Source: Candidatus Nomurabacteria bacterium RIFCSPLOWO2_12_FULL_40_42
GTDB lineage: Bacteria > Patescibacteriota > Minisyncoccia > Phycocordibacterales > UBA9973
Assembly: GCA_001786195.1 (NCBI GenBank)
Contig: MFVS01000008.1
Span: 21,057 to 85,056 of the forward strand
Reading direction: 5' to 3'
DNA: 64,000 bases
The notes under the pieces: model-generated
What the model was told of the DNA's origin: nothing
The model's database searches: none
The model's input: only the letters and a program-made list of their open reading frames with translations
Program-made: the position numbers and the translations under genes
In this document: piece by piece, positions 1 through 64,000 of the stretch
How positions within the stretch are numbered: the stretch's first letter is position 1
How the letters are laid out: every line of letters begins with the position of its first letter

Positions 1-1281
1 TACCTCTTCTCCGCCACTTACACTCATCGGGTCGATTATGAGAGTTGCATTTCCGGTTTTCAGATCTATTTTCCAAAACTGGTCCGAAAATGATACTTCG
101 CCTTGATACCAAGAGTCGGGATATGCACCCGAGCTAATTGATTTAGGCACGGCGCAATAAATAGCATCGCTTGCTTTACCCCAAACGCATTTCTCTGGCA
201 GAGTTCGGAGTGAGAGAGTATCTGAATTTCGAGTGTCGGTATGATAAACCCGTAGCGATAGATTGCTATCGCTAAACAAAACCAATTTTCCGTTTGGACT
301 TCCCTTGGTGGTCAATCCATTGACGCCTCCCAATATTTTGGTTAAATTTTTGCCGGATCCGTCCATGCTGTACATATATCCGGGAGCGCTGGAGAAAGGT
401 TTGGTCGAAAGAGTAATCATATTATTATTTCCCCAAACAGACAGCCATTCAGTGAGGGGAGAATCAAACAGCTGCGTCTTTTTATTGTTTAATAAATTTA
501 AAGTTATTCCAATCATATTATCTCCCAAACTGCCACCACTGCTCCATAAATAAAATATTTTTGTGGTGTCGGGTGATATGCTTATATCTTGAATATTATC
601 CGGCAGAAAAACTCCTTTAACTTCGTTGTTTTCTGTGGTATCCCCTCCTAATAATTCTTTTGGTAGAGTGCCGACGAAAGTTTCGATTGTTTTTCCATTT
701 GCTTTCAAATATCGCATAATTACTGACTGTCCATGGTTGCCAAAATAAGCTTCATATACCTTGGGTATGACAGTCACCGAAAACTTTCGCTCTTCTATTT
801 TATCAGCGAAAGTTTGGTAAATGTTTCCAGTCTTCTTTTCTACATATCTTAAAGCAGGAGCAAATTCTGTTGGTGGTGGGGTGGGTTTGGTTCCCTTCCC
901 TTTGGGGAGGGTTAGGGTGGGGTTAGGAGTTACAGACCCCTCCCCACCTCCCCCAAGGGGAGGAGATATCGCTACTTCTTTTAGCCTTTCTTTACTAAAA
1001 ACTACAAATCCTGCCACGGGCATACTGGAAACTTTGGTTAGTTGCATTTTTACACCTGTCTCTACTGGGTTTGGCTGGTAATCCGACTCACCGGTCGCAG
1101 GCGTAGTAGCGCCTGGAACCGGCTTGCTGTCCCCAAATGGTTTAAATTGCGAAACAAAATTTGTGCCTGTCCCTGCATCTTCCGGAGCGATGGTTCCCGG
1201 GCGGAAATACCAAAAACCGAGAGCCGCGATTGCTCCTAGACCCAGAATTATTATTAAAAGTATAAAGTTTCTTTTGGACAT
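1..1281 (-). CDS. hypothetical membrane-anchored/exported protein, partial (continues beyond window start)
   Basis: Minus-strand frame open from ATG at 1279-1281 (MSKRNFILLIIILGLGAIAALGFWYF..., N-terminal hydrophobic anchor) to the window edge. It is absent from the ORF track because there is no stop in the window. Carries a GC-rich palindromic insert at 947-963 encoding PLGGGGEG. Confidence 0.5.
   Translation of the reverse strand, partial: MSKRNFILLIIILGLGAIAALGFWYFRPGTIAPEDAGTGTNFVSQFKPFGDSKPVPGATTPATGESDYQPNPVETGVKMQLTKVSSMPVAGFVVFSKERLKEVAISPPLGGGGEGSVTPNPTLTLPKGKGTKPTPPPTEFAPALRYVEKKTGNIYQTFADKIEERKFSVTVIPKVYEAYFGNHGQSVIMRYLKANGKTIETFVGTLPKELLGGDTTENNEVKGVFLPDNIQDISISPDTTKIFYLWSSGGSLGDNMIGITLNLLNNKKTQLFDSPLTEWLSVWGNNNMITLSTKPFSSAPGYMYSMDGSGKNLTKILGGVNGLTTKGSPNGKLVLFSDSNLSLRVYHTDTRNSDTLSLRTLPEKCVWGKASDAIYCAVPKSISSGAYPDSWYQGEVSFSDQFWKIDLKTGNATLIIDPMSVSGGEEV
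947..963. repeat. GC-rich C-tract/G-tract palindromic in-frame insert (family member)
   Basis: CCTCCCC-caa-GGGGAGG inside gene 1-1281, encoding PLGGGGEG. Confidence 0.5.
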
Positions 1282-1292
1282 AAAAATTTATT

Positions 1293-1859
1293 TTATATAC
1301 TAAAAGGTAACGGAACGATTGGCTCGGGCGCTACTGGAGTTGTAGGCTGGACGACTGGGGCTGGTATATCTATATCTGGTGGATTAATGTCGCTTTTTAG
1401 CAAGTCGGGATTTATGGTGTTTAAAAGCGCCCAAGAACCCAGAGCTATCAAGAGTCCCAAAATTGCGCCCGTAATTCTGTGTTTGCCGTCTTCTTTAGTG
1501 TGAGCAAGTTCGCTGGTCATAACTTCCAGACCGCCTACCACGATCATTATCACGGATAAGACGGCGGCCAGTCCGATGAATATTTTTATCATGAGATTCA
1601 GGTACTCACCCAGTTTTGTATTTTGACTATTACCACCGTCACTTGCAGGATTAAAAGAGGATATGCCAGGCAGTGGAGCTAACAAAACATATCTTCCACA
1701 AGGAGCATTCACTGCACTTCCCTCGTTGCTTACAGGCTTTCCGTTGCTATCTATACAAGGTTCTCCTGGCTTAAGATCCGATGCATACGTTTTTAACAAA
1801 GGACTAGAAAATCCAGCAATTATTATTAGTATTAAAATGTATGGTAAATATTTTTTCAT
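1293..1859 (-). CDS. TrbC/VirB2-like T4SS pilin candidate
   Basis: 188 aa. N-terminal signal, then two hydrophobic helices (MIKIFIGLAAVLSVIMIVVGGLEV...ITGAILGLLIALGSWALL) as in conjugative pilins. Lies immediately downstream of VirB4 in the same operon. Confidence 0.5.
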   Translation of the reverse strand: MKKYLPYILILIIIAGFSSPLLKTYASDLKPGEPCIDSNGKPVSNEGSAVNAPCGRYVLLAPLPGISSFNPASDGGNSQNTKLGEYLNLMIKIFIGLAAVLSVIMIVVGGLEVMTSELAHTKEDGKHRITGAILGLLIALGSWALLNTINPDLLKSDINPPDIDIPAPVVQPTTPVAPEPIVPLPFSI

Positions 1860-1999
1860 CCCAGTACTAAAATTTTACTTTTAATTTCTAATTTTGATTT
1901 GTTTTTATTTTTCATAATCATCTTTATCTTAACATTATTTAATCAAAAATTTAGTACGGGATGAGGAAAATCATATTCACTTTGTTCGTTGATTTTCAC

Positions 2000-2974
2000 T
2001 CAAAATTCTATATTTATTTCCTTGCTAGCTGTTTGAAAAATTTTGTCCTTACTTTCTATTTCCAGTCTCAATTTTGATGTTCCGTGCGTGCCAGCTTCTA
2101 CCTGAAGCGGCATCAAATTTTTCCTAAAACTTTGCAAATTTACCAAACCGTCATTAATAAACCACTTCCAGACGAGGGTCGGAGTTTGTATCTCTTTGGG
2201 TGAAATAAAATATGGCACGGCCTCTATGGTTTCCCCAGTTTGTATTTTATACGGATCCGGAATTGCTTGCTCCCAAATTGTTCCGAAATCACTGTCATTT
2301 TTGTAAAATAATATTTTCGGCGCCGTTGTCCCAATGTCTATACTTGCTTGAGATGAATACTTCTGGTCCAAAGTCGAGGCTACGACATTTATATTGTCGG
2401 AATCTTCCAGATAATCATTAGTATAAATGAAAAAGTTTTTACCATAGCCGGAGCCATCCACATTGTTGGTATAATCCTTTTTCCAGTAGTAGGTCATAGA
2501 GCGCCTTAGGCTCTCTGAAGAGCCTAAGGCGCTAATTTCCGGCATCGCCACCACTTTTATCTCGCTGCCTAAGGACGGCATCGCTTTGCCGCGATAAAAA
2601 GGGGGTACATATGAATCATTCGCCTGCCAGAGCAGGACCATGACGGAAGGTTTGATGGTTATTTTTGTCTCTACCACGCCGTCCGGGAGAGAGATCTTGG
2701 CTACAATATTCGTTTCAGCTCCGGCCGCCGGCGCGGTTACCGAAAATGATTTTTTCCCGATTCCTGAGAGAGCGACTTTGCCGTTTTGTGACCAAGATAT
2801 CAGCACGCTGTCTAAATTATAGGCATAGCTATTTAAGGTGATAATGGTTTCTTCATAGGGGTCTGGATTAGGAGGCGCTATATTAACCAAAATATCACTC
2901 GAAGCCGCCGAAACAACACTGACTGTTGCCCCAAAAAAGATGAGCGTTATAAGTGATAAAAATCGAAACTTCAT
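2000..2974 (-). CDS. secreted hypothetical protein
   Basis: 324 aa with a clear signal peptide (MKFRFLSLITLIFFGATVSVVSAASSD). No recognisable catalytic motifs. Confidence 0.5.
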   Translation of the reverse strand: MKFRFLSLITLIFFGATVSVVSAASSDILVNIAPPNPDPYEETIITLNSYAYNLDSVLISWSQNGKVALSGIGKKSFSVTAPAAGAETNIVAKISLPDGVVETKITIKPSVMVLLWQANDSYVPPFYRGKAMPSLGSEIKVVAMPEISALGSSESLRRSMTYYWKKDYTNNVDGSGYGKNFFIYTNDYLEDSDNINVVASTLDQKYSSQASIDIGTTAPKILFYKNDSDFGTIWEQAIPDPYKIQTGETIEAVPYFISPKEIQTPTLVWKWFINDGLVNLQSFRKNLMPLQVEAGTHGTSKLRLEIESKDKIFQTASKEINIEF

Positions 2975-3028
2975 GATTTAATTATAACATATCTACTTTA
3001 CAAACTTTATGACTTTCCATTTTATAAC

Positions 3029-4915
3029 TTAATTATCCAACCCCTGTCTGGTCATTGCCCCCATCACCTCCCCGGCTTCAGCTTCTTCCTTGGCTTTTCT
3101 GTTGGATAGTATTTGCGAAGGGTCGGAGGTAATGATTTGGTCTTCGGTGTACGAAGCGATGATTTTGATGGCCACATGTTTTAAGCCGGCGAAGAAAATT
3201 CCTTCCCCCACTCCGGATTCCAAAAGCAGATATTTTTCTTCATCGGTCAGGTTGAAAGTTTTTTGCAGAATATCTATTGTAGTCGGAGACTGTTTTAATA
3301 ATAATTGGATAGAGGAATTGGTAATGATCGGCACGCCATAAGGAGACTTCATAAAGTCTGCCGCGTCCTGAGTGATGGTGGAAAGGCCAAGATAGTATTT
3401 TCGGCCTCGCTTGGCGATCGAATACAGGAAAGAAGCGGTGTCCTCGGACTTCATCATCCACCAGGCCTCATCTATTACTAGCAGCCTTTTTTTAAGATTC
3501 TTGCGTATAGCGTTCCAAATGTAATGCATGATTATATACATGGCGACCGGTTTCAATTCATCTTCCATGTCGCGGACCGAAAACACAATAAATTTTTTAT
3601 TGATGTCCACATTCGAGGATCGGTTTAAGAAAGTGGCCCAAGAACCTTTGGTGTATTTCGCCAGACGCTGCACGACTGAATCGCTTCCGTCCATTCCCGA
3701 GAGCACCATTTCAAAATCAGAGAGGAGCGGCGGCTCGACATTGGAAAAATTCGATTCCGGGGTGATGTCTTTCATGGCATAAGTTTCAGAAATGGCCCGA
3801 TCCACCATGGAATCTTCCTCGGGAGAGAGCCCTCCCAACATCAGCCGAAAAAGCCCGACCAAGTTTATGGTATTGGATCGAAGCACGTCCTCGGCCGTTT
3901 CATCTTCGCGCGGGATCGGCAGATCAAACGGATTGATATGGTGGTCGGAAGAAAGCGCGATGTTGAAATATCTTCCGCCCACCGCTTCCGACAAGAATTC
4001 GTATTCTTTTTCCGGGTCGATGACGATCACATCGATATCAAACATGAGTGACCTCAAAATTTCCAATTTGGTCGCATAGGATTTTCCCGAACCGGATTTG
4101 GCAAAAGTCACAGAATTATAGTTCTCTAAACTGAATCTGTCGAAGATAACAAGGGATGAATTATGCCGGTTGATGCCATAGAGAATGCCTTTATTGTCGG
4201 TCAAGTCGAAAGAAATAAAGGGGAAAACACTGGATAACGGCTCCGAATTTAATTTTTGGTGGATAGCAAGCAAATCGGTATCGATCGGGATGACACTTTT
4301 GAAACCCGCTTCCTGTTGGAAAAGCGCCGGTTTGATATAGATAAGCTTGGATTCGAGCATGGATTTTATTTCGTTCTCGATCTTGAACAATTCCAAATCG
4401 TTGTCGGCATAAATCGTGATATAAATGCCCACGTCAAACATTTTTTCTTGCGCCTGGATTAAATTGTCGCGCAAGCCCTCGAGGTCGAGGTTCGCGGTAT
4501 CAAGCATCGGGTCGCGCACCATTCCCTTTTTCTCTCGAACATTTATCTGGCTTTGAACTTCGGCTACTTTTTTCTGGAATTGCCGTAGCACCAGCGAAGT
4601 ATCTATCGGATGAATAAATATGGAAATATCAAAAACTTTATCCAGATTGATTATCGGTGAAAACCAATTATCAGTCAGAAATCTTGGATAAGAGATGATA
4701 AAAAATGTGCGGGCGATTTTGTCGCCCAAGTTTATGGATTTCGATTCGATCTTTAGGGCTGACGGCGCTATCACATCCTGGAGTTCCAAGCTGGCGGATT
4801 CGTAAATTTGTTCCGGCAGTACCGCCAAAGTGGAAGCCTGGGCGCCACTTTCTCCATCCGAATTGAGTCCGCTGGCTTTATTTGTTTTTTTAAATAATTT
4901 GTCTAAAATGGACAT
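3029..4915 (-). CDS. virB4: VirB4/TrbE-family T4SS ATPase (ATPase portion)
   Basis: 628 aa. Walker A AKSGSGKSYA, then LLVIDEAWWMM and ITQDAADF motifs typical of VirB4/TraC/CagE ATPases. Confidence 0.8.
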   Translation of the reverse strand: MSILDKLFKKTNKASGLNSDGESGAQASTLAVLPEQIYESASLELQDVIAPSALKIESKSINLGDKIARTFFIISYPRFLTDNWFSPIINLDKVFDISIFIHPIDTSLVLRQFQKKVAEVQSQINVREKKGMVRDPMLDTANLDLEGLRDNLIQAQEKMFDVGIYITIYADNDLELFKIENEIKSMLESKLIYIKPALFQQEAGFKSVIPIDTDLLAIHQKLNSEPLSSVFPFISFDLTDNKGILYGINRHNSSLVIFDRFSLENYNSVTFAKSGSGKSYATKLEILRSLMFDIDVIVIDPEKEYEFLSEAVGGRYFNIALSSDHHINPFDLPIPREDETAEDVLRSNTINLVGLFRLMLGGLSPEEDSMVDRAISETYAMKDITPESNFSNVEPPLLSDFEMVLSGMDGSDSVVQRLAKYTKGSWATFLNRSSNVDINKKFIVFSVRDMEDELKPVAMYIIMHYIWNAIRKNLKKRLLVIDEAWWMMKSEDTASFLYSIAKRGRKYYLGLSTITQDAADFMKSPYGVPIITNSSIQLLLKQSPTTIDILQKTFNLTDEEKYLLLESGVGEGIFFAGLKHVAIKIIASYTEDQIITSDPSQILSNRKAKEEAEAGEVMGAMTRQGLDN

Positions 4916-4920
4916 AGAGT

Positions 4921-5562
4921 TTAGCTTTCCAGCTGAATTTTTCCCTCGACTTCTCCCGGATTAAAAACTTTATAAAATACTTCCACCACTTCTTCGGTGC
5001 CGAGCTGGGCTGATTTTATGCCGCAACGGGAGAGGCCTTGCTCGATGACGCTTACTCGCTCTTCCAATTGCGACCTCTTTTCCTCGAAATCTTCCTGTTT
5101 GGCCAGATTCACTTCTTCCTTGCTTCTTTTTCCGAACAAGCGTTTCAAGATTCCAGAATCTGATTTGAGGACTGTGTGCGTATAAGGGATCACCACAAAA
5201 AAAGTTTTGGTCATTATGCTGACACTCTCGGCAAAATTCCTGATAAAATCAATATATTCCTTGGTTTGTAACTTTAAGAGGGGCTCGCTCTGCACTTTCA
5301 TCCGGTTTTCCAAAAGCAAAAGATAAGGACGGATATCCAATCTGCGGCTCTGCACCGATATCTGGACGGCAAAATCTAAAGTATTCAGGAAACTTTGGAA
5401 TTGCAATATTGTGGCCTTCTGCTCGTCATCGGATTTGAGCGACAGGTTGACCGAATTGGCGAGCACGATGGCCCGCAGGTCGCCATCTTTGAGCACGATG
5501 ATTCCATCACGGACTTCCCTGATTGGCACAAACTCTTGAGTTGCTTTTGCGTTTAAAGGCAT
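4921..5562 (-). CDS. VirB4 N-terminal-domain-like protein (possible split or frameshifted VirB4)
   Basis: 213 aa soluble ORF ending 6 nt before the VirB4 ATPase ORF, in a different frame. 213+628 aa is about the canonical VirB4 length. Sequence (VPIREVRDGIIVLKDGDLRAIV...) resembles VirB4/PrgJ N-termini. Confidence 0.45.
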   Translation of the reverse strand: MPLNAKATQEFVPIREVRDGIIVLKDGDLRAIVLANSVNLSLKSDDEQKATILQFQSFLNTLDFAVQISVQSRRLDIRPYLLLLENRMKVQSEPLLKLQTKEYIDFIRNFAESVSIMTKTFFVVIPYTHTVLKSDSGILKRLFGKRSKEEVNLAKQEDFEEKRSQLEERVSVIEQGLSRCGIKSAQLGTEEVVEVFYKVFNPGEVEGKIQLES

Positions 5563-5595
5563 CTTTTTACTTTATGAACTTTATAACTTTCTACT

Positions 5596-6030
5596 TTATA
5601 ACTCATTTTGGTGTTTGTTTAAGTCCAAGACGTCCAAACTCCAGGCCAAATCCCGCAATTTATTCCCACCTAGCCGAACAGTATCTCGATTCATATTCTG
5701 AGTGACCACTTCTCCCTCTGGCTCCCCACTCTTTATTTTATCTTGATTCTTTTTCTGCCTTTTCCAGATATAAAGCTTGCTCTGTATCAGATAATTAAAT
5801 CCGGCTTCAATCATATTTAGAAAGGGCTTATTGTTGGGTCGATAGCGAGCGAGAGCAATGGCGAGAGCGGCGACGGCGAGGATGGGTATAGCTCCCCAAA
5901 AGAGCCCCAATAGTTTGTAAAGCACAAAACACAAGCCCGCGCCGCCGGCTAGATACACAAACTCTTTGAAAGTGAATGGTCCAAAGATTTTGTCTTCGAT
6001 ATCTAAAAATTGTGGTACTTTAAATTGCAT
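5596..6030 (-). CDS. PrgI/VirB3-like small membrane protein
   Basis: 144 aa. N-terminus MQFKVPQFLDIEDKIFGPFTFKEFVYLAGGAG matches the PrgI-family signature, followed by two TM helices. Positioned directly upstream of VirB4 as VirB3/PrgI usually is. Confidence 0.6.
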   Translation of the reverse strand: MQFKVPQFLDIEDKIFGPFTFKEFVYLAGGAGLCFVLYKLLGLFWGAIPILAVAALAIALARYRPNNKPFLNMIEAGFNYLIQSKLYIWKRQKKNQDKIKSGEPEGEVVTQNMNRDTVRLGGNKLRDLAWSLDVLDLNKHQNEL

Positions 6031-6153
6031 CCCGTACGAAATAGGACGCGTACGCGTACGCTTCGTTGTCCTTTTTATTATTTATAATATATTTAATCAA
6101 TTTCATAATTTTGTTTACTTTATGCGTCCGCGATTTCGTTCGGGATCGCATAC

Positions 6154-6861
6154 CTAAGCTTCCGGCGGCAGACGATACGGATCGGCATTTTTGGGGTAAG
6201 ATTTTGGAGTCTCGGATACGGGTTCCTTTATTTCGCTTGAGGTCCTAGTAATATTTTCGATTGCATGCTCGGTTTTTACGACCGGGGTTTGCACCGTGCT
6301 GGATAATTTTTGGGTCAAGATAGGATGCGCCCTCTCTATCTCTAATTTTCCCGTCTGCATCAGCTGTGCTGAAGGCACTGCGGACAGGTCGTGAATAATT
6401 TCAATACCCGCTGACTTTAACACATGGGTATCTGTATGTATTTCTGTGTTCGCTCTCTCCTTTGAATCACCACCCCCTGCCCCCTCCTCCGAAAGGAGGG
6501 GAGGAGAACTTTTCACGAATATTTTTTTCCTCTCAGTGTTTTTAATTAATTCTTCCCTTATCTTTTTGAAGACCAGGTTATTCATTTCATTCACCAATTC
6601 ATTCGTGGCAGTCTCCGATATTTTTATCCTATTCATTAATTCCTTCGGATAGTTTTCCGCGCTTGTGAGCCCGCAAAGTAAAAGCTCCGTCTCGAGCTCG
6701 AGGTCGCCCAGTTGTTCGAAGGTGTATCCGTACTTACTTCGCAGTGACAAAATAGCCGTTTTCCAATCCACTACGGCAATAGCGTTCACTGTTTCGGTTG
6801 GTAAACTTGCTTTGGCTTCTTGTATTTTTATTTCTAATAAATCTACTGTGTCGTTGACCAT
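6154..6861 (-). CDS. hypothetical protein
   Basis: 235 aa ORF in the T4SS-like operon. Carries GC-rich insert 6481-6504 (EEGAGGGD). Confidence 0.4.
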   Translation of the reverse strand: MVNDTVDLLEIKIQEAKASLPTETVNAIAVVDWKTAILSLRSKYGYTFEQLGDLELETELLLCGLTSAENYPKELMNRIKISETATNELVNEMNNLVFKKIREELIKNTERKKIFVKSSPPLLSEEGAGGGDSKERANTEIHTDTHVLKSAGIEIIHDLSAVPSAQLMQTGKLEIERAHPILTQKLSSTVQTPVVKTEHAIENITRTSSEIKEPVSETPKSYPKNADPYRLPPEA

Positions 6862-6880
6862 ATATTTTTTACTTTATAAC

Positions 6881-7519
6881 TCATTGTATTATATCATTAA
6901 CTGGTTTTATATCGGCAGCCTTTAAAGTTTCCGCATTTTTATTTTGCATTTTAGTTTGGATGTCGGCTAGGGAGAGAGTGGTGGCGGGCGGCACAGAAAA
7001 TACCGGGATGATTGTTTTTTTATTTCCCTCTTGAGGGGTGGCCCTGAGATTTTCTGGGCCGGGGTGGATGTATTGTCCACCTCCTCCTAGCGGGTACTCC
7101 TCAAGAGGAGAATTTGGGGTCATGAATGCCGAATAATCTCCGCCGGAGAGAATGAAATTTACATTTTGCATGGCGGTTGGATTTTTAATTTTCAGATTTT
7201 TCTTGATATTGTCTTCCAAAATTTTTCTAATTGGCTTAAATATCCTCTCTAAAGCCTCATCGGCCATGCTTTTCGCTCCATCCTTGGTAGTGCCGACATG
7301 ATTTTCGATGTTAATAGCGTAAAATTCGAAGTCGGCAGCGCCAATCAAAATTATTAAAGTTTCTAGAATAAAATCGTCAATCTCTTCTTCCGTCAGATTA
7401 TATTTAGCTCCTATTTCTTCGGCGATTTTAACCCAAGGCACAGCCGAAATGGCTTCCTGCCCTTCTTTAGGCAATTGTGCGATTTCCTCTTCAATTGTTT
7501 GTTTTAATTTTTCGGTCAT
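6881..7519 (-). CDS. hypothetical protein
   Basis: 212 aa ORF in the T4SS-like operon. Carries an 82-bp inverted-repeat-flanked GC-rich insert 7027-7109 (EEYPLGGGGQYIHPGPENLRATPQEG). Confidence 0.4.
   Translation of the reverse strand: MTEKLKQTIEEEIAQLPKEGQEAISAVPWVKIAEEIGAKYNLTEEEIDDFILETLIILIGAADFEFYAINIENHVGTTKDGAKSMADEALERIFKPIRKILEDNIKKNLKIKNPTAMQNVNFILSGGDYSAFMTPNSPLEEYPLGGGGQYIHPGPENLRATPQEGNKKTIIPVFSVPPATTLSLADIQTKMQNKNAETLKAADIKPVNDIIQ
7027..7109. repeat. 82-bp GC-rich element with 10-bp perfect terminal inverted repeats, in-frame in a CDS
   Basis: CCTCTTGAGG...CCTCAAGAGG termini. The interior contains GTCCACCTCCTCC. Encodes ...EEYPLGGGGQYIHPGPENLRATPQEG. Confidence 0.55.
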
Positions 7520-7648
7520 CCCGTTAGAGATAGGAAATCTTTAGATTTCCGTTCCCTTAATTATTATTAATATCTTATTTAAGTTTAACATTATTTTTTA
7601 CTTCTATTTTAGTTTTTAACTATTTGATCTCTAACGGGAGTCATTGTA

Positions 7649-8212
7649 TTATTTTGGTCTAAATCCTATCTGGGTTTTTGGTTTTTCTTCTTTTGGTTTT
7701 TCTTTTTTCAGCAGTTGTTTTAATATCTCAAAAACCTCTTTCAGTTGATAATTATATTTTTTCTCCATCTTTTCTATTTTTATTCGGAGCTTCGTATTGG
7801 TTGCGAGCAATTCTCTTAATTTTGTAAAAGTTCTGATTATCTGAATGTTTACAAGTATTGCTCTTTTGCTGTTTAAAACGCTAGATAACATGGCGACACC
7901 TTGTTCGGTAAATGCGTAAGGCAACTTGCGTGTTCCGCCATGACTTGATATCACAAATTGTGACATCAAGTTTGATGTTCCAAATTGGAATATCAAGTTT
8001 TCAAATTCCTCTTTTGTTAGTTGAAACATAAAATCATTTGGAAAACGCTCCATATTTCTTTTTACTGCCTGAATTAATACTCTTGTTTCAACTTGATAAA
8101 GATGTGCTAAATCTTTATCCAGCATTACTTTTTTACCGCGAATAAAAAGTATACCATTTAGGATTCTTTCACTCGGTATTAAACTTTTTGTTTGTTTTAA
8201 TTTTTTGGGCAT
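7649..8212 (-). CDS. ORF6N-domain protein
   Basis: ILFIRGKKVMLDKDLAHLYQVETRVLIQAVKRNMERFPNDFMFQLTKEEFENL...RKLPYAFTEQGVAMLSSVLNSKRA matches the ORF6N (KilA-N-like) domain common in mobile elements. Confidence 0.75.
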   Translation of the reverse strand: MPKKLKQTKSLIPSERILNGILFIRGKKVMLDKDLAHLYQVETRVLIQAVKRNMERFPNDFMFQLTKEEFENLIFQFGTSNLMSQFVISSHGGTRKLPYAFTEQGVAMLSSVLNSKRAILVNIQIIRTFTKLRELLATNTKLRIKIEKMEKKYNYQLKEVFEILKQLLKKEKPKEEKPKTQIGFRPK

Positions 8213-8227
8213 AGAATTTTAAGACTC

Positions 8228-10813
8228 TTAAGGATGTGGAGGGTGTGGAGGATGTTCAGGAGGACGACCACCTCCAATAAATGCTTCTGCTAAAGCTGCA
8301 GCTGCTAAGTCTCTGCCAAATTCTGCTCCTGGCGTATGTACGTCAGTTTTTTCTTCTTTTGGTTTTACTCCCATTCTTATTGCATGAGCAGACTCTCTAC
8401 GCGCGGCTTTGTTCCAAGGCCAGGCAAATGAATTTTCAATATCATTGGCAAATGCTCTTATTCTTTTCTCTCCAACTTCTTTTACCTTATGTTGAAGATC
8501 TGGAATTATTTTATCTTCAAGTTGATCCATTGATCTTCCGCCACCATGTTTGGCAGAAGCAAGTGCTGCCTTTGCTACTGCTGCTGCATTTTCCAATTCC
8601 GAAGCGTTGGAGGCTCCGGCTGTAATAGCTGCCAATGCCGCCGCCTCTGCTCTTTCCGCCTCTGCCTCTAATTCAGAGACCCTATTAACATCTCCTGTTG
8701 CCTTCTTTATCTTATCCTTGAATTCTTTTAACGTTGCCAGTTTATCATTTGCTGCTTTCTTAGCTGCAACTTTAGCAGGATCATTAACATCCATAGCCAT
8801 AGCCGATGCCAAAGTGTTTTGCTTAGCAGGATCGGTATCAGCCATTGCTCTTGCAGCACTTATGGCAGCTTCTCTAGTTGCAACCTTATTAGAATCAGTA
8901 GTATCTCTTGAATTTAAGTCACTTGCATTTTTTCTTGCCGACTCAATCTTTTTATTAAGTTGCTCAAGTTCGTGTGAACTTTCCAAGGAGAGGGCCTGAA
9001 TCGCGTCTTCAGCTGCATTTAATTCCTGTTTCTCTTTTTCGCCTTCCTTGGTTTTAAGTCCTGCAGCTCTCTTCTTTCTCTTTTCGTCTCGTCCCTTCAA
9101 ATCAGCCATGTATCCACCCTCTTCCGTTGAAAGGTATTTTCCTCCTCCTAAGTTGACCCCGGTTATTTTAGATACAGCACCAAAAGCTCCGCCAAACGCA
9201 CCCTTTCTTATATCAAAACTCGAACCCGCAAATCCTCCCTTGCCATCATCTCCACCTGCGATAGTTCTTCCCATACTAGCCAAACGTCTCTGGGCCCAAT
9301 TGCCCTTTGTTTCCCAATCTTGCATCTTTGTACTGTCAAAAACTTTTTTACCTAAATGCCCAGCAGTTCCCTGCAGGACTTTGGCCCCAACCATCATCGT
9401 TCCGCCGGTCGCTGCGCCGATGGCAAGTCCGGTGACCACCTTACCAATTCCTGATGCTATCTCTGCAATTTTTCCTCCTGCCGCTTTAGCAAAGTGGATC
9501 GCTTTGAGAAGCAGAAACATGCTTATTAATGCCGGCAATATTAAAGACAATATATACGGGATAAATCCTTCACCAGTCAGAAGTTTCATTTTCGAATATT
9601 CCTTCAATAACATAAATATCAAATACATAAAAAACATAAAAACTGGAGCCATAAAAGACATTTTAATCAAACGTTTATGCCAGGCGTTCCAGCCCAGATA
9701 TTCCACACCTTGAAGTGCCGGTAAGGCGAAAGACATAAAAGCGAAAGGGGCAAAAATGATCAAAGCCCAAAGTTCGAGCAACCTGCCCAAAAATGCGGCT
9801 CCGGCGACGAAAAAAGCGAAGGCAGCAAAGAACATGATAGATCCAGAGATGATCATTAATCCAAGTGTCAACCCGAAAGGAAGGTTTTCTTTTGATTCTG
9901 TTTTTTCGCCTAATACCGTTATTGTTTTCAGTTTTTTAAGTGTAGGAAAGTCTACCAGCTTAGTAGGGTTAAATGCCTCAACTATCTCGCCAGATATATC
10001 TTTTTCTGTACTGCCTGCAGATTGATCATACACTTTTTGTCTTCCTGGGTTAACTTTCAGTTTATTATAGAAAACCAAAGCCAGAATATTAGAAGAATCT
10101 ATAACCACTTTTGTGAAAAACATTGAAAAGTTTATAAGTAAAGCCATGATTATTACCCAAACTACCGCCTTTTTAGTTTCATGTCCTATCCCTAAAATTG
10201 TTTGAATCGCTACATAAAGTAAAATAAGGATGAAAAAAATATTAGAAAGATCACGCACTACAGCCCAAGCGCTAGATACGAAACCCGAGTCGGTCAAGAC
10301 CGCTAGCTTATTTATCCCAACAGACACCATGGCATTAAAGAAGTTTGCAGACAATATAAGCAGTAAATTTGGGAGTTGGAAGTAAGTGTAGTAAACAATC
10401 CATAAAAAACATCCCTTCACAAGTTGAGATAAATCAAAAGTAGCTCCGCAACCGTTATTAATTTCTCCTCTAAATGTATCAGCTTCTGTTTTTGGTGTTG
10501 TTCCTGTCGCCCCTGCTGCTAGGGTTGCTGGTGTTGCTGGCGCAGGATTGCTAGGGCTGTATGGAGTAAAAATACCTATACCACGACAGTTCTCTGGAGT
10601 GGAGGGGAAAGGTGCTATGTATGTTATTCCACTCGTGCGCTGACAAGTTCCCGTTGCTACCACAGGTGTTGGTGTAGGTGCTGGTTGCGCCTCCACTTGT
10701 TTCCCTCCCGGCCCAAAAAGTCCGACGAGGATAAGCAGTATCAATCCCGTTAGAAGCAATTTACGAATAGTTGGGGATTTTGTTGTATTTCGTGTTAAAT
10801 TATTTTGTGACAT
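8228..10813 (-). CDS. VirB6/TrbL-like polytopic membrane protein with long Ala/Lys-rich coiled-coil tail
   Basis: 861 aa. Signal peptide, Pro/Thr-rich linker, at least 6 predicted TM helices in the middle, then a C-terminal coiled-coil region ending in PPEHPPHPPHP. Heads the T4SS-like operon. Confidence 0.45.
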   Translation of the reverse strand: MSQNNLTRNTTKSPTIRKLLLTGLILLILVGLFGPGGKQVEAQPAPTPTPVVATGTCQRTSGITYIAPFPSTPENCRGIGIFTPYSPSNPAPATPATLAAGATGTTPKTEADTFRGEINNGCGATFDLSQLVKGCFLWIVYYTYFQLPNLLLILSANFFNAMVSVGINKLAVLTDSGFVSSAWAVVRDLSNIFFILILLYVAIQTILGIGHETKKAVVWVIIMALLINFSMFFTKVVIDSSNILALVFYNKLKVNPGRQKVYDQSAGSTEKDISGEIVEAFNPTKLVDFPTLKKLKTITVLGEKTESKENLPFGLTLGLMIISGSIMFFAAFAFFVAGAAFLGRLLELWALIIFAPFAFMSFALPALQGVEYLGWNAWHKRLIKMSFMAPVFMFFMYLIFMLLKEYSKMKLLTGEGFIPYILSLILPALISMFLLLKAIHFAKAAGGKIAEIASGIGKVVTGLAIGAATGGTMMVGAKVLQGTAGHLGKKVFDSTKMQDWETKGNWAQRRLASMGRTIAGGDDGKGGFAGSSFDIRKGAFGGAFGAVSKITGVNLGGGKYLSTEEGGYMADLKGRDEKRKKRAAGLKTKEGEKEKQELNAAEDAIQALSLESSHELEQLNKKIESARKNASDLNSRDTTDSNKVATREAAISAARAMADTDPAKQNTLASAMAMDVNDPAKVAAKKAANDKLATLKEFKDKIKKATGDVNRVSELEAEAERAEAAALAAITAGASNASELENAAAVAKAALASAKHGGGRSMDQLEDKIIPDLQHKVKEVGEKRIRAFANDIENSFAWPWNKAARRESAHAIRMGVKPKEEKTDVHTPGAEFGRDLAAAALAEAFIGGGRPPEHPPHPPHP

Positions 10814-10849
10814 AATTACAATTAATTTTCAATTTTCAATAATCAATTT

Positions 10850-11227
10850 TCATTTTCTAGCGGAACTTGCGATTTTTTGAAAAATAAGCGTTAACTCCTG
10901 GCACTCCTTCCATTGTTTTAGTAAGCCAAATTGCAGATCGGTATCACAAGTAGTCAACATTCTTAGCCAGTGCTTTGTTTCCTGCGTCTCTTTTTTGCAT
11001 ATAAATATTTTATTGATGAAATCTTTTTTAGAACTTGCGCCGTTTGCTTCCATATAGTTGGCTCCTATACTTGTGCCAGATCGAATTAGTTGAGAAATAA
11101 GAGGTCTGGTTATGGTATCTTGCTTTAACTTCTTGCACAATAATATCAAATTTTCACCAAATTTTGCAGTTCTTTCTTCTAAGTCGTAAACGCGAGAATT
11201 TGCAATTTTTGAATTTTCAGTTTTCAT
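10850..11227 (-). CDS. four-helix-bundle protein (TIGR02436 / 23S rRNA-intervening-sequence protein family; Avd homolog)
   Basis: 125 aa with the hallmark SIGANYMEANGASSKKDFINKIFICKKETQETKHWL motif. Confidence 0.8.
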   Translation of the reverse strand: MKTENSKIANSRVYDLEERTAKFGENLILLCKKLKQDTITRPLISQLIRSGTSIGANYMEANGASSKKDFINKIFICKKETQETKHWLRMLTTCDTDLQFGLLKQWKECQELTLIFQKIASSARK

Positions 11228-11316
11228 TGAATTTTTAATGTTTTAAAATTGATTCATTGGGTCTTGGTTGAAAATTGTAAATTAGAAATTGAAAATTTAT
11301 TCTGCATTTTAATTTC

Positions 11317-11631
11317 TTAAACCACCCGTATCCCAGTCTTTCTAATTTCGTAAGCAAGCGGATCAGCATTGTTTTTAAAATCTTCTTCAGTAAAACCGTG
11401 GAACTCAATACGATTATCTACCGCATCACGAAAATCCCAAAGTTTCTTATAATTCCTTCCAAAACGATTTCTAAATTTTGGAGAAATTACAGCGATATCT
11501 ATGTCGCTATCTTTATGATTTGTTCCTCTGGCTCGCGAGCCAAAAAAATATACAGAAGAAAATGGGAATTTCTCCTTTTTTAATTTTTTAGCAAATCGTC
11601 TTACAATTTTTATTGTTTCTGATTTTGACAT
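11317..11631 (-). CDS. nucleotidyltransferase (MNT-type antitoxin)
   Basis: FFGSRARGTNHKDSDIDIAVIS minimal nucleotidyltransferase motif. Overlaps the upstream HEPN gene by 22 nt. Confidence 0.75.
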   Translation of the reverse strand: MSKSETIKIVRRFAKKLKKEKFPFSSVYFFGSRARGTNHKDSDIDIAVISPKFRNRFGRNYKKLWDFRDAVDNRIEFHGFTEEDFKNNADPLAYEIRKTGIRVV

Positions 11632-12011
11632 AACGATTTATATAATTTAGTAATTTTTTCTAATTTATCCTTAGTATATTTTTCCGTACAAATTTTATAC
11701 AACTTCAATTTTTGTTCTGGATATCTAGCACGAATATTAAAAGCGCTAATAGTTTTTAATAGGTCTAATTCATTCTTGTTTAAAGAGATCTTTGTTAATT
11801 TTGCCAGCCTGATTAAATCATGAGTGAAAGGCGCTTGTTCTCCCGTTTCTTGAACGACCAGACCTTTCTGAGTTTTTTCCAAAACAATATGCCCAAAAAA
11901 CAAACTTTCTGGATAGCGCTTAATCTTAAAAAGACCGAGCATGGTGTCATAATCTCTTTTTGCAGTTATTTCCCAATATTTTACCGCTCCTCTTGTTTCT
12001 TTTTCAGTCAT
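11610..12011 (-). CDS. HEPN-domain protein (toxin partner of MNT)
   Basis: 133 aa helical protein encoded immediately upstream of and overlapping the MNT gene, the classic HEPN/MNT pair organisation. Rx4-6H-like C-terminal region. Confidence 0.65.
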   Translation of the reverse strand: MTEKETRGAVKYWEITAKRDYDTMLGLFKIKRYPESLFFGHIVLEKTQKGLVVQETGEQAPFTHDLIRLAKLTKISLNKNELDLLKTISAFNIRARYPEQKLKLYKICTEKYTKDKLEKITKLYKSLCQNQKQ

Positions 12012-12442
12012 ACCTTTATTTTAGCATTATTAAGTGTTTAATGCATGACCTAAAAGAGATTAAAAATACTTCACTAATAAATTTCCTCAAGTCAATCATT
12101 TCCTTGAAACAACAGGGTGTTTAGAGCTTTTATTTTTGCGGTTCAGCAGGCCTACCTGCTTACACCGGAGCTTCCCACCACTCAGGGTCTTTGCTCAAAA
12201 TGGGCTTTAATTTTCCCCAGTTGCAACTCGGTACTCATTAAAGTTATTCCCACTGGCTCGTTCACTTACTGGAGCCGCACTTCTAGTGTAGAAGAAGTTA
12301 ATTTTGTTTCTGTTGTACTATCGAAGCTAGCTCTGTTATCACTAGCCCCGATATGCACTACCCCCACTAAGGGTTATTATGCGAGGAAATTTATTAATGA
12401 ACTATTTATGCAGTATAACACAAAAAGAAAACACCACAAGAG

Positions 12443-14659
12443 TCAATTCACCGTAATATTAACCAGGAAGGTCTGCGGATGCGCGATCGATGCATCTTTG
12501 ACTAGTACCGAAGTTATGCCGGCTGTCCTATAATTGGTGATTCGGAGAGTTTTTCTGTTGATTATTTGAGCAGTGGCGATTCTGGAATCAGGCTCCGTTT
12601 GGATGCTATAATTTCCCATTCCGCCGGTGATAGTTAGGTCTCTAAAACAATAATTGTAAGTACTGTAAAGGCCGCAAATTCTGGTTGTATAATTCGATAG
12701 ACTTACGACCAAAGGATCGGTGACGATAATGCTAGTGTTATCGAATTTGGTGGCCAGGGATGAATCTTTGACCATGACTTGGGTCTCCCCTTGCTTCTTG
12801 CCAGTGATTGTAAGAGTGTCGAAATTTGGTCCGAGAATCTGAGCCGTTGCTATTTCGGGGTTGAATGTTGTTACGATTTTATAAGGAGCTGTGCCGCCTG
12901 TGATGGGCAGAGAGTTGACAATTGTACCGGTGATTACTGAAATATTTTGCGGTATGTTTAAGGCTCCGCGTTCTGTTGTCGAGATAATGGCGTTCACTCT
13001 GACAGTTTTGGCAGGTGTTGATGAATCTTTTATTTCAATAAAAGTTGATCCAGGCGCGACACCAGTTACAATTAAGTTTTCGCCAGCTAGGCCCGTCACC
13101 GCAACGGATTGATCTGGGTTTGTTAATATGGAATAAGGTTTTTCCCCGCCAGATATGGTGGTGGTGATTGGGTTGTCGGCGATAGTTACAACGCTTGCCG
13201 GAGTGACTGCTAAAACCCCGATAGCATTTATCGCTATATTAACTATGGCAGTGCATTGTGTCGACAGATTTTGCTCTGGGCAGGAAGTTGACGAGTCTCG
13301 AACTTTGACTTGGGTACTTCCTGGAGCTACGCCAGTAATAGAAAGAGTCGGTCCAGACAATCCAGAGACAGAAATTTCCGCTTTTGCCACTCTGTTGTCT
13401 GGTGGAATTAGAATGCTATAAGGCTGTGTACCGCCGGAAATAATTGTTCGAGTCGTCTCGTCAATTCTAGCTGAAACATTTTGTGGAATGCTTAACGGAG
13501 CAGGTGCACCATAGGTCGATGTTCCACTACTTAGAGTTTGGCCATTGTAGCTCCAGTTGTCTGCAGGAGGCGCGGGGCTGACGGTGCTTGCGAGCGCGCT
13601 CAAACCCGTATCCAAAAGTTTATTGATAAGCGCGTCAAAAATAGCTGCCAGGCTGTTACCTAAAGCTCCGTCGAGCGCAGTGGTAAGGAATGGAACGTTG
13701 AGCGCGTTGAATACTTGATTGGCCGCTACCGAGCCGGGAGTAGTCGAGACTAGACCCCCGGGGCAAGTGTTGTTTTTTGTCCATTCTGCCCTAGCCGCAT
13801 TATTTTCTCTTTCCCATTGCAAAGATCCGCTAGCTCCCGGATATTTTTCCGTATCAAAAGGAAGAGGTTTGTAACTCGGCCTCAAAAATTCATTTGCGCC
13901 ATTGTTGTATTTTGGATTGCTGGGGCAGGTTTGCGGAGAAAGAAATCCCAATCCTTGCTGAAGTTTATCTTTTACCATTTGGGCAGGAGTCATAATCGTC
14001 CCCTCCAGGCGACTTGCCAGGTTTTGCTGAATGAGCATGTTGAACCCTAAATAATTATTTTGCGGATACTGGGTGTTAATGAGGAATCCATTCCAACCCC
14101 CGATATTAAAATCATTTCGGTATTGGACCAAGAGGTCGGGGTCATTGATCACTTTGCTTAAAGTATATTGCGCGTTGATTTCGAGCTGGCTTTTGTAACT
14201 GTCTATTACTTGTAATGCGACTTCTTTGCCGAAGGGAAATCGAAAAGTATCGTAGCCGATCATATCCACTAAATTTTTAACTTGCGACTTGGCTATGTCT
14301 CGAAAGAAGGATTCTGGATTTTCCAGAAATAGCGGCGACCCATGAAAACCGGAGTTTATCCAGTTGATTGTGGCTTGGGTCATCTGTGCTAAGAGTCTCT
14401 TGGCAGCTAATTTAAGCAATTGTTCCAGAAGTTTTTGCATCCAACTTTTATTGTCAATAATAGAACTTGTTGTGGTATTAGTTGTTATTATCTTGAGATA
14501 TATTTGAGCTGGGAAATCATTAACCGGCACGCCGATCGGCGCAGTTTCTTGCGCTTCTGCCTTTTTTACCCCAAAAGACGAAAAAATAGCAGGTGTCAGT
14601 ATAGAAATAATCAAAAGACAAGGGATAAATTTTTGAATTATTTTATTTTTTGTTACCAT
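12443..14659 (-). CDS. secreted protein with four tandem Big_2-like Ig repeats
   Basis: 738 aa. Signal/anchor at the N-terminus. The C-terminal third holds 4 repeats of about 50 aa (SGGxxPYSI...ITGVAPGSTxVxVxDSS). Confidence 0.6.
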   Translation of the reverse strand: MVTKNKIIQKFIPCLLIISILTPAIFSSFGVKKAEAQETAPIGVPVNDFPAQIYLKIITTNTTTSSIIDNKSWMQKLLEQLLKLAAKRLLAQMTQATINWINSGFHGSPLFLENPESFFRDIAKSQVKNLVDMIGYDTFRFPFGKEVALQVIDSYKSQLEINAQYTLSKVINDPDLLVQYRNDFNIGGWNGFLINTQYPQNNYLGFNMLIQQNLASRLEGTIMTPAQMVKDKLQQGLGFLSPQTCPSNPKYNNGANEFLRPSYKPLPFDTEKYPGASGSLQWERENNAARAEWTKNNTCPGGLVSTTPGSVAANQVFNALNVPFLTTALDGALGNSLAAIFDALINKLLDTGLSALASTVSPAPPADNWSYNGQTLSSGTSTYGAPAPLSIPQNVSARIDETTRTIISGGTQPYSILIPPDNRVAKAEISVSGLSGPTLSITGVAPGSTQVKVRDSSTSCPEQNLSTQCTAIVNIAINAIGVLAVTPASVVTIADNPITTTISGGEKPYSILTNPDQSVAVTGLAGENLIVTGVAPGSTFIEIKDSSTPAKTVRVNAIISTTERGALNIPQNISVITGTIVNSLPITGGTAPYKIVTTFNPEIATAQILGPNFDTLTITGKKQGETQVMVKDSSLATKFDNTSIIVTDPLVVSLSNYTTRICGLYSTYNYCFRDLTITGGMGNYSIQTEPDSRIATAQIINRKTLRITNYRTAGITSVLVKDASIAHPQTFLVNITVN

Positions 14660-14670
14660 ATTTTTGTATT

Positions 14671-15624
14671 TTAGTTATTTAACTTTTGTTTTATTGCTTC
14701 GGTAAGCATATTACTAGCCAATCCCAGGTCCGTAGAATTTTTCCCGTATTGGTTTATCGCGCCTATTGCTGGTATGGCGTCTGTATCATAGAACTTAATG
14801 TCACTTATATTTTCCACTACCCGCTCTAGAGTGTTTATAACACTTAAATGCGGATCTGAGATAGGCCTCGGTACGTTTATTTTTGTCATGGCGTCTATTA
14901 TTTTATTTGTTTGTTCTATGATCGGGCCAAGTTTTTCTAGTTCGCTCGTATTAACGTTGTTTTCGTCAGCCATAAATTTTTGCAATATGTCAGGCACGGC
15001 ATAGTTCATTGGATATTTTTTGTAAATATTATTTAAAGCATAGTTATAATCTATAAAAGCTTGAGCATTATTTTCATTTGATATTTTTAGATCGGAAAGT
15101 GAGAACACTTTTCTAACAATTGGGTTTTTGATTCTTTCGGCCAAGGTTGTGCCCAAAGTTTCTATAGCGGTTTGATCCACCATTCCATTTTGGTTTCCAG
15201 CGGCGATGGTCGCGAAAAGTTCTCTGGAAAATTTATCAGTTTCTGTCAAATTTTCCGGGTCCTCGTTTTCTCCATTTTCATTTATTTTAGCATTAGCTCT
15301 TTGTTCTGCTTTGAGTTTGCTTATAGCGTTCTGGTCAGATACCCCGGGGGTGGTTTCTTTCTTGGTAGGGTCCAGTCCATACAAGCCTTCTTCCCAGTCT
15401 AGGATGCCGTCGCCATCGGTATCTTTGTTTACCAAATCTTCGAGAGTCGCACTGTTGTAAGCTAGTCCATTTTCTTGGCTTTTGGACGAGGAGTCGAGAG
15501 AATTTTTGAATGTGGTTTTATTTTTTACAAAAAAAAGCGCAACAACAAACGCAATCGCAAAAGCGATCAGAAGTATCTTTTTATTTTTTAACCAAATATT
15601 TTTGATTATGGAATAATTATACAC
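14671..15624 (-). CDS. membrane-anchored hypothetical protein with thrombospondin-3-like Ca-binding motif
   Basis: 317 aa with an N-terminal TM helix. Contains DTDGDGILDWEEGLYGLDP. Confidence 0.4.
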   Translation of the reverse strand: MYNYSIIKNIWLKNKKILLIAFAIAFVVALFFVKNKTTFKNSLDSSSKSQENGLAYNSATLEDLVNKDTDGDGILDWEEGLYGLDPTKKETTPGVSDQNAISKLKAEQRANAKINENGENEDPENLTETDKFSRELFATIAAGNQNGMVDQTAIETLGTTLAERIKNPIVRKVFSLSDLKISNENNAQAFIDYNYALNNIYKKYPMNYAVPDILQKFMADENNVNTSELEKLGPIIEQTNKIIDAMTKINVPRPISDPHLSVINTLERVVENISDIKFYDTDAIPAIGAINQYGKNSTDLGLASNMLTEAIKQKLNN

Positions 15625-15660
15625 CTTTCCTATAAAGGAAACTAGTTTTTAAAGCTTTTC

Positions 15661-16611
15661 TTGTGTATAATTCCCTTCATGAGGTCATTTTTCTTATTTA
15701 TTTTTATTATTTTATTATTTTATCCACAGACTCCTATAAAAGTTTTAGCGGCGGGAACTTATTCAGACTGCAATATCACTACTGTATTAAGGATGGGTTC
15801 TAAAGGGGCTGAAGTTCGATGTCTTCAGGGAAAAGTTGGGGTAGCTACCGACGGCAGTTTTGGTCCTTTGACCAATGCTGCAGTTAAGGTTTTCCAAACA
15901 AATAATAGATTAACGCCTGATGGAATAGTCGGCCCTATTTCTAGGCTGATACTTAATAGTTTTTTGGCAAATAATGGTATTTATCCGTCGGTTATCAATC
16001 ATCAAGGGTTGAAACCCATGCCTATGCCGAAAATTACAAATAACTCAACAAATGCTAGTCTTAATCCTGTGGATTTAGATCATTTTATATCTACCGTTGT
16101 AGAAGTAAATAGAAAAAATGGAAAGAGTGAACAAGAATTGGCGGTTATAGCAAATATTCTCCGAAAAACAATTACTGAGAGCAAGATTGATTACAATAAA
16201 GAATTTGAAAAGTTGCTTGTAAATGAAAGTCAACAATTAGGCATTAAATCAAATAACACTCCTCCACACCCTAGCATTTTTGATCGCATGATTAAAAAAC
16301 CCCTTTCCTTTTTAGATATTACTTCTTCTGTAGCTCAAGCTGCAACTGGGGCAGGTATAGGGTTCGGTGGCAAATTACTAGCCGCTACTCCTTGTGCCGG
16401 AAGTTGGATGTTGGAAATAACTCCTCTGCCTCCGACGAACGTAGTGCTTTTGAGTTATATTCCGGGCACTCAGGGTTTTGCAAGCTACAATATACCCTTT
16501 ACCACTAATCTACTTGGATTATATGTACCAGGTGGTAACTGTTCTTATGGTCCTGTTAATATAACAACCCAAGGCACTATTCTCCCAATGGTCGGTTCGT
16601 CTCCTCTCTAG
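15661..16611 (+). CDS. peptidoglycan-binding-domain protein
   Basis: Signal peptide. PG_binding_1-like segment GSKGAEVRCLQGKVGVATDGSFGPLTNAAVKVFQTNNRLTPDGIVGP. Confidence 0.6.
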   Translation: MCIIPFMRSFFLFIFIILLFYPQTPIKVLAAGTYSDCNITTVLRMGSKGAEVRCLQGKVGVATDGSFGPLTNAAVKVFQTNNRLTPDGIVGPISRLILNSFLANNGIYPSVINHQGLKPMPMPKITNNSTNASLNPVDLDHFISTVVEVNRKNGKSEQELAVIANILRKTITESKIDYNKEFEKLLVNESQQLGIKSNNTPPHPSIFDRMIKKPLSFLDITSSVAQAATGAGIGFGGKLLAATPCAGSWMLEITPLPPTNVVLLSYIPGTQGFASYNIPFTTNLLGLYVPGGNCSYGPVNITTQGTILPMVGSSPL

Positions 16612-17419
16612 AAGCCAAGACAATCCAGTCTTCCAGTGTTAAATCCTCCGCTCTTTTGTCTTGAAGTTGCTTTCTTTCGAGTTTTTCTGCCGAAATAACA
16701 TTTTTTAAGTTGCCAGAGAGCTTTTTTCGCTTATGGGCGAAGCCGGTTTTTACTATTTGCCAAAATTTAGTCTCGTCTATTTTATTATCTTCGAAAACTT
16801 TGCGGGAAATATTTTTTATGGCTATTATGGCCGAATTTACCTTGGGTACTGGCGAGAAATATCTTTTGTCCACCTTGGCGATCATTTTCGGCTCCCCGTA
16901 TGCTTTGACAGAAATGGAGAGGATGCTTTCTTTGCCGTTTTTGGCCAAAATTCTTGTCGCGACTTCGCGCTGAACCATGAGCACCATACCCTTTGGTTGG
17001 TTTTTTCCCGTTAAGAATTTTTTAAGTATCGCGCCGGTTATGTTGTAAGGAATATTCGCAATTACTTTGTAATTGCGTAATTCGTAATTCGTAATTTCAA
17101 ATTCCAATATGTCACCATGAACTAAATTTAGTTGTCCCGATGAAATTTCTTTTTCAAATTTTATTTTTAAAAATTCATAAAGTTCCCTGTCTTTCTCTAT
17201 CGCTAGAACCTCGCACCTAGTCTCTAGCAACTTATTTGTGAGCGCTCCCCTGCCCGGACCTATCTCTAAAATTATCTCGCCAGGTTTTATCTCCTCCGCT
17301 TCAATAATTTGCCAGAGAGCCTCTTCCGATTTTAAAAAATTTTGCCCTAAAGCCTTTTTGGCTCGGGCGAAAACATATTTGTTTTGTAGCCCCAAATGTT
17401 TTTTAGCTCTGTGTAACAT
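16577..17419 (-). CDS. rsmA: 16S rRNA (adenine1518/1519-N6)-dimethyltransferase
   Basis: LGQNFLKSEEALWQIIEAEEIKPGEIILEIGPGRGALT and ANIPYNIT motifs of KsgA/RsmA. Confidence 0.9.
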   Translation of the reverse strand: MLHRAKKHLGLQNKYVFARAKKALGQNFLKSEEALWQIIEAEEIKPGEIILEIGPGRGALTNKLLETRCEVLAIEKDRELYEFLKIKFEKEISSGQLNLVHGDILEFEITNYELRNYKVIANIPYNITGAILKKFLTGKNQPKGMVLMVQREVATRILAKNGKESILSISVKAYGEPKMIAKVDKRYFSPVPKVNSAIIAIKNISRKVFEDNKIDETKFWQIVKTGFAHKRKKLSGNLKNVISAEKLERKQLQDKRAEDLTLEDWIVLASREETNRPLGE

Positions 17420-17426
17420 AATATAT

Positions 17427-19481
17427 TTATATATAAATTGTTTTTATTATGTCTGTTTTACCTTCCTTTTCCAATAAATCTGCCGGAATATCAGAAATGA
17501 ATTCGGACGGAGCGTTGATCTGCCGGGATCCGAAAATTGTGCGAAAATTTGCGAACGACAAAAATAATTTCTCTTTGGCCCGAGTCACAGCCACATAAAA
17601 AAGCCGGCGCTCTTCCTCGCTATCCATATCTATTGTTTCACTGCTTTTCTCATGCGGGAAAAGTCTGTCTTCTAGACCTGTGATAAAAACATACTTAAAC
17701 TCAAGCCCTTTTGAGGCGTGCATGGTCATTAGCTTAACTGCATTCATTTCTTTTTTTCTTTCATTTGTAATCATCAAACTATCTTGATCAGAGGCGAGCG
17801 ATGCATCTTCTAGCAGCTTTTCAGTGCCCTGGCTACCCTCGAGACTGTCATACTTGAGCGCCAATGTGGCCAGCTCTTTTATGTTTTCCAATCTTTCGAT
17901 GCCTTCTTCGCCGTCACTGCCGAGTTCTGCTTCAATCCCGGATTTTTTTACCACGAATTTTATCACTTCGCTGATTTTGGAATTAGAGATTTTTTCTTTT
18001 ATGGCTTCCAGTGTTTTGTAAAAATTATTAATCTTAATTTTCATTTTTATCGGTAAGTTTTCCATATCATTGGCAAAAATTTTAAGCAAAGTAACTTTGC
18101 CGATGTCTCGCGCTGGAAAATTAATTATTCGTTTTATATCCGACAGACTTTGAGGGTTTAAAGCGGCGCGCAGATAGGCCAATGTGTCTTTTATTTCTTT
18201 TCTTTCAAAAAATTTTACACCCAAAACCTGGTATGGAATATTATACCGAAGCATAGCTTCTTCCAGCGCCCGGGATTGAAAGTTGGCGCGATAGAGAATA
18301 GCGATACCGGAAAAAATGCTTTCGGACTCACCACGAAAATTTTCTGCTGAAAATTTTCTCTGTCCGTCGCCGTTCAGAAAATGTGCTCCCAGCACATTTC
18401 TGCTTCCAAGGGTTCGCTCGAAAACATTTTTTCCAGTATCGCAGATCTCCAAAATTTTTGTGGCCACAAAATCAGCCTCATCATTTTCATCCAGCGCTTC
18501 ATATAGGCCGATTTTTTCACCCGTTACATTTTTTGTAAATAGGTTTTTATCCGGCCGATATTTATTTTTTTTGATTACTACATTCGCCGCCTCCAGAATA
18601 TTTTTGGTGGATCGATAATTTTCCTCCAGGAGTATCACTTTCGCTTCCGGATAATCTTTTTTAAAACTCAAAATGTTCTTTAAATTTGCCCCGCGCCAAG
18701 AGTATATATTTTGGTCCGCATCTCCGACCACGCAAATATTCTTATTATTCTCAACGAGCATTTTCGACATCAAATACTGCACCTCATTGGTGTCCTGATA
18801 TTCATCGATGTGGATATATTCCCATCTTTCTTGATAAATTTTCCGAATTTCTTCGTTTTCTTTTAGTAACTTTGTCGATTTGAGTAGCAGATCGTCAAAA
18901 TCCAGCGAATTTTCTTTCAATTTTTTCTTTTCATACAAATTCCAAACTTGCGTCACTATCTCGCCGTACACCCCCTTTTCTCGTTCAGAATAATCTGCTA
19001 AATGCACGAATTTTCCTTTTTCTCGCGAGATAATATTTTTTATTTTCTTTGGATCATATTGCTTTGGGTCTATGCCGAGTTCTTTTTGGATCTCTTTGAT
19101 GAGGGTTGTCGCGTCACGTTCGTCGAGAATCGTGAAATACTTCGTCAGCCCCAAAAGTCTTGCATTCTCTTTTATAATACAAACTCCGAGCGAATGAAAA
19201 GTACTGACAAATGGAATGCTATTTTGACCCGAAATAATTTCTTTGACATTTTTTTCTATTTCATAAATTATTCTTTCGCGCATTTCCTTGGCCGCTTTAT
19301 TAGTAAAGGTAACGGCTAAAATGCGCTCCGGAGCGACTCCTTGCTTTATCAGATTCACTATTCGATGCGTTATCGTCTTGGTTTTCCCCGCGCCTGCTCC
19401 GGCAACGATCAAAAGTGGACCATGCACATGAACCGCGGCTTCTTTTTGCGCTGTATTTAGCTCTTTGAGATGATTTTCCAT
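17427..19481 (-). CDS. pcrA: ATP-dependent DNA helicase PcrA/UvrD
   Basis: LNTAQKEAAVHVHGPLLIVAGAGAGKTKTITHRIV (motif I), TFH, DEYQDTN and the remaining SF1 motifs. Contains a palindromic in-frame segment at 18375-18402. Confidence 0.9.
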   Translation of the reverse strand: MENHLKELNTAQKEAAVHVHGPLLIVAGAGAGKTKTITHRIVNLIKQGVAPERILAVTFTNKAAKEMRERIIYEIEKNVKEIISGQNSIPFVSTFHSLGVCIIKENARLLGLTKYFTILDERDATTLIKEIQKELGIDPKQYDPKKIKNIISREKGKFVHLADYSEREKGVYGEIVTQVWNLYEKKKLKENSLDFDDLLLKSTKLLKENEEIRKIYQERWEYIHIDEYQDTNEVQYLMSKMLVENNKNICVVGDADQNIYSWRGANLKNILSFKKDYPEAKVILLEENYRSTKNILEAANVVIKKNKYRPDKNLFTKNVTGEKIGLYEALDENDEADFVATKILEICDTGKNVFERTLGSRNVLGAHFLNGDGQRKFSAENFRGESESIFSGIAILYRANFQSRALEEAMLRYNIPYQVLGVKFFERKEIKDTLAYLRAALNPQSLSDIKRIINFPARDIGKVTLLKIFANDMENLPIKMKIKINNFYKTLEAIKEKISNSKISEVIKFVVKKSGIEAELGSDGEEGIERLENIKELATLALKYDSLEGSQGTEKLLEDASLASDQDSLMITNERKKEMNAVKLMTMHASKGLEFKYVFITGLEDRLFPHEKSSETIDMDSEEERRLFYVAVTRAKEKLFLSFANFRTIFGSRQINAPSEFISDIPADLLEKEGKTDIIKTIYI

Positions 19482-19720
19482 TTACCCATGTTAGCATACA
19501 AATATTTTGTCCAATTTTGGCCCAAAATCAGTTATCCACACCCCTATTGACCTTGGTTGACTTTTACCTCTTTTTGGACTACTCTATGAACCATAGCTCT
19601 GAAGAGAGGTATGGTGCAAGTTGACCGAACGCTAGAGATGATAGTAACCATCGTGAGAACCTTTTGTTTGCAGTACTATTTGGTCGTCCTGTAATTCTAC
19701 CCTTATTTTTCAATGCATAA

Positions 19721-20869
19721 TTGGGGTCGGAAAGGCAATCTCTCGGTATTTCGTTTGTTTTTATAAAACCTAAACTCAAAATTTTAATCTCCGCCCCATT
19801 TTTGCCCTTATTTTTAGGACTTTTTTGGTTGTTAGCTATATCTACCCAGGCGGAAGCCGGATTCCCCTCTTCTATTTTTTTGGGCCCGGATGCTAATGCG
19901 CAGGTAAACTTAGATTCGGCTCAATCCAGTAAAAACCTCCAGCTCAATTCGCAAACCATGGATCTTCTTCGGGCCAATGTTTCTTCCGCCTCCATTCTGG
20001 AAAATAAAAACGATAAAAAGGGGGATAACAAAGATCAAATAGATCCAAGTGCCAACATAAATATTGTTTCTGATACCGCTATGCTTCCGGCGACCGGACC
20101 AATGGGCGTATCAGGCGGCAGGGACGTTCCTGATACCTCTTCTCTAGAAACTAGTGTGTATGTAATAAGAAAGGGTGACACTTTGTCTAGTATTGCCGAG
20201 ATGTTTGGAGTTTCGGTAGATACCATTTTGTCCGCTAACGATATGAATAAAGGAGACAAGTTAAAAGAAGGTGACACATTACTAATTTTGCCTTTTGATG
20301 CGGTGGAACATCCTGTCGCAAAAGGTGAAACTTTGAATGGAATAGCCATTAAATATAAAGTTGATCTGGAAGATATTTTAGATGCTAATAATATTGATGC
20401 AAATACAAAGCTTGTTGTTGGTGAAAGATTGATAATTCCTGGGGCGGAAATGCTAAGTGAAAATGCTCCAAGATCGGTAAATCCGAGCGTAACGCGCGGC
20501 GGGTCTCAAATTTACACCGTAGCTCCAGGATACTTTGTAAATCCAGTTCCAGGAGCTAGGAGAACTAGAGGAATTACCAAAGCGCACAACGGAGTGGATT
20601 TGGCTGCGCCGAAAGGGACTCCGATTCTTGCGGCTGCTTCCGGGACGGTTGTTATTGCTAGAAATGGTTATAATGGTGGTTTCGGAAATTATGTTGTAAT
20701 TCAGCACCCCAACGGTACAAAAACTCTCTATGCTCACATGTCTAAACTAGGAACTACTCCCGGTGCGCAAGTTTCCCAAGGAGAAATGATTGGTCGTGTT
20801 GGGAACACCGGTCGTTCTCGGGGAGATCATGCACATGTTGAAGTGTTGGGAGGCAAAAATCCTTTATAA
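19721..20869 (+). CDS. LysM-domain M23 family peptidase
   Basis: Two LysM repeats (YVIRKGDTLSSIAEMFGVSVDTIL; HPVAKGETLNGIAIKYKVDLEDIL). M23 motifs HNGVDLAAPKGTPILAAASGTV and HAHVEV. Start codon uncertain. Confidence 0.85.
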   Translation: MGSERQSLGISFVFIKPKLKILISAPFLPLFLGLFWLLAISTQAEAGFPSSIFLGPDANAQVNLDSAQSSKNLQLNSQTMDLLRANVSSASILENKNDKKGDNKDQIDPSANINIVSDTAMLPATGPMGVSGGRDVPDTSSLETSVYVIRKGDTLSSIAEMFGVSVDTILSANDMNKGDKLKEGDTLLILPFDAVEHPVAKGETLNGIAIKYKVDLEDILDANNIDANTKLVVGERLIIPGAEMLSENAPRSVNPSVTRGGSQIYTVAPGYFVNPVPGARRTRGITKAHNGVDLAAPKGTPILAAASGTVVIARNGYNGGFGNYVVIQHPNGTKTLYAHMSKLGTTPGAQVSQGEMIGRVGNTGRSRGDHAHVEVLGGKNPL

Positions 20870-20870
20870 T

Positions 20871-21620
20871 TTACTCCAAATAAGTTAAAGCGACCATCAC
20901 GCTAACACCAACCACGACTGCCACTATTTGCAACAGAGAATATTTTATTTCTTTTGTTTTATGAAGTTCAGGTATCAAGTCTGCCACGGCAACATAGATA
21001 AATCCTCCAGCGGCAATTGGCAAAAACCAAGAGGTTGAAGTTTCAGCTATGTTGCCTAAGGCAAAAAATATGATAGCACCAAGGACCGCGGCTAAGGCAG
21101 ATAAAAAATTAAGCCATAGCGCGCGGGCTTTTGTGTATCCAGAATGTATAAGCACTGCAAAGTCCCCTATCTCTTGCGGGATTTCGTGTAAAAGTACCGC
21201 TAGGGTGGTAGCTATTCCTATTGGCACGCTTACCAAAAAACTTGCTCCAATAATTATTCCGTCCATAAAGTTGTGCACTCCGTCAGAAAATAAAATTAAT
21301 TTACCCATCGGATGAAGGTGATTTTGTGCTGTATCATCTTCATGATGGTGCCAGTGTAGAAATTTTTCCACAATAAAAAAGAAAAGAATGCCGCCAATCA
21401 CCAAAATACTAGTCAGGGTTGTGTTTGCCGACTCTGCTATGGCTTCGGGTATTATATGGATGAAAGCGTCTCCGAGAAGAGCTCCTACCGCTAAACTTAT
21501 AAGCAAAAAAATGTATTTTTTCAGGATCTCTTCTCTTAAGCTCAGAGTAAAAATCCCCACAAATGAAATCAAACTTACCACCAGAACGCTTATGAATGTG
21601 TATAAATATGCTGTTGTCAT
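20871..21620 (-). CDS. zupT: ZIP-family metal transporter
   Basis: HNFMDGIIIGASF and LLHEIPQEIGDFAVL ZIP signatures, 8 TM helices. Confidence 0.8.
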   Translation of the reverse strand: MTTAYLYTFISVLVVSLISFVGIFTLSLREEILKKYIFLLISLAVGALLGDAFIHIIPEAIAESANTTLTSILVIGGILFFFIVEKFLHWHHHEDDTAQNHLHPMGKLILFSDGVHNFMDGIIIGASFLVSVPIGIATTLAVLLHEIPQEIGDFAVLIHSGYTKARALWLNFLSALAAVLGAIIFFALGNIAETSTSWFLPIAAGGFIYVAVADLIPELHKTKEIKYSLLQIVAVVVGVSVMVALTYLE

Positions 21621-21621
21621 G

Positions 21622-21692
21622 TGCGGGATGGGAGAATCGAACTCCCAACATCTGTTTGGAAAACAGAAATTTTACCATTAAACTAATCCCGC
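21622..21692 (-). tRNA. tRNA-Gly(UCC)
   Basis: Reverse complement GCGGGATTAGTTTAATGGTAAAATTTCTGTTTTCCAAACAGATGTTGGGAGTTCGATTCTCCCATCCCGCA folds as a cloverleaf. Anticodon loop TTTCCAA gives anticodon UCC. T-loop TTCGATT. No encoded CCA. Confidence 0.8.
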
Positions 21693-21702
21693 CTCGCATC
21701 AT

Positions 21703-21773
21703 TCGGGCTGCTGGGAGTCGAACCCAGCCTAAATGCTCCCAAAGCACTTGTACAACCGATATACTACAGCCCG
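21703..21773 (-). tRNA. tRNA-Pro(UGG)
   Basis: Reverse complement CGGGCTGTAGTATATCGGTTGTACAAGTGCTTTGGGAGCATTTAGGCTGGGTTCGACTCCCAGCAGCCCGA. Anticodon loop TTTGGGA gives UGG with G37. 7-bp acceptor stem and canonical T-arm. No encoded CCA. Confidence 0.8.
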
Positions 21774-21844
21774 CTTTACTTTAGACCAATCTAATATATC
21801 ATGGTTCTATTTTATTCACCATGACCCTGAGCCTGTCGAACGGG

Positions 21845-22249
21845 TCATAAAATTATATCTTTTACTACTTTTATTTTTGCGCTTCTGTCCTTTAAACTCA
21901 AAAACACCACTAGTAGATCTACTTGCCATTCTTCATCCAGATGTTTCGACAAAATATAAGTTTGAATCGCTCGAGCTAGCCTTTTTAGTTTCCATGGATG
22001 CATATTGTCCTCGGGATGATATTGATCTAAGGTTTCACGATTAACATTCTCCAATGTCTCCCGAGAAACACTTTTTACTTCAATAAAATATATCTTGTTA
22101 TCTTTTTCAGCGACAATATCTATTTCACCCCATTTTTTTGTGTAATTTCTTTCTCTTATTAAAAAGCCGTGTTTCACAAGAAACTTTACTGCTACATTTT
22201 CGCCTATCTCTCCTATTTTTTGTTTTTCTGAAGTGAAAACTTTTGGCAT
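21845..22249 (-). CDS. yraN: YraN/UPF0102-family endonuclease
   Basis: GEIGENVAVKFLVKHGFLIRERNYTKKWGEIDIVAEKDNKIYFIEVKS is the typical YraN PD-(D/E)xK core. Confidence 0.75.
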   Translation of the reverse strand: MPKVFTSEKQKIGEIGENVAVKFLVKHGFLIRERNYTKKWGEIDIVAEKDNKIYFIEVKSVSRETLENVNRETLDQYHPEDNMHPWKLKRLARAIQTYILSKHLDEEWQVDLLVVFLSLKDRSAKIKVVKDIIL

Positions 22250-22477
22250 GGCATTGTGAGTTTCACGAATAACATTCTAAATATGTTTCACATGAAACGT
22301 TTTTATTAAATTTTGTGTCTTTTATATAAATATCCTTATTTATCAACATATTTTGAATAAAATTGTTTTAAAAGACAATCTTCCACTATGTCCTTTATGA
22401 ACATTACTAACATAGTTATCCACAGTTTTTAACAAAAGCTTTATGTAATAAAGGTTTCACTAAAGGACATTATTTTG

Positions 22478-22549
22478 TGCGGCCAAGGAGAATCGAACTC
22501 CTATCTCAACCTTGGCAAGGTCGTGTTATAGCCATTAAACCATGGCCGC
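22478..22549 (-). tRNA. tRNA-Gly(GCC)
   Basis: Reverse complement GCGGCCATGGTTTAATGGCTATAACACGACCTTGCCAAGGTTGAGATAGGAGTTCGATTCTCCTTGGCCGCA. Anticodon loop TTGCCAA gives GCC. No encoded CCA. Confidence 0.8.
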
Positions 22550-22680
22550 AAATTAGTATACGATTCAAAAAAATCAAAATTATTTTTTACATTTTCATTA
22601 TAGTATTTTATTGGAAGTTATGCAATATTTACTTCGGAATTTAATTGTTTTCCGAAGTTTATTGTGTTACAATTAGTGTA

Positions 22681-23208
22681 ATGAAAAAATGTACTAAATG
22701 TAAGAAAGAAAAACCAGCTAATGAATTTAACTTCAAAATAAAGTCTTTAGGATTGCGGCAAGGTCAATGTAAAGAATGCACTAGGTTATTTGTAAAAAAT
22801 CATTATAATAAGAACAAGAGTTATTATTTGAAAAAAGCAAGGAAAAGAAATACCAAACTAGAGTTAGAATTGCTTGAGTATCTTAAAGATTATTTTTTAA
22901 AACATCCTTGCATAGATTGTGGAGAGTCTGATATAACAGTTTTGGAATTTGATCATATGGGGAAAGTCCCAAAATTTAAGGCGGTTTCTTATCTGATGAA
23001 ACATCGCTATAAATTAGAAAAAATCATAGACGAAATTAATAAGTGTGAAGTTAGATGTGCTAATTGTCATAGGAGGAAAACGGCTAAACAATTTAAGTGG
23101 TTAAAAAGTAATAATGCGCTCGTAGCTCAACGGATAGAGCACTTGTCTTCGGAACAAGGGGTTGTGGGTTCGATTCCCTCCGAGCGCACAAAAATAAGGA
23201 TAATATGA
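22681..23208 (+). CDS. HNH endonuclease-like protein; ORF reads through tRNA-Arg
   Basis: N-terminal CxxC...CxxC zinc ribbon, then LEFDHMGKVPKF...VRCANCHRRKT (HNH motif). The frame has no stop until 23208 and runs over the tRNA-Arg gene at 23116-23188, so the true C-terminus is unclear. Confidence 0.55.
   Translation: MKKCTKCKKEKPANEFNFKIKSLGLRQGQCKECTRLFVKNHYNKNKSYYLKKARKRNTKLELELLEYLKDYFLKHPCIDCGESDITVLEFDHMGKVPKFKAVSYLMKHRYKLEKIIDEINKCEVRCANCHRRKTAKQFKWLKSNNALVAQRIEHLSSEQGVVGSIPSERTKIRII
23116..23188 (+). tRNA. tRNA-Arg(UCG)
   Basis: GCGCTCGTAGCTCAACGGATAGAGCACTTGTCTTCGGAACAAGGGGTTGTGGGTTCGATTCCCTCCGAGCGCA. Anticodon loop CTTCGGA gives UCG. One T·T mismatch in the T-stem. No encoded CCA. 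Confidence 0.75.
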
Positions 23209-24842
23209 AGGATGCACTCAAAAATTTAATATCAAAAATCCCTAAAGAAGTTTCACATGTAACTGACGCGCTCGAAAAAGCTGGTTTTGAGGCATATTTG
23301 GTTGGTGGATGTGTTAGAGATCTAGTGATGGGCAGGGAACCCAAAGACTGGGATGTGACAACTAATGCTAAACCAGAACAAATAATGGAACTTTTTGAGA
23401 AGACCGTATATGAAAATACCTTTGGAACAGTAGCAGTATGTGTTCCATATGAAACACAAGACAATAATGTTTCACAAGAAACAAATTTGAATAACGTTAT
23501 TCGTGAAACGTCGAAATACAAGATAATTGAAGTGACTCCTTACAGAATTGAGGCAAAATATAGCGATCTTAGACATCCCGATGAGGTAAAATTTAGTAAT
23601 AAACTCGAAGATGATCTTCAGAGACGTGACTTTTCCATAAACGCCATGGTTTTAAACCCTAAAGGACACCTAACGGACATGTTTGGAGGTATAAAGGACA
23701 TAGAATCTAAAACATTAAGGATAGTAGGGAAGCCCGAAGATCGTTTTCGGGAAGATGCGCTTCGAATGTTGCGAGCAGTACGCTTTGCTTGCCAACTTGA
23801 TTTTTTTGTGTCATATGAAACAACTGAAAGTATTTTAAAAAATGCAGATTTAATAAAAAAAATATCCTTTGAAAGAATCCGGGATGAGTTTGAAAAAATA
23901 ATAACTAGTGCCAATCCTTCTTCTGGGTTGGTGATGCTTCAGAAATTTGGCTTGTTGAAAAATATTATTCCAGAATTAGAGGAGGGGATAGGTTGCGAAC
24001 AATTAGGAGAGCATATTTATGACGTTTGGGATCATTTACTGCATGCCCTCCAGCATGCCGCCGACAAGAATTGGTCTTTAGAAATAAGGCTGGCAGCACT
24101 TTTTCACGATATTGGTAAGTCAAAGACTAGACGATTAGCAACGCCTTCCCCGACGAAAAATTCTGGCGCCTTCGCCCTCGGAGACAAGAGGACAGGGGAC
24201 CCACGACGCATAGAATTTTTGTCGGGGCAGGCATCCATCTCAACCAAGAAGAAATACACTTTCTACGGGCATGAAGTAGTTGGCGCGCGAATGGCGAGAA
24301 AAATAATGGAGCGGTTAAAATTTCCCAAAAAAGAAATTGAATTGGTGGAAAAATTGGTTCGCAACCATATGTTCTTCTCGGATACTGAATTGATCACGCT
24401 CTCTGCGGTACGAAGAATTATTGTAAAAGTTGGTCAAGAAAATATCTGGGCCTTGATGAATGTGCGTGAGTGCGATCGAGTCGGAATGAAGAAAAAAGAA
24501 GCGCCGTACCGCTTGCGAAAATATTTTGCCATGATCGAAGAGGCCTTGCGAGACCCGATTTCTGTCGGGCAGTTAAAAATTGATGGGGAATTTATGATTA
24601 AAGAGCTTGGGATCAAGCCGGGACCTCGAATGGGGTGGATTTTGAGTGCCTTACTGGAAGAAGTATTGAACACTCCCAATAGAAACACCGTAGAAGAATT
24701 GTCTAAATTGGTTGAATCTCTAAATCTGCTCGGCGATAAAGAACTCAAAGCTCTCGGTGACAAAGGAAAAGAAAAAAAAGAAGAGCTCGAAGAAGAAGAA
24801 ATTGCCAAACTGCACCAAAAGCATGGAGTAAGAATAAATTAG
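23205..24842 (+). CDS. cca: CCA-adding tRNA nucleotidyltransferase with HD domain
   Basis: LVGGCVRDLVMGREPKDWDVTTNAKPEQIMELF polymerase head. HD motif HLLHALQHAADKNWSLEIRLAALFHDIGK. Contains an 80-bp inverted-repeat-flanked insert 24148-24227 inside the HD domain. Confidence 0.85.
   Translation: MKDALKNLISKIPKEVSHVTDALEKAGFEAYLVGGCVRDLVMGREPKDWDVTTNAKPEQIMELFEKTVYENTFGTVAVCVPYETQDNNVSQETNLNNVIRETSKYKIIEVTPYRIEAKYSDLRHPDEVKFSNKLEDDLQRRDFSINAMVLNPKGHLTDMFGGIKDIESKTLRIVGKPEDRFREDALRMLRAVRFACQLDFFVSYETTESILKNADLIKKISFERIRDEFEKIITSANPSSGLVMLQKFGLLKNIIPELEEGIGCEQLGEHIYDVWDHLLHALQHAADKNWSLEIRLAALFHDIGKSKTRRLATPSPTKNSGAFALGDKRTGDPRRIEFLSGQASISTKKKYTFYGHEVVGARMARKIMERLKFPKKEIELVEKLVRNHMFFSDTELITLSAVRRIIVKVGQENIWALMNVRECDRVGMKKKEAPYRLRKYFAMIEEALRDPISVGQLKIDGEFMIKELGIKPGPRMGWILSALLEEVLNTPNRNTVEELSKLVESLNLLGDKELKALGDKGKEKKEELEEEEIAKLHQKHGVRIN
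24148..24227. repeat. 80-bp inverted-repeat-flanked GC-rich in-frame insert in the cca HD domain
   Basis: CCCCGACGAAAAATTCT ... AGAATTTTTGTCGGGG terminal inverted repeats. Encodes RRLATPSPTKNSGAFALGDKRTGDPRRIEFLSGQ. Confidence 0.5.
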
Positions 24843-24880
24843 ATTTCAGCAATAAGAAGCGGTCGCGTACTATTGCTAAA

Positions 24881-26590
24881 TTAGTATACCTCTCGCTGAT
24901 AGCAAGTCTCGCAGTAAACTGTTTCGGGACGATCGGGGGAGTAGGAAGACATTATTTCTTTTCCACATTTGGCGCAGTTACGATTCCAAAGTTTTTGGGG
25001 ATTGCGGGATTCCATGCGCTTGCCATGGCGGCAATTAGGGCAAAGGATTGGCAAGGGGATACTGTGTTTTTTATAAAAAATCAGTTCTTCTTTGGTTATG
25101 CGAAAAGCGGTAGTGCATTGATGTCTGCATTTTCCATTATCAAAGCAAGCGATAATTTCATTAGTAATTGTGTCCGGAACATCATTTATTGAATTCGGGA
25201 CATTTACTGGGATAAGAGTCGGCGTATAGGACCGATGAATGTCTTTTTTCCATTTGAATCCGAGGCCCCGCGCCTCCTTGTCTGTTAGGGGATAATATTT
25301 TCCGGCTATGCTTTCGTTGTAAGAAGTAGAACATAATTCATTTGGGAAAAATTCTCCATATTTATAAATAATTTCTCTGGCGTCAACATATGGCAAGTCA
25401 GACATATCTTTTTTAATTTGTTCCGTTAGATTTTGGTACTCTTCTTTACTGTATGCCCTATTGAGAATCATATATTCTCCGCTTCGAACACCGACGCAAC
25501 CAAACAAATTGGACGAGCTTTGGCAAAAAGCGGTATATTCGCAGTCATGGGAAGAGTCAGTCAGAAAAACAAATTTACAATTGCGAATGTCTTCGGGGCT
25601 GATGGCCTCGTAGATGAGCTCGCTACCGCCCATGCCGAAGCAGTCGGAGATATCCTTGCTTCCAAATACCCAAGAGCTATATCTGGCTTTCTCTAAGTCC
25701 CATCCGTCAAAAACATAGTAGCAATCTTTGGAATTTTCCAAATGATCGCCTACGCAATTTACACATTTTATCTGTTCTGTATTTTTGACGATTGATTTTG
25801 ATTTTATTTCATTAAATTTCTTATCGATTTTATCCCGAACGCTTCTCTGGTCGAGTTTCAGGTTATCAATCTTCGCAAGATATGCTTCTTTTGAGAGTTG
25901 TTCTCCGAAGAAAATATTTTTTCCAGAACGCAAATTTACAACCCCAAAAACATTCTCGCAGTTGCGGCAGGCAAATGCGTAATTTGAATCAACCATGCCA
26001 ACGCACTCTTGCAGATACGAACTATTGTAATTTTTACCAGCATTTATTGTTTCGTAGCACTGTTCCGAATCGAGAACATAAGAACTATCCAAGGTTTGCC
26101 TGCAATTTTTGGCATATTGCAGGTAGGCTACATCTTCGCAGTCGCGCAAAGCAAAAGAAAGATACGCATTTTTATTAAAATAAGACTGATTGGTATATTC
26201 CGAATTTTTACAGCCGACAGTCCATATTCCCATTCGTGGCACTGTATCAAGTAGTTTTTTTATTTGAGTGAAAAAAGGAGCAGATCTATCGTATTTGAAA
26301 CCAAATGATTTGGGATCCCACTTGTCGGATAAATAACATTCGCGACAATAGACAGGGAAAGGAGTATCCTTGTCATAAATAAAAATAAAATCTTTCTTGC
26401 ATAAATCACAGGGGCGTTTGTAAAGATTACGTTCATTGCGCCAAATAAATCTCCTTTGCGCCCGGCAGTCCGGGCAGAAAGATGGCGCTGGAACTTTAAT
26501 CTTTTCGTAAAAATTTAAGTCTTCTTGCTCGATTTCAAATTTCTTCTTACAGTTTTGACAGGTTTTATTTTCCACAAACAAATTATACAC
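24881..26590 (-). CDS. Cys-rich protein with homologous N- and C-terminal tandem zinc-ribbon modules
   Basis: 569 aa. The N-terminus (CQNCKKKFEIEQEDLNFYEKIKVPAPSFCPDCRAQRR...CDLCKKDF...YCRECY) and C-terminus (CRHQC...EELIFYKKHSIPLPILCPNCRHGKR...CAKCGKEI...YCETCY) share the same pattern. More CxxC pairs lie in the central region. Confidence 0.5.
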   Translation of the reverse strand: MYNLFVENKTCQNCKKKFEIEQEDLNFYEKIKVPAPSFCPDCRAQRRFIWRNERNLYKRPCDLCKKDFIFIYDKDTPFPVYCRECYLSDKWDPKSFGFKYDRSAPFFTQIKKLLDTVPRMGIWTVGCKNSEYTNQSYFNKNAYLSFALRDCEDVAYLQYAKNCRQTLDSSYVLDSEQCYETINAGKNYNSSYLQECVGMVDSNYAFACRNCENVFGVVNLRSGKNIFFGEQLSKEAYLAKIDNLKLDQRSVRDKIDKKFNEIKSKSIVKNTEQIKCVNCVGDHLENSKDCYYVFDGWDLEKARYSSWVFGSKDISDCFGMGGSELIYEAISPEDIRNCKFVFLTDSSHDCEYTAFCQSSSNLFGCVGVRSGEYMILNRAYSKEEYQNLTEQIKKDMSDLPYVDAREIIYKYGEFFPNELCSTSYNESIAGKYYPLTDKEARGLGFKWKKDIHRSYTPTLIPVNVPNSINDVPDTITNEIIACFDNGKCRHQCTTAFRITKEELIFYKKHSIPLPILCPNCRHGKRMESRNPQKLWNRNCAKCGKEIMSSYSPDRPETVYCETCYQREVY

Positions 26591-26638
26591 CTAAGACATA
26601 AACTTTCAATTTTTTTAGAAATATTGTATTATTGTAAG

Positions 26639-27184
26639 ATGAAACAGCAATCTTCTATCACGGAAACACCAGAGATTTACTTGAGGCTTGAACAATATAG
26701 CGACATTTTTTCCGACTTTGATATACGTCCATATAGAGAACGCGCGCTTTCAATTGATTTCCTTGATGAGATTAAACGGGCGGCGAGTGATAAAGATGGA
26801 AGTGGAATAGAGCTTATGTTGCACATTCCGGAAAAAGATCGCAATGAGGCTGAAGAGGAAGTAATTAAGGAACGCCTAACAACACACTTTAAAAGGCATT
26901 ATCATTTACTCTCGAAAGAAAAAAGACGAGTTATGAAACTTGGTTTAACTATGGTATTTCTAGGTATTATTTCTATGATAGCGGCTACATTGATTATTTT
27001 TAAAGATCCTGCAGACGATTTATTCTTGTCATTTTTGGTTGTTTTCTTAGAGCCGGCAGCGTGGTTTTTGCTCTGGGAAGGGATGGATCAAATAGTGTTT
27101 AACTCGAAGAACATAAACCCAGATTTCAATTTTTATCGCAAGATGTCCAACTCCCGGGGACAAATCCATTTTAAATCGTATTAA
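26639..27184 (+). CDS. hypothetical membrane protein
   Basis: Start moved to ATG 26639 (MKQQSS...) because the track start at 26525 overlaps the convergent upstream gene. Two TM helices near the C-terminus. Confidence 0.45.
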   Translation: MKQQSSITETPEIYLRLEQYSDIFSDFDIRPYRERALSIDFLDEIKRAASDKDGSGIELMLHIPEKDRNEAEEEVIKERLTTHFKRHYHLLSKEKRRVMKLGLTMVFLGIISMIAATLIIFKDPADDLFLSFLVVFLEPAAWFLLWEGMDQIVFNSKNINPDFNFYRKMSNSRGQIHFKSY

Positions 27185-27993
27185 ATTTCAACCAATACTG
27201 GGCAGTGGTCGGAGCCGAGAACTTCGGACAGGATCTCTGCTTTTTTTACTTTTTTCGCCAGTCCGGCGCTCACAAAAATGTAATCAATTCTCCAGCCAAT
27301 GTTTCGCGCTCGGGCATTGGCGAAATGGCTCCACCAAGTGTAATGTCCCGGACCTTTAGTGAAAATTCGAAAAGTGTCCACAAAACCAGCATCAATCATT
27401 TGTTGGATGCCCTCGCGTTCTTCTTTGGTAAACCCTTTTAGTCCTTCATTTTCTTTCGGTCGTGCCAGATCGTCTGGCGTATGGGCCACATTTAGGTCTC
27501 CACAGAAGATAACGGGCTTTCCTGCCCTGAGCGAAGTCGAAGGGTTTTCTAATTCCTTTACATAGGCAAGAAAGGCGGGGTCCCATTGCTTGTGGCGCAA
27601 AGGGATACGGCTCAAATCATCTTTGGCATTGGGTGTGTAGACGGTAACAACATAAAAATCTTTAAATTCGGCAGTAATGACCCGGCCTTCAGTCCTAGGA
27701 TCACCATAAGTATCAGCTACAAGACCAAATTTTTCCGAGATTTTCTCTGGCAAACCAAGAACAATAGAAAGCGGTTTTGTTTTGGTAAAAATGGCAGTGC
27801 CGGAATATCCTTTTTTGACGGCGGAGTTCCAATATTCTTCGTAATCCGGTAAATCGATAGGTGACTGGTGTTGTTCGGCCTTGGTTTCCGGCAGACACAA
27901 AATATCCGGCTGATATTTTTCGACAAACGGCACAAAAAGTCCCTTTTTATGCACTGCCCGTATGCCGTTTACATTCCAACTGATGATTTTCAT
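27181..27993 (-). CDS. xth: exodeoxyribonuclease III
   Basis: MKIISWNVNGIRAVHKKG...LCLPETK...WWSHFANARARNIGWRIDYIFVS...SDHCPV are Xth/APE1 family signatures. Confidence 0.9.
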   Translation of the reverse strand: MKIISWNVNGIRAVHKKGLFVPFVEKYQPDILCLPETKAEQHQSPIDLPDYEEYWNSAVKKGYSGTAIFTKTKPLSIVLGLPEKISEKFGLVADTYGDPRTEGRVITAEFKDFYVVTVYTPNAKDDLSRIPLRHKQWDPAFLAYVKELENPSTSLRAGKPVIFCGDLNVAHTPDDLARPKENEGLKGFTKEEREGIQQMIDAGFVDTFRIFTKGPGHYTWWSHFANARARNIGWRIDYIFVSAGLAKKVKKAEILSEVLGSDHCPVLVEI

Positions 27994-28002
27994 CCGATTA
28001 TT

Positions 28003-28653
28003 TTATTTAGGTTTCTGAAAAAGCGATTCCAATAAGCCTAATTCCACTGGTTTTTTTATGAATTCAATTTCTTGCGAAATTAATGTTAATTTTTTATCAA
28101 AAATCTGCGCCATTTCTTTGTCCTCAAAAAAATGATAGTGAATACCGTGTTTTTCTAGTTCGCCATCCGGTGAAGCTATCGGGGAGAAATTTATAAAATT
28201 TATTGTTTTGCGCGAGAAGGACATATTCAAATAAAATCCTCCGGGCTTTAGCACTCGTCTAATTTCGTCAGCATATTTCGGCCAGTCTTTCTTGTGCAGA
28301 CTCTCCATCAGCCCAAAAGCGCAGACGCCATCGAAGCTGTTGTCCACAAAAGGTAACTTCAAAGCGTCGGCGGTGACAAATTTCAATTTACCCTCCAGCC
28401 CCCAATGTTTTATTTCTCCGTTGACCTTGGACACGATCTGGTCTTCAAAATCAATGCCGATCACCTTGAAGCCCATGTCGGCTAATTGTTTGGCAAAAAG
28501 GCCGCGGCCGCTCCCGACATCCAAGATCGAAGCCCCGGCTGGAAGTTTTTTTATGAGTTTGGTTCCCCGGAGCGGTATGGTTAAAGGCGTCCAGATATCG
28601 GTGCCAGTTGCATAAGCTTTATTAAAATGATCTTTGTGTGCGTGATAATCCAT
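28003..28653 (-). CDS. class I SAM-dependent methyltransferase
   Basis: ILDVGSGRGLFAKQLADMGFKVIGIDFE (motif I). Start taken at in-frame ATG 28651-28653 (MDYHAHKDHF), which sits inside the conserved 15-mer shared with the PrgI gene start. Confidence 0.7.
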   Translation of the reverse strand: MDYHAHKDHFNKAYATGTDIWTPLTIPLRGTKLIKKLPAGASILDVGSGRGLFAKQLADMGFKVIGIDFEDQIVSKVNGEIKHWGLEGKLKFVTADALKLPFVDNSFDGVCAFGLMESLHKKDWPKYADEIRRVLKPGGFYLNMSFSRKTINFINFSPIASPDGELEKHGIHYHFFEDKEMAQIFDKKLTLISQEIEFIKKPVELGLLESLFQKPK

Positions 28654-28848
28654 CCCGTACGAAATTTCATTAAATTGATAAATTGACCCATCCCTTATAC
28701 GAAACTTTTTTAGCAAGATTTCGTACGGGATCCATGGGTGAATTATAACACTGCTTTGTTTTTTAGACTATACGGGAACCAAAGTTTATATCAACCGCTC
28801 ACATTGGAAACCAATCCATCAAGGAGCGGTTTTCATTTTGTGTTATGA

Positions 28849-29139
28849 TTGGGGTATATGACAAAATATTTAACAAGCATTAATTTATCTATTACCAGTC
28901 TTGGAATTGCAGTTTTGTATTATATTTCAAATTTTTTTCTTATTATACCGATAGCATCGATACAATTCGTTGACGATATGTTGGCTATAATTGAATCTGT
29001 TATAGTTATTTACGCACTGATTTTAGCTATTAAAGAAAAGAACAAACCAGCCATTACTTTGGCAGTTCTTTTGTTGATTATGTTTTTGAAACCTTTTACT
29101 TGGGCTATTGCAGCAAAGATATATTGGTACATTCAGTAG
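28849..29139 (+). CDS. small hypothetical membrane protein
   Basis: 96 aa with three hydrophobic helices. No recognised family. Confidence 0.35.
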   Translation: MGYMTKYLTSINLSITSLGIAVLYYISNFFLIIPIASIQFVDDMLAIIESVIVIYALILAIKEKNKPAITLAVLLLIMFLKPFTWAIAAKIYWYIQ

Positions 29140-29146
29140 GTATTTT

Positions 29147-31345
29147 TTATATTAATTTTTTATTATGAAACTTCTTGTGTATATCTCGCAGATGTTTGTC
29201 GGTCACATGGGTGTAGATCTGGGTGGTGCCGATGTTGGCATGGCCGAGCATGGCTTGGACAGAACGGATATCAGCACCGTTGCTTAACAAGTCGGTCGCG
29301 AAGCAATTATGAGAGATAAAGCCATCAGTAATTAAGTTTTCGTATTTATCCACGGCAAAATCATAGACCAATCCTTTATATTTTTGTTTATTAATTTTAT
29401 TAACCCGTAGCCACTGTATATTATTACTTTCAATAAGATTTTCTAAAAAATTTAACCTCTTATCTTTACAATGCGCACCTCGTAAGTATTTTATAATCTT
29501 TTTAAGCACCTCTTTTGTGGGGATAATAGAGGTAGTAGTTCCAACATATCGATATATGTCAATCCCTTCTTCTATTTTAAGATATCGAGCAAAATTATGC
29601 CATTTATTATCAAGTGAATGATAGATGTCTCGCAATATTTCTCTAACTGGAATTTTTTCTCCTTCAAATATATCGTTTGGCGTTGTTTTTTTTAAAGTTG
29701 GAATAATTTTCTTAAATAATTCTTGGTCTGGTTTGTGCAATATCTGTAAATTATACATAACATGATCAATTAATTTTCCACCAGGCAATCTGACTCTTCT
29801 TGATCTAGTGTACAGATGAGAGTCAATGCCAAGAGTAAGTAGCAACATTTGTATATCTTTGAGAAGCATTTTGCTGGTGGAGAAAAATTTTACTGATGAA
29901 CCCTCATTTCCTTCAGCATCATAATAGCCGGCTATAAAATGCGCGATCGTCGCTTTATTTTGGGAAAAAAGAGACTTCGGGACCCTTCGGAATGGCGATT
30001 TTTCTGTAATACCAATTTTTCTTAAGTATGCTATAAATGATTTTGAATAAAAATTTAAAAGATAACTATTCACACTGTTTTTTTTTATTATTGTTGGCTG
30101 ATGTTTGTATTCAGATACTATTATGTTTTTATAATGATTAACGAAAGACAGATTTTTATCCGCGATAATTACACCCCTCCTTTTTTCACTAATAGTTCCA
30201 TCTCCTAAAATATATCCAATAAGACGCCACTTATCTTTACTTTCTGATTTATTGGAACTATCCATTCTTGCTTTTCTTATGCCAGCCACGAATTGTCCAA
30301 TCTTTAGATTTTTTGCGAAAACTTCCTCGACTCCATTTATCCCAATAGTAAAAAATAGGTGATCCTTTGTGGTTGAGATTGTATATCCATTGGCTGAAAT
30401 ATTGATCAAGTCAACAAATCGATGATTAGTTTTTTGAATAATTTTGGATTTTATAGTTTTACCTTTTTTAAAGTCTACCGCGGTGATGTTTTTTGAGGAT
30501 GATTCGAACAGTTCCTTGGCTGACATTATTGTGTGTGGTAAGAAGATTAATGTGTCTGGATGAAGACAATGCCTTATCACGTGCGGAGTTACTTTTTTCG
30601 AAATACCGGCGATGGTGGCGTATCTTTTGACAATTCTTTCTATTGACCGGCGAGTCAGACCTTCATCGGTCGGTTTCTTTGAAATTTCATCAGCGATTTT
30701 TACAAACAGAGCGTCGGACATATCCTTGCGCAGGGCGAGGTAAGCTTTGACCGCAGCCTTGGCTTCATCGGAGAGGAAAACTACCCGCACTTTACCTCCT
30801 TTGCCGCGAATGGGAAATTCATCTAAACGCAAATCTAGATCATTGGTAAGCGAACAGAGTTCGGAAACCCGCAGACCGGTGGAAAAAAGCATCTCCATGA
30901 TGGCTTTATCCCGAGCTTTCCTTTCCGGATTCTTTTCTTTGTTGGGAGCATCCAAAAGCCGTTTCAATTCTTCCTGCGAAATGACATCAATTTGTCTTTC
31001 ACCGACTTTCGCTAGTTCGATTTGATCGGCAGGTAGGGAAGTGATATTTCTTTTTGCCAGAAATTTAAGAAAACTTCGCAGGGCGATCATGTAATAATTT
31101 TGAGTTTTCTTTTTTATGGTCTCTCCGGTTGCGCGATTGTTTCCGGTTGTCTGACGATTAAGCCAAATGCGAAAATCTCGGACTTTTGCATCTGTGATTT
31201 CGCTGGGGTCAGTAACTTTTGTTTGTTCGAGAAAGACGGTTAAGTAATGATCATAATTTTCTACAGTTCTAATGGCGCGACCTTTTTCGATCTCGACATA
31301 TTCCAAAAATTGAGTTTTGAGTTGTTTGAGGGAGGCCATAAACAT
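29147..31345 (-). CDS. XerC/XerD-family tyrosine recombinase interrupted by an intein
   Basis: N-terminal SAM-like domain. Catalytic LRVSEL...HVIRH|[intein]|[34 protein letters not shown]. Extein residues R, HxxRH and Y are all present once the intein is removed. Confidence 0.8.
29306..30568 (-). mobile_element. intein (421 aa) with LAGLIDADG homing-endonuclease domain inside the recombinase gene
   Basis: Begins CLHPDTLIF immediately after HVIRH. Ends ...FISHN followed by the +1 Cys of CFATDLL. Internal LAGLIDADG-like motifs [11 protein letters not shown] and [10 protein letters not shown]. Inserted exactly at the conserved HxxRH-S/C site. Confidence 0.75.
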
Positions 31346-31432
31346 ATTTTAACACAATACTTGCCCCGCCATGGCGGGGTTAATGCGACACGGCTGGGCC
31401 TGTCCCGTACCAAGCTACGCTTTGGTTCGGGA

Positions 31433-31461
31433 TTGCAATTTGGCCCACTTTATGCTAATAT
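31433..31461 (+). promoter_or_regulatory. sigma70-like promoter for rpsO
   Basis: TTGCAA, 17-nt spacer, TAATAT. AAGGA Shine-Dalgarno 6 nt upstream of ATG 31468. Confidence 0.5.
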
Positions 31462-31467
31462 CAAGGA

Positions 31468-31731
31468 ATGTTAGCAACCAAGAAAAAGCAAGGAATTATC
31501 AAGAAAAATCAGATTCACGACAAGGATACTGGTTCCCCAGAGGTGCAAGTGGCCGTGATTTCTGCGGCGATTGATGAGCTGGCGAAACATTTAAAGAAGC
31601 ACAAAAAGGATAATCATTCTCGCCGAGGGCTTATCAAGATGGTGGCCGATCGACGCACTCATTTGAAATATTTAGAGCGCACCAGCAAAACTCGTTACAA
31701 CGCCCTCATGAAGAAAATCGAATTGGTTTAG
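31468..31731 (+). CDS. rpsO: 30S ribosomal protein S15
   Basis: DTGSPEVQVAVISAAIDELAKHLKKHKKDNHSRRGLIKMVADRRTHLKYL is a near-consensus S15. Confidence 0.92.
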   Translation: MLATKKKQGIIKKNQIHDKDTGSPEVQVAVISAAIDELAKHLKKHKKDNHSRRGLIKMVADRRTHLKYLERTSKTRYNALMKKIELV

Positions 31732-31775
31732 ATATTAAAATTCTTTCTTGGCATACTTTTTATAAAGCAATCTAT

Positions 31776-31793
31776 CTGGCGGTGCTCCGCCAG
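31776..31793 (+). terminator. hairpin downstream of rpsO (possible terminator)
   Basis: CTGGCGG-TGCT-CCGCCAG, a 7-bp perfect stem, 45 nt after the rpsO stop. It is not followed by a U-tract, hence low confidence. Confidence 0.3.
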
Positions 31794-31876
31794 CGAACTG
31801 CTCGGCTCGTCAGCCTGCGCAAGGCTTTCTAAAAAGTACGCCTGCAACGAATTTTAATATCTGCTATAATAAACAC

Positions 31877-32389
31877 ATGACAGTCATAAAACATAAAGAG
31901 CAAAGAGTTGGAGTTTTTATTGATACCCAAAATCTATATCACAGCGCTCGGAATTTATATAAGGCGCGAGTAAATTTCGGCACGGTTTTGAAAGACGCGG
32001 TGGCGGGGCGAAAGCTAGTGCGGGCGGTGGCGTATGTTATCACCACCGAAGCCGGCGACGAGAAGAATTTCTTTGAGGCCTTGACCAAGCTCGGCATCGA
32101 AACTAAAACAAAAGATTTGCAAATTTTTGCCGGTGGAGCAAAAAAAGCGGATTGGGATGTCGGGCTCGCAGTGGATGTTATGAAAATGGCGAGCAAGCTG
32201 GATGCGGTGATAATAGTATCCGGAGATGGAGATTTTATTCCTCTGGTGCAGTATTTACAAAGTTATTTGGGGGTACAAGTGGAAGTCGTTTCTTTCGGGC
32301 AGTCAACTTCCGGCAAGTTGCGCGAGGTGGTAGATGATTTTGTGGATCTCTCCGAAAATCCGAGAAAATATTTGATGGGGGTTAAATAG
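31877..32389 (+). CDS. NYN/LabA-like domain protein
   Basis: VGVFIDTQNLYHSA...AVIIVSGDGDFIPLVQYLQSYLGVQVEVVSF is the NYN (LabA/limkain) nuclease-fold signature. Confidence 0.7.
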   Translation: MTVIKHKEQRVGVFIDTQNLYHSARNLYKARVNFGTVLKDAVAGRKLVRAVAYVITTEAGDEKNFFEALTKLGIETKTKDLQIFAGGAKKADWDVGLAVDVMKMASKLDAVIIVSGDGDFIPLVQYLQSYLGVQVEVVSFGQSTSGKLREVVDDFVDLSENPRKYLMGVK

Positions 32390-32508
32390 TGAATAATAAA
32401 AAATGAAAAAAGACCTTTTGAGATATATTTGGGAAGCAAAATATTCAAAAGATGTGCTGATATTGCAAGAATTAGGGAATTGCATTGGTTTTTTGTTATA
32501 ATATATAA

Positions 32509-34284
32509 ATGCAAATCGATGAAGAGCAGTTCAAGAAATTTATTTTAGAAGGAGGACTGGTTTCCAAAAAAGATCTGGACTCGGCCATCAAGGTGGCCGA
32601 GGCAAAGAAGCAAAAGATTGGAAACATTTTACTAAGTGAAGGAAAAATATCAGAAACAGATTTGAAACGAACGGAGGCTTTTGTTTTAGGGATTCCTTTT
32701 GTCAGTTTACTTAATCAGAAGATTGATTTTTCAGTGCTCTCTCTCATTCCGGAGCCGATCGCCCGCAATGACAACATTGTGGCTTACACCAAAAGCGAGC
32801 ACGGGCTTGAAGTGGCCATGCTTGACGTCGATGATTTGCCGGTGATTGATTTCATCAAGAAGCGCTCCGGGCTGAAAATTTTGCCTCGACTCACCGATAG
32901 CGCTTCGATCAAGGCGGTCTTGATGCAATATCGGCAAAGTTTGACTTTCGAATTCCAGAACATTATCCAAAAAGAATCGAATACCATCGGTAAGGCGGCG
33001 AGTGAAGAGGACCAGCCGCAGGCAGGCGAAAAGGTAGCCGAAAAGTCCGAGAAAGAACTGAAAGAAATGGCGGAAGATTTGCCGGTGGTCAAGATCGTGG
33101 ATTCCCTGATTGTTCACGCGATTTTGCAAAATGCCTCGGATATTCATATCGAGCCGGGGGAGCGGGAGCTTACGGTGCGTTACAGGATCGACGGTATTTT
33201 ACACGATGCCATGGTCTTGGACAAAAATGCCGGCGCGGGAATCACGGCGCGCATCAAAGTGCTTTCGAACTTGAAGCTAGATGAAAAAAGACTGCCGCAG
33301 GACGGTCGATTTAAAAAAGAACAAGATGGAGAGAAAATTTCCTTCCGTGTTTCCACCTTGCCTACCTTTTTCGGAGAAAAAACCGTGATGAGAATTCTGA
33401 AAGAAAATGCGCATGGGTTTTCGCTGGAGACTCTCGGCTTTCATGGCGAAGCTTTGGAGCGAATTCACAATTCCCTCAAACAAAAAACGGGGATGGTGCT
33501 AGCCACTGGGCCGACCGGAAGCGGAAAGACCACGACGCTTTACACCATGCTAGATATTTTGAACAAGCCGGAGGTGAATATTTCAACCGTCGAAGATCCG
33601 ATTGAGTATCAGATGCCGCGGGTCAACCAAACCCAGGTCAAGCCGGAAATCGGATTATCTTTTGCCAATGGGCTTCGTTCGCTTCTGCGCCAAGACCCGG
33701 ACATCATCATGGTGGGCGAGATCCGCGACGGCGAGACGGCGGGGCTTGCGGTCAATGCTTCCCTTACCGGACACTTGGTGCTCTCAACTATTCACACCAA
33801 TTCCGCCGCAGGAGCTATTCCGCGATTGATAGACATGGGCGTGGAGCCTTTCCTCATTACGGCGACGGTCAAAACAATTATCGCCCAGAGATTGGTGCGC
33901 CGGCTTACACCAAATAAGGAAAAATATTTTTTGTCGCCGGCGGAAATAAAAAATTTGGCGAAAATTGTGGATTTGGACCGGATGCTTTCACTGTTCAAAG
34001 AAGAAAAATTAATCGGCACCAAAGACACCTGGGATAAAATTCCTTTTTATAAAGCAGTCAAGTCGAGCGAGTTTGAAGACGGATATTCCAATCGTATCGG
34101 CATGCATGAAGTGCTCTATGTCAACTCGGCTATCAAGGAGATGATCCTCGCGGGCAAGTCCCAAGACGACATCGAGATCCAGGCCAAGAAAGACGGAATG
34201 ATGACGATGCTCGAAGACGGAGTGTATCAGGCGGTCTTGGGCGTGACGACTCTCGAAGAAGTGTTCCGAGTGGTTTCGGAGTAA
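32509..34284 (+). CDS. pilB: type IV pilus assembly ATPase PilB / GspE family
   Basis: N-terminal GSPII_E_N-like domain. Walker A LATGPTGSGKTTTLYTML, Asp box, His box TIHTNSAAGAIPRL. Confidence 0.9.
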   Translation: MQIDEEQFKKFILEGGLVSKKDLDSAIKVAEAKKQKIGNILLSEGKISETDLKRTEAFVLGIPFVSLLNQKIDFSVLSLIPEPIARNDNIVAYTKSEHGLEVAMLDVDDLPVIDFIKKRSGLKILPRLTDSASIKAVLMQYRQSLTFEFQNIIQKESNTIGKAASEEDQPQAGEKVAEKSEKELKEMAEDLPVVKIVDSLIVHAILQNASDIHIEPGERELTVRYRIDGILHDAMVLDKNAGAGITARIKVLSNLKLDEKRLPQDGRFKKEQDGEKISFRVSTLPTFFGEKTVMRILKENAHGFSLETLGFHGEALERIHNSLKQKTGMVLATGPTGSGKTTTLYTMLDILNKPEVNISTVEDPIEYQMPRVNQTQVKPEIGLSFANGLRSLLRQDPDIIMVGEIRDGETAGLAVNASLTGHLVLSTIHTNSAAGAIPRLIDMGVEPFLITATVKTIIAQRLVRRLTPNKEKYFLSPAEIKNLAKIVDLDRMLSLFKEEKLIGTKDTWDKIPFYKAVKSSEFEDGYSNRIGMHEVLYVNSAIKEMILAGKSQDDIEIQAKKDGMMTMLEDGVYQAVLGVTTLEEVFRVVSE

Positions 34285-34291
34285 AAATAAT

Positions 34292-35509
34292 ATGCTTTTT
34301 TTATATAAGGCAAAATCTAAAACGGGGGAAATTTTTGAAAGCGCGATGGACGCTCCCGACCGTTATTCGCTGGCGAAAGAGATAAAATCTCACGGAGATT
34401 TTCCTCTGTCTATTGCGGAGAAAAATCAATTTTTTACGGATTTAAAATCTCTCTTTCAGAATTTTTTTACGAAAGTCAGCGTCAATGAACAGATTATTTT
34501 TACTAAAAATCTAAGCGGAATGCTCAAGGCCGGGCTATCTTTGTATCGGGCTCTGTCGGTTTTGAAAAAGCAGACCCAAAATTCTAAATTGAATTCTATT
34601 TTAACTTCTCTGTCTGAAGAAATAAATTCAGGCGGGACACTTTCGGAAGGGCTGGGTAAATTCCCAAATGTTTTTTCCAAACTTTTTGTATCAATAGTAA
34701 AGGCAGGCGAGGAGTCCGGTAATCTCGCGGGAGCGCTTTCGGATCTCGGGATAAATTTAGAGAAAGCCCATTCGCTGACCAAGAAAATACGCGGCGCCCT
34801 TATTTATCCGGGCATCATTCTCTCGGCCATGGTGGTTATTGGGGTTTTAATGTTTGCCTTTGTGGTGCCGACTTTGGCCGGAACTTTTAAAGAGCTCGGT
34901 GTGACCTTGCCGCTTTCCACCCGCATTCTGATTTTTGCCGGTAATTTTTTCTCGAATCACTTGATTTTGACCTTTGTGATTATTATTGGAACAGCCTTTG
35001 GCTTGTTCTCGCTTTTTCGCGCTAAATTTGCTGCAAAGTATATTGATTACATTCTTATCCGCATTCCAGTCATCGGAATTTTAGCCAAAGAATTGAATAC
35101 CGCCCGCACTGCCCGCACCATGTCATCACTTCTCCTTGCGGGGGTTTCAATCATCCGCGCGGTGGAAATTACAACTGACGTGGTGCAAAATATTTATTAT
35201 AAAAAAGTCTTAGCGGACGCCACTATCTCAATCGAAAAAGGAGCTCCGTTTTCTAAAACTTTTGCCGACAACAATAAGCTTTACCCGGTAATGATGTCGG
35301 AGATGATCCAAGTCGGGGAAGAAACCGGAAAATTGTCGGATATGCTGCTCGAGATCGCTTTGTTTTATGAAGGAGAAATTGAAAATAAAACTAAGAATCT
35401 TTCTACGATTATCGAGCCGGTTTTAATGGTTGTCATCGGCGCCGGAGTTGGATTTTTCGCGATTTCGATGATCTCGCCGCTTTATTCAATTTTGGGCAAT
35501 ATAGAATAG
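34292..35509 (+). CDS. pilC: type IV pilus inner-membrane platform protein PilC (GspF family)
   Basis: Two T2SSF repeats (...GLSLYRALSVL...; ...GAPFSKTFADNNKLYPVMMSEMIQVGEETGKL), 3 TM helices. Confidence 0.85.
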   Translation: MLFLYKAKSKTGEIFESAMDAPDRYSLAKEIKSHGDFPLSIAEKNQFFTDLKSLFQNFFTKVSVNEQIIFTKNLSGMLKAGLSLYRALSVLKKQTQNSKLNSILTSLSEEINSGGTLSEGLGKFPNVFSKLFVSIVKAGEESGNLAGALSDLGINLEKAHSLTKKIRGALIYPGIILSAMVVIGVLMFAFVVPTLAGTFKELGVTLPLSTRILIFAGNFFSNHLILTFVIIIGTAFGLFSLFRAKFAAKYIDYILIRIPVIGILAKELNTARTARTMSSLLLAGVSIIRAVEITTDVVQNIYYKKVLADATISIEKGAPFSKTFADNNKLYPVMMSEMIQVGEETGKLSDMLLEIALFYEGEIENKTKNLSTIIEPVLMVVIGAGVGFFAISMISPLYSILGNIE

Positions 35510-35558
35510 ATTACTTATTCCCGTCTTGTTTTTGAAGATATTTAGAATAAGTGATACA

Positions 35559-36350
35559 ATGTTTAATATGAATCCCTGGATCCAATTAAGTATTGATTAT
35601 GCAAACCAAAGAAGCTCCTTAGACGATCTTTTTAAGGTATACCCAACTATCCCCGATGGCATCCGCGAACTTGATGAAAAACTTTGGAAAAATATAGAAG
35701 GTTCATTTAAAAAAAAAGATAATGCGGAGTTAATAGAAAATCTAGTAAAATTAAATTTGTTTCCCATAAAAGATTCTTATGTTGCTTATTTAAAAAGAGA
35801 CAAAAAGGCTTCTGAAAGAAATCCGCAAACAATTGCTAGGCTTGTGGGACGATTATATGAGATGGGTTTAGACACAATATATGCTCGCTGTTCCGAACCA
35901 AAAGAAACAAACCGACAAATCGGTCCATTATTTATTTCGACGCTGGTTAAACAATTATTATTTACAGATATGAAACTTATCAATCTTATTATTGACATTC
36001 TGGAGAAATCTGAAGTTCCTTTAAAACAAGGTGAGATTCTTGCTTTGGCAGAAAAACATCCTGCTTACATGGATTGCATTGAATTGCAAAAAGTTCAGGT
36101 TCCTTTATCTGCTGTGGCAAGATGTTTGACAAAATACTCCGGTGGTAGTAAGCCAGTTTTTGGTGTTTATTTTGAAGGAAGAGATAAGAAAAGTCAAAAG
36201 CGTTTTTTCTTAAAAACAAAAGACATTCCTGAAGTAAAGAATATTCCAGAATCTAGCCTGCATCCGTACTTTTATAGGTTTGTTGAGACATCATCAAGTA
36301 TAATTTCTGACAAGAGGATTAAAAAGGAAAGTTTTGATCTAATTATATGA
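35559..36350 (+). CDS. hypothetical protein in pilus operon
   Basis: ORF following pilC. Start set at the internal Met MFNMNPW. No recognisable domain. Confidence 0.35.
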   Translation: MFNMNPWIQLSIDYANQRSSLDDLFKVYPTIPDGIRELDEKLWKNIEGSFKKKDNAELIENLVKLNLFPIKDSYVAYLKRDKKASERNPQTIARLVGRLYEMGLDTIYARCSEPKETNRQIGPLFISTLVKQLLFTDMKLINLIIDILEKSEVPLKQGEILALAEKHPAYMDCIELQKVQVPLSAVARCLTKYSGGSKPVFGVYFEGRDKKSQKRFFLKTKDIPEVKNIPESSLHPYFYRFVETSSSIISDKRIKKESFDLII

Positions 36351-36610
36351 CACTAACGACGAAAAATCTTTTAATACTAGAAAAAAAGATCAGTACGATG
36401 GATTATCGATTTATTCAAAAAAATAGACATCGATTATCTTATCACAATCCTTATTTTCTTGTTTGTATTAACGAGGTTATTTTTCGCTTAATAAGTAATA
36501 ATACAATCAAAGAAAAGAATCTGGATACGAGTGATATTTTAAATATTCTCAATAAAGATGCTGAAAAACTTTATCTTAATTCTAACATCTCCGAATGTTT
36601 AAAAATATGA
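36347..36610 (+). CDS. hypothetical protein
   Basis: 87 aa ORF overlapping the previous stop by 4 nt (ATGA). Confidence 0.3.
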   Translation: MTLTTKNLLILEKKISTMDYRFIQKNRHRLSYHNPYFLVCINEVIFRLISNNTIKEKNLDTSDILNILNKDAEKLYLNSNISECLKI

Positions 36611-36653
36611 AATCGCTAAAGAATACTGAAATTAATGTGAGTGTATAAAATTA

Positions 36654-37112
36654 ATGAAAAATTTTTACCAACGGGGGATCGGCATCATCGAAATATTGAT
36701 TGTTATCGCCGTGCTTGGCCTTCTAGTGGCGATTGTTGTGCCGCAATTTTCTAAAATGCGGGAAAATCAGGCGCTGAAAAACGCCGTCGGAGAGGTATTG
36801 TCCTCGATAGACAAAGCGCGATCCCAGACTCTTTCGTCATTAAATTCTTTTTCCTACGGAGTGCGTTTTGAGTCTGATAAAGTTATAATTTTCAAAAGCA
36901 CAGCTTTTAATCCTAACGCCACCGATAACGAAACTATAAACATCGTAGCGCCCGCGAGCATTTCAACTATTGCTCTTTCTGGCGGGGGTTCTGATATATA
37001 TTTCAACCGCCTTTCCGGAATTCCAAGTAAGACCGGTAATATAACCATTTCCACTCCAAATTATTTCAAAGTTATTAATATAAGCGCCACCGGTATAGCG
37101 AGTGTTAATTAA
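36654..37112 (+). CDS. type IV pilin (prepilin-type N-terminal cleavage/methylation domain)
   Basis: MKNFYQRG|IGIIEILIVIAVLGLLVAIVVP: cleavage after G, Glu at +5, hydrophobic helix. Confidence 0.7.
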   Translation: MKNFYQRGIGIIEILIVIAVLGLLVAIVVPQFSKMRENQALKNAVGEVLSSIDKARSQTLSSLNSFSYGVRFESDKVIIFKSTAFNPNATDNETINIVAPASISTIALSGGGSDIYFNRLSGIPSKTGNITISTPNYFKVINISATGIASVN

Positions 37113-37550
37113 ATGCCAAAAGAAAAATTACAAAAAAAATTCACTACCGGGTTTATGGTGATTGAGGTATTGATTGCCTCTTCGATTATTACTGTTTCTA
37201 TTTTGGCGGCGATGGCGGTGGCGCAAAAGTCGGTTTATGTCTCCCGCCAGGCTTTCCATGTGAGCCAAGCCGCTTTCTTGCTCGAAGAAGGCGCAGAGAA
37301 TGCGCGGATTGCTCGGGATAATGCCTGGAGCAATGTGACAGCTCTTAATTCTTCGGAAACGGTCGGTATTTTTACCAGGACAGCGGTCGCTTCGAGCGTT
37401 AATCGGGACAATGCAACCAAAGATATCGTAACTTCGGGCGGGACATCCGACGCCGGCACAAAATTAATTACTGTGACGGTGTCTTGGAAGGAAGGCGGTA
37501 CGACTGTTACTAAAACATTACAATTTTATTTAACCGATGTTTTTTCTTAA
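37113..37550 (+). CDS. minor pilin/pseudopilin
   Basis: ...KKFTTG|FMVIEVLIASSIITVSILA prepilin N-terminus. Confidence 0.6.
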   Translation: MPKEKLQKKFTTGFMVIEVLIASSIITVSILAAMAVAQKSVYVSRQAFHVSQAAFLLEEGAENARIARDNAWSNVTALNSSETVGIFTRTAVASSVNRDNATKDIVTSGGTSDAGTKLITVTVSWKEGGTTVTKTLQFYLTDVFS

Positions 37551-37556
37551 AAGATA

Positions 37557-38066
37557 ATGAAAATTATAAAATTGAAAATTAAAAATTTTAAAAAAGGCTA
37601 CGCGATTCTCGAACTACTTTTTTATATTTCTTTTTTTACAGTTCTCGCCTTGGTGGTGATCAATGCCATGATAGCGATGGCGAAGTCCTTTCGGGAAACG
37701 GCGATTTATGCGGAATTGGACCAAAGCGCAAATATTATGGAGCGCATGTCTCGAGAAATCAGGCAAGCTAACAGTATCAGTTCAATCAGTCCAACTAACT
37801 TGATTTTAAATACTAAAGATGAGGATGATAATGACAAAACAGTGGAATTTAAATTTGTTAGTCCCAATATCCAGTTTTGGAATGACGGCAGCAATGTCGG
37901 AGATTTAAATTCACCTAAGATAATTGTCACTGGACTTACTTTTACGGAGATAACGACTGCTAAAGGAAAAGCGGTGAAAATAGTTCTTTCGATCCGTTCC
38001 GTGAATGACAGTTTGAGTCGCACAGTCGATTTTTATGATACCATTGTGCTTCGAGGTAGCTATTAA
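37557..38066 (+). CDS. minor pilin/pseudopilin
   Basis: ...NFKKG|YAILELLFYISFFTVLALVV prepilin-like N-terminus. Confidence 0.55.
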   Translation: MKIIKLKIKNFKKGYAILELLFYISFFTVLALVVINAMIAMAKSFRETAIYAELDQSANIMERMSREIRQANSISSISPTNLILNTKDEDDNDKTVEFKFVSPNIQFWNDGSNVGDLNSPKIIVTGLTFTEITTAKGKAVKIVLSIRSVNDSLSRTVDFYDTIVLRGSY

Positions 38067-38067
38067 G

Positions 38068-39318
38068 ATGAAAAATAATTTTAAAAAAATTAAAAAAAAT
38101 GGTGGCGCGGCGATGCTTATCTCCGTAATTTTCTTCTTGTTTATCTCCCTGGCTATAATTTCCGGGCTGGTGGGCCCGACTCTGCGGGAATTTCGAAATG
38201 CCGATATTAATTTAAAATCCAAACAGTCATATTTCTTGGCAGAGTCGGGAGTCGAGGATGCTTTTTATAGGATTAAAAATAATATGGCAATTGGAAGTAG
38301 CGAAAGTCTTACTCTAAGTTCCAACCAAGTCACTACCGCAATTACCAATGTTTCAGGCGGTGGCAAAAATATCACTTCTCTAGGCGATGTCTTAAATTAT
38401 GAACGCAAGATTTCTGTATCGTTGATCCCGGGCGAGGGTGTTTCGTTTAATTACGGAATGCAAATAGGGAATGGCGGATTGACGATGACAAATCATGCAA
38501 GAATAAATGGGAACGTGTATGTAAATGATGATGTTACAGGCGTAAACGATGCGCGGGTGACAGGCACCGCCATAGCCACTGGCACAATCAGCGGTATGGA
38601 TATCGGGGAGTTCGGGGTCGGCAATGCCTGGGCGCACACTGTAAATAATTCCAACATTGCCGGCAGTTTATACTGTCAAACAGGCAGCGGGAACAATAAA
38701 AGCTGCAATACATCGCAGGGAGATCCGGCCATGATTGATTTTCCCATTTCCGATGAACAAATCCGATCATGGAAAGATGAAGCACTCACCGGCGGAACAC
38801 AGACTGGAAATGTTAATTTGTCCGGAGGAGATACTATGTCGATTGGTCCCCGAAAAGTAGTCGGCAATTTAAATTTAAGCAATAACGGCACAACTCTCAC
38901 AGTTTTGGGTACGCTGTGGGTGATTGGAAATATTAGTTTATCAAATGAGTCGCAAATCAGGCTTTCCAGTTTTTACGGAGGAGGTAGTGGAGTTATTATT
39001 GCTGACGGAACTATTTCCATGTCAAATGATTCTTCTTTGGCGGGTTCAGGAACTACCGGTAGTTACCTAATGGCAGTTACCACTTCCACGTCAGCTTCAG
39101 CAATTAATCTATCAAATAATGCCACAACCACTATTCTTGTTGCTCCGTACGGAAAAATAAGTTTTTCCAATCATGCCTCGGTGAAAGAAGTGATAGCGAG
39201 AGCCGTGGATATTTCAAATGATGCAACTCTTACCTATGAATCTGGCTTAATTAACGTTAATTTTACAAGCGGCCCATCAGGTGGCTATAATATCTCTAGC
39301 TGGAAGGAGGCAAAGTAA
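38068..39318 (+). CDS. large minor-pilin-like/pilus-associated protein
   Basis: Start at ATG 38068 (MKNNFKKIKKNGGAAMLISVIFFLFISLAIISGLV: N-terminal TM). Thr/Ser/Gly/Asn-rich beta-rich remainder. Last gene of the pilin set. Confidence 0.45.
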   Translation: MKNNFKKIKKNGGAAMLISVIFFLFISLAIISGLVGPTLREFRNADINLKSKQSYFLAESGVEDAFYRIKNNMAIGSSESLTLSSNQVTTAITNVSGGGKNITSLGDVLNYERKISVSLIPGEGVSFNYGMQIGNGGLTMTNHARINGNVYVNDDVTGVNDARVTGTAIATGTISGMDIGEFGVGNAWAHTVNNSNIAGSLYCQTGSGNNKSCNTSQGDPAMIDFPISDEQIRSWKDEALTGGTQTGNVNLSGGDTMSIGPRKVVGNLNLSNNGTTLTVLGTLWVIGNISLSNESQIRLSSFYGGGSGVIIADGTISMSNDSSLAGSGTTGSYLMAVTTSTSASAINLSNNATTTILVAPYGKISFSNHASVKEVIARAVDISNDATLTYESGLINVNFTSGPSGGYNISSWKEAK

Positions 39319-39339
39319 ATATGCTATACTTTTCGTAGC

Positions 39340-40104
39340 ATGAAGAAGATAATTATCGGCAATTGGAAAATGAATCCGCCCACGCTCAAAGAAGCGGAGC
39401 AGTTGTTTTCAGTTCTAGCCAAAGGCGCCTCTTCCAGCAAAAAAACAGAAATTGTGATCTGTCCGCCGTTTGTCTACTTAGAAAAATTGAGTAAAATTCG
39501 AACTAGCAAAATAAAACTTGGGGCCCAGGATGCTTTTTATGAAGAGGTGGGGGCTTTCACTGGAGAAATTTCCGGAGAGATGCTTGATAACCTCCGCGTT
39601 AAATATGTAATTTTGGGCCACTCGGAAAGGCGGGCACTCGGAGAGACCAATGAAATGGTGAATCAAAAAATTAAAGCGGTACTTGCGGCGGGATTGATAC
39701 CGATTCTCTGTGTCGGAGAAACTGCGCGCGACGAAAGCCATGATTATTTTAATCTGGTCAAAATACAGCTCGAGGAATGCCTGGCCGGAGTTAAAAAAAC
39801 TTTTATTTCCAAAATAATTATTGCTTATGAACCCGTCTGGGCGATTTCTACTACGCCCAATCGCAAAGACGCAACTTCGGCTGATTCTCTGGAGATGGCC
39901 ATTTTTTTCAAGAAAATTCTCTCGGACAAATTTGGCCGCGAGGCGTCCCGCGGGAGAATTATTTACGGCGGCTCGGTGAGTGGAAAAGATGCCGGCGATT
40001 TTCTGCAAAACGGCGGCGTGGACGGGCTCCTGCCTGGCCGCGCCAGCTTGGATGCCAAGAAGTTTGTGGAGATTATAAAGATATGCGAAGTATTAAGCAA
40101 ATAG
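39340..40104 (+). CDS. tpiA: triosephosphate isomerase
   Basis: IIGNWKMNPP...ILGHSERR...AYEPVWAIST...GGSV are TPI signatures. Confidence 0.9.
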   Translation: MKKIIIGNWKMNPPTLKEAEQLFSVLAKGASSSKKTEIVICPPFVYLEKLSKIRTSKIKLGAQDAFYEEVGAFTGEISGEMLDNLRVKYVILGHSERRALGETNEMVNQKIKAVLAAGLIPILCVGETARDESHDYFNLVKIQLEECLAGVKKTFISKIIIAYEPVWAISTTPNRKDATSADSLEMAIFFKKILSDKFGREASRGRIIYGGSVSGKDAGDFLQNGGVDGLLPGRASLDAKKFVEIIKICEVLSK

Positions 40105-41147
40105 AAAATATTGAAGGTAAAACCGTGCTTCTGCGTGTAGATTTTAACGTGCCGATTAAAAATGGAAAAGTCGAAGATGATTTTCGGATAATTAAATCCC
40201 TACCCACGATAAGTTTTGTATTAGAAAAAGGTGCGAAAATTGTTTTAATTACTCATTTGGGTAAAGATGGGAGTGATAGTTTGGAGCCGGTTATTAAGCG
40301 TTTTTGGGAAGTAGCTAAGTTTCCAAAAGACAAAATAGAATTTTATGAAAATGTGCGAAAATTTCCTGGAGAAGAAAAAAATGACCCTAGTTTTGCTAAA
40401 AAACTAGCCGCCTTGGGCGATATTTATGTTAATGATGCTTTTCCCGTTTCTCACCGCCCCCACGCATCTATCGTTGGCATTCCGAAATATTTACCCTCTT
40501 ACGCCGGGCTTCAACTCGAGGAAGAAGTAAAAAATTTATCTCGCGCTTTTCAAAAACCAGAGCATCCATTTTTATTTATCCTGGGCGGAGCCAAATTTTC
40601 CACCAAAATTCCCTTAATAGAAAAATATTTAGAACTAGCCGACCAGGTTTTTATCGGCGGTGCTTTAGCGAATGATTTTTTAAAGGCCACCGGCTACGAA
40701 GTGGGGAAGTCTCTAGTGGACGACACGAATTATGGCATTGAAAAAGTATTAAAGAATAAAAAGTTAATTTTACCGGTTGATGTTGTAGTGAAATCCGGTG
40801 AAATTTTAATAAACAAAAAGTCGGATGAGGTCGGTAAAGAGGAAAATATTTTAGATATTGGCTCGGAAACAGTAAAAAATCTGGCATCACTTATCCAAGA
40901 TTCAAAGTTTATTCTTTGGAACGGGCCTCTCGGCAAATATGAAGAAGGCGGGGGAAATTCTACTAAAGAAATATTAAAATTAGTCGCAGATTCCAAAGCT
41001 CTTAGTATTATCGGGGGAGGAGATACAGTAGCTTTGATATCAGAAATGAATATGGAAGATAAATTTTCATCTGTCTCTACTGGCGGTGGCGCTACTCTTG
41101 AATTTCTCGCCAATGGCACTCTGCCAGGCATCAAAGCGCTTGAGTGA
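40083..41147 (+). CDS. pgk: phosphoglycerate kinase (short form)
   Basis: VLLRVDFNVPIKNGKVEDDFRI N-terminal signature. GGGDT...GGGATLEFL C-terminal motifs. 354 aa. Confidence 0.88.
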   Translation: MRSIKQIENIEGKTVLLRVDFNVPIKNGKVEDDFRIIKSLPTISFVLEKGAKIVLITHLGKDGSDSLEPVIKRFWEVAKFPKDKIEFYENVRKFPGEEKNDPSFAKKLAALGDIYVNDAFPVSHRPHASIVGIPKYLPSYAGLQLEEEVKNLSRAFQKPEHPFLFILGGAKFSTKIPLIEKYLELADQVFIGGALANDFLKATGYEVGKSLVDDTNYGIEKVLKNKKLILPVDVVVKSGEILINKKSDEVGKEENILDIGSETVKNLASLIQDSKFILWNGPLGKYEEGGGNSTKEILKLVADSKALSIIGGGDTVALISEMNMEDKFSSVSTGGGATLEFLANGTLPGIKALE

Positions 41148-41180
41148 TTTAAGCTTTTATTTATAAGGGTTTTTCTGGTA

Positions 41181-41209
41181 TTGACATAGAGGGTTTTTGG
41201 GTGTATAAT
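41181..41209 (+). promoter_or_regulatory. perfect-consensus sigma70 promoter driving the DGR target gene
   Basis: TTGACA, 17-nt spacer, TATAAT, about 95 nt upstream of the target ORF start. Confidence 0.6.
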
Positions 41210-41304
41210 TTAAAGGTATACAAACGGCAGAAATCTCTGCAACCTGTCCGAGGCATTCGGAATATACCTGTGAGCAACGGGTGAATGTTCAATGAAAAGA
41301 AAGG

Positions 41305-41700
41305 TTGGGTAAAATCGTGAGTAGCGAAAAAATTGTCGACGGAGCCACTGGGGTGAAGGTCTATCTCAGGCGGTTGTTTGCGGACGAGACGATAACTTAT
41401 GGCGATGTGAAAGTTGTCATTTTCGAACTCGTTCAAAATGGCAATTTCCAGAAAATGTTTGGAGAGCTCGGCGAAAAGCGCCGATGTTGGAAAAACAAGG
41501 AGGAGGCGCTGGCTTTCGCCGAGCAAAATACGGAAAAGCTCGGTCCCAACAGCAACTTCTTCGAGCTTGAAGGCGGCTTCGTTGCCAACGTGAACCTCGA
41601 CGGGGACGGTCAGCCCTATGTGAACTTCGTGAGCCCGCTTTCGAACGACTCCGCTTGGTACGCCGGGTTTCAGCCTCGAGTGTTCTACCCGCAACAGTAA
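41305..41700 (+). CDS. DGR target (variable) protein, small, VR at C-terminus
   Basis: 131 aa ORF; start is either TTG 41305 or GTG 41317. Markedly GC-rich relative to its surroundings. Its last 40 codons are the variable repeat. Followed by a hairpin plus T-tract at 41727-41790. Confidence 0.6.
   Translation: MGKIVSSEKIVDGATGVKVYLRRLFADETITYGDVKVVIFELVQNGNFQKMFGELGEKRRCWKNKEEALAFAEQNTEKLGPNSNFFELEGGFVANVNLDGDGQPYVNFVSPLSNDSAWYAGFQPRVFYPQQ
41577..41697 (+). repeat. DGR variable repeat (VR)
   Basis: 119-bp repeat pairing with 42068-42186. 10 substitutions, 9 of them where the template repeat has A (template AAC codons become TTC/AGC/TCC/TAC here). Confidence 0.8.
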
Positions 41701-42067
41701 CTTGGTTACTCGTTGCAAAAAATCACAACCGTTCTCAACCGGAAAAATCGCGTGGAGGACGGTTTTTCTTTTGCCACTTTGAAACTTTTTCTCTTTGACC
41801 CTTTGTTTTTATATTTTTGATATACTGGTTATGTAATCGGGAAATGCTTACGGCTAAGGCTCTAAGCCATGATTATTTAAAAACGAGTTTGAGAATTTTG
41901 CCGGAAATTTTTCTTGCGAAAGAGTGAATTCTTTTTTAAAAACAAAAAAACATAAAAGTTGGTGCGATGAACTCGTAGGCTTCTACGCCTCAAATAATAT
42001 ACAGCACGATCTTTGGTATTAAATTATGCTCAGATCGGCAGTGCCATAGATGGTTCATCGCACAATT

Positions 42068-42188
42068 CTTCGTTGCCAACGTGAACCTCGACGGGGACGG
42101 TCAGCCCTATGTGAACAACGTGAACCCGCTTTCGAACGACAACACTTGGAACGCCGAGTTTCAGCGTCGAGTGTTCTACCCGAAACTA
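42068..42188 (+). repeat. DGR template repeat (TR)
   Basis: Non-coding copy of the VR with adenines at the variable positions (5 AAC codons in the VR reading frame). Preceded by a TTGACC...TATACT promoter-like sequence at about 41795-41830. Confidence 0.8.
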
Positions 42189-42201
42189 TTAAGTTTCTCC
42201 T

Positions 42202-42595
42202 TCATTTATGTGGAGGAGTTTTCTTTTCGAGACCTTTCTTCCAACCACCCAGCATTCTGCCTATTTCCTGCAAGTGTTCGGATAGAGCAGAATACTTTTC
42301 ATTCGGGATGCATTTATTTCCCCAAGCTATCTGCAGAAAGAATTTTATGCCGTCGAGTTTGGAAATCGCGATGATGAGACGAGGTATTTTAGTTTCCGGC
42401 GGGAGATATATTGAAACAAAAATATTTTCCAAAAGGCCGAGGAAATAATCTTCTATCTTTCCACCTAGGGTGTAGCGGTGCGCCTTTGGAAAATCATTGT
42501 ATATTTTAAACCAAAGAGAATAGGCTGTTTTTGTCTTTAAAAGCGCTGAAGGCGCTGCGGGGGGGGGTCCCGGAAATATGAAACAATTTATTCAT
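42202..42595 (-). pseudogene. avd: Avd (accessory variability determinant; four-helix-bundle family), antisense to the TR/RT, apparently frameshifted
   Basis: Minus-strand frame encodes ...YSLWFKIYNDFPKAHRYTLGGKIEDYFLGLLENIFVSIYLPPETKIPRLIIAISKLDGIKFFLQIAWGNKCIPNEKYSALSEHLQEIGRMLGGWKKGLEKK, matching the TIGR02436/Avd consensus. There is no in-frame ATG/GTG/TTG upstream. ATG 42593-42595 is in the -1 frame and terminates at 42506, implying a frameshift near the A5/G9 homopolymers. Confidence 0.5.
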
Positions 42596-43588
42596 ACTTA
42601 CGATAGTACCATAACAATAGAAAAACTGCTCAAGGCATGGCAGGAATTCGTGCGCGACAAGAAAAACAAAAAAGATGTGATTTTATTCCAGGCCAAGCTG
42701 ATGGATAACATATTCGATCTTTTTAATGATCTTAAAAACAAAACTTACAAGCACGGCGGTTATATCGCTTTTAATATATCAGATCCTAAACCTAGGCAAA
42801 TACACAAGGCAACAGTTCGAGATAGGTTGCTGCATCATTTGATATATCGAGAACTTTACGAACATTTTAATTCAAAATTTATCCACGACTCATATTCCTG
42901 CCGATTAAACAAAGGAACCCACAAAGCGATCAACAGATTCCGCGATTTTTTCCGAAAAGTTTCCAAAAATCACGCAAAGACGTGCTTTGTTCTCAAGTGC
43001 GATATCAAGAAATTCTTTGCCAACATTGATCATCAAATTTTAAAGCAAATTTTAGAAAAACACATCGAAGACAAAAATATTATCTGGCTTCTTTCACAAG
43101 TTATAAATAGTTTTTATACTCAACTAAATACTAAAAACTCTGCGATAGCAGAAAGTTTAGTAAAAGGTTTGCCATTAGGGAATCTAACTTCCCAACTTCT
43201 GGTAAATGTTTACATGAATGAATTTGACCAGTTTATGAAAAGAGAATTGAAAGTAAGGTATTATATACGATACGCAGACGATTTTGTAATATTGAGTGAT
43301 AATAAAAATTATCTTGAAGACTTACTTCTAAAGGTCTCTAGCTTCTTAGAAAAAGAATTAAAATTACAATTACACCCAGACAAAGTTTTTATGAAAACTT
43401 TCGCTTCCGGTGTTGATTTTCTAGGCTGGGTACATTTTTCAAAGTATAGAGTTTTGAGGACGAGTACAAAAAGAAAGATGTTGAGGAATCTTGAAAAAAA
43501 TTTTAAAGAAGAGTCACGACAGTCATATTTAGGAATGTTGAAACACGGGAATGCTTATAAGCTCAAAAGTGAGATTGAAAACTTATAA
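42578..43588 (+). CDS. DGR reverse transcriptase
   Basis: 336 aa. Motif 2 VLKCDIKKFFANIDHQIL. Motif 4 GLPLGNLTSQLLVNVYM, the DGR-diagnostic [ILV]GxxxSQ in place of QGxxSP. Motif 5 RYADDFVIL. Confidence 0.9.
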   Translation: MKQFIHTYDSTITIEKLLKAWQEFVRDKKNKKDVILFQAKLMDNIFDLFNDLKNKTYKHGGYIAFNISDPKPRQIHKATVRDRLLHHLIYRELYEHFNSKFIHDSYSCRLNKGTHKAINRFRDFFRKVSKNHAKTCFVLKCDIKKFFANIDHQILKQILEKHIEDKNIIWLLSQVINSFYTQLNTKNSAIAESLVKGLPLGNLTSQLLVNVYMNEFDQFMKRELKVRYYIRYADDFVILSDNKNYLEDLLLKVSSFLEKELKLQLHPDKVFMKTFASGVDFLGWVHFSKYRVLRTSTKRKMLRNLEKNFKEESRQSYLGMLKHGNAYKLKSEIENL

Positions 43589-43615
43589 AAATTTTAATCA
43601 AAGCGCTTGAGTGAT

Positions 43616-44092
43616 TTACTTGGTAATTTTTTTAGCTGTTTCCTTTAGTTTCTCGTCAGACTCTTTTTTATAGTCATGCGAAGAAATATAACCTTCGTAT
43701 TTTTTAAAATATTTATCTATTTTTGATTCAAGTGGCTTCCAATTTTCCATATCTGCAGTTCCATGCATGGGATATAATTTAGAATGAACATGATTGATTC
43801 CAAATCCTTCAAAGACCATCGCTGTTCTACCTACATCTTTAAGTTTTGAATCCAAAAGTTTTGCAACTTTTTTTGTGGCTGTTATTAATCCACGAAGTAT
43901 TTCATCGGGCAAATCAAAAGCATAACTTGAGTAATGAGTTTTTGGTATTACAACAGTTACTCCTTCGGTATTTGGGAAAGGTGTCAGAAAAGCCATATGT
44001 AAAGAGTCTTCCCAGATTTTATAAGCAGGTGCCTCTCCTTTTATTATTTTGCAAAAAATGCAGTTTTCCATAATTTCGTTATTATATCTCAT
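43616..44092 (-). CDS. HIT-family protein
   Basis: CIFCKII...EGVTVVIPKTHY...GFGINHVHSKLYP is a HIT-like fold with a degenerate HxHxH triad. Confidence 0.6.
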   Translation of the reverse strand: MRYNNEIMENCIFCKIIKGEAPAYKIWEDSLHMAFLTPFPNTEGVTVVIPKTHYSSYAFDLPDEILRGLITATKKVAKLLDSKLKDVGRTAMVFEGFGINHVHSKLYPMHGTADMENWKPLESKIDKYFKKYEGYISSHDYKKESDEKLKETAKKITK

Positions 44093-44111
44093 TTATGCTA
44101 AAATTTCTTCC

Positions 44112-45797
44112 ATGTCTCTATTACTTGATGTTTTGCTTGAAAAAAGAAGTATTACGTCTGACCAGAAAGATATTTTTTTGAACCCGGATTACAAACGCGA
44201 TTTGCACGACCCTTTTTTAATGCGAGATATGGAAAAAGCTTGTGTTCGAATTTTTGAAGCGATCGAGAATAAAGAAAAAATAATTATTTACGCGGACTAT
44301 GATTGTGACGGTATACCCGGCGCCGTTATTTTAAATGACTTATTTATTTTTTTAGGATATAAAAATTACGAAGTCTATATTCCCAAAAGAAATTCGGAGG
44401 GCTATGGGCTGAATTTGGATGCGATAAAACAATTTGCCGATTCTGGAGTCAAACTTATTATTACCATTGACCTCGGTATTACGGCGGTAGCCGAGGTGGC
44501 GCAAGCGGAAGTGGATGGTATTGACGTGATTATTACCGATCACCACTTGCCTCGCCAAAGCGTCATCAGCGGCGGGCTTGCCTTCGACCTGCCTAGGGCT
44601 TATGCCATCTTGAATCCCAAGACTGATGAGTATTCAGAAAAAATGTTATGCGGGGCCGGAGTGGTTTTTAAATTTGCCCAGGGTTTCCTAAAAAAATACG
44701 GCGAATATTTTAAGGTTAAAGTTGGCGCGGAAAAATGGATGCTGGATATGGCGGGTCTGGCCACGCTCTCAGACATGGTGCCGCTCACGGGTGAGAATCG
44801 AGCCATTGCCTATTTCGGAATGAAAGTTCTGAAAAAATCTCCCAGGCCGGGATTGCAAAAACTTTTGGCTAAAATGAACATCGAGCAGAAATATTTATCC
44901 GCGGACGATATTGGTTTTATGGTAACTCCGCGGCTTAATGCTGCTTCCCGGATGGATGACCCGATGCGGGCTTTTGAGCTTCTTTCCACCGAGGATGAAG
45001 CCAAAGGGGGAATGCTAGCCGACCATCTGTCTAAAATAAATGATGAAAGAAAGAATATCGTTAAAGGAATAATGCGGGAGATAAATAAAAATTTCGAGAA
45101 ACGCAAACTTGAAAAAGTGATCGTGATCGGCAATCCTGCTTGGCTGGTGGGAGTCTTGGGACTTGTAGCTGGGAAGATTTGCGATGAATATGCAAAGCCG
45201 GTTTTTGTCTGGGGCAAGGACGAGAATGACTGCATCAAAGGGTCTTGCCGCAGCGACGGCTCGGTATCGGTGGTGGAGCTTATGACAGCAACCCGGGAAT
45301 CATTCATAGATTTTGGCGGACATGAGCTCGCGGGTGGGTTCACTGTTCACACCGAAAAAATTCATTTTTTGGAAGAAGCATTGTCGGTTTCTTTTAATCA
45401 AATTACCACCGCGGCCTCTGGTCACCTCCCCTCAATTGAGAAGGGGGAAGGGGGTGGTGATATGAAATTATCTCTTTCCGATATCAATCTGAATACTTGG
45501 CGACAAATAGAGAAACTCGAGCCTTTTGGTTTAGGCAATCCAAAGCCAATCTTTCTGTTTGAGGGCATAAAGATAGAGAAAATAAAAAAGTTTGGCAAAA
45601 ATGGTTCGGGCGAACATCTGGAAATTATTTTTTCTGACGCTTCCGGCAGAGCCAAGGCTGTTTCTTTTTTTTCCAGCGTTGACTCTTTTAAAAATACTTT
45701 GTCGGAGGGGCTTGGCGTGAATTTGCTCGCCACTTTTGATTTGTCTCGCTTTCGCGGCAGGGAAGAGTTAAGATTAAGAATTACTGATATAATATAG
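44112..45797 (+). CDS. recJ: single-stranded-DNA-specific exonuclease RecJ
   Basis: DHH motifs ADYDCDGIPGAVIL, IITIDLGIT, VIITDHHLP; DHHA1 C-terminal domain. Start set at ATG 44112. GC-rich palindromic insert at 45422-45460. Confidence 0.85.
   Translation: MSLLLDVLLEKRSITSDQKDIFLNPDYKRDLHDPFLMRDMEKACVRIFEAIENKEKIIIYADYDCDGIPGAVILNDLFIFLGYKNYEVYIPKRNSEGYGLNLDAIKQFADSGVKLIITIDLGITAVAEVAQAEVDGIDVIITDHHLPRQSVISGGLAFDLPRAYAILNPKTDEYSEKMLCGAGVVFKFAQGFLKKYGEYFKVKVGAEKWMLDMAGLATLSDMVPLTGENRAIAYFGMKVLKKSPRPGLQKLLAKMNIEQKYLSADDIGFMVTPRLNAASRMDDPMRAFELLSTEDEAKGGMLADHLSKINDERKNIVKGIMREINKNFEKRKLEKVIVIGNPAWLVGVLGLVAGKICDEYAKPVFVWGKDENDCIKGSCRSDGSVSVVELMTATRESFIDFGGHELAGGFTVHTEKIHFLEEALSVSFNQITTAASGHLPSIEKGEGGGDMKLSLSDINLNTWRQIEKLEPFGLGNPKPIFLFEGIKIEKIKKFGKNGSGEHLEIIFSDASGRAKAVSFFSSVDSFKNTLSEGLGVNLLATFDLSRFRGREELRLRITDII
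45422..45460. repeat. GC-rich palindromic in-frame insert in recJ
   Basis: TCACCTCCCC-TCAATTGA-GAAGGGGGAAGGGGGTGGTGA encoding HLPSIEKGEGGGD. Confidence 0.55.
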
Positions 45798-45801
45798 GGC
45801 A

Positions 45802-46335
45802 ATGAAAGATAAAATTGTAGTTTATACGGACGGAGCAGCTAAGAGAAATCCTGGGAACGCTGGCTGGGGAGCTGTTTTCATAATTCACCCCTACCCGGCC
45901 TCCCCCTTGATAAGGGGGAGGAGTCAGGAGGGGGTCTTCGAAATTGGCGGGGGAGTAGAACACGCTACCAATAATATTATGGAACTAACTGCGCCGATAG
46001 AGGCATTGAAATATTTAAAGACACTTTTCCCTAGTGAAGTCCCTAGGGATATCACTAGGGAAAGAAATATAGAAATTATTTCTGATTCTAAATATGTGAT
46101 TTTGGGAATCACTGAGTGGATTTTTAATTGGCAAAAAAATAATTGGCGCAATGCCAACAAAAAACCTGTTTTGAATCGCGAGCTTTGGGAGGAGCTATAC
46201 AAACTGACCGAAGAGTTAAAGCCAAAATGGACGTATGTAAAAGGACATAATGAAAATAAATACAATGACCGCGCTGACTTGATTGCCACAAGTTTTGCAG
46301 AGGGCGCTCAAGTGGAACTTAAAAGTAAAAAATAA
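45802..46335 (+). CDS. rnhA: ribonuclease HI
   Basis: VVYTDGAAKRNPGNAGWGAV...TNNIMELTAPIEAL...ISDSKYV...KGHNENKYNDRADLIA. GC-rich palindromic insert at 45899-45921. Confidence 0.85.
   Translation: MKDKIVVYTDGAAKRNPGNAGWGAVFIIHPYPASPLIRGRSQEGVFEIGGGVEHATNNIMELTAPIEALKYLKTLFPSEVPRDITRERNIEIISDSKYVILGITEWIFNWQKNNWRNANKKPVLNRELWEELYKLTEELKPKWTYVKGHNENKYNDRADLIATSFAEGAQVELKSKK
45899..45921. repeat. GC-rich palindromic in-frame insert in rnhA
   Basis: CCTCCCCCTT-gat-AAGGGGGAGG, a perfect 10+3+10 palindrome inside an extended imperfect palindrome 45887-45940. Encodes ...SPLIRGRSQEGVFEIGGGVE. Confidence 0.6.
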
Positions 46336-46353
46336 TTTTAGTATATTTTAAAA

Positions 46354-47859
46354 ATGCGAGATAGGATTTTTTATGCGATATGTTTTGGTTTTATCTTTGG
46401 GGTGTTTTTGCGCTCTTTTTTATTTTTCAATTTATATTTTGCTGTTTGGGTCGCAGTGGTCAGTGTGGCCTTAGCTTTATTTTTCTCTCTAATTTCTAAA
46501 AACAAGTGGGGCATCATATTCTCCATTTTTATTTTAACTTTTTGCTTAGGAATTTTCAGATTTCATGCGGCAGATGTTCCATCACCTAGTGTTTTCGAAT
46601 CGCAGGTGGGTCAAAAAGTATTTTTCACTGGAAAAATTATAGATGAACCGGATATAAGGGAAAATAATCAAAAACTGACTATTGAAGCGCAAATTGGACA
46701 AGACCCACGTCAGGGCGGGGCAAGCAAAACTAAAATTTTAGTCACTGTAAATTTCGGTCAGGATTTTAAATACGGCGACGAGGTAAAATTTTCGGGAAAA
46801 TTACAGAAACCGGAAAATTTTATGACGGATCAGGGTAAAAAGTTTGATTATGTAAATTATTTAAGGAAGGACGGGATTTATTACGTAATGAATTATGTAA
46901 ATGTCGAGGTCATCTCAGGGGGGAATGGCAACATAATTAAAAGCGCGCTGTTTTTCGTAAAAGAAAAGTTCTTAGCGAAAATGGATTTTGCTATAAAAAC
47001 TCCTGAATCGCTTCTCATGGGTGGTTTGATATTGGGCGAGCGTTCTTCTTTTAATAATGAAATGCGAGAGAAGTTTATAAATACTGGCACGATCCATATC
47101 GTGGCTCTCTCGGGATACAATGTGACAATCGTCGCCGAATGGATTATGAAACTATTTTCTGGAGTGCCTTATGTAGCTAAAAATTTCGGCATTGGGATGG
47201 GTATTTTCACTATTTTGCTTTTTGTGTTGATGACGGGTGGGAGTTCGACTGCGATCCGGGCGGGGATAATGGCGACCTTAGCGCTAATTGCCCGCGCGAC
47301 CGGGAGAAATTATGACGTCGCGCGGGCTCTCATGCTCGCCGGGGTGGGAATGATTTTACTAAATCCTTTTGTGCTAGTTTACGACGTATCTTTTCAGCTT
47401 TCTTTTATCGCGACAGTGGCGGTAATATTTTTTACCCCTAGAATTGAAAAATATTTTTTATGGGCGCCAGATGTTTGCAAACTGCGGGACATCATTTCCG
47501 TCTCCTGTGCCGCCTATATTTTTGTCTTGCCATTTATCCTCTACAAAATGGGCAATCTTTCTCTAGTCGCCCTGCCGGCCAATATTTTAATTCTACCGTT
47601 TATCCCGTTTACCATGTTGCTCGGGTTTCTGACTGGTTTTGTCGGGCTTATTTCATATATATTGGCTGTACCCATAGGCTATATTTCCTATCTCATGCTT
47701 CATTATGAACTCGGAGTGATAAATTTTTTCTCCAGTCTGCCCTTTGCCGCTTTTTCTGTTCCGAATTTTCCGCTCATTCTAACAACTTTAATTTACATCT
47801 ATTTTATTTATAGACTTTTTGGCAGAAATATAAAGAGTTTCTTTACTGCGTCCCAATAA
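46354..47859 (+). CDS. comEC: ComEC/Rec2 competence channel (membrane domain only)
   Basis: About 10 TM helices. ALSGYNVTIVA and FQLSFIATVAV are competence-domain signatures. No beta-lactamase domain in this ORF. Confidence 0.75.
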   Translation: MRDRIFYAICFGFIFGVFLRSFLFFNLYFAVWVAVVSVALALFFSLISKNKWGIIFSIFILTFCLGIFRFHAADVPSPSVFESQVGQKVFFTGKIIDEPDIRENNQKLTIEAQIGQDPRQGGASKTKILVTVNFGQDFKYGDEVKFSGKLQKPENFMTDQGKKFDYVNYLRKDGIYYVMNYVNVEVISGGNGNIIKSALFFVKEKFLAKMDFAIKTPESLLMGGLILGERSSFNNEMREKFINTGTIHIVALSGYNVTIVAEWIMKLFSGVPYVAKNFGIGMGIFTILLFVLMTGGSSTAIRAGIMATLALIARATGRNYDVARALMLAGVGMILLNPFVLVYDVSFQLSFIATVAVIFFTPRIEKYFLWAPDVCKLRDIISVSCAAYIFVLPFILYKMGNLSLVALPANILILPFIPFTMLLGFLTGFVGLISYILAVPIGYISYLMLHYELGVINFFSSLPFAAFSVPNFPLILTTLIYIYFIYRLFGRNIKSFFTASQ

Positions 47860-48448
47860 CTTTAGAAAAGTTTTTCTCTACAACCTCCCAGTTAACATTA
47901 TCCAAAAAAGCATCAACATATTTTTTCTTATCTGTCGCATAATCCAAATAAAAGGAATGTTCCCACATATCAATTCCAAAAATCCAAGCAAGTCCGGTAA
48001 GGTGTCCTAGATGTTGTTCGTCAATCCAAGCATTGAGAAGTTTTTTATTAATGGGGTCATAATAAAGCACTGCCCAGCCAATACCTCGCGTCATAGCAAT
48101 TGTTTTGAAGCGAGCGAACCAAAGGTCAACGCTACCCCATTCTTCCGTCATCGCTTTTTTAAGCGGACTTTCTCCTTTCACGATTTTTGCTCCACCTTCT
48201 AAACTTTTGAAATAATATTCGTGATTTCTCATTCCATCAAACTCAAAAGCGAAGCGGCGCTGAATTTCATCTACGACATAGGGTGCAAAAGTATCTTCCT
48301 TCGTATAACCTTGATATTCAGGAATTTTTTCTAAAATAAGATTCGCATTTTTAACATAGCCAGCATAAAGTTTTAGGTGTTCTTCAATTGTTTTTTTTGA
48401 TATTCCTTTTAATTCTCCGATATTGAATTTTATTTCTTCAAATTTCAT
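47843..48448 (-). CDS. Fe/Mn superoxide dismutase
   Basis: C-terminal DMWEHSFYLDYATDKKKYVDAFLDNVNWEVVEKNF matches the SOD DVWEHAYYL...VNW signature. Start at MKFEEIKF (48448). Confidence 0.8.
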   Translation of the reverse strand: MKFEEIKFNIGELKGISKKTIEEHLKLYAGYVKNANLILEKIPEYQGYTKEDTFAPYVVDEIQRRFAFEFDGMRNHEYYFKSLEGGAKIVKGESPLKKAMTEEWGSVDLWFARFKTIAMTRGIGWAVLYYDPINKKLLNAWIDEQHLGHLTGLAWIFGIDMWEHSFYLDYATDKKKYVDAFLDNVNWEVVEKNFSKVIGTQ

Positions 48449-48466
48449 GTGTGCTACTATTATATC

Positions 48467-49336
48467 ATGTGGCGTAAAAAGCAAAAGTATACTCTGTGGA
48501 TACTAGTCATTGGTTTAATTATTGTAAATATTTTTCTTTTCCGCTTAGATTGGAAGAATTCTCACCGAGGTCTCACTTTTGCAATGCTGGACATCGGGCA
48601 GGGTGACGGGCTTTTTATTGAGTCGCCAACTGGAACGCAGATATTAGTGGACGCTGGTCCGCCTAGAAAAATATTAAGTGCTCTTGCGCGTATGATGTCG
48701 CCATTTGATCGGCACATAGATGCGATTGTGATTACCAATCCGGATGCGGATCATATCGGTGGATTTCTGGATGTTTTAAAAGTTTATAAAGTAGATAGAG
48801 TATTTGAGCCCGGCACATATAATGATTCTAAAACTTATCAGAATTTAGAGAATGAAATAAAAAATAAAAATATTCCGGATATTTTGGCAAAAAAAGGTAT
48901 GAGGCTGGATATCGGAGGCGGAGCAGTGATTGATATTTTGTTTCCAGACAGAGATGTTTCATTGTGGGACAGCAATGACGGATCAATTGTAGCAAAATTA
49001 ACTTATGGCAAGACTTCCGTCATGCTTACTGGGGATGCAACTGCCGAAACAGAAAAAATAATTCTCGAGGAATTTTCCTCGCTGCAACTTTGGAGCACTA
49101 TTTTAAAAGTTCCACATCACGGCTCGCGGACTTCTTCTTCGGTTGCTTTTGTAAAAGCTGTTTCACCCTCGTATGCCCTAATTTCGGATGGTAAAGACAA
49201 TAAATATGGTCATCCACATCAAGATACATTGGATACTCTAACTTTATTCGGCGCAAAGATTTTTAGAACTGATTTACTCGGGACCATTATTGTAAAGTCG
49301 GACGGGAAAAGTGAAAAAATTCAACCTTTGCATTAA
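48467..49336 (+). CDS. MBL-fold metallo-hydrolase (ComEC C-terminal-domain-like), separately encoded
   Basis: N-terminal TM helix. GQGDGLFIESPTG, ITNPDADHIGG, MLTGDAT and LKVPHHGSR are the metallo-beta-lactamase motifs found at ComEC C-termini. Confidence 0.75.
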   Translation: MWRKKQKYTLWILVIGLIIVNIFLFRLDWKNSHRGLTFAMLDIGQGDGLFIESPTGTQILVDAGPPRKILSALARMMSPFDRHIDAIVITNPDADHIGGFLDVLKVYKVDRVFEPGTYNDSKTYQNLENEIKNKNIPDILAKKGMRLDIGGGAVIDILFPDRDVSLWDSNDGSIVAKLTYGKTSVMLTGDATAETEKIILEEFSSLQLWSTILKVPHHGSRTSSSVAFVKAVSPSYALISDGKDNKYGHPHQDTLDTLTLFGAKIFRTDLLGTIIVKSDGKSEKIQPLH

Positions 49337-49502
49337 AATGTAGCCCTTTCCTAGCCCAGTAGATTTTTTCATACTAGGGTCTGGAAGGGAATCCGCGCGG
49401 GTTTCGGCTTTTTGTTTTGGCGGGATTTGGGTGGGCTTTTAATTTAAAACATGGCCTCCTATAAATAATATAACAGAAAAGAAATGTGCTAGAATAAAAA
49501 CT

Positions 49503-49958
49503 ATGTTTTCCGTATTCAGAGAATGGTGGATTTTAAGACAATTAACAAAGCGTTGTATGAAAAAAGACGTGAGAATTTTATCTAATGGAGGGGACATAAA
49601 TGAATATGGCCATATTTCAAAAGAGAAGTTCTTAAATGAGATTTCAGCAAAGTTTTTGGGGATAATACCTAGAACAAAATATTGGCAAATGCGTTTAATT
49701 CGCAAATATAGAGGGACTCTTGAAATAAGTAAGAAAAGAAATCCCTATTATGCAGTTGAAGGTTTTGATGGAACAGAAAAATGGATAAAAATTTCGGCAC
49801 ATGGAGATGATTTTAAACTTTTAGTTGCTTTTAGAGAATGGTTAACATTATGGAAAGGAGTGTTGATTCTTATAATTACAGTTTTTGGTTCCCCTTATCT
49901 TCTTATTTTTAGAAATTGGTTCATTAAAATTACTACACCTTATTTTCCTTTGTGGTGA
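49503..49958 (+). CDS. hypothetical protein (islet)
   Basis: 151 aa with a C-terminal hydrophobic helix. No recognised family. Confidence 0.3.
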   Translation: MFSVFREWWILRQLTKRCMKKDVRILSNGGDINEYGHISKEKFLNEISAKFLGIIPRTKYWQMRLIRKYRGTLEISKKRNPYYAVEGFDGTEKWIKISAHGDDFKLLVAFREWLTLWKGVLILIITVFGSPYLLIFRNWFIKITTPYFPLW

Positions 49959-50016
49959 TTGTGATATAATAAGTACAAGAATACAAAAAAATTATTAATT
50001 AACAAGAGGAAATAAT

Positions 50017-50211
50017 ATGAATAATTTAACTGGTTTTGATTATAAGCGGGTTGGGATATTACTAATTTCCGTGTTGGTTGGTTATTTTGTGGTAATTTTG
50101 ACCGCGCCAATGTTTGAAAGTTCAGGAGTAAGTGGTATAGGCGGTCTTCTAGGACTTCTCTGTGCGATAGTAGTTTATAAAAGATTAACAAAAAAAGAAA
50201 TTAAAAGTTAA
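50017..50211 (+). CDS. small membrane protein
   Basis: 64 aa with two hydrophobic helices. Confidence 0.3.
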   Translation: MNNLTGFDYKRVGILLISVLVGYFVVILTAPMFESSGVSGIGGLLGLLCAIVVYKRLTKKEIKS

Positions 50212-50541
50212 GAAAAAGTAAAATGGACTACGAAGACTTGCAAGAAGAAAACTTAAATTTTGACGAAAGACTAACCAACCTTGAACATCAATTTAGCAAA
50301 CTCAGTAGAAGTTTGGATTTTTTTCTTCCATTAATGGGTGGGGCTATTCTTATTATTCTGTGGAAGATTTTTTTCTAGAGCAATTAAGTATATAGTTCCC
50401 AATATTTATATAATACCCAAAATAATAGATTTTTTCAAGGTGTATTGCTTATTTTAACAAGCTTGAATTTTGCTTGACCTCGTTTGTTTGCTATATTGAC
50501 ATGAGTTTGCTCTTGATCTCAATTTTTAGTATCATATAGGT

Positions 50542-51024
50542 ATGTCTCTACATCGGAAAAAGTACCAAAATGCTGTCTTGTACTTGTGCCAAAAACTAAA
50601 AGGTGAAGTACGGGGAAAGAAAAAATTGGCGAAATTATTATATTTTGCTGATTTTGACTTGTACGAAAAAATTCAAAAATCAATAACTGGAGATGTGTAT
50701 AATGCCCTTCCTATGGGGCCAGTTCCTTCGGCGTTGGAAGAAATCACCAAAGAAATGGTTAAAAATAAAATTCTTGGAATTAAGCAAGTTCCCGAGCGTG
50801 AAGGATACAATGCAACAGAAGTTTATAAATGTCTTACTGAACCAGATTTGTCTGTTTTTGATGAAGAAGAAAAAAAAATGCTTGATCGAATTGTGGTCAA
50901 ATACGGTCATTTGAACGGAAAACAATTGGAAGAGTTGTCTCACGCAGAAGCGCCCTACATTGGCACAGAATTACGAAAGGAAATTCCGTATGAGTTAGCT
51001 TTCTATCGTGGTACTGAATTTTAA
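50542..51024 (+). CDS. Panacea-domain (DUF4065, SocA-like) antitoxin-type protein
   Basis: KKLAKLLYFADFDLYEKIQKSITGDVYNALPMGPVPS matches the Panacea/SocA signature. Confidence 0.65.
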   Translation: MSLHRKKYQNAVLYLCQKLKGEVRGKKKLAKLLYFADFDLYEKIQKSITGDVYNALPMGPVPSALEEITKEMVKNKILGIKQVPEREGYNATEVYKCLTEPDLSVFDEEEKKMLDRIVVKYGHLNGKQLEELSHAEAPYIGTELRKEIPYELAFYRGTEF

Positions 51025-51030
51025 TGATTT

Positions 51031-51399
51031 ATGATTGAATTTTTCTACCATGACGGCATTCAGAAAGAAATCGTCGATCTAGAGCGACGATTTCGCACTA
51101 TACGCCAGGGTTTAGCTTCTTTTGAGAGATTGTGTGAAGTTCAATTTAATCCAACGCAACCGAAACAGGTTATTGCTCCGGCTAAATTACATCGCGTCAC
51201 TCAAAATGATATCTGGACACTCTGGAAAACCGAACTTGTTATCCCAAATTCTGGATTGAGACCAAATCAATGGCCAAGAGTTTGGTTTGTTGTAAAAGGA
51301 GACATGATAGCTTTTTTGTGTATTTCTTCTCATGTTGATAATTATAACGACGAAGACATAAGCAACCTGGCTATTTCCCGAGTGTCTGATTTTTTTTAG
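51031..51399 (+). CDS. hypothetical protein, candidate toxin partner of the Panacea protein
   Basis: 122 aa ORF 6 nt downstream of the Panacea gene. Confidence 0.35.
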   Translation: MIEFFYHDGIQKEIVDLERRFRTIRQGLASFERLCEVQFNPTQPKQVIAPAKLHRVTQNDIWTLWKTELVIPNSGLRPNQWPRVWFVVKGDMIAFLCISSHVDNYNDEDISNLAISRVSDFF

Positions 51400-51404
51400 C
51401 TCGC

Positions 51405-51460
51405 CAAGATTTTCCGGACGGACTTACTCGGCACTATTATTGTAAAATCAGACGGGTCTG
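51405..51460 (+). pseudogene. degenerate duplicate of the 3' end of the MBL gene (insertion scar)
   Basis: About 80% identical to 49250-49305. Would encode AKIFRTDLLGTIIVKSDG, as does the real gene end. Confidence 0.45.
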
Positions 51461-51475
51461 TGTTAAGATGGCAGT

Positions 51476-52732
51476 ATGCCAAGTAAAATGTTAGACAAAC
51501 TAGTAGAAAAATTAATCAAATCGGAAGAAAAGAGACAGCGGGAAGGGTTGGAGCTTATCCCTTCGGAGAATTATGTCTCCGAAGATGTGCTCACGGCAAA
51601 CGGTTCGGTTTTTACCAATAAATATTCCGAAGGCTATCCGGGGCGCAGATATTATGGTGGGCAAGAAAATACAGATGCGATCGAGCGGCTCGCCATAGAG
51701 CGGGCTTGTAAATTATTCAATTGTAAATTTGCCAATGTCCAGCCGCACTCTGGCGCTCCGGCCAACTTGGCTGTATACGCGGCCCTGCTCGAACCAGGGG
51801 ACACAGTTTTGGGAATGGATCTTTCCCATGGCGGGCATTTGACGCATGGTCACCCGATGACGCTTCCAGCCAAGATTTATAATTTCGTCCGATATAAAAT
51901 GAAGGATCCGGAGACTGGCGAGATCGACTACGAAGACCTCCGCCGGGTGGCAATCGAAAAGAAACCAAAAATAATTCTGGCTGGTTTCTCCGCCTATTCT
52001 CGCACACTAGATTATAAAAAATTTGTGGAAATTGCGCGGGAAGTGGGGGCAATCACTATGGCCGATATGGCACACATCGCCGGGCTGATCGCGGCCGGGG
52101 CGCTTCGCAATCCGTTTGATGACGGTTTTGATATTATTACTTCGACGACGCACAAGACTCTGCGTGGCCCGCGCGGTGGCTTAATCCTTACTCGTGAGAA
52201 TGAAGAAATTGCCAAGAAAATTGATAAAACAGTTTTCCCAGGCATCCAAGGCGGCCCACATATGCATACGATTGCCGGGAAGGCTGTGGCTTTCGGCGAA
52301 GCTCTGACGCCAAAATTTAAAAAATACGCGGTCCAGGTTTTAAAAAATGCCAAAGCTATGGAAGAAGTTTTAAGAAAGAATAATATTCGCATGATCGGCG
52401 GTGGCACCGACAATCACCTAATTTTGGCTGATGTTTTCGGCTCTCTGGGGGTGACCGGCAAAGAGGCCCAGACGGTTTTCGACGAAGTCGGGATTACGCT
52501 CAATATGAATATGATCGCGGACGATCCGAGGAAGCCGATGGATCCGTCCGGAATTAGGTTCGGTACGCCAGCTATTACCACCAGAGGTTTCAAAGAGAAA
52601 GAATGCAAGCGGGTGGCGGAGCTTATGATTTCTGTCCTCAAAAACAAAGATGATAAAAAATTAAAAGAATCAGTACATAAAGAAATCAAAGCGCTGGCCA
52701 AAAAGTTTCCGATACCAAAGAAGTTTGTGTAA
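51476..52732 (+). CDS. glyA: serine hydroxymethyltransferase
   Basis: LELIPSENYVS...GYPGRRYYGG...TTHKTLRGPRGG PLP-lysine motif. Confidence 0.92.
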   Translation: MPSKMLDKLVEKLIKSEEKRQREGLELIPSENYVSEDVLTANGSVFTNKYSEGYPGRRYYGGQENTDAIERLAIERACKLFNCKFANVQPHSGAPANLAVYAALLEPGDTVLGMDLSHGGHLTHGHPMTLPAKIYNFVRYKMKDPETGEIDYEDLRRVAIEKKPKIILAGFSAYSRTLDYKKFVEIAREVGAITMADMAHIAGLIAAGALRNPFDDGFDIITSTTHKTLRGPRGGLILTRENEEIAKKIDKTVFPGIQGGPHMHTIAGKAVAFGEALTPKFKKYAVQVLKNAKAMEEVLRKNNIRMIGGGTDNHLILADVFGSLGVTGKEAQTVFDEVGITLNMNMIADDPRKPMDPSGIRFGTPAITTRGFKEKECKRVAELMISVLKNKDDKKLKESVHKEIKALAKKFPIPKKFV

Positions 52733-52735
52733 AAC

Positions 52736-53200
52736 ATGTCTCACATTCACGAAAAAATTGATTTTACGGTAGAAGTTTTCATTGTCTATAAAAACAAAGT
52801 GCTGCTTCGCATGCACGACAAGCATCACCGCTGGCTTTCGGTCGGCGGGCATATCGAGCTCGATGAAGACCCAATCCAGGCGGCGATGCGGGAAGTGAAA
52901 GAAGAAGTGGGGCTTAAGGTAGAAATTATCGGTTCCAAGCCGGAAATTAAAGATGAGTCTGATTACAAACATCTGGTTAGTCCCAAATACCTCGGGTGCC
53001 ACATTGTAAATGAGACCCATAAGCATATTACTTTTGTGTATTTCGCTCTTTCTTCTTCCGATACAATAGTGGATTCTCTAATGGAGCACGAGCGAATGGA
53101 GACCCGTTGGGCAACCAAGGAAGAATTGAAAGCAATGGGCCTGCGGCCAAATATTTTATTTTACGCCACAGAGGCGTTGAAAGAATTAGGTAAAATGTAG
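52736..53200 (+). CDS. NUDIX hydrolase
   Basis: Nudix box GGHIELDEDPIQAAMREVKEEVGL. Confidence 0.8.
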   Translation: MSHIHEKIDFTVEVFIVYKNKVLLRMHDKHHRWLSVGGHIELDEDPIQAAMREVKEEVGLKVEIIGSKPEIKDESDYKHLVSPKYLGCHIVNETHKHITFVYFALSSSDTIVDSLMEHERMETRWATKEELKAMGLRPNILFYATEALKELGKM

Positions 53201-53220
53201 AATTGCAGATTAGAAAAATT

Positions 53221-53259
53221 AAATGATACAATCTTTGCCATGGCAGAATATGTATCACT
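53221..53259. repeat. about 39-bp hairpin repeat, copy 1 (TGATACA..TGCCATGGCA..TGTATCA)
   Basis: Nested palindrome between two convergent genes. About 80% identical to the copy at 53759-53797. Confidence 0.5.
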
Positions 53260-53734
53260 CAATATACGACCTAGCTAGCTTAAAAATTCTAATACATTTG
53301 TCGAGTTTTATTTCTTCAAGATATTTTTTGAATTCTGCCGGCAGGGGAGATGGTCCGACCCAAACACTTTTTTGAATCATCATGTAGTCAAATTTTTTGA
53401 GGTGCCATCGGAGCCATTCTCTTTCCGGCTTTCTTTCCGTTGGTACATCAAACATTAAAAGAAGATTTTTATCTTTAGAAATATTTTTTGGCTTACTAAA
53501 TTGTTTGAGAGAATCAATTTTTCTTCTGACATATTCTTTTCCGTTTTTTGAAAGAATAACACCGGTTAATTGTTTTTCGATGATATTTTTTCGTTTTAAA
53601 CGATCAATCACTGTTCGGATGCTCCTTTGTGAGTATTTTTTGAAACGAGGAATGCCAAAAATATTCACGGACGTTCCTTTGTATTTGATTTCTGTATCCC
53701 AAAGCTCTCTCAGGATCTCTTTTGCAATAGACAT
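53255..53734 (-). CDS. hypothetical wHTH protein with Cas2/VapD-like C-terminal fold
   Basis: N-terminal winged-helix-like region. C-terminal NLLLMFDVPTERKPEREWLRWHLKKFDYMMIQKSVWV has a Cas2-like beta-alpha-beta pattern with a conserved Asp. No CRISPR array in the window. Confidence 0.4.
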   Translation of the reverse strand: MSIAKEILRELWDTEIKYKGTSVNIFGIPRFKKYSQRSIRTVIDRLKRKNIIEKQLTGVILSKNGKEYVRRKIDSLKQFSKPKNISKDKNLLLMFDVPTERKPEREWLRWHLKKFDYMMIQKSVWVGPSPLPAEFKKYLEEIKLDKCIRIFKLARSYIE

Positions 53735-53758
53735 GCAATGTATTGTAATTCAAAGACA

Positions 53759-53797
53759 AAAATGACACAAGCTCTGCCATGGCAGAAAGTGTGTCAT
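53759..53797. repeat. about 39-bp hairpin repeat, copy 2
   Basis: AAATGACACAAGCTCTGCCATGGCAGAAAGTGTGTCATT lies in the divergent intergenic region. Compare with copy 1. Confidence 0.5.
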
Positions 53798-53871
53798 TGG
53801 GAATAAATATAACAAAGGTGTATAATGAAAAATGTTATACGCTAGAAATTTATCCAGGCTAAAAATTAACT

Positions 53872-54276
53872 ATGAAAATATATTTTGCAGTATCAGTCAG
53901 GGCAGGACGAAATGATGCCCCTATATATCCAGAGATTATAAAACTTCTTAAAAAATACGGTGAAGTTTTGAGTGAGAGAAATGGAGACCCATCTTTTCAC
54001 GGAGAAATAAATATGACTGATAAAGAAATATTTGATCGAGATATGGATTGGTTAAGGTCAGCCGATGTATTGGTTGCTGAAGTTACAACCCCAAGTCTTG
54101 GGGTAGGTTATGAAATTGCCGCTGCTTCTAATATAAGAAAACCAGTTCTTTGCTTGTATCGAAAAGTCCCAGGCAAAAAAATTTCTGCTATGATTAATGG
54201 AGATACAAAATTGACAGTAAAAATTTATAAAACAGTAGCAGATTTGCCGGAGATTTTAAAAGAATTTTTTAAGTAA
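53872..54276 (+). CDS. 2'-deoxynucleoside 5'-phosphate N-hydrolase-like (DNPH1/Rcl family)
   Basis: MKIYFAVSVRAGRND...ADVLVAEVTTPSLGVGYEIAAA...ISAMINGD closely follows the DNPH1 consensus. Confidence 0.7.
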   Translation: MKIYFAVSVRAGRNDAPIYPEIIKLLKKYGEVLSERNGDPSFHGEINMTDKEIFDRDMDWLRSADVLVAEVTTPSLGVGYEIAAASNIRKPVLCLYRKVPGKKISAMINGDTKLTVKIYKTVADLPEILKEFFK

Positions 54277-54324
54277 TTTCCAAACAGTTTTTCATTTTGG
54301 CCTTTTTTTTGATATAGTTCTGTC

Positions 54325-55017
54325 ATGGTCAAAAAAGGCAAACTTATCGTAATAGACGGCACAGATGGTAGCGGCAAGACCACTCAGGCAAATTTGCTTG
54401 TAAAACATCTTCGTAAGGATGGCCGCAAGGTCAAGTTTATTCATTTTCCACGTTACGAAGATAATTTTTTTGGAAAATTTATCGCGCACTGCCTCTCCGA
54501 GCAATATTATAATTGGGTAAATATCCATCCGAAGATCGCTTCGGTTATATATGCCGCCGACCGCTTTGAATCCAAAGAAAAAATACAAGGATGGTTAAAA
54601 CAAGGCTATACCGTGGTTATGGACAGATATATTTCTTCGAACCAGATCCACCAGGGCGGCAAGATCGCGAATCTTAAAAAACGCGAGGCTTTTATCAAAT
54701 GGCTGGCTCAAATGGAATATGAAGTTTTGAAAATTCCGGCGCCAAACTTGACCATTTATTTATCCCTGCCTGTTCAGATGGTTTTGAAATTGATCCGGGA
54801 TCGCAATTACAAGGGCGCTCGCGCTTATTTGGGCAGCAAAAAAGATGTTCATGAAAAGGATAAAAACTTTTTAAAAAATTCTATCAAAAGCGCTCTCTGG
54901 CTCACTCGCACCCAAAAAAATTGGATCAAAATCGAATGTATGAAGGGAAGCAAGCTTCGAAGTTTTCCTGATATTCATGAAGAAATTTATGAAAAAGTTA
55001 AGAAGGTTTTGAAATAA
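54325..55017 (+). CDS. tmk: thymidylate kinase
   Basis: GKLIVIDGTDGSGKTTQ P-loop. DRY motif MDRYISS. Confidence 0.9.
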   Translation: MVKKGKLIVIDGTDGSGKTTQANLLVKHLRKDGRKVKFIHFPRYEDNFFGKFIAHCLSEQYYNWVNIHPKIASVIYAADRFESKEKIQGWLKQGYTVVMDRYISSNQIHQGGKIANLKKREAFIKWLAQMEYEVLKIPAPNLTIYLSLPVQMVLKLIRDRNYKGARAYLGSKKDVHEKDKNFLKNSIKSALWLTRTQKNWIKIECMKGSKLRSFPDIHEEIYEKVKKVLK

Positions 55018-55043
55018 TTACATATATGTGATATACTCCTTGT

Positions 55044-55385
55044 ATGAATAAAAAACAAAATGTCAAAAATAAATACGTTTTTACCAAGGAAGAGATTGGC
55101 GAATTTAGACCAGTTAGTTTTAGGAAACATTTTAAAGAATCAATGAAAGATCAAAAGTTTCATGAAGGATATAAAAAGATTGAGCCAGAATATGCAATTA
55201 TCCGGGCTATTATCGAAGCTCGCATCAAGAAAAATATCTCTCAAAAAATGCTTGCCAAAAGACTTGGCACTGGACAGTCTGCAATTTCGCGTTTGGAATC
55301 TGGTACTTATAATCCAACTTTTAAATTTGCCCAAAAACTTGCCAAAGCGCTTGAGACCGACCTGACTTTTACCTTCAGCAAGTAA
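55044..55385 (+). CDS. XRE-family HTH protein (HigA-like)
   Basis: ISQKMLAKRLGTGQSAISRLESG helix-turn-helix. Confidence 0.7.
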   Translation: MNKKQNVKNKYVFTKEEIGEFRPVSFRKHFKESMKDQKFHEGYKKIEPEYAIIRAIIEARIKKNISQKMLAKRLGTGQSAISRLESGTYNPTFKFAQKLAKALETDLTFTFSK

Positions 55386-55386
55386 A

Positions 55387-55809
55387 ATGCAAATCAAAAT
55401 CAAAAAACTAAAAAGTAATGCGAAATTGCCGAAGTATCATCATCCGGGGGATGTGGGGATGGATCTTTATGCCATGGAGACGGTGACGGTCAAGCCCGGA
55501 GAGCATTACCATTTCTGGCACGGGTTTGCTTTAGAATTTCCGGAAGGCTACGGGGCGATAATTATGGATAAAAGTGGTATTTCCAAAGCGGGGTTGAAAA
55601 GCATGGGTGGAGTTTATGATGCAGGATACAGAGGAGAATATAATACACATTTAGTAAATTTATCTGATAAGAGTTATACTTTTGAAGAAGGTGACAAAGT
55701 TGCGCAATTGGTGATCGTGCCGGTGGTGATTGCAAAATTAAAAGAGGTTCAGAAATTGAGCGATTCCGCTCGCGGTGAAGGAAAATTTGGGAGCACCGGA
55801 AGAAAATAA
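55387..55809 (+). CDS. dut: dUTP diphosphatase
   Basis: GDVGMDLYA...IIMDKSGISKAGL...AGYRGE...VAQLVI...SARGEGKFGSTG are the dUTPase motifs. Confidence 0.85.
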   Translation: MQIKIKKLKSNAKLPKYHHPGDVGMDLYAMETVTVKPGEHYHFWHGFALEFPEGYGAIIMDKSGISKAGLKSMGGVYDAGYRGEYNTHLVNLSDKSYTFEEGDKVAQLVIVPVVIAKLKEVQKLSDSARGEGKFGSTGRK

Positions 55810-55810
55810 A

Positions 55811-57604
55811 ATGCAAGATAAAATTAAAAATTTAATCAAAGACGCTCTACAAAATCTCGGTATTGAAGCGAGCGAGATTGCCTTGGAACACCCGGCGGAT
55901 TTGAAGATGGGAGACTATTCGACGAATGTCGCCATGGCCATCGCCAAAAATGTCAAAAGTAACCCAAAAGATCTCGCCAAAAAAATAGTTACTGAAATAT
56001 TGAGGTTAAATTTGGATAAGTATATCGAAAAAGTGGAAGTCGCCGGCGCGGGCTTCATAAATTTTTATTTGTCGCGTAAATTTTTCGGCAATAGCATTGA
56101 AGAAATTTTAAATCAAGGAGAAAATGTCGGCAAGAATGAAATTTTGGCCAAGGAAAAAACAAAAGAAAAAATAATGGTTGAATATACCGATCCGAATCCT
56201 TTCAAACCCTTCCATATTGGCCACTTGATGACGAACGCTATTGGTGAATCGGTGGCGAGAATTCTGGAACACTCCGGCGCCGAGGTAACACGCGCCAATT
56301 ATCAAGGCGATATCGGTTTGCATGTGGCCAAGGCTATCTATGGGCTTTTGAAAAACCCCCTCCGCCCAGAAAATTCTGGGCACCTCCCCCTTGGCAAGGT
56401 GGAGGAAGGTGGGGGTGAATCTGTATCAGTATTGGCTCAGCATATCGGCAAAGCTTACGCAGAAGGCGCTTTGCTTTATGAAACTGATGAAGCAGTTAAA
56501 GCCGAAATAGATGAAATAAATAAAAAAATATATAACAGAGGGGATGAAAAAATAAATAAAATATATGATTGGGGTTTCAAGGTGACGATGGATGCCTTCG
56601 AAGATCTTTATAAATTACTCGGCACCAAATTTGATTTCTATTTTTTGGAGAGCCAGATGGCGCCGATTGGGGAAGAGATCGTGCGCGCGAATATGGGAAA
56701 AGCCAGAGATCCTGAGCATGGTCGAAGGATATTTGAAGAGTCCGATGGAGCAGTGGTGTTCAAGGCTGAAAAGCATGATCCAAAACTTCATACCCGAGTT
56801 TTCATCACGAGCGGAGGCTTACCGACTTACGAGACCAAGGAGCTAGGATTGACCGAAGATAAATTTCGAACCGAACCAAATCTAGATCTTTCGATTATCG
56901 TCACCGCCAATGAACAAATGGACTATATGAAAGTCGTCGCCAAGGCTGTTTCTCTAATCAAACCGGAACACGAGAAAAAAATGTTTCATATTTCGCACGG
57001 CATGATGCGGCTCTCGGGAGGTAAAATGAGTTCCAGGAAGGGCAATGTAGTGACTGGAGAATCCTTGATTCGCGATACGATTGCTTTAATTGGAGAAAAA
57101 ATGCGGGAGCGTGATTGGGACGAAAAGGAGAAAAGTAAGGTGGCCGAGATGGTTGGCGTGGCGGCGATAAAATATTCGATTCTGCGTTCAGCCTCTGGGA
57201 GCGATATCGTCTACAACGTCGAAGAATCAATTTCCGTCGATGGAGATTCCGGCCCGTATTTGCAATATTCCTTTGCCCGCGCCAATTCGGTTTTAGAAAA
57301 AGCGAAAGTAGAAAATATCTTGCCGGACCCGCATGCATTTCCGGGAGAGGTTTTTGAAGTGGAAAAATTGTTGTATAAATTTCCGGAAGTTGTCTTGCGC
57401 TCTGCCAAGGAATATGAGCCGCACTATATTGCCAACTATTTAATCGAAGTCGCCCGGGTCTTTAATAGTTTTTATGGCAATAATTTAATTGTGAGTAAAG
57501 AAGATAAAAATTCGGGGTATAAAGTGGCTCTAACTTTTGCCTTTTCTTTTGTGATGAAAACTGGTTTGTATCTCTTGGGTATTCAAGCGCCAGCGAAAAT
57601 GTAA
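55811..57604 (+). CDS. argS: arginine--tRNA ligase
   Basis: DPNPFKPFHIGHLMTNAIGE HIGH region, DALR anticodon-binding C-terminus. Start at ATG 55811. GC-rich insert at 56381-56417 (HLPLGKVEEGGGES). Confidence 0.9.
   Translation: MQDKIKNLIKDALQNLGIEASEIALEHPADLKMGDYSTNVAMAIAKNVKSNPKDLAKKIVTEILRLNLDKYIEKVEVAGAGFINFYLSRKFFGNSIEEILNQGENVGKNEILAKEKTKEKIMVEYTDPNPFKPFHIGHLMTNAIGESVARILEHSGAEVTRANYQGDIGLHVAKAIYGLLKNPLRPENSGHLPLGKVEEGGGESVSVLAQHIGKAYAEGALLYETDEAVKAEIDEINKKIYNRGDEKINKIYDWGFKVTMDAFEDLYKLLGTKFDFYFLESQMAPIGEEIVRANMGKARDPEHGRRIFEESDGAVVFKAEKHDPKLHTRVFITSGGLPTYETKELGLTEDKFRTEPNLDLSIIVTANEQMDYMKVVAKAVSLIKPEHEKKMFHISHGMMRLSGGKMSSRKGNVVTGESLIRDTIALIGEKMRERDWDEKEKSKVAEMVGVAAIKYSILRSASGSDIVYNVEESISVDGDSGPYLQYSFARANSVLEKAKVENILPDPHAFPGEVFEVEKLLYKFPEVVLRSAKEYEPHYIANYLIEVARVFNSFYGNNLIVSKEDKNSGYKVALTFAFSFVMKTGLYLLGIQAPAKM
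56381..56417. repeat. GC-rich palindromic in-frame insert in argS
   Basis: CACCTCCCCCTTGGCAAGGTGGAGGAAGGTGGGGGTG, preceded by the CCCAGAAAATTCTGGG palindrome. Encodes HLPLGKVEEGGGES. Confidence 0.55.
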
Positions 57605-57607
57605 TTT

Positions 57608-59350
57608 ATGACCCAAGATCAGGCTTTAAATATTTTAAAAACCGGTGCCAATGTTTTTCTAACTGGCGAGCCGGGGGCGGGGAAGACGCATACCATAAAT
57701 AATTTTGTAAATTATCTGCGCGACTGCGATATTGAGCCGGCGATCACAGCTTCGACCGGTATCGCAGCGACGCATATCGGCGGAATGACGATTCATTCTT
57801 GGAGCGGCATTGGCATTCGGACCAAACTCGACAAATATGACTTGGATAAAATCGCGAGCAGTGAATATATTGTAAAGCGGGTCAATCGAACCAAGGTTTT
57901 GATTATTGATGAGATTTCCATGCTCTCGACGAATATGCTCGAGATGGTGGATCTGGTTTGCCGGGAAATCAGACAGAGCAGCGAGCCCTTTGGTGGTATT
58001 CAAATTATTCTGGTTGGCGATTTTTTCCAGCTGCCACCGATTACTAAAAGAGACGAAAGTGTTAAACAAAATTCACTGATTGCGGAAGTCGGATTTCCGC
58101 GTTTTGCTTACCATTTCGGAGCTTGGGAGCGCTCGCGGCTCGTAGTGTGCTATTTGAGCGAACAACACCGCCAGGATGATGCGGATTTTCTTTCCGTGCT
58201 TTCGGGCATCCGGGCGAACAATGTTTCGGAAATGCATCGGAATCATCTCCAGACTCGGCATATTCGCACGGATAAGCTTCCAGAAAACATTCAGAATATT
58301 ACCAAACTTTTTTCGCACAATGTGGATGTGGATCGGGTCAACAACGAAGAGCTAGCCAAATTGAATACCGAAAGGAAATTATTCCGAATGTCCGGGAGTG
58401 GAAATGAAAAAGTAGTCGAGACTCTCAAGAAGGGCTGCTTGTCGCCGGAGAATTTGGAACTCAAAATCGGCGCGGTGGTGATGTGCACCAAGAATAATCC
58501 GAAAGAGAGGTTTGTAAATGGCACTCTCGGCATTGTGGTTGGTTACGAAGAATTTAGCGGCTATCCGATTATCAAAACTCGAAATGGACGGAGCATCAAG
58601 GTGGCGCCGATGGATTGGAGCGTGGAAGAAAACGGCAAAATTCGGGCGCAGATTACCCAGGTGCCGCTCCGGCTGGCCTGGGCGATCACCGTGCACAAGA
58701 GCCAGGGGATGAGCATGGACGCCGCGGTGATGGATTTGTCGCAAGTGTTTGAGTTTGGGCAGGGGTATGTGGCGCTCTCGCGGGTGCGCCGGCTCTCGGG
58801 CCTGTATCTTCTCGGCATAAATGCTCACGCGCTCAAAGTGCATCCGGAAATTTTGCAAAAAGATATCGATTTTAAAAATAAATCAGATGAAGCGGTAAAA
58901 GTTTTCGGTAAAATTTTGGAAGCGGATTTAAAAAAGATGCATGAAAGTTTTGTGGTGACTTGCGGAGGAAAGATCAAAACTAAATCCGGAGGAAAACACC
59001 ACTTGGAGGCAAGGCCTCCAAGTGGTGTAAATATAAAAAAAGAAAGAAGATGGGAACAAACTCTATCCTTCATACAAGATGGTAAAAGTATTTTAGAAGT
59101 AGCACATTTGCGTGGTAGAAAAGAAGAAACAATTATAGAACATCTAGAAGAATTAAAAAAGATTGGAAAGTTGACGGAAGAAACGAAGAATATTTTAAAG
59201 TTAAAAATTACCAAAGAGCAAGAAGATCAAATAAACAAAGTTCGTTTATCTATGCTTTTGCTGGGTGCGGAGCTACTTAAACCAATATATGATCACTTTG
59301 GTGGGAAAATTTCATATGAGAATATTCGTTTGGCTCGACTTTTGTCCTAA
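57608..59350 (+). CDS. Pif1/RecD-like SF1 DNA helicase
   Basis: VFLTGEPGAGKTHTI Walker A, LIIDEISML Walker B, ITVHKSQGM motif. C-terminal helical extension. Confidence 0.7.
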   Translation: MTQDQALNILKTGANVFLTGEPGAGKTHTINNFVNYLRDCDIEPAITASTGIAATHIGGMTIHSWSGIGIRTKLDKYDLDKIASSEYIVKRVNRTKVLIIDEISMLSTNMLEMVDLVCREIRQSSEPFGGIQIILVGDFFQLPPITKRDESVKQNSLIAEVGFPRFAYHFGAWERSRLVVCYLSEQHRQDDADFLSVLSGIRANNVSEMHRNHLQTRHIRTDKLPENIQNITKLFSHNVDVDRVNNEELAKLNTERKLFRMSGSGNEKVVETLKKGCLSPENLELKIGAVVMCTKNNPKERFVNGTLGIVVGYEEFSGYPIIKTRNGRSIKVAPMDWSVEENGKIRAQITQVPLRLAWAITVHKSQGMSMDAAVMDLSQVFEFGQGYVALSRVRRLSGLYLLGINAHALKVHPEILQKDIDFKNKSDEAVKVFGKILEADLKKMHESFVVTCGGKIKTKSGGKHHLEARPPSGVNIKKERRWEQTLSFIQDGKSILEVAHLRGRKEETIIEHLEELKKIGKLTEETKNILKLKITKEQEDQINKVRLSMLLLGAELLKPIYDHFGGKISYENIRLARLLS

Positions 59351-59496
59351 TATAGGTTTCCATAAACTAGCATACTGGTATGCTAATATTAAAAGAAAAT
59401 AGGAATGTGCAAGAATCGTTCTTGCGCAAACTTGTGTAAAGAAAAATAGTTATCCACAGCTATTTCTTGAATAATTTAAACCCAATAATATAATTA

Positions 59497-62400
59497 TTGA
59501 TAATGCCCACAATTAAACGCTTGCGTTTTTTGTTTCTCATTATCATTATTTTTATCAGCGTTTTTTATTTCTCTTCTTCCCCTTCGAAAGTTTTTGCTTC
59601 GACTATAGTGGAGGCGGATATCATCGCAGATACCACTTGGACGAAAGGAAATAGCCCGTATGTTATAAGTAATTACATTGATGTGGTTGCGGGCGCTACC
59701 TTAACAATCGATCCGGGTGTCATAGTAAAATTTGATTACGATAGTAGTCTGGATGTTTTGGGTTCGATTGAAGTGAATGGCACTGCTTCAGAGAAAGTTT
59801 CTGTGAGTTCGCTGTATGATTCGATCGGGGTGGATCTGTACAACGACTGCCTGGAATACATGCCGGACCTCGTCCCCGAAGAGGGAGTTGAGCCTTGCGC
59901 CAATACCAATCAAGATGAAGTTGATTTTCCGTGGCTGTTTGAAGCTGGCGGAATATATTTAGACGGCGCTTCAGATTCTTCTTTTCAAAGTGTTTTATTC
60001 TCCCACTTGGAATATGGTCTATATTTTGATAACACTCCCGGTACCGTGGAGAACATAGAAATTGCAGATAGCCCTTACGGAATCACTGTATACGGTTCTG
60101 ATGTAAGTATATCAGATTCAACCTTTGAAAATATTTACGACGAGGATGCCATTGTGTTGGATAGCCGCGGTATTGCCGAGATCTCTAATATTCAGGTCAA
60201 AAGCAGTTTCGACTACGGAGCTTTAACTTTGTATGGGAGTAAAGCGCATATCGTTGATTCCGTTTTCGAAGGCGTGAGAGAGGTGGATGAAGACGGCTAT
60301 ATCAGTCAAAGCGACAGCGCCATAGAAATATATGATGAGGAAACTTATGATCGTGTGTTGCGCGCGCGAGTGGTAACTTATCAGTCGGAATTAAACGCTT
60401 CTGGCTTAAAAATAAGCGGTCATGAGACTGGTCTTGAGTTTTACGGCGGCATGGTAAATATAGAAAAAACAAAAATTTTTCAAAATTATTATGGACTGGA
60501 AGCATATTTAAACGATGGATCGATAGTGACTATAACAGAGAGTAGCATTGTGGACAATGATTATGCTACTTATATTTCGAGAGAGGGCACAATAAATGCT
60601 ATTAATAATTATTGGGGCGATCCGACCGGGCCGTTTGAAGATGAGCTCAACCCAGGGGGCTTGGGCGGTGTCATTGAACACTATGAAAATAATATAACTT
60701 TTATTCCTTGGCTTACGAGCGATCCGCTCGAGAAGCCGGTCTGTTGCTCCAGTGTGCTGTTTTTGCCGGGCATCAAGGGAAGCATTCTCGAAAAAGGTTC
60801 CGATATGCTTTGGCCACCGACTGCATTTAGTTTAAATGATGTAAACCAACTAGCGCTCACAAGCGATGGCGCAAGTGTTAACGACATTCACACGGATGGC
60901 GTTCTAAATACCTTTAAAGGCACTCCTATATATGCTCCTTTTTCAAACTTCATGGATGGGCTGGTTGCCGATAACACAATTAAAGAATGGTTGCCCCTTG
61001 CCTATGATTGGAGATTTTCGCCAGAGACAATTCTAGCAGACGGCATAAAAACAAAAAATGAAACGATAAATGTCATTGAAAAAATAAAAACACTTGCTCA
61101 AAATTCAAAAAACGGAAAAATCACAATTGTTGCCCATTCTATGGGTGGTCTTTTAGGAAAAGCGATTATTAAAAAACTCTCGGAAGAGGGAAAAGATAAT
61201 TTGATCGATTCTTTTGTGATGGTTGGCTCACCCCAGCTCGGCACGCCGCAAGCCATCGCTTCAATACTGCATGGCGACGATGAAGGCATTCCGCCAGTTG
61301 CTGGGTTCATAGTGAATCCGATAGGCATACGCCGAATAGCGCAGAATATGCCGAGCGCCTACAACTTGCTTCCTTCTCCGCAATATTTTTCTTCAGTGTC
61401 GGATCCAGTAATTAAGTTTAATTCCGAGGCGTCGTTTACCAAGCCTTGGCGGGATTTCTGGGGAGCAACCATTAGTACTTATCCGAAGTTTTTGGAATTT
61501 ATGACTGGCACGGGCGTGACGCGCGCCAAACCAGTGGAACAAAAGCTACCGGATCCGGAAGTTTTGAGCTCTATATTTATGACCAATGCAGCTAATTTTC
61601 ATAACCTATATGACAATTATCAATTCCCCGATCATATCCGCGTAGTGCAAGTCGCAGGGTGGGGCAGCCCGACGGTAAAAGCTGTTGAGTATAAAAATTA
61701 TCACGGATATCCGAGTTATGAAGTGAGTTTTACTCGTGAAGGAGACAGGACGGTTGTTTATCCGAGCGCAATTTCCTCCGTGGCTGATGAGACATATTTT
61801 TTCAATCTTTTTGAATACAATAAACTTTTAAATTCTAATACTCAGCATCGAGACCTATTAAGTGCTAGTCCAGTTCAAACTCTTTTTACTTCTATAGTCA
61901 AGAAAGAAGATGTTTTGGAAAATAATTTCATCCTAACTGCAAAACCACAAGTTGTAGATTTAACAGATCAACTTGTTGTTAGCACTCATTCTCCCGTCAT
62001 TCTCGGCGCATACGATCAACTTGGAAATTTCACTGGAATTAATCCAAACCAAAATCTATCTGCTGACTTTCTTTCTATCTCCGAGAATATACCAGGAAGC
62101 GCATTTATCTATACCAGCGAAAGCCAGAATATCTTTCTGCCGAAAGAAGGCAATTACAATTTTGTTTACAAAGGAACTGGCAATGGATCAACTACCGTAG
62201 AAATTGATAATTTTTCTGCAGATATGTCGACTCCAGTAGCTTCGTATACAGACATTCCAACAACTTCAAATACTAAAGCGGCTTTTACGGTACAAAGCTC
62301 TGCACCGGAGAATACTGAGATAGCGCTTGATGCAAATGGCGACGGCACAACAGATGAAGTAGTTCTGGCAGACGGCGTTGAATTATCTCTAAACCAGCTC

Positions 62401-62883
62401 ATTACGCTTATTAAAGAAAAAATCTCTACGCTTAGCATCAAAGACAAACTCAAGCAAAATCTCTTAAAGCAAATAGCCAACCTCGAGAAAAAAATTGAGA
62501 ATAAAAAGCAAAAGAATATAAAAATACTTGCCAATTTGGACAAGAAAATATCTAAACAAGAAATGAAGGGGAAAATAAGCACGGCTGATGCTGCTGAAAT
62601 CACCAACTTACTTGACCTTCTAGAAGCGCAATCGGAAAACATTGCGCTTGACCCTACGATACTTGCTAGTTTGAAGACAAAGATACAATCTCTTAACGTC
62701 AAGGCTAATTTGAAGAATGATCTATTGAAGCGGGTCGAAAAACTTGAAAAGAAAGGAGTAATTATTAAAACTCTTTCCAATTTGTCAAAGAATATTATCA
62801 AGAAAGCCGGAAATGGTAAAATTGCCGACGCCGACGCGCAGGCGCTGATTGATCTGCTTAATCAAATTGAAGGCGTGATATAA
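59497..62883 (+). CDS. large secreted protein: parallel beta-helix region plus lipase-like alpha/beta-hydrolase domain plus coiled-coil repeats
   Basis: Signal peptide. Repetitive right-handed beta-helix-like N-terminal half. VAHSMGGLLGKAI (GxSxG lipase motif). Two C-terminal coiled-coil repeats ending ...IDLLNQIEG. Confidence 0.5.
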   Translation: MIMPTIKRLRFLFLIIIIFISVFYFSSSPSKVFASTIVEADIIADTTWTKGNSPYVISNYIDVVAGATLTIDPGVIVKFDYDSSLDVLGSIEVNGTASEKVSVSSLYDSIGVDLYNDCLEYMPDLVPEEGVEPCANTNQDEVDFPWLFEAGGIYLDGASDSSFQSVLFSHLEYGLYFDNTPGTVENIEIADSPYGITVYGSDVSISDSTFENIYDEDAIVLDSRGIAEISNIQVKSSFDYGALTLYGSKAHIVDSVFEGVREVDEDGYISQSDSAIEIYDEETYDRVLRARVVTYQSELNASGLKISGHETGLEFYGGMVNIEKTKIFQNYYGLEAYLNDGSIVTITESSIVDNDYATYISREGTINAINNYWGDPTGPFEDELNPGGLGGVIEHYENNITFIPWLTSDPLEKPVCCSSVLFLPGIKGSILEKGSDMLWPPTAFSLNDVNQLALTSDGASVNDIHTDGVLNTFKGTPIYAPFSNFMDGLVADNTIKEWLPLAYDWRFSPETILADGIKTKNETINVIEKIKTLAQNSKNGKITIVAHSMGGLLGKAIIKKLSEEGKDNLIDSFVMVGSPQLGTPQAIASILHGDDEGIPPVAGFIVNPIGIRRIAQNMPSAYNLLPSPQYFSSVSDPVIKFNSEASFTKPWRDFWGATISTYPKFLEFMTGTGVTRAKPVEQKLPDPEVLSSIFMTNAANFHNLYDNYQFPDHIRVVQVAGWGSPTVKAVEYKNYHGYPSYEVSFTREGDRTVVYPSAISSVADETYFFNLFEYNKLLNSNTQHRDLLSASPVQTLFTSIVKKEDVLENNFILTAKPQVVDLTDQLVVSTHSPVILGAYDQLGNFTGINPNQNLSADFLSISENIPGSAFIYTSESQNIFLPKEGNYNFVYKGTGNGSTTVEIDNFSADMSTPVASYTDIPTTSNTKAAFTVQSSAPENTEIALDANGDGTTDEVVLADGVELSLNQLITLIKEKISTLSIKDKLKQNLLKQIANLEKKIENKKQKNIKILANLDKKISKQEMKGKISTADAAEITNLLDLLEAQSENIALDPTILASLKTKIQSLNVKANLKNDLLKRVEKLEKKGVIIKTLSNLSKNIIKKAGNGKIADADAQALIDLLNQIEGVI

Positions 62884-62892
62884 TATAAACAC

Positions 62893-63294
62893 ATGAATAC
62901 AAAAAAAATCAATTTCGTTTTATTTATTTTTTCTTTAGTGGGTTTGTTGGCAGCTTATCTTATTTTACATTCTGATTTAAATGCTAGCGCTACTGGTGAT
63001 ATCTTAGTAAGATTAGGAAAGAGTTTTTTCTACGGCATGTCTGCCCTAGCACTCATATTCTTAATACTCGCATTTTTACCGCAAGCTTTTCCCGCCTGGA
63101 AAAAATTTGCTATCTGGTTTATACCTCTAGCCACTCTACTTTTTATTTTTTATCCCAACCCCGGCTCCGGCGACTATTTCTCTCCGTATCCTGAACAAGT
63201 TTTCCGATGGGTGAGTATCCTGTATGTGGTTGTCAGTGTTGCGATTATTGCAGTATCTCTTAAAAACAAAAAACAATCTAATTTAGTGCAGTAA
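62893..63294 (+). CDS. small membrane protein
   Basis: 133 aa, 4 hydrophobic helices. Confidence 0.35.
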   Translation: MNTKKINFVLFIFSLVGLLAAYLILHSDLNASATGDILVRLGKSFFYGMSALALIFLILAFLPQAFPAWKKFAIWFIPLATLLFIFYPNPGSGDYFSPYPEQVFRWVSILYVVVSVAIIAVSLKNKKQSNLVQ

Positions 63295-63376
63295 CAGTTA
63301 TGTAATCAATTACGTAATTAAATACGTATTCTAATATTTTCTTGCATCGTAACCCCAAAAATGATCTAATGGAAAA

Positions 63377-64000
63377 GTGAATTTAATTTTAGATGAAAAT
63401 TTAGCAAAACTATATAATAGTAATTCTCAAAAAATGAGAGTTTTGAGCGAGCAGTGGGTGGGTAGTCAGATATATTGTCCAAATTGCGGAAAAGTCGATA
63501 TTGATAAATATTTAAACAACAAACCTGTCGCTGATTTTTACTGCAAAAATTGTTCTGAAGATTTTGAGTTAAAATCCAAGAAAGGAAAAATTGGCAACAA
63601 AGTTTCTGCTGGTGCATATTCAAAAATGATTGAAAGAATAAACTCTACATCAAAGCCCAATTTTTTCTTTATGGGTTATTTAGAATCTCTGTTTGTAAAT
63701 GATTTCTTTGTAATACCCAAACACTTTTTTCTTTCTGAAATAATCGAGAAAAGAAAACCCCTTAAAGAAACTGCGCGTCGAGCAGGATGGATTGGTTCAA
63801 ATATTTTGTTTTCCAAGATACCCAAAGCAGGTCAGATATTTTATATTGAAGACGGAAAAGAAATATCTAAAAAAGAAGTTTTAGAGAAATGGCAAAAAAC
63901 TATTTTTCTAAAAGGAATTAAAAAAGCCGATGCAAAAGGATGGATTTTAGATATTATGAATTGTATTGATTTTTTGAATAAAAAAGAATTTTCTCTGCAA
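63377..64000 (+). CDS. DpnI-like methyl-directed (GmATC) restriction endonuclease, 3'-partial
   Basis: GTG start. NSNSQKMRVLSEQWVGSQIYCPNCG...KPVADFYCKNCSEDFELKSKKG...PNFFFMGY...RKPLKETARRAGWIGSNI tracks S. pneumoniae DpnI almost motif for motif. Runs off the window end. Confidence 0.75.
   Translation, partial: MNLILDENLAKLYNSNSQKMRVLSEQWVGSQIYCPNCGKVDIDKYLNNKPVADFYCKNCSEDFELKSKKGKIGNKVSAGAYSKMIERINSTSKPNFFFMGYLESLFVNDFFVIPKHFFLSEIIEKRKPLKETARRAGWIGSNILFSKIPKAGQIFYIEDGKEISKKEVLEKWQKTIFLKGIKKADAKGWILDIMNCIDFLNKKEFSLQ

Follow-up and report, generated by a model that had tools for sequence, protein, structure and literature searches.

The question raised by this locus was whether a cluster of genes resembling a type IV secretion system (T4SS) belongs to a conjugative element or to a machine of another kind. 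The window analyzed was a stretch of 64,000 nucleotides of Candidatus Nomurabacteria DNA, and the cluster lies at its left end. The original prediction had placed an operon at positions 1293-10813, and all of the genes it named were found there at their coordinates. These genes, and all others of the cluster and its inserts described below, are on the minus strand. The locus was deduced with good confidence to be a vertically inherited, chromosome-fixed "Patescibacteria-clade" T4SS, derived from Gram-positive MPF_FATA conjugation machinery, in Nomurabacteria-like Paceibacteria.

The VirB4 ATPase (628 aa, 3029-4915) was assigned to the MPF_FATA (CD1110/PrgJ) type. It matched the NCBIfam model conju_CD1110 at 363.7 bits (cut-off 325) and Pfam P-loop_TraG at 2.6e-25, and it carries the Walker A motif AKSGSGKS. 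The profile of its family matched PrgJ at 4.5e-47 and TrsE at 1.6e-36. The alignment to conju_CD1110 covered positions 183-733 of 752, the first ~180 positions of a full-length VirB4 model being absent. The adjacent 213-aa ORF (4921-5562), whose stop codon precedes the VirB4 ATG by 5 nt, matched NCBIfam TrsD (2.4e-7), three VirB4 models at their N-terminal positions and, in precomputed data, PF26593 (TraC-like). Since this ORF covers positions 2-117 of the CD1110 model and the 628-aa protein positions 183-733, the two genes were deduced to tile one VirB4, the N-terminal domain being a gene of its own. The original prediction had called VirB4 split, which was correct as to the two genes, but the split is an ancient, conserved TrsD plus VirB4 arrangement, present in 62 of 62 related loci, whose gaps and frames vary. 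A frameshift as its cause was rejected in view of this conserved arrangement, which is also that of plasmid pGO1. The PrgI/VirB3-like small membrane protein (144 aa, 5596-6030) matched PF12666 at 1.3e-7 (32.5 bits; gathering score 27), has two hydrophobic helices side by side and is kept in 70 loci; its family profile matched pGO1 TrsC at 9e-4. The PrgI/VirB3-like and VirB4 calls were both upheld by these Pfam and NCBIfam scores above cut-off.

For the 861-aa polytopic membrane protein (8228-10813), plain HMM searches gave no VirB6 match. The assignment as an extended VirB6-like protein was supported instead by fold and by profile-profile comparison, including an alignment of TrsL (TrbL family) to the 861-aa family with an E value of 7.8e-4. 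In this protein, a leader and a Cys-containing ectodomain are joined to about seven hydrophobic helices (residues 149-439), and a helical, hydrophilic C-terminal domain of 420 aa is probably cytoplasmic. This long domain is lacking both in the 305-aa TrsL of pGO1 and in TrwI/VirB6 of R388 (PDB 7o3v, 8rt9 and 8rtd), a diderm system protein with 11% sequence identity to the 861-aa protein. The divergence that defeated HMMs here was met as well in the survey by Quinonero-Coronel et al. (2025), where only 480 cases of VirB6 were detected (PMC12102498).

By hydropathy, the 188-aa VirB2-like pilin (1293-1859) has a hydrophobic hairpin of two helices (about residues 83-147) between a signal peptide and a C-terminal tail rich in Pro. 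Residues 69-149 were matched by T4SS_pilin (2.6e-5), TrbC (2.1e-4) and Mbov_0395 pilin-like (1.6e-6). Taken alone, the protein falls slightly under the curated cut-offs (24.6 versus 26.6 bits for T4SS_pilin, 21.9 versus 27.9 for TrbC), and the pilin call was sustained at the family level, where 34 of 36 orthologues carry PF18895 (best 2.8e-9). Many of the orthologous pilins also have C-terminal peptidoglycan-hydrolase domains (VanY, NlpC/P60, SLT, YkuD or Amidase_5). These domains are located after the second helix, a position predicted to be extracytoplasmic by the positive-inside rule.

Six further genes of the block were included in the machine on grounds of synteny and encode putative accessory proteins, here designated g317, g738, u212, u235, s324 and s457. 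The conserved first gene after KsgA encodes g317 (14671-15624), which is N-terminally anchored, carries a DxDxDG calcium-binding-like motif and gave no family match in Pfam/NCBIfam searches; it is at the same position in 67 loci and is separated by 11 nt from g738. The latter (12443-14659) is a secreted or anchored surface protein with a hydrophobic leader at the N terminus and about four repeated beta-domains, one of which matched PF13629 (2.6e-12). It is conserved upstream of the VirB6-like gene, at the same position in 71 loci, and is probably an adhesin or accessory protein. The paralogues u212 (6881-7519; one weak hydrophobic segment; 52 loci) and u235 (6154-6861; soluble, no TM segment; 74 loci) share 30% identity over 99 aa (E value of 7e-6), and neither was matched in Pfam, NCBIfam or PDB searches.

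The secreted protein s324 (2000-2974; signal peptide) occurs in 60 related loci (median identity 59%), and its 817 homologues are all hypothetical and all from Patescibacteria. Its AF2 model (pLDDT 63) was confident at residues 28-107 and 219-324 and not at 111-218. Two Ig/FnIII-like beta-sandwich domains are thereby predicted with confidence, and the low-confidence middle segment may be a third. Foldseek returned only generic tandem Ig/FnIII proteins, and s324 is probably an envelope-spanning or adhesive accessory subunit. The membrane-anchored extracytoplasmic protein s457 (457 aa) is truncated by the window edge, with ~427 N-terminal codons at positions 1-1281; the full gene is at 10579-11952 of locus L001. 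Its gene closes the module and is conserved, following the pilin gene in 56 related loci (median identity 60%); the protein has a single, N-terminal hydrophobic segment. Pfam and PDB searches gave no match for s457 apart from weak PD40 in 2 of 23 orthologues. VirB8-like and VirB1-like components were not identified in the cluster.

The absence of relaxase, VirD4 and VirB11 from the window, as claimed in the original prediction, was borne out by Pfam, by phmmer and by a P-loop motif scan. No Pfam match to these families was obtained among 46 ORFs of the window (selected larger ORFs, the cluster ORFs and ten smaller ORFs), and phmmer with TrsK, PcfC, PcfG and Nes gave no match in any six-frame ORF of the window. 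The genuine P-loop proteins were PilB, Tmk, Pif1, UvrD and VirB4, while one metallo-beta-lactamase-fold ORF was marked by chance. The only T2SSE ATPase (32509-34284) was rejected as VirB11 because its MshEN domain and the adjacent PilC identify it as a type IV pilus motor. Missing VirB11 is itself uninformative, since Gram-positive-type T4SSs never have it (PMC12857230). A relaxase and VirD4 just outside the window would have made the locus an ordinary integrative conjugative element; neither these nor VirB11 were present in the 8.7 kb beyond the left edge, and a search of 81 related loci (1.4 Mb) gave no T4CP or relaxase, while the positive control PrgJ found 69 VirB4 genes. A coupling protein may be encoded elsewhere in the genome; for most genomes, VirD4-like matches far from virB4 are reported (PMC12102498).

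The 8.7 kb past the left edge of the window on the source contig holds only s457, jag, yidC, yidD, rnpA, dnaA, dnaN, a PBP gene and a tRNA synthetase gene, and the 53 kb rightward of the cluster holds housekeeping, type IV pilus, competence and DGR genes. In 80 Nomurabacteria/Paceibacterota loci the gene order is KsgA-g317-g738-VirB6-like-u212-u235-PrgI-TrsD-VirB4-s324-pilin-s457-jag-yidC-dnaA. The present locus follows the same order, with inserts between g738 and the VirB6-like gene and ORF6N between the VirB6-like gene and u212. The block that is syntenically conserved amounts to ~11 genes and spans from 15624 to past the left end of the window, so that the extent flagged originally was too narrow, although its gene calls stood; likewise, "minimal" was an understatement for what is indeed a T4SS. 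Median identity was 89% for VirB4 (from 68 loci), compared with 78% for YidC and 62% for KsgA, which indicates strong purifying selection.

These data bear directly on the proposal that the cluster belongs to, or is left over from, an integrative conjugative element with its relaxase and coupling protein elsewhere. Its components do descend from Gram-positive conjugation genes, and small mobile genes (ORF6N, HEPN/MNT and Avd-like) are present inside it. Nevertheless, the cluster keeps an identical place between ksgA and jag-yidC-dnaA, and an identical order, in 80 species-level genomes, which argues that it is not such an element, as do the very high VirB4 conservation, the ordinary GC content without compositional anomaly, and the failure to find an integrase, relaxase or T4CP in the window or flank. 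The proposal was therefore considered highly improbable, and the original view that this is not a classical conjugative element was supported.

The mobile genes themselves occur in only 2 to 3 of the 80 loci and were deduced to be inserted passengers. The ORF6N-domain protein (7649-8212; PF10543, 1.6e-34) had been listed as part of the operon; the gene is there, but it is a sporadic passenger rather than a conserved T4SS component. Only 3 of 80 related loci have it, and there it sits at another position, upstream of the VirB6-like gene, with 69-83% identity compared with 35-42% for that flanking gene. An insertion hotspot at 10850-12011 holds three small passenger genes, which match the Avd-like protein and HEPN/MNT pair reported next to the cluster. 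These are a 23S_rRNA_IVP/Avd-like four-helix protein (10850-11227; PF05635, 1.5e-14), an MNT nucleotidyltransferase (11317-11631; precomputed Pfam matches) and a HEPN protein (11610-12011; Pfam). Of the 80 loci, 3 have the first at a different intergenic site (between u235 and PrgI), and 2 have the HEPN/MNT pair at the same site as here, with 63-89% identity.

Comparison with known systems showed that this genuine and strongly conserved cluster belongs, as an ordinary member, to a system already described in papers from 2023 to 2025. Patescibacteria-clade T4SSs comprise an MPF_FATA-derived VirB4 clade, TrsD, PrgI, VirB6 and VirB2-like pilins, without relaxase and near dnaA/dnaN/rnpA/ksgA (PMC12102498). 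The Paceibacteria arrangement in that work is shared here in its MPF_FATA-type VirB4, adjacent TrsD, PrgI/VirB3, VirB6, VirB2-like pilin near virB4, lack of a relaxase or T4CP nearby, and chromosomal location by dnaA, dnaN, rnpA and ksgA. There is no essential difference; the present locus has a single "bare" pilin and the ORF6N, HEPN/MNT and Avd-like inserts. In Southlakia epibionticum ML1, nearly all genes of the T4SS (SEML1_0005-0019) are essential (Wang et al. 2023; PMC10633639), and among the systems compared essentiality is known for this one only. That cluster also lies near the start of chromosome numbering (SEML1_0005 onwards, ~4.5 kb from it) and has the same order, in which an extended VirB6 of 1088 aa, its C-terminal domain helical, precedes PrgI, a TrsD-like gene, VirB4 and envelope proteins. 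Both clusters include PF18895 pilins and an exported protein that is Ig-like, and in neither is a relaxase or T4CP recognizable. Southlakia differs in its array of six pilin genes, which lie on the opposite strand, and in a separate multi-lysozyme protein, one NTF2-like protein and two ~1000-aa proteins, whereas the present locus has one pilin, the u212/u235 pair, s324, s457, g738 and g317.

Among Gram-positive plasmids, the staphylococcal Trs systems of pGO1/pSK41 (MPF_FATA subclass with TrsD) have trsC (VirB3-like), trsD and trsE (VirB4) collinear with PrgI-TrsD-VirB4 here, but pGO1 carries the T4CP TrsK, relaxase Nes, TopB, SSB and CHAP hydrolase TrsG, all of which are missing here. The enterococcal Prg/Pcf system of pCF10 gave the best VirB4 match (PrgJ, CD1110 family) and also has a PrgI family protein. 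PrgJ, however, has the N-terminal domain within the same polypeptide, and pCF10 has PcfC (T4CP), PcfG (relaxase), PrgK (hydrolase) and the PrgB/PrgC adhesins, with no VirB2-like pilin.

A working model was drawn from these components. VirB4 and TrsD would assemble at the membrane on a platform of PrgI/VirB3 and the VirB6-like protein and, driven by ATP, would pull the VirB2-like pilin out of the membrane. The extracted pilin would then polymerize, forming a conduit or short pilus that crosses the cell wall, with the secreted or anchored s324, s457, g738 and g317 as wall-spanning and host-binding parts. To our knowledge, no pilus of a Patescibacteria-clade T4SS has been observed. The apparatus would serve contact-dependent exchange with a host cell, by protein export or uptake of host molecules, and not conjugation.

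DNA uptake and host attachment, the roles named in the original prediction, are hypothetical for this cluster. The former is suggested by Helicobacter pylori ComB, a chromosomal T4SS that works without coupling protein or relaxase, as this cluster would. A competence T4SS of the ComB or archaeal Ced kind would use the pilus and VirB4 to import environmental or host DNA and pass it to ComEC. ComEC (46354-47859) and RecJ are encoded in the same window, and T4SS loci in the class ABY1 occur together with comF/recG/radA (PMC12102498). The diderm core of ComB (VirB7-VirB10), however, is wholly missing at this locus of Gram-positive ancestry, and the window also has type IV pilus genes at 32.5-37.1 kb, encoding PilB, PilC and a protein resembling a prepilin. 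In Saccharibacteria, natural transformation is accounted for by type IV pilus machinery and ComEC; comEC deletion abolishes competence yet is viable in Southlakia, where the T4SS is essential (PMC12857230), and this speaks against an essential role in ComEC-dependent DNA uptake. DNA uptake was thus judged unlikely.

The host-exchange model was also weighed against an adhesion-only organelle, in which a VirB4-built, VirB2-like fiber, sometimes decorated with hydrolases, would attach the cell to its host or remodel the wall while nothing is translocated. The Ig-like or repeat-rich s324 and g738 diverge fast, as does the pilin (median identity of 48-59%, compared with 89% for the motor), there is no substrate-recruiting T4CP, and the pilin-hydrolase fusions of orthologues would suit such a fiber. 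Not obviously needed for a simple fiber are the conserved extended VirB6 with its large, presumably cytoplasmic C-terminal domain and the conserved, soluble or largely soluble u212 and u235, and cultivated relatives already adhere by type IV pili (PMC10633639). Only a small chance was accordingly given to adhesion without transport. Within the exchange model, the hydrolase domains fused to pilins in sister species suggest that the organelle would also breach the cell wall; these fusions may be a novelty of the present analysis.

Nine tightly spaced ORFs occupy the minus strand at 1293-10813. The ATPase encoded among them, VirB4 (3029-4915, 628 aa), was assigned to the MPF_FATA type, since it matched the NCBIfam model conju_CD1110 ("VirB4-like conjugal transfer ATPase, CD1110 family") with 363.7 bits against a cut-off of 325. 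The Pfam family P-loop_TraG was matched at 2.6e-25, the VirB4 profile matched PrgJ (4.5e-47) and TrsE (1.6e-36), and Walker A is intact. The 213-aa ORF directly upstream (4921-5562) matched NCBIfam TrsD (2.4e-7) and also positions 2-117 of the CD1110 model, while the 628-aa protein corresponds to positions 183-733, so that the two genes together tile one VirB4. Only 5 nt separate the TrsD-like stop from the VirB4 ATG. The original prediction described VirB4 as split; the two ORFs were confirmed, but the split is not damage. The genes are separate in all related loci with complete ORFs (62/62), and both the spacers and the relative frames vary, from which a conserved gene fission was deduced and a frameshift or pseudogene was ruled out. 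The order PrgI-TrsD-VirB4 is also that of plasmid pGO1, which carries trsC (VirB3-like)-trsD-trsE (VirB4). Among the accessory components of patescibacterial T4SSs, TrsD is the most abundant (PMC12102498). The 68 closest VirB4 loci were all from Nomurabacteria or Paceibacterota, at 76-92% identity.

The surroundings of VirB4 were compared in 80 loci, one genome per species; the source MAGs were all assigned to Nomurabacteria, Paceibacterota or Minisyncoccia. As far as the contigs extend, all 80 had the same order, in which block proteins lacking an assignment are denoted by their length in aa: KsgA (16577-17419), g317 (14671-15624), g738 (12443-14659), the VirB6-like protein (8228-10813, 861 aa), u212 (6881-7519), u235 (6154-6861), PrgI (5596-6030), TrsD, VirB4, s324 (2000-2974), the pilin (1293-1859) and s457 (1-1281, cut by the window edge). 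Next to s457 in the related loci come jag and yidC, both on the opposite strand, and after these dnaA; here the left edge of the window is 0.1-5.5 kb from jag, yidC, yidD, rnpA, dnaA and dnaN, all of which lie beyond it. The conserved module is thus wider than 1293-10813, extending from 15624 to past the left end of the window. Median identities to the window proteins were 89% for VirB4, 82% for TrsD, 78% for YidC, 66% for PrgI, 62% for KsgA, 60% for s457, 59% for s324, 51% for the pilin, 50% for u212, 49% for g317, 48% for g738, 39% for u235 and 38% for the VirB6-like protein. From this clear gradient, which falls from 89% for the motor to 38-51% for the surface parts, it was concluded that the motor is more constrained than core housekeeping genes and that the surface-exposed parts diverge fast. 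The VirB4 value, obtained over 68 species-level genomes and exceeding those of YidC and KsgA, shows a constraint that is unusually strong for the ATPase of a secretion system.

Other genes of the block did not share this conservation. The ORF6N gene (7649-8212), originally counted as an operon member, is present (PF10543, 1.6e-34) but is not a conserved part of the T4SS, as it was found in 3/80 loci (L031, L054 and L068). Likewise, the Avd-like (23S_rRNA_IVP), MNT and HEPN genes at 10850-12011 are the neighbors that had been described, but they occur sporadically, the Avd-like gene in 3/80 loci (L007, L040 and L076) and HEPN/MNT in 2/80 (L052 and L080). The intergenic sites of these insertions vary, and the inserted genes are 63-89% identical between genomes while the flanking VirB6-like genes are 31-54% identical. 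Judged from these sequence comparisons, ORF6N, Avd-like and HEPN/MNT are small mobile passengers in the intergenic gaps of the operon rather than machine parts. Small mobile genes have landed repeatedly between the genes of the T4SS block.

The labels PrgI and VirB4 held: the VirB3/PrgI homologue near virB4 scored 32.5 bits with PF12666, above the gathering score of 27, and VirB4 matched VirB4 models. The VirB6 label fared less uniformly. When the 861-aa protein and 45 aligned relatives were searched against Pfam and NCBIfam, no TrbL/VirB6 or other family was matched, and the family profile found nothing meaningful among PDB sequences; what matches there were fell on the C-terminal domain and were noise from low-complexity or coiled-coil sequence. 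These plain HMM searches therefore failed to support the label, whereas fold, profile-profile comparison and gene position all pointed to VirB6. The AlphaFold2 model (mean pLDDT 74) begins with a leader and an ectodomain that contains Cys, continues with about seven hydrophobic helices at 149-439, and ends in a confident 420-aa helical C-terminal domain, which is predicted from loop charges to be cytoplasmic. In Foldseek the only geometrically sensible matches were TrwI chains (TMt 0.47-0.48), with E-values that were not significant. With hhalign, the family aligned to the pGO1 TrsL (TrbL-family) alignment over 225 collinear columns (E 7.8e-4, 25% probability); the result became suggestive only once this alignment was used, single TrsL and PrgH sequences giving nothing significant. 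Finally, the same position is occupied in Southlakia by SEML1_0013, a TrbL/VirB6-like protein of 1088 aa whose C-terminal domain is helical. Homology is therefore likely, and the 861-aa protein is likely an "extended VirB6."

The VirB6-like family profile also matched the pilin at E 1.5e-5 (0.011 in the reverse comparison), and the consensus N-terminal leaders of the two families are alike (KKxxPYxLILxILVGLFGP...A). This likeness may reflect a leader or sorting signal common to both, or mere hydrophobic similarity. Elsewhere in the window, a 219-aa ORF on the plus strand (26525-27184) gave a weak VirB3 Pfam match (E 0.0028, 18.4 bits, cut-off 23.9). The end of a 569-aa gene on the opposite strand overlaps this ORF, and the match is probably due to chance.

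Among the remaining block proteins, s324 was modeled with two confident beta-sandwich domains of the Ig/FnIII-like type, the segment between them being of low confidence. In g738 a leader precedes about four copies of a beta-domain, and PF13629 matched one copy; g317 and s457 are anchored at the N terminus, with no further assignment. The paralogues u212 and u235 have one weak hydrophobic segment and none, respectively; no relatives outside their own group were detected, and neither their profile nor that of s457 matched the PDB. None of the pGO1 and pCF10 proteins was matched by the family HMMs for TrsD, the pilin, s324, s457, u212/u235, g317 and g738. For TrsD this applies to the HMM built here; the TrsD-like protein is matched by the curated NCBIfam model for TrsD. 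Two related loci (L066, ~5977; L071, ~4942) have a u212-like domain directly after ksgA (53-55% identity), which explains why the u212 profile cross-matched KsgA ORFs; this seems to be a copy of the domain outside the operon.

The 188-aa pilin was matched over the same two-helix hairpin by three independent pilin models, T4SS_pilin (2.6e-5), TrbC (2.1e-4) and the Mbov_0395 pilin-like model (1.6e-6), each just under its curated cut-off, and its gene lies two genes from virB4. Although the window protein falls 2 bits below the PF18895 cut-off, 34 of 36 orthologues from related genomes match this family (best 2.8e-9), so the VirB2-like pilin call was upheld at the family level.

In about 15 of the 36 orthologues (~40%), a peptidoglycan-active domain follows the two-helix core. 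These domains were VanY in 6 (e.g., L011 18178-19170, L021 17687-19087 and L032 17740-18873), NlpC/P60 in 4 (L016 7581-8570, L025 17149-18141, L030 and L033), SLT_2 in 2 and SLT_3 in 1 (SLT fusions include L026 and L036), YkuD in 1 (L024) and Amidase_5 in 1. Other orthologues carry CBM or Ig-like domains after the core; the window pilin has a Pro-rich tail only and no hydrolase domain. By the positive-inside rule the pilin C terminus is predicted to be extracytoplasmic, which would place the fused hydrolases outside the organelle or membrane. The T4SS survey PMC12102498 makes no mention of such fusions.

The original prediction that the window holds no relaxase, VirD4 or VirB11 was borne out. 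Pfam analysis of 46 ORFs (most ORFs of at least 213 aa, the cluster ORFs and ten smaller ORFs) detected no relaxase, VirD4/T4CP or VirB11. The other genes identified were housekeeping genes (KsgA, UvrD, CCA-adding enzyme, TIM, PGK, RecJ, SHMT, ArgRS and Tmk) together with PilB, PilC, a prepilin-like protein, ComEC, a DGR reverse transcriptase, an intein-containing tyrosine recombinase and Pif1. Searches of all six-frame window ORFs by phmmer with the T4CPs TrsK and PcfC and the relaxases PcfG and Nes returned nothing. In a P-loop motif scan, the genuine P-loop proteins of the window were PilB, Tmk, Pif1, UvrD and VirB4; one ORF with a metallo-beta-lactamase fold was a chance flag. The T2SSE ATPase at 32509-34284 was rejected as VirB11 because it has an MshEN domain and adjoins PilC. 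The absence of VirB11 carries no weight in any case, since Gram-positive-type T4SSs never have this protein (PMC12857230).

An MPF_FATA T4SS could belong to a conjugative element, either an ICE or a plasmid, with the relaxase and VirD4 encoded just outside the window. The contig ENA ERZ27254763, k141_1078493 extends 8.7 kb past the left edge and encodes s457, jag, yidC, yidD, rnpA, dnaA, dnaN, a PBP and a tRNA synthetase, with no relaxase or VirD4. Nor was any T4CP or relaxase found in 81 related loci (1.4 Mb) with Gram-positive references as queries, while the PrgJ control found 69 VirB4 genes. A mobile element is further contradicted by the fixed position of the cluster in 80 genomes, by its GC content (0.39-0.44, like the rest of the window), and by the distance of ~18 kb to the only tyrosine recombinase (29147-31345). 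Conjugation was therefore considered very unlikely.

The locus was instead identified, from VirB4 family models, gene content and location, as a Patescibacteria-clade T4SS. Quinonero-Coronel et al. (2025) described this VirB4 lineage as nested in MPF_FATA and present in 2,417 of 3,035 genomes (~80% of Patescibacteria). In that description, TrsD, PrgI, VirB6 and VirB2-like pilins are encoded close to it, relaxases are almost absent, T4CP homologues are seldom close by and, in Paceibacteria, the location is beside dnaA, dnaN, rnpA and ksgA (PMC12102498). The window likewise has an MPF_FATA VirB4, adjacent TrsD, PrgI and a pilin, no relaxase, and dnaA/dnaN/rnpA/ksgA close by. A homologous cluster of Southlakia (SEML1_0006-0019), with Gram-positive-like composition and pilins but without coupling protein and relaxase, was essential for epibiotic growth by Tn-seq (Wang et al., 2023; PMC10633639). 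As the features match both systems, the finding is correct but already known. The locus adds no new principle and is a compact Paceibacteria example, in which ~11 genes are conserved, VirB4 is encoded by two genes and there is a single pilin. On the strength of the Southlakia Tn-seq, this is to our knowledge the only T4SS class known to be essential for the growth of its owner.

From this conserved set of parts, a mechanism may be proposed with reference to the papers cited and to what is established about T4SSs. VirB4 and TrsD would dock on a platform of PrgI/VirB3 and VirB6, and with ATP as the energy source they would extract VirB2-like pilin subunits and polymerize them, giving a short pilus or conduit. 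Proteins with Ig-like domains or repeats would be wall-spanning, host-binding parts, and the apparatus would serve contact-dependent exchange with the host. DNA uptake of the ComB kind is possible but disfavored, since type IV pili and ComEC, both encoded in the window, account for competence in Saccharibacteria, where comEC can be deleted but the T4SS is essential (PMC12857230). Moreover, the ComB-type T4SS has a VirB7-VirB10 core, whereas no cluster protein gave a VirB8, VirB9 or VirB10 family match, and no VirB8-like or VirB1-like protein was recognized in the cluster. The streptococcal "minimised" T4SS (VirB1, VirB4, VirB6 and VirD4) differs in having VirD4 and a VirB1-type hydrolase, while the window cluster has neither VirD4 nor a hydrolase domain, the latter occurring only in the pilin fusions of other species.

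For the host-contact apparatus, these fusions in sister species point to cell-wall breaching as a testable part of the mechanism and suggest that breaching of the cell's own or the host wall is built into the Paceibacteria version of the T4SS. A bolder interpretation, which we regard as rather unlikely, is that the VirB2-like subunit is a carrier presenting cell-wall-degrading enzymes outside, the T4SS being a VirB4-driven, host-wall-breaching "feeding tube" and not a secretion channel. If so, species with a bare pilin, such as that of the window, would use an enzyme supplied in trans or mechanical penetration by the pilus.

The orientation of the block relative to replication depends on the placement of the origin. 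The cumulative GC skew has its minimum near 20 kb, and large ORFs lie mostly on the minus strand to ~19.5 kb and at ~25-31 kb and on the plus strand from ~32 kb. With an origin near 20-30 kb, as the skew indicates, the T4SS genes are co-oriented with replication; with oriC at the rnpA/dnaA junction, they would be head-on to it. The dnaA gene lies beyond the left edge, at ~2.8-4.2 kb from position 1. At neither of the two places are DnaA boxes clearly clustered.

A diversity-generating retroelement was located at 41161-43588. Its VR (41577-41695) and TR (42068-42186) are 92% identical, with 9 of 10 differences at TR adenines, and its reverse transcriptase (42578-43588) matched RVT_1 at 1.8e-26. 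The Avd-like gene at 10850-11227 lies 31 kb away and is not an accessory gene of this element. The tyrosine recombinase (732 aa) belongs to the phage-integrase family, and its interrupting intein contains a LAGLIDADG endonuclease domain. The type IV pilus genes at 32509-37112 encode PilB, PilC and a prepilin-like ComGE/N_methyl protein, with ComEC at 46354-47859, and a gene for a Tsp45I-family restriction enzyme (35526-36350) lies between the pilC and pilin genes of this set.

Follow-up and report, generated by a model that had tools for sequence, protein, structure and literature searches.

The 92-nt segment at 7022-7113 of the window, the window being the whole 64-kb stretch of DNA that was analysed, is probably a member, somewhat decayed, of a family of GC-rich palindromic repeats, non-coding and ~80-100 nt long, that is spread through Paceibacteria-type CPR genomes, and this copy would be translated in a linker of the protein that carries it. 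The family is new. Its kind, an in-frame palindromic dispersed repeat, is known. No description of the element was found in the literature, which was searched with peptide and DNA strings as well, and the repeat family is apparently undescribed so far.

The window copy and its host gene

A sequence-only reading of the window had proposed an 82-bp MITE-like element with perfect 10-bp terminal inverted repeats at 7027-7109, sitting in frame in a T4SS-cluster gene and adding 27 codons without a stop. Both 10-mers are present and perfect, with CCTCTTGAGG at 7027-7036 and its reverse complement CCTCAAGAGG at 7099-7108 of the + strand. The span between their outer ends is indeed 82 bp, but it stops at 7108, one base earlier than proposed. 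The 10-bp repeat is the inner part of a larger element on the minus strand. Because the profile and model matches cover 7022-7113, the true unit is 92 nt rather than 82 bp, or 31 codons together with the preceding A. Read with t7114, these codons are residues N136-N166 of the ORF 6881..7519 (NSPLEEYPLGGGGQYIHPGPENLRATPQEGN), a peptide that begins NSPLEEYPLGGGG and ends TPQEGN. The ORF contains no stop, as had been stated, but the figure of 27 codons is not exact since 82 is not divisible by 3. The sense strand of the element was defined as the coding strand of the host gene. The GC content of the flagged segment is 0.53-0.57 compared with 0.40 for the window, which agrees with its description as GC-rich.

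By itself the 10-bp inverted repeat is unremarkable, because the window contains 28 perfect inverted 10-mer pairs with a spacer of 20-100 bp where ~12 are expected. The segment is raised above chance by its fold and by its match to the family. The window copy folds with -44.5 kcal/mol, and z = -5.3 relative to shuffles whether it is folded as RNA or as DNA. An nhmmer profile built from 82 copies identified 7022..7113 with E = 4.7e-21 (70.8 bits), the sole significant match in the 64-kb window. R1, a covariance model built from 16 other copies, matched the segment over model positions 1-87 of 87 with 77.4 bits (E = 7e-19), a score in the lower third of the at least 98 sense matches (61-111 bits). 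One P2 pair and one P1 pair are lost, and the P4 stem is private, its sequence being found in no other copy. The segment belongs to the family, and by its sequence it appears to be an ordinary, slightly to somewhat decayed member.

The claim of an in-frame position in a T4SS-cluster gene stood, as the host is a minus-strand ORF near PrgI and a VirB4-type ATPase. The cluster is conserved, and its gene order is large membrane protein, host gene, paralog, PrgI, TraC-like gene and VirB4-type ATPase. The cluster contains a VirB4-type TraG P-loop ATPase and PrgI, while the TraC-like gene was assigned by synteny. The host protein matched no Pfam family and no fold in the PDB. AlphaFold predicted a confident helical domain for residues 1-132 of the window protein and pLDDT < 50 for residues 136-184. 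The insert lies wholly within this low-confidence stretch and is therefore predicted to occupy a disordered linker, where the element would be read as 31 extra linker residues after the folded N-terminal domain.

Small accessory genes between the genes of the T4SS-like cluster differ by genome. In the window the cluster slots 7649-8212 and 10850-11227 are taken by an ORF6N-domain gene and a 23S-rRNA-IVP/bAvd-like gene. A PemK toxin occupies a cluster slot in L003 (3027-3416) and an IVP gene occupies one in L002 (11248-11616), while in L001 no gene is called in the slot that separates the large membrane protein from the ortholog of the host gene. Small mobile genes seem to use the T4SS-like cluster as a landing pad.

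Table 1. Features of the long element, its hosts and the short elements. Positions refer to the window.
Feature	Position	Strand	Sequence or description
Full copy of the dispersed GC-rich repeat	7022..7113	-	sense ATTCTCCTCTTGAGGAGTACCC...CCCCTCAAGAGGGAAAT
Peptide stretch predicted for the element			SPLEEYPLGGGG
Host ORF	6881..7519	-	212 aa; conserved gene of the T4SS-like cluster; element = residues 136-166
P1 5' arm, terminal inverted repeat	7099..7113	-	sense ATTCTCCTCTTGAGG; includes the right-hand 10-mer of the earlier reading
P1 3' arm	7022..7036	-	sense CCTCAAGAGGGAAAT, family consensus CCTCAAGAGGGGAAT; includes the left-hand 10-mer
P2 remnant	7085..7094	-	sense CCCGCTAGGA
P3 hairpin	7061..7084	-	sense GGAGGTGGA-CAATACA-TCCACCCC; + strand holds the CCACCTCCTCC core
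P4 variable hairpin	7040..7060	-	sense GGCCC-AGAAAATCTCA-GGGCC
Empty site in the window's KsgA (ORF ~16577..17443)	16760..16816	-	...KNISRKVF-EDNKIDET-KFWQIVK...
Short hairpin element in paralog ORF 6154..6861	6465..6510	-	CCCCTCCT-TTCGG-AGGAGGGG + GCAGGGGGTGGTGA; in frame as SPPLLSEEGAGGGD
Two adjacent short hairpin elements	890-965	-	in frame as ...ISPPLGGGGEGSVTPNPTLTLPKGKG...; ORF of at least 429 aa, runs off the window start
Short GC-rich hairpin element in ORF 45802..46335	45886-45925	+	CCTCCCCCTT-loop-AAGGGGGAGG + G-rich tail; in frame as ...FIIHPYPASPLIRGRSQEGVFEIGGG...
Host KsgA/RsmA			at least 9 genomes, same site
Host PheT			5 genomes among the loci listed
Host UvrB			3 genomes among the loci listed
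Hosts PurD, Tgt and IF-2			2 genomes each among the loci listed
Hosts in the T4SS-like cluster			gene of the 6881..7519 family and its paralog

Paired architecture and dispersal of the family

The family is modelled as a four-helix junction, in which a 15-bp terminal stem (P1) closes three hairpins (P2, P3 and P4). The sense consensus is ATTCTCCTCTTGAGG-AGTA-CCC(loop or extended stem)GGG-GGAGGTGGA(loop)TCCACCCC-G(variable hairpin)C-CAC-CCTCAAGAGGGGAAT. Elements are 78-131 nt in length with a mode of 83-86 nt, and they have no ORF of their own. P3 is conserved, while P2 and P4 vary in sequence and length yet remain paired.

The structure is conserved across copies. In a model-guided alignment of 98 copies, standard pairs filled 98.0% of the pair cells compared with 51-66% when the partners were slid. 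P1, measured on 96 distinct copies, and P3 (helix 3) were each 98.7% paired. The columns of the P1 5' arm are invariant or nearly so in 82 copies, and pair 4/214 of P1 is C-G in 93/96 copies. Changes on both sides of a pair were counted in 74 cells versus 15.3 in shuffles, and the observed value was reached in 0/500 of these. All four P4 pairs (helix 5) and two P2 pairs showed compensatory changes. Because the 98-copy alignment is fitted to the model, a second, model-free parse by anchor sequences was added. It yielded 21 P2 variants and 49 P4 variants, most of which are still predicted hairpins, with mean energies well under those of shuffles. The consensus of P2 is CCC-loop-GGG; a G>A change leaves 2 bp in the window copy, the only P2 variant that loses a pair. 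In the P1 3' arm of the window copy one G>A change creates a C.A mismatch, and the U.G pair that is usual for the family is also present.

The mean RNA fold of the antisense strand is -47.1 kcal/mol and that of the sense strand is -44.9 kcal/mol. As both strands fold about equally, the structure is best described as a palindrome that identifies no RNA strand. Deriving the strand of action from G.U wobbles was tried and rejected, the antisense RNA folding slightly better on average. The core includes a perfect Shine-Dalgarno-like GGAGGTG, which is sequestered in P3.

In the first comparison, three host-gene orthologs with 54-74% amino-acid identity were retrieved via their proteins and compared as DNA. 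The segment was almost identical in nucleotides in all three, with inner hairpins that differ but stay complementary. A scan of one genome per species with the 17-mer CCTCTTGAGGAGTACCC generated at least 119 loci, and ~105 of these contain the whole element among the matches listed. At E <= 1e-13, R1 gave at least 98 sense matches among the loci listed. The family is thus dispersed in multiple copies: more than 100 are scattered in Patescibacteria (Paceibacteria-type, CPR) MAGs, several of which have copies on at least 5-7 different contigs per assembly. These many copies in other genomes bear out the earlier proposal that the segment is a small dispersed repeat bounded by terminal inverted repeats, though the rest of this 64-kb window has none. 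Copies in one genome resemble each other slightly more than they resemble copies of other genomes (p = 7e-4), and two L002 copies have their loop and P4 sequences in common.

Matches in Planctomycetes, Chloroflexi, Clostridia, Prevotella and others were discarded as bare chance 17-mers without the element. Genuine elements were found on contigs of MAGs labelled Simkania (L005 and L035), Burkholderiales (L104) and Limisphaerales (L038). Mis-binning of CPR DNA, and not horizontal transfer, may account for these contigs. Mis-binning is suspected because the two Simkania contigs have a common 3.9-kb stretch with 100% identity, and L104 contains the same in-gene PheT insertion as CPR MAGs.

Rfam 15 gave no match overlapping the element at E <= 10 for the window copy or a consensus-like copy, and none at the gathering score on the element in 10 whole loci. 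By ARAGORN the element is neither tRNA- nor tmRNA-like. A 20-mer had 0 matches in the IMG/VR viral contigs, and blastn found no match among INPHARED phages or PLSDB plasmids.

Among the loci listed, 38/92 full copies (~40%) are inside long ORFs in sense orientation, essentially all of them in the frame AAT TCT CCT. The frame is open through the element in all 38, and the encoded peptide is rich in Pro, Gly, Glu and Ser (NSPLEEYPxGGGG...TPQEGN). At most six copies overlap an antisense ORF, and this despite two antisense frames that are in many cases free of stops. The intergenic copies face either way with respect to neighbouring genes; their flanks are AT-rich, and a stop codon is often directly adjacent.

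Many in-gene copies are found at a matching codon position when orthologs from different genomes are compared, as in KsgA, PheT and UvrB. Where the encoded amino acid is conserved, third-position identity is 0.83-0.97 in the element core versus 0.45-0.70 in the flanks. Since the way in which loci were found biases the identity of the 5' core, third positions were measured again on the 3' core and on protein-sampled loci; identity was also high in the 3' core and in four copies sampled via protein alone. A vertically inherited, passively decaying insertion should not show such third-position identity. Taken together, synonymous-site identity and shared codon sites suggest that elements arrived recently or repeatedly at preferred sites, that gene conversion acts between copies, or that the nucleic acid itself is under selection.

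The element is present at some orthologous sites and absent from others. Empty sites were sought by joining the flanks of filled sites and comparing them with the DNA of the window and of the loci. The window's own KsgA has no element at a linker that is filled in the KsgA of at least nine other Paceibacteria genomes. Further empty sites are the L081 ortholog of the host gene and two intergenic sites. Among 116 orthologs of the host gene, ~33 contain the element, whole or as a remnant (a 5' part, a 3' part or an internally deleted form), ~8 contain short hairpin elements instead, and 77 lack the element by motif search. Orthologs without the segment, a comparison that the sequence-only reading had put forward, thus exist, and P0004, P0008, P0021 and the L081 ortholog are examples. 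Truncated and internally deleted copies of the element also exist. Relative to the window the arrangement in L040 is swapped, with a short element in the ortholog (PPLLSEEGAGGGDS) and a long element in the paralog, so the linker appears to have been hit repeatedly, by repeated insertion into a permissive site.

The flanks read T-W-A / element / A-A-W, and direct matches of 2-3 bp occur at ~1.6-2x the expected frequency. No clear target-site duplication was found in the flank profile or in the filled/empty pairs, which are only 67-79% identical and too diverged for placement of the junctions. Neither a long-interior copy nor a transposase flanked by the same ends was found among the ~105 element-bearing loci, of which 8-20 kb each were examined. 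The search for split or long-interior copies identified only truncated copies and nested short elements. One candidate, a 5'-to-3' distance of 1078 bp in L056, turned out to be two separate copies.

Comparison with known elements and competing explanations

MITEs are ~50-800 bp in length and have terminal inverted repeats of ~15-30 bp, a target-site duplication and a related autonomous partner. The family has the size, the lack of an own ORF, the terminal repeats, the dispersed copies and the presence/absence polymorphism. Bacterial MITEs (Correia, ERIC/RU, MITEAba12) resemble it in size, 15-bp terminal inverted repeats, absence of own coding capacity, multi-copy dispersal, polymorphic sites and AT-rich insertion contexts, and occasional in-gene MITE copies add peptides (PMC2759123, PMC10969869). 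On the other hand, ~40% of the sampled element copies are in genes, whereas a census placed ~90% of MITEs in intergenic DNA (PMC11602168). In addition, no parent insertion sequence with matching ends was found in ~105 loci and no target duplication was demonstrated. Since neither a transposase partner nor a clear target duplication was found, the 'MITE' label is better read as an analogy than as membership.

In behaviour the closest analogues are the Rickettsia palindromic elements (RPEs). These too are small palindromic dispersed repeats of a reduced, AT-rich genome, with a preferred reading frame and with both in-gene and intergenic copies. Many RPEs are in frame in ORFs that are presumably still functional (PMC3733652), and the 38 sense in-ORF copies show the same type of insertion in one reading frame. 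The present element differs in its host, Patescibacteria, and is likened to RPEs by behaviour, no sequence kinship being apparent. It is also shorter (~80-100 nt) and GC-rich, and its fold is a four-helix junction in which the variable hairpins are modular. The core hardly changes among many species, and several host genes have the element at one and the same codon position in different genomes.

REP/REPIN sequences, which are associated with RAYT tyrosine transposases, are similar in their GC-rich hairpins, in stems kept by compensatory change and in having no obvious target duplication. Some REPs are inside genes, notably replication and repair genes (PMC3733652). The element is a compound four-helix unit and not a single hairpin of 20-40 bp as in REPs, and its consensus has no terminal GTAG; GTAG/CGTC is found only inside some P2 and P4 variants. 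Yeast mitochondria contain mobile GC clusters and 'byp' elements, GC-rich palindromes that invade AT-rich genomes, coding regions included, and byp elements are skipped by the ribosome. The element resembles them as a GC-rich palindrome within an AT-rich genome that enters coding regions as well. The yeast elements are organellar and unrelated in sequence, and while byp is skipped, the element keeps its frame open, which points to translation.

In the explanation that we favor, copies of a dispersed palindromic repeat would reach AT-rich sites between and inside genes. Mobility would be at the DNA level and depend, in a MITE- or REP-like manner, on an enzyme that acts in trans and recognises the repeat by its fold or its ends, and recombination between copies may help to homogenise them. 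The in-gene survivors would be those open-frame copies that give a Pro/Gly/Glu/Ser-rich coil in a tolerant loop or linker. Such survival would explain the one orientation and one frame in genes, a bias that would then come from selection on the peptide. The many in-gene copies at the same codon position across genomes argue against transposition at random.

That recurrence of sites is shared evidence for a different view, in which the element is a functional structured nucleic acid, mRNA or DNA, kept by selection and not merely selfish DNA. It might resemble an uptake or recombination signal, spread when the conserved genes around it undergo homologous recombination, or it might serve in linkers to pause translation or to confer stability. 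A core invariant at synonymous sites, helices that vary yet keep pairing, the same site filled in KsgA, PheT and UvrB across genomes and the Shine-Dalgarno-like motif sequestered in P3 are all in its favor. We regard it as rather unlikely, given that most orthologous sites can be empty, that copies decay or are truncated, and that intergenic copies have no fixed position or orientation relative to genes. Moreover, neither strand is a distinctly better RNA fold and the antisense is even slightly more stable, no Rfam family matches, and one copy in this 64-kb window is far fewer than is usual for uptake signals. A related and bolder proposal is that the element is a four-helix nucleic-acid signal actively maintained or homogenised across CPR genomes, and thus more than tolerated junk. 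The reasons for it are the invariant synonymous core, the covarying helices and the shared codon site in KsgA, PheT and UvrB. CPR bacteria are thought to depend on DNA uptake. The signal could be a sequence spread by recombination or DNA uptake through allele replacement in conserved genes, or a structure recognised by a structure-specific enzyme. This proposal is unlikely.

The compact, very stable fold could also be that of an intervening sequence (a small intron, a ribozyme or a ribosomal bypass) that is removed after transcription and leaves the 31 codons absent from the protein, and GC-rich mobile elements of yeast mitochondria can be bypassed. We consider this very improbable, as the frame is open in 38/38 in-gene copies and nearly always the same, which would be needless if the sequence were removed; no Rfam ribozyme or intron matches, and ARAGORN found nothing tRNA-like. 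More improbable still is an ancestral conserved peptide motif of the host protein family, with the inverted repeat incidental. The motif SPLEEYPxGGGG...TPQEGN is indeed at the same position in many orthologs, but the same nucleotides also encode parts of unrelated proteins and recur between genes in either orientation, third codon positions are invariant, 77/116 orthologs are without the element by motif search, and disorder is predicted for the region. This reading is contradicted by the copies that lie in intergenic DNA or in unrelated genes. As to a chance inverted repeat in a low-complexity GC-rich linker, 10-base inverted repeats of such spacing are common in the window; profile and covariance matches with E ~1e-19 to 1e-21 over the full 87-88 positions refute it, and its probability is next to nil.

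The interest of the family stems from its breadth, the recurrent sites in essential genes and the unexplained nucleotide-level conservation, which raises the question of the factor by which the element is recognised or homogenised. Genomes of CPR bacteria (Patescibacteria) are very small, and most of their content lacks annotation. The same 28-35 residues are written into essential proteins, with KsgA, PheT, UvrB, IF-2, PurD, Tgt and T4SS-cluster proteins being affected, which will mislead homology searches, domain boundaries and gene calls and can seed spurious 'conserved motifs'. R1, or simply the 17-mer CCTCTTGAGGAGTACCC, is a tool for masking or tracking the elements. The family is a second, independent case of the Rickettsia RPE phenomenon in another reduced-genome lineage, and it allows the creation of new protein segments by selfish palindromes to be studied by comparison.

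Short hairpin elements and other repeats

The window also contains short hairpin inserts (Table 1), which had been suggested to be deletion derivatives of the long element and to have its core in common. The exact 11-mer core CCACCTCCTCC is present only in the long element, while versions with one mismatch occur at 944, 6480 and 38977. Derivation by deletion was rejected: the short inserts give E >= 4 with the long-element profile, a full-length form of their own is conserved in other genomes, and they are nested as intact, discrete units in the P3 loop of long elements in L068 (7536-7666), L030, L033, L093 and L098. Judging by sequence, the short inserts form separate hairpin families. They consist of a C-rich/G-rich stem and a GGAGGTGG-like or GGGGTGAGGTG-like tail, and only this design is common with the long element. 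One short subfamily, CTCCTCCT-loop-AGGAGGAG-TGCCCGAAGGGC-GAGGTGGT, mirrors the 5' half of the long element, a likeness that may reflect a related design or common machinery of the short and long families.

The 42-nt element within 6465-6510 recurs as an identical 42-mer in L040, at the site where the window gene has the long element. The protein with the two elements at 890-965 is large and of secreted or membrane type, and the ORF 45802..46335 looks like an RNase HI gene. Some intergenic regions in L013, L018 and L029 are 'nests' of different GC-rich hairpin elements in a row.

A second MITE-like element, unrelated to the first, is found at 7520-7638, in the spacer directly upstream of the start codon of the host gene. 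It is 119 bp in length with perfect 12-bp terminal inverted repeats (CCCGTTAGAGAT/ATCTCTAACGGG), an AT-rich interior and a conserved sub-terminal hairpin, GGAAATC-TTTA-GATTTCC, and its RNA fold has z = -5.5. Its ends, spanning ~117 nt, were also found in L010 (near the 5' end of the pheT reading frame), L020 and L063. On the gene strand 4/4 copies have ATG(A) on both sides, a pattern suggestive of a direct repeat or of insertion at start codons. Finally, perfect 15-bp stem hairpins with 3-4 nt loops at 2500-2533 and 58996-59028, and a 14-bp inverted repeat with a spacer of ~55 nt at 28652-28731, may be terminators or further repeats.

What the first reader, a model, noticed from the sequence alone, without database searches (positions are those of the whole stretch)
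22681..23208. HNH endonuclease ORF runs through a tRNA-Arg gene, inside a tRNA island next to the CCA-adding enzyme
The HNH ORF has no stop before 23208 and covers the whole tRNA-Arg(UCG) gene (23116-23188) in-frame. The cca gene start overlaps its end. All four tRNAs here lack an encoded CCA, and the enzyme that adds it is immediately adjacent. The HNH gene may be a mobile insertion targeted to the tRNA locus, with its native stop lost.
Basis: seen in the sequence. Interest (0 to 1): 0.5.

Follow-up and report, generated by a model that had tools for sequence, protein, structure and literature searches.

The report
Homing nuclease cassette fused to tRNA-Arg
A small selfish nuclease gene sits directly against the front of a tRNA-Arg gene, so its reading frame runs into the tRNA; the same gene-plus-tRNA unit recurs in hundreds of ultra-small (Patescibacteria) bacteria and, with other tRNAs, in phages, so the run-through in this window is a harmless side effect of a widespread mobile element.

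Summary
The ORF 22681-23208 has no stop before 23206 and covers tRNA-Arg(UCG) 23116-23188 in frame. An independent assembly has the same sequence, so it is not a read error.

The read-through itself is incidental. In 80 distinct junctions of this HNH family with tRNA-Arg(UCG), 60 have the stop codon inside the tRNA: TAG at U8-A9-G10, or TAA at positions 13-15. Four read through the whole tRNA. The window has C13 (CAA) where relatives have T13 (TAA).

The underlying feature is a compact cassette. It consists of an inverted repeat built from the tRNA-Arg anticodon-loop sequence (CTTCGGAA/TTCCGAAG) enclosing a promoter, a probably leaderless HNH gene, and the tRNA. 79 of 80 species-level homologues lie next to tRNA-Arg(UCG). 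Among close relatives the same site is empty (26 loci), holds the HNH gene (13), or holds an unrelated LAGLIDADG-like ORF (6). Eleven loci keep a 5' half of tRNA-Arg that ends at the anticodon loop just upstream of the cassette. A tRNA-Pro paralogue and phage relatives have the same layout, with the repeat matching their own tRNA's anticodon loop.

Best reading: a free-standing homing endonuclease, analogous to T4 SegB and the T5 F-Tfl enzymes. It is a new variant of a known kind.

The parts
22477..22549 (-). tRNA-Gly(GCC), the upstream neighbour and left flank of the insertion site in this clade
   Evidence: ARAGORN; Rfam 66.2 bits; conserved in both empty and occupied relatives
22597..22625 (-). 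Promoter-like element for tRNA-Gly on the minus strand (TTGCAT-N17-TATAAT as read on the minus strand), shared by empty and occupied sites
   Evidence: Read from the sequence; the same block ATTATAATATTT...TAATGCAA is conserved in empty sites and HNH sites. Inferred promoter, not tested.
22632..22657 (+). Inverted repeat CTTCGGAA (22632-22639) - 10 nt - TTCCGAAG (22650-22657). The left arm equals the tRNA-Arg(UCG) anticodon loop. The repeat encloses the -35 element.
   Evidence: As RNA the region folds at -21 kcal/mol, z -3.8. TTCGRA-N12/13-TYCGAR lies at a fixed distance from the start in 47 of 86 distinct loci by a strict pattern, with near-variants in many others. In 11 loci the left arm is the end of a recognisable tRNA-Arg 5' half.
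22645..22673 (+). Cassette promoter: -35 TTGTTT (22645-22650), 17-nt spacer, TGn-extended -10 TACAAT (22668-22673). It lies 7 nt before the ATG, which predicts a leaderless mRNA.
   Evidence: Read from the sequence. A -10 hexamer matching at least 5 of 6 lies 5-10 nt (mode 6-7) before the start in 53 of 80 CPR loci, and a Shine-Dalgarno-like tetramer occurs in only 3 of 80. The simple consensus scan did not list it because the -35 matches only 3 of 6.
22681..23115 (+). HNH endonuclease gene proper (145 codons): N-terminal CxxC...CxxC zinc ribbon, long helix, C-terminal HNH motif (CxxC...DH...CANCH)
23064..23092 (+). Promoter-like match TTGTCA-N17-AACAAT inside the 3' end of the HNH gene, 23 nt before the tRNA. 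It could drive tRNA-Arg and cca independently in this window.
   Evidence: Consensus scan, 9 of 12. The -35 is forced by the CANCH codons, and the -10 is weak in most family members, so it is not conserved.
23116..23188 (+). tRNA-Arg(UCG), no encoded CCA. Its first 12-15 nt normally carry the HNH stop codon. Here C13 gives CAA, so the ORF continues.
23116..23208 (+). Incidental 30-codon extension of the HNH ORF: translation of the tRNA plus 6 spacer codons and TGA
   Evidence: The same tail occurs only in the minority of homologues whose tRNA lacks an in-frame stop.
23205..24842 (+). cca (CCA-adding tRNA nucleotidyltransferase), right flank of the site. Its ATG overlaps the TGA of the extended ORF, and its own AAGGA lies at 23196-23200.
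   Evidence: Pfam. Synteny tRNA-Arg > cca in relatives with and without the HNH gene.

Best explanation
The window holds a free-standing HNH homing-endonuclease cassette that lives on the tRNA-Arg(UCG) gene.

**Layout (shown).** The cassette has three parts:
- an inverted repeat made of the tRNA-Arg anticodon-loop sequence and its complement, wrapped around a sigma-70-type promoter;
- a 145-codon HNH gene with no Shine-Dalgarno sequence, whose ATG lies 7 nt after the -10;
- the complete tRNA-Arg, starting at the very next base.

The gene abuts the tRNA, so its stop codon normally lies inside the first 15 nt of the tRNA. In this window a C at tRNA position 13 removes that stop. The frame then happens to stay open to a TGA that overlaps the cca start. 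The extra 30 residues are an incidental tail.

**How it works (inferred).**
1. The nuclease cuts HNH-less tRNA-Arg(UCG) alleles in or near the anticodon loop.
2. Repair from an occupied allele copies in the cassette.
3. The cassette carries a replacement copy of the tRNA 5' part at its 3' end. The tRNA is therefore regenerated, and the old 5' half is left upstream as a decaying remnant.
4. tRNA-Arg is then transcribed through the HNH gene.
5. RNase P cleavage at tRNA position +1 would cut the message between its last sense codon and its stop, keeping nuclease output low. This was proposed for T4 SegB.
6. The anticodon-loop inverted repeat over the promoter is a likely operator. The nuclease would use it to repress its own gene.
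For: **Shown**
- Linkage: 72 of 80 species-level homologues have tRNA-Arg(UCG) starting 51-101 nt (mode 59-60) after the CANCH motif on the same strand. Seven more have it immediately upstream or divergent.
- Stop position: it lies inside the tRNA in 60 of 80 distinct junctions.
- Presence/absence: in cca-anchored relatives the syntenic site has a gap of 106-196 nt (empty) in 26 loci and 533-605 nt (HNH) in 13. In 6 loci a 739-744 nt gap holds a different ORF. The closest HNH+/HNH- pairs share 90-92% cca amino-acid identity. L100 (HNH) and L101 (empty) have identical tRNA-Arg genes.
- Separate history from the host: HNH versus cca pairwise identity has Spearman 0.45. One pair has HNH 77% and cca 50%; another has cca 90% and HNH 60%.
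- An intact, selected gene: dN/dS 0.11 and invariant metal and catalytic residues.
- Remnants: tRNA-Arg 5' halves sit upstream of 11 cassettes. Each ends at the anticodon loop about 43 nt before the ATG, and each keeps its own upstream -10.
- The architecture follows the tRNA. The tRNA-Pro(UGG) paralogue in L126 reads: Pro 5' half ...CTTTGGGA-N12-TCCCAAAG-TATAAT-ATG ... TAG at U8A9G10 of tRNA-Pro. In phage relatives the cognate anticodon-loop 5-mer and its complement flank the promoter in 9 of 29 loci, against 0.35 expected and a maximum of 3 in 2000 permutations.
- Phage homologues sit in tRNA clusters in 69 of 80 loci, and 21 have the stop inside the next tRNA. In phage Mildred21 the HNH gene ends 1 nt before tRNA-Phe.
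- Promoter geometry and the lack of a Shine-Dalgarno sequence.

**Precedent**
- T4 segB lies in a tRNA cluster and its product recognises a tRNA-gene motif. tRNA-Arg maturation cleaves between the last codon and the stop codon of segB. The T5 F-TflI/II/IV genes lie in a tRNA cluster (PMC2330249).
- HNH genes are the commonest CDS in mycobacterial tRNA arrays (PMC5966550).
Against: - No cleavage site, transcript end or protein has been observed. Homing, the RNase P effect, leaderless translation and autorepression are all inferred.
- The complete tRNA next to the HNH gene still contains the anticodon loop. A nuclease that recognised only that loop would also cut its own allele. Such self-cutting is reported for SegB in PMC2330249, and from my memory for I-HmuI.
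- The similarity of the tRNA 5' half tracks HNH similarity only weakly (rho 0.15). Carriage of a replacement 5' half is therefore not demonstrated by covariation.
- In the remnant-bearing loci, the remnant's anticodon-stem strand often does not pair with the 3' strand of the complete tRNA.
- In the window's own clade no remnant survives beyond the 8-nt loop motif.
- A promoter-like site inside the HNH 3' end could uncouple tRNA and HNH transcription in this window.
Confidence: 0.75

Rival explanations
1. The HNH gene is a domesticated, vertically inherited host gene. It could be a tRNA-Arg-linked regulator or a defence nuclease that is often lost, and it is not currently mobile.
For: - Strong purifying selection (dN/dS 0.11).
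- Very wide distribution across Patescibacteria classes, with a fixed position relative to the tRNA.
- Moderate positive correlation with host cca similarity (rho 0.45).
Against: - Patchy occupancy among relatives that share 90% cca identity.
- Discordant pairs in both directions.
- A different endonuclease-like ORF occupies the same spacer.
- 5' half tRNA remnants mark past insertion events.
- Phage homologues occur in tRNA arrays.
- In Acidobacteria the gene lies on the other side of the tRNA.
Confidence: 0.12
2. The protein acts on RNA. It would be an anticodon-loop nuclease specific for tRNA-Arg(UCG), for example a toxin or defence effector. The linked tRNA gene would be a replacement or resistant copy.
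For: - The conserved repeat is the anticodon-loop sequence, and it changes with the partner tRNA.
- Nucleases that cut tRNAs exist: the Septu defence system cleaves tRNA-Tyr (abstract of PMC13096335).
Against: - The repeat lies upstream of the predicted transcription start. It is therefore a DNA element and not part of the HNH message.
- Remnant half-genes and empty/occupied polymorphism are DNA-level events.
- No partner immunity or sensor gene is conserved next to it.
- The closest characterised analogues are DNA homing enzymes.
Confidence: 0.06
3. The arrangement is the relic of a group I intron that once sat in the tRNA-Arg anticodon loop and carried an HNH gene. The anticodon-loop hairpin would be the old P1 helix, and the ribozyme has been lost.
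For: - Group I introns, some carrying HNH genes, are common in Patescibacteria tRNA anticodon loops (PMC13011429).
- The remnant's 5' 'exon' ends in the anticodon loop and pairs with a complement about 12 nt downstream, like a P1 stem.
Against: - No intron or ribozyme match in the region.
- There is no room for a ribozyme core. About 50 nt precede the ORF and 0 nt follow it, and the ORF is under protein-level selection.
- The downstream tRNA is complete and needs no splicing.
- The pairing lacks the characteristic exon-U/guide-G wobble (and the sequence).
Confidence: 0.05
4. The read-through is an assembly or sequencing artefact, or the HNH gene is a decaying pseudogene that has lost its stop.
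For: The read-through form is rare (4 of 80).
Against: - An independent assembly is identical over the junction.
- An 80% relative shares the read-through.
- All catalytic and zinc ligands are intact.
- dN/dS is 0.11.
Confidence: 0.02

Closest known systems
Phage T4 SegB (free-standing GIY-YIG homing endonuclease in the T4 tRNA gene cluster)
   Same: - A free-standing endonuclease gene on the same strand as, and immediately upstream of, a tRNA-Arg gene.
- It is co-transcribed with tRNAs.
- tRNA maturation cleaves between the last codon and the stop codon of the ORF.
- Its recognition site lies inside tRNA genes.
- It is present or absent among related genomes (PMC2330249).
   Different: - SegB has a GIY-YIG fold, not HNH.
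- It is a phage gene within a multi-tRNA operon.
- It recognises the generic T-psi-C motif of many tRNAs, not one isoacceptor.
- No anticodon-loop inverted repeat or 5' half remnant is described for it.
Phage T5 F-TflI / F-TflII / F-TflIV, and the HNH genes of actinophage and mycobacterial tRNA arrays
   Same: - HNH-family genes interspersed in tRNA clusters (PMC2330249; PMC5966550).
- Sequence homologues of the window protein (35-50% identity) sit in phage tRNA clusters and abut the next tRNA.
   Different: - These are in phages and plasmids, next to many different tRNAs.
- The window's subfamily is chromosomal, in Patescibacteria, and tied to a single tRNA, Arg-UCG.
- I did not test whether the T5 enzymes themselves are homologous to the window protein.
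I-TevI acting as repressor of its own promoter through an operator that mimics its homing site (from my memory: Edgell et al. 2004)
   Same: The promoter of the endonuclease gene carries a copy of target-like sequence. Here that sequence is the anticodon loop, present as an inverted repeat over the -35 and the spacer.
   Different: - Binding and repression are untested here.
- I-TevI is intron-encoded and has a GIY-YIG fold.
Group I introns with HNH genes in Patescibacteria tRNA anticodon loops (PMC13011429)
   Same: Same phylum, same kind of target (a tRNA anticodon loop) and the same nuclease superfamily.
   Different: - No ribozyme is present.
- The tRNA is restored by a duplicated 5' part, not by splicing.
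- The target is tRNA-Arg(UCG), which that paper does not report as an insertion target.
Free-standing endonuclease genes in fungal mitochondria that bring a replacement gene end and leave the old end as a remnant (from my memory: Paquin, Laforest and Lang 1994, atp6 of Allomyces)
   Same: The insertion is made harmless by carrying a substitute copy of the displaced part of the host gene, and a remnant is left behind.
   Different: - Those cases replace the 3' end of a protein-coding gene.
- Here the 5' part of a tRNA would be replaced.

Membership tests
HNH / His-Me finger (beta-beta-alpha-metal) endonucleases | Sequence motif: CxxC ... D-H (general base) ... CxxC-H metal and zinc ligands | tested here: met
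   C77xxC80, D91-H92 and C126-A-N-C129-H130 are invariant in 25- and 57-sequence alignments.
HNH / His-Me finger (beta-beta-alpha-metal) endonucleases | Match to curated family profiles | tested here: inconclusive
   Pfam PF01844 gives E = 10, no match. NCBIfam gives nothing. PHROG 2255 'HNH endonuclease' gives E 4.6e-32, and PHROG 3106 gives E 2e-18.
HNH / His-Me finger (beta-beta-alpha-metal) endonucleases | Beta-beta-alpha-metal fold | tested here: met
   [not shown]
HNH / His-Me finger (beta-beta-alpha-metal) endonucleases | Metal-dependent nuclease activity | not testable with these tools
   Needs purified protein.
Free-standing homing endonuclease genes | Gene present or absent at an otherwise conserved site among related genomes | tested here: met
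   26 empty, 13 HNH and 6 other-ORF loci at the tRNA-Gly/tRNA-Arg spacer. HNH+/HNH- pairs occur at 90-92% cca identity.
Free-standing homing endonuclease genes | Evolutionary history differs from that of the flanking host genes | tested here: met
   Spearman 0.45 with strongly discordant pairs in both directions. GC is 0.27-0.31 against about 0.40 for cca.
Free-standing homing endonuclease genes | The enzyme cleaves the gene-less allele near the insertion point | not testable with these tools
   A cut in or near the anticodon loop is inferred only from where the 5' half remnants end.
Free-standing homing endonuclease genes | Co-conversion of flanking markers | tested here: inconclusive
   The tRNA allele GCCCTTGTAGCTTAA... 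is seen only with the HNH gene or the other ORF, and the allele GCACCCGTAGTGAAATGG... is seen almost only at empty sites. However, tRNA-half similarity correlates only weakly with HNH similarity (rho 0.15 and 0.09).
T4 SegB-type arrangement (endonuclease ORF whose stop is separated from it by tRNA 5' processing) | The stop codon lies at or inside the 5' end of a co-oriented tRNA gene | tested here: met
   60 of 80 junctions have the stop inside the tRNA, 1 straddles the 5' end, and 4 read through the whole tRNA, including the window.
T4 SegB-type arrangement (endonuclease ORF whose stop is separated from it by tRNA 5' processing) | GIY-YIG catalytic domain | tested here: not met
   The protein has HNH motifs and an HNH fold. 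It is analogous to SegB, not homologous.
T4 SegB-type arrangement (endonuclease ORF whose stop is separated from it by tRNA 5' processing) | Co-transcription with the tRNA and cleavage by RNase P | not testable with these tools
   Inferred from three points: no conserved internal promoter, no terminator, and the native tRNA promoter is replaced in occupied sites.
Group I intron-encoded endonucleases of tRNA genes | A ribozyme core surrounds the ORF and interrupts the tRNA | tested here: not met
   No intron family matched at E up to 1 in 20000-26000. The downstream tRNA is uninterrupted. Only about 50 nt of non-coding sequence are available.
Integrase-borne elements that target tRNA genes | A tyrosine or serine recombinase, plus duplication of the tRNA 3' part | tested here: not met
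   The cassette holds only the HNH gene. The duplicated part is the 5' half.

The most novel reading that the evidence does not exclude
The cassette would represent an undescribed strategy for a mobile endonuclease gene. I call it an 'exon-replacing' homing element.

- It inserts into the anticodon loop of one specific tRNA gene.
- It neutralises the damage by carrying a new tRNA 5' part fused to its own 3' end, not by splicing. Its stop codon then lies inside the tRNA.
- It keeps the displaced anticodon loop and an inverted copy of it around its promoter, as a target-mimic operator.

Sister lineages retargeted to other tRNAs would share this design: Pro-UGG in Patescibacteria, and Met, Lys, Cys, Thr, Trp, Val and Asn in phages. 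The anticodon loop would then be the address label of a whole family. This could help explain how tRNA genes are duplicated and shuffled in phage tRNA arrays.
Probability: 0.4. Interest if true: 0.75.

Novelty: new variant of a known kind. Interest (0 to 1): 0.6.

Why it matters
- **Annotation.** Gene callers will keep reporting 170-190 aa 'hypothetical proteins' that are an HNH gene plus a translated tRNA. One search lists several, all unnamed and without Pfam domains. The family has more than 2000 members, and Pfam and NCBIfam do not recognise it.
- **Biology of reduced genomes.** Patescibacteria genomes of about 1 Mb tolerate a selfish nuclease gene placed in the transcription unit of a tRNA.
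- **An experimental system.** If the anticodon-loop targeting and 5' half replacement are real, this is a simple, very small (about 0.5 kb) element for three uses:
  - studying how homing endonucleases acquire new tRNA specificities;
  - studying how tRNA processing throttles a toxic gene;
  - studying how tRNA arrays in phages grow.

  It would also supply a panel of compact nucleases with natural 7-8 bp 'address' sequences that can be read from the genome.

Tried and rejected
- **Pfam and NCBIfam scans of the ORF.** No usable hit.
- **PDB sequence search with a 57-sequence profile.** Nothing. Foldseek against the PDB was not significant.
- **An internal tRNA promoter in the HNH 3' end as a family feature.** Rejected. 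The -35 is forced by the CANCH codons, but the -10 matches only 3 of 6 in most loci, and the Asn codon is AAC in 22 of 80.
- **Covariation at loop position 37 between the repeat arms and the adjacent tRNA.** None found.
- **Correlation of tRNA 5' versus 3' half similarity with HNH similarity.** This was a test for carriage of the 5' half. The signal was too weak to use.
- **The second occupant of the spacer as a LAGLIDADG enzyme.**
  - Pfam, PHROGs and NCBIfam saw only the HTH.
  - The PDB sequence search found nothing.
  - Only the fold comparison gave modest support.
- **Group I intron reading.** No ribozyme.
- **Sequencing-error reading.** Refuted by L242.
- **Literature searches.** None returned a description of an HNH/tRNA-Arg cassette in Patescibacteria. 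The library does not cover all journals.
Full report
**1. The observation**

The region 22000-24800 was read directly. The ORF listing reports an ORF at 22645(TTG)..23208 on the + strand. The alignment with homologues places the true start at ATG 22681.

ARAGORN finds four tRNAs in the window:
- Gly(UCC) at 21621-21692, minus strand
- Pro(UGG) at 21703-21773, minus strand
- Gly(GCC) at 22477-22549, minus strand
- Arg(UCG) at 23116-23189, plus strand

All four pass Rfam's tRNA model at 54-70 bits, and tRNA-Arg scores 68.6 bits.

tRNA position 1 is the first base of a codon of the ORF. The whole tRNA is therefore translated in frame, and the first stop is TGA 23206-23208. That TGA overlaps the ATG (23205) of a gene with PolyA_pol head, RNA-binding, HD and tRNA_NucTran2_2 domains, which is cca. 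None of the four tRNAs encodes CCA.

An independent groundwater assembly (L242) is identical over the junction and the tRNA. An 80%-identical relative from another sample (L243) reads through in the same way.

**2. What the ORF is**

Sequence and fold evidence:
- Pfam does not recognise it: the HNH model gives E = 10. NCBIfam does not recognise it either.
- PHROG 2255 'HNH endonuclease' matches at E 4.6e-32.
- The big protein database holds more than 2191 homologues. Every source name listed points to Patescibacteria (Nomurabacteria, Paceibacterota), and most are 144-150 aa.
- Invariant columns give the classical pattern C77xxC80 ... D91-H92 ... C126-A-N-C129-H130, plus an N-terminal C4xxC7 ... 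C30xxC33 zinc ribbon.
- An AlphaFold model built from 57 sequences has pLDDT 93.5.
- Between the window and L243, dN/dS over the 145 codons is 0.11. This is a working gene, not a relic.

**3. Why it runs into the tRNA**

The C-termini of the homologues are revealing. Most end '...KWFK-x-NALVA*', and 'ALVA' is the translation of GCGCTCGTAGCT, which is tRNA positions 1-12.

I fetched 80 loci, one genome per species, and later 80 more loci anchored on cca. Over 80 distinct HNH/tRNA-Arg junctions the stop codon is distributed as follows:

| Stop position | Junctions |
|---|---|
| Inside the tRNA | 60 |
| - TAG at tRNA U8-A9-G10 | 33 |
| - TAA at tRNA positions 13-15 | 23 |
| - other positions inside the tRNA | 4 |
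| 2-38 nt upstream of the tRNA | 15 |
| Straddling the tRNA 5' end | 1 |
| After the whole tRNA (window, L001, L025, L106) | 4 |

The window is in the frame class that normally stops at positions 13-15, but its tRNA has C13, giving CAA in place of TAA. No other in-frame stop occurs in this tRNA allele, so the frame stays open until the TGA at 23206.

The phrase 'native stop lost' therefore needs rewording. The family never had a stop ahead of the tRNA; it borrows one from the tRNA. In this allele a single base removes it. The ATGA overlap with cca is a by-product. cca has its own AAGGA 5 nt upstream, and it stands alone in relatives whose HNH gene stops early.

**4. The family-wide link to tRNA-Arg(UCG)**

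In the 80 species-level loci the arrangement is as follows:
- In 72 loci, tRNA-Arg(UCG) starts 51-101 nt (mode 59-60) after the first base of the CANCH motif, on the same strand.
- The eight exceptions are mostly still linked to the same tRNA:
  - L022 has it 113 nt upstream.
  - L048 has it divergent.
  - Four Acidobacteria loci have it ending 26-49 nt before the HNH start. One of these carries two tandem HNH copies.
  - One Chloroflexi locus has tRNA-Lys instead.
- The taxa named in the records span Paceibacteria, Microgenomates groups, Peregrinibacteria, Gracilibacteria, Dojkabacteria and a Gemmataceae bin.

cca is a neighbour only in the Paceibacteria-like loci. It appears in two arrangements: HNH > tRNA-Arg > cca, or cca < | HNH > tRNA-Arg > UPF0102. 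The HNH-tRNA pair stays together while its surroundings are rearranged.

**5. Evidence that it is mobile**

Loci chosen by cca (72-81% identical to the window's) sample the site without regard to the HNH gene. Where tRNA-Gly(GCC, minus) is followed by tRNA-Arg(UCG, plus), the spacer falls into three classes:

| Spacer length | Content | Loci |
|---|---|---|
| 106-196 nt | empty | 26 |
| 533-605 nt | HNH gene | 13 |
| 739-744 nt | a different ORF | 6 |

A further 22 loci have the tRNA pair inverted and no HNH gene.

Further points:
- Empty sites carry a clear promoter, TTGCCA-N17-TAAAAT, about 25 nt before the tRNA. In occupied sites this segment is replaced by the cassette.
- L100 (HNH) and L101 (empty) have identical tRNA-Arg genes.
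- The closest HNH+/HNH- pairs share 90-92% cca amino-acid identity.
- HNH and cca pairwise identities correlate only moderately (Spearman 0.45), with discordant pairs both ways. L002/L007 have HNH 77% against cca 50%. L009/L038 have cca 90% against HNH 60%.
- The HNH gene is also more AT-rich: GC 0.27-0.31 against about 0.40 for cca.

The 739-744 nt class holds a minus-strand ORF of 218-225 aa.
- It has an N-terminal HTH and a 'LFMAGLMVYAGEGDK' motif.
- Its 213 homologues all appear to come from Patescibacteria, judging by the source names given, and are annotated only as HTH.
- Sequence profiles do not place it.

A second endonuclease-like tenant at the same spacer is what one expects of a homing hot spot, but its identity is only tentatively supported.

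**6. The upstream module and the half-tRNA remnants**

Aligning the 95 nt before each HNH start shows a conserved module in most Patescibacteria loci: CTTCGGAA, then 10-12 nt containing TTG, then TTYCGAAG, then about 8 nt, then (TG)nTATAAT, then 6-7 nt, then ATG.

- By a strict pattern, TTCGRA-N12/13-TYCGAR lies at a fixed distance from the start in 47 of 86 distinct loci. Many others differ by one base.
- A -10 hexamer matching at least 5 of 6 lies 5-10 nt (mode 6-7) before the start codon in 53 of 80 loci. Only 3 of 80 have a Shine-Dalgarno-like tetramer.
- Together these predict a leaderless or near-leaderless message.
- In the window the parts are: CTTCGGAA 22632-22639, -35 TTGTTT 22645-22650, TTCCGAAG 22650-22657, -10 TACAAT 22668-22673 and ATG 22681. 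The hairpin folds with z = -3.8.

CTTCGGA is the anticodon loop of tRNA-Arg(UCG). In 11 loci the sequence to its left is a recognisable tRNA-Arg 5' half with acceptor strand, D arm and anticodon-stem strand.
- nhmmer gives E from 6e-13 to 2e-4.
- Ten of the halves end at the loop about 43 nt before the ATG. The eleventh, L079, keeps only the first 20 nt.
- Each is still preceded by its own -10 box, for example GATAAAAT.

These are the front halves of older tRNA-Arg genes, cut off at the anticodon loop by the cassette.

**7. The design follows the tRNA**

Three independent cases show that the repeat is tied to the anticodon loop of the partner tRNA and is not just a TTCGAA palindrome.

- (a) In L126/L129 a 30%-identical HNH paralogue sits before tRNA-Pro(UGG). 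Its upstream sequence reads: tRNA-Pro 5' half ...CTTTGGGA - 12 nt - TCCCAAAG - 3 nt - TATAAT - 6 nt - ATG. Its stop is TAG at U8-A9-G10 of the complete tRNA-Pro.
- (b) Phage contigs hold at least 550 homologues at 35-50% identity, and 69 of the best 80 loci lie in tRNA clusters. Of 69 distinct copies, 38 have a co-oriented tRNA within 200 nt after CANCH, and 21 of those have the stop inside that tRNA.
- (c) In 29 such phage loci, the 5-nt core of the cognate anticodon loop and its reverse complement occur 10-30 nt apart upstream of the HNH gene in 9 loci: Met, Lys (two loci), Cys, Thr, Trp (two loci), Val and Asn. Reassigning tRNAs among loci gives 0.35 expected, with a maximum of 3 in 2000 permutations. 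One of these loci (L169, Lys) also keeps a 5' half remnant.

Cultured phages carry annotated homologues. In Streptomyces phage Mildred21 the 'HNH endonuclease' ends 1 nt before tRNA-Phe.

**8. How it most likely works**

Shown:
- the anatomy
- the linkage to one tRNA
- the presence/absence polymorphism
- the remnants
- selection on the protein
- the tRNA-matched repeat

Inferred:
1. The enzyme cuts HNH-less tRNA-Arg(UCG) genes in or near the anticodon loop. This is where all the remnants end.
2. Repair from an occupied allele copies in the promoter, the HNH gene and the front of the tRNA. The tRNA is regenerated, and the old front half is left behind to decay. In the window's clade it has decayed down to the 8-nt loop motif.
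3. tRNA-Arg must be expressed, its native promoter is gone, and no internal promoter is conserved. No terminator intervenes either. Transcription therefore runs through the HNH gene into the tRNA.
4. RNase P cleavage at tRNA +1 then removes the stop codon from the message. This should lower the output of a potentially toxic nuclease. The location of the stop inside the tRNA would not matter after such processing. That would explain why the read-through allele is tolerated.
5. The loop repeat straddles the -35 and fills the promoter spacer. It lies upstream of the predicted transcription start. It is therefore a DNA element and most simply an operator for the nuclease itself.

Steps 3-4 have a direct precedent. 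[quoted passage not shown] Step 5 parallels I-TevI autorepression (from my memory).

Weak points:
- The occupied allele keeps an intact anticodon loop, so self-cutting would have to be tolerated or prevented.
- tRNA-half covariation with the HNH gene is weak.
- Remnant and current tRNA stems often do not match.
- In this window a 9-of-12 promoter-like site (23064-23092) might drive tRNA-Arg and cca on its own.

**9. Comparison with what is known, and novelty**

Already known:
- Free-standing homing endonucleases in tRNA clusters: SegB, the T5 F-Tfl enzymes, and the HNH genes of mycobacterial and phage tRNA arrays (PMC2330249, PMC5966550).
- HNH genes inside group I introns of Patescibacteria tRNAs (PMC13011429).

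Not found in my literature searches:
- a chromosomal family dedicated to a single tRNA in Patescibacteria
- the stop-inside-the-tRNA rule
- the anticodon-loop inverted repeat over the promoter
- the 5' half remnants

The searches do not cover all journals.

I rate the finding a new variant of a known kind. The narrow finding, an ORF running through a tRNA, is ordinary. The element behind it is of real interest to people who work on homing endonucleases, tRNA arrays and genome annotation of reduced bacteria.

Noticed in passing
L126:2075-2620 and L129 (relatives); compare window 21703-21844: A 133-aa HNH paralogue, 30% identical, sits just upstream of tRNA-Pro(UGG) with the same architecture. 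The layout is: tRNA-Pro 5' half remnant, CTTTGGGA-N12-TCCCAAAG, TATAAT, ATG, and stop TAG at U8A9G10 of tRNA-Pro. The window's tRNA-Pro(UGG) has only a 71-nt gap to UPF0102, so it is an empty site for that element.
   Followed up: partly
[not shown]
   Followed up: partly
L085, L086, L090, L093, L098, L099, L102 and others (22 of 80 cca-anchored loci): The divergent pair tRNA-Gly(GCC, minus)/tRNA-Arg(UCG, plus) is inverted to Arg(minus)/Gly(plus) in front of cca, always without the HNH gene. In other genomes the HNH-tRNA-Arg unit is inverted between cca and UPF0102 (L007, L008, L015, L029, L030, L051, L075). The locus is rearranged repeatedly.
   Followed up: no
window 21618-21622: The ATG of the ZIP zinc-transporter gene (21620, minus strand) lies 1 nt after the 3' end of tRNA-Gly(UCC). 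This is another tRNA packed directly against a protein-coding gene, like tRNA-Arg followed by cca 16 nt later.
   Followed up: no
window 23164-23180: The window's tRNA-Arg has a U50-U64 mismatch in the T stem, flagged by Infernal. Relatives such as L243 have G50-U64. The independent contig L242 carries the same base.
   Followed up: partly
window 24140-24259: A GC-rich stretch (0.54, against about 0.40 for the rest of the gene) lies inside the HD domain of cca. It encodes RRLATPSPTKNSGAFALGDKRTGDPRR. cca lengths vary among relatives, so it may be a variable insertion.
   Followed up: no
L060:2752-3635; L056, L066, L071: Acidobacteria homologues lie immediately downstream of a complete tRNA-Arg(UCG), not upstream. 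L060 has two tandem HNH copies. A Chloroflexi homologue (L080) follows tRNA-Lys(CUU).
   Followed up: no
window 24881-26590 and relatives (for example L005:6146-8430, L087, L154): The 569-aa cysteine-rich zinc-ribbon protein downstream of cca occurs as two tandem paralogues in several relatives.
   Followed up: no
L168, L212, L219, L225, L167, L179 (phage contigs): In phage tRNA clusters the HNH homologue is often flanked on both sides by tRNAs for the same amino acid (Lys-HNH-Lys, Pro-HNH-Pro, Arg-HNH-Arg). This hints that these nucleases duplicate tRNA genes.
   Followed up: no
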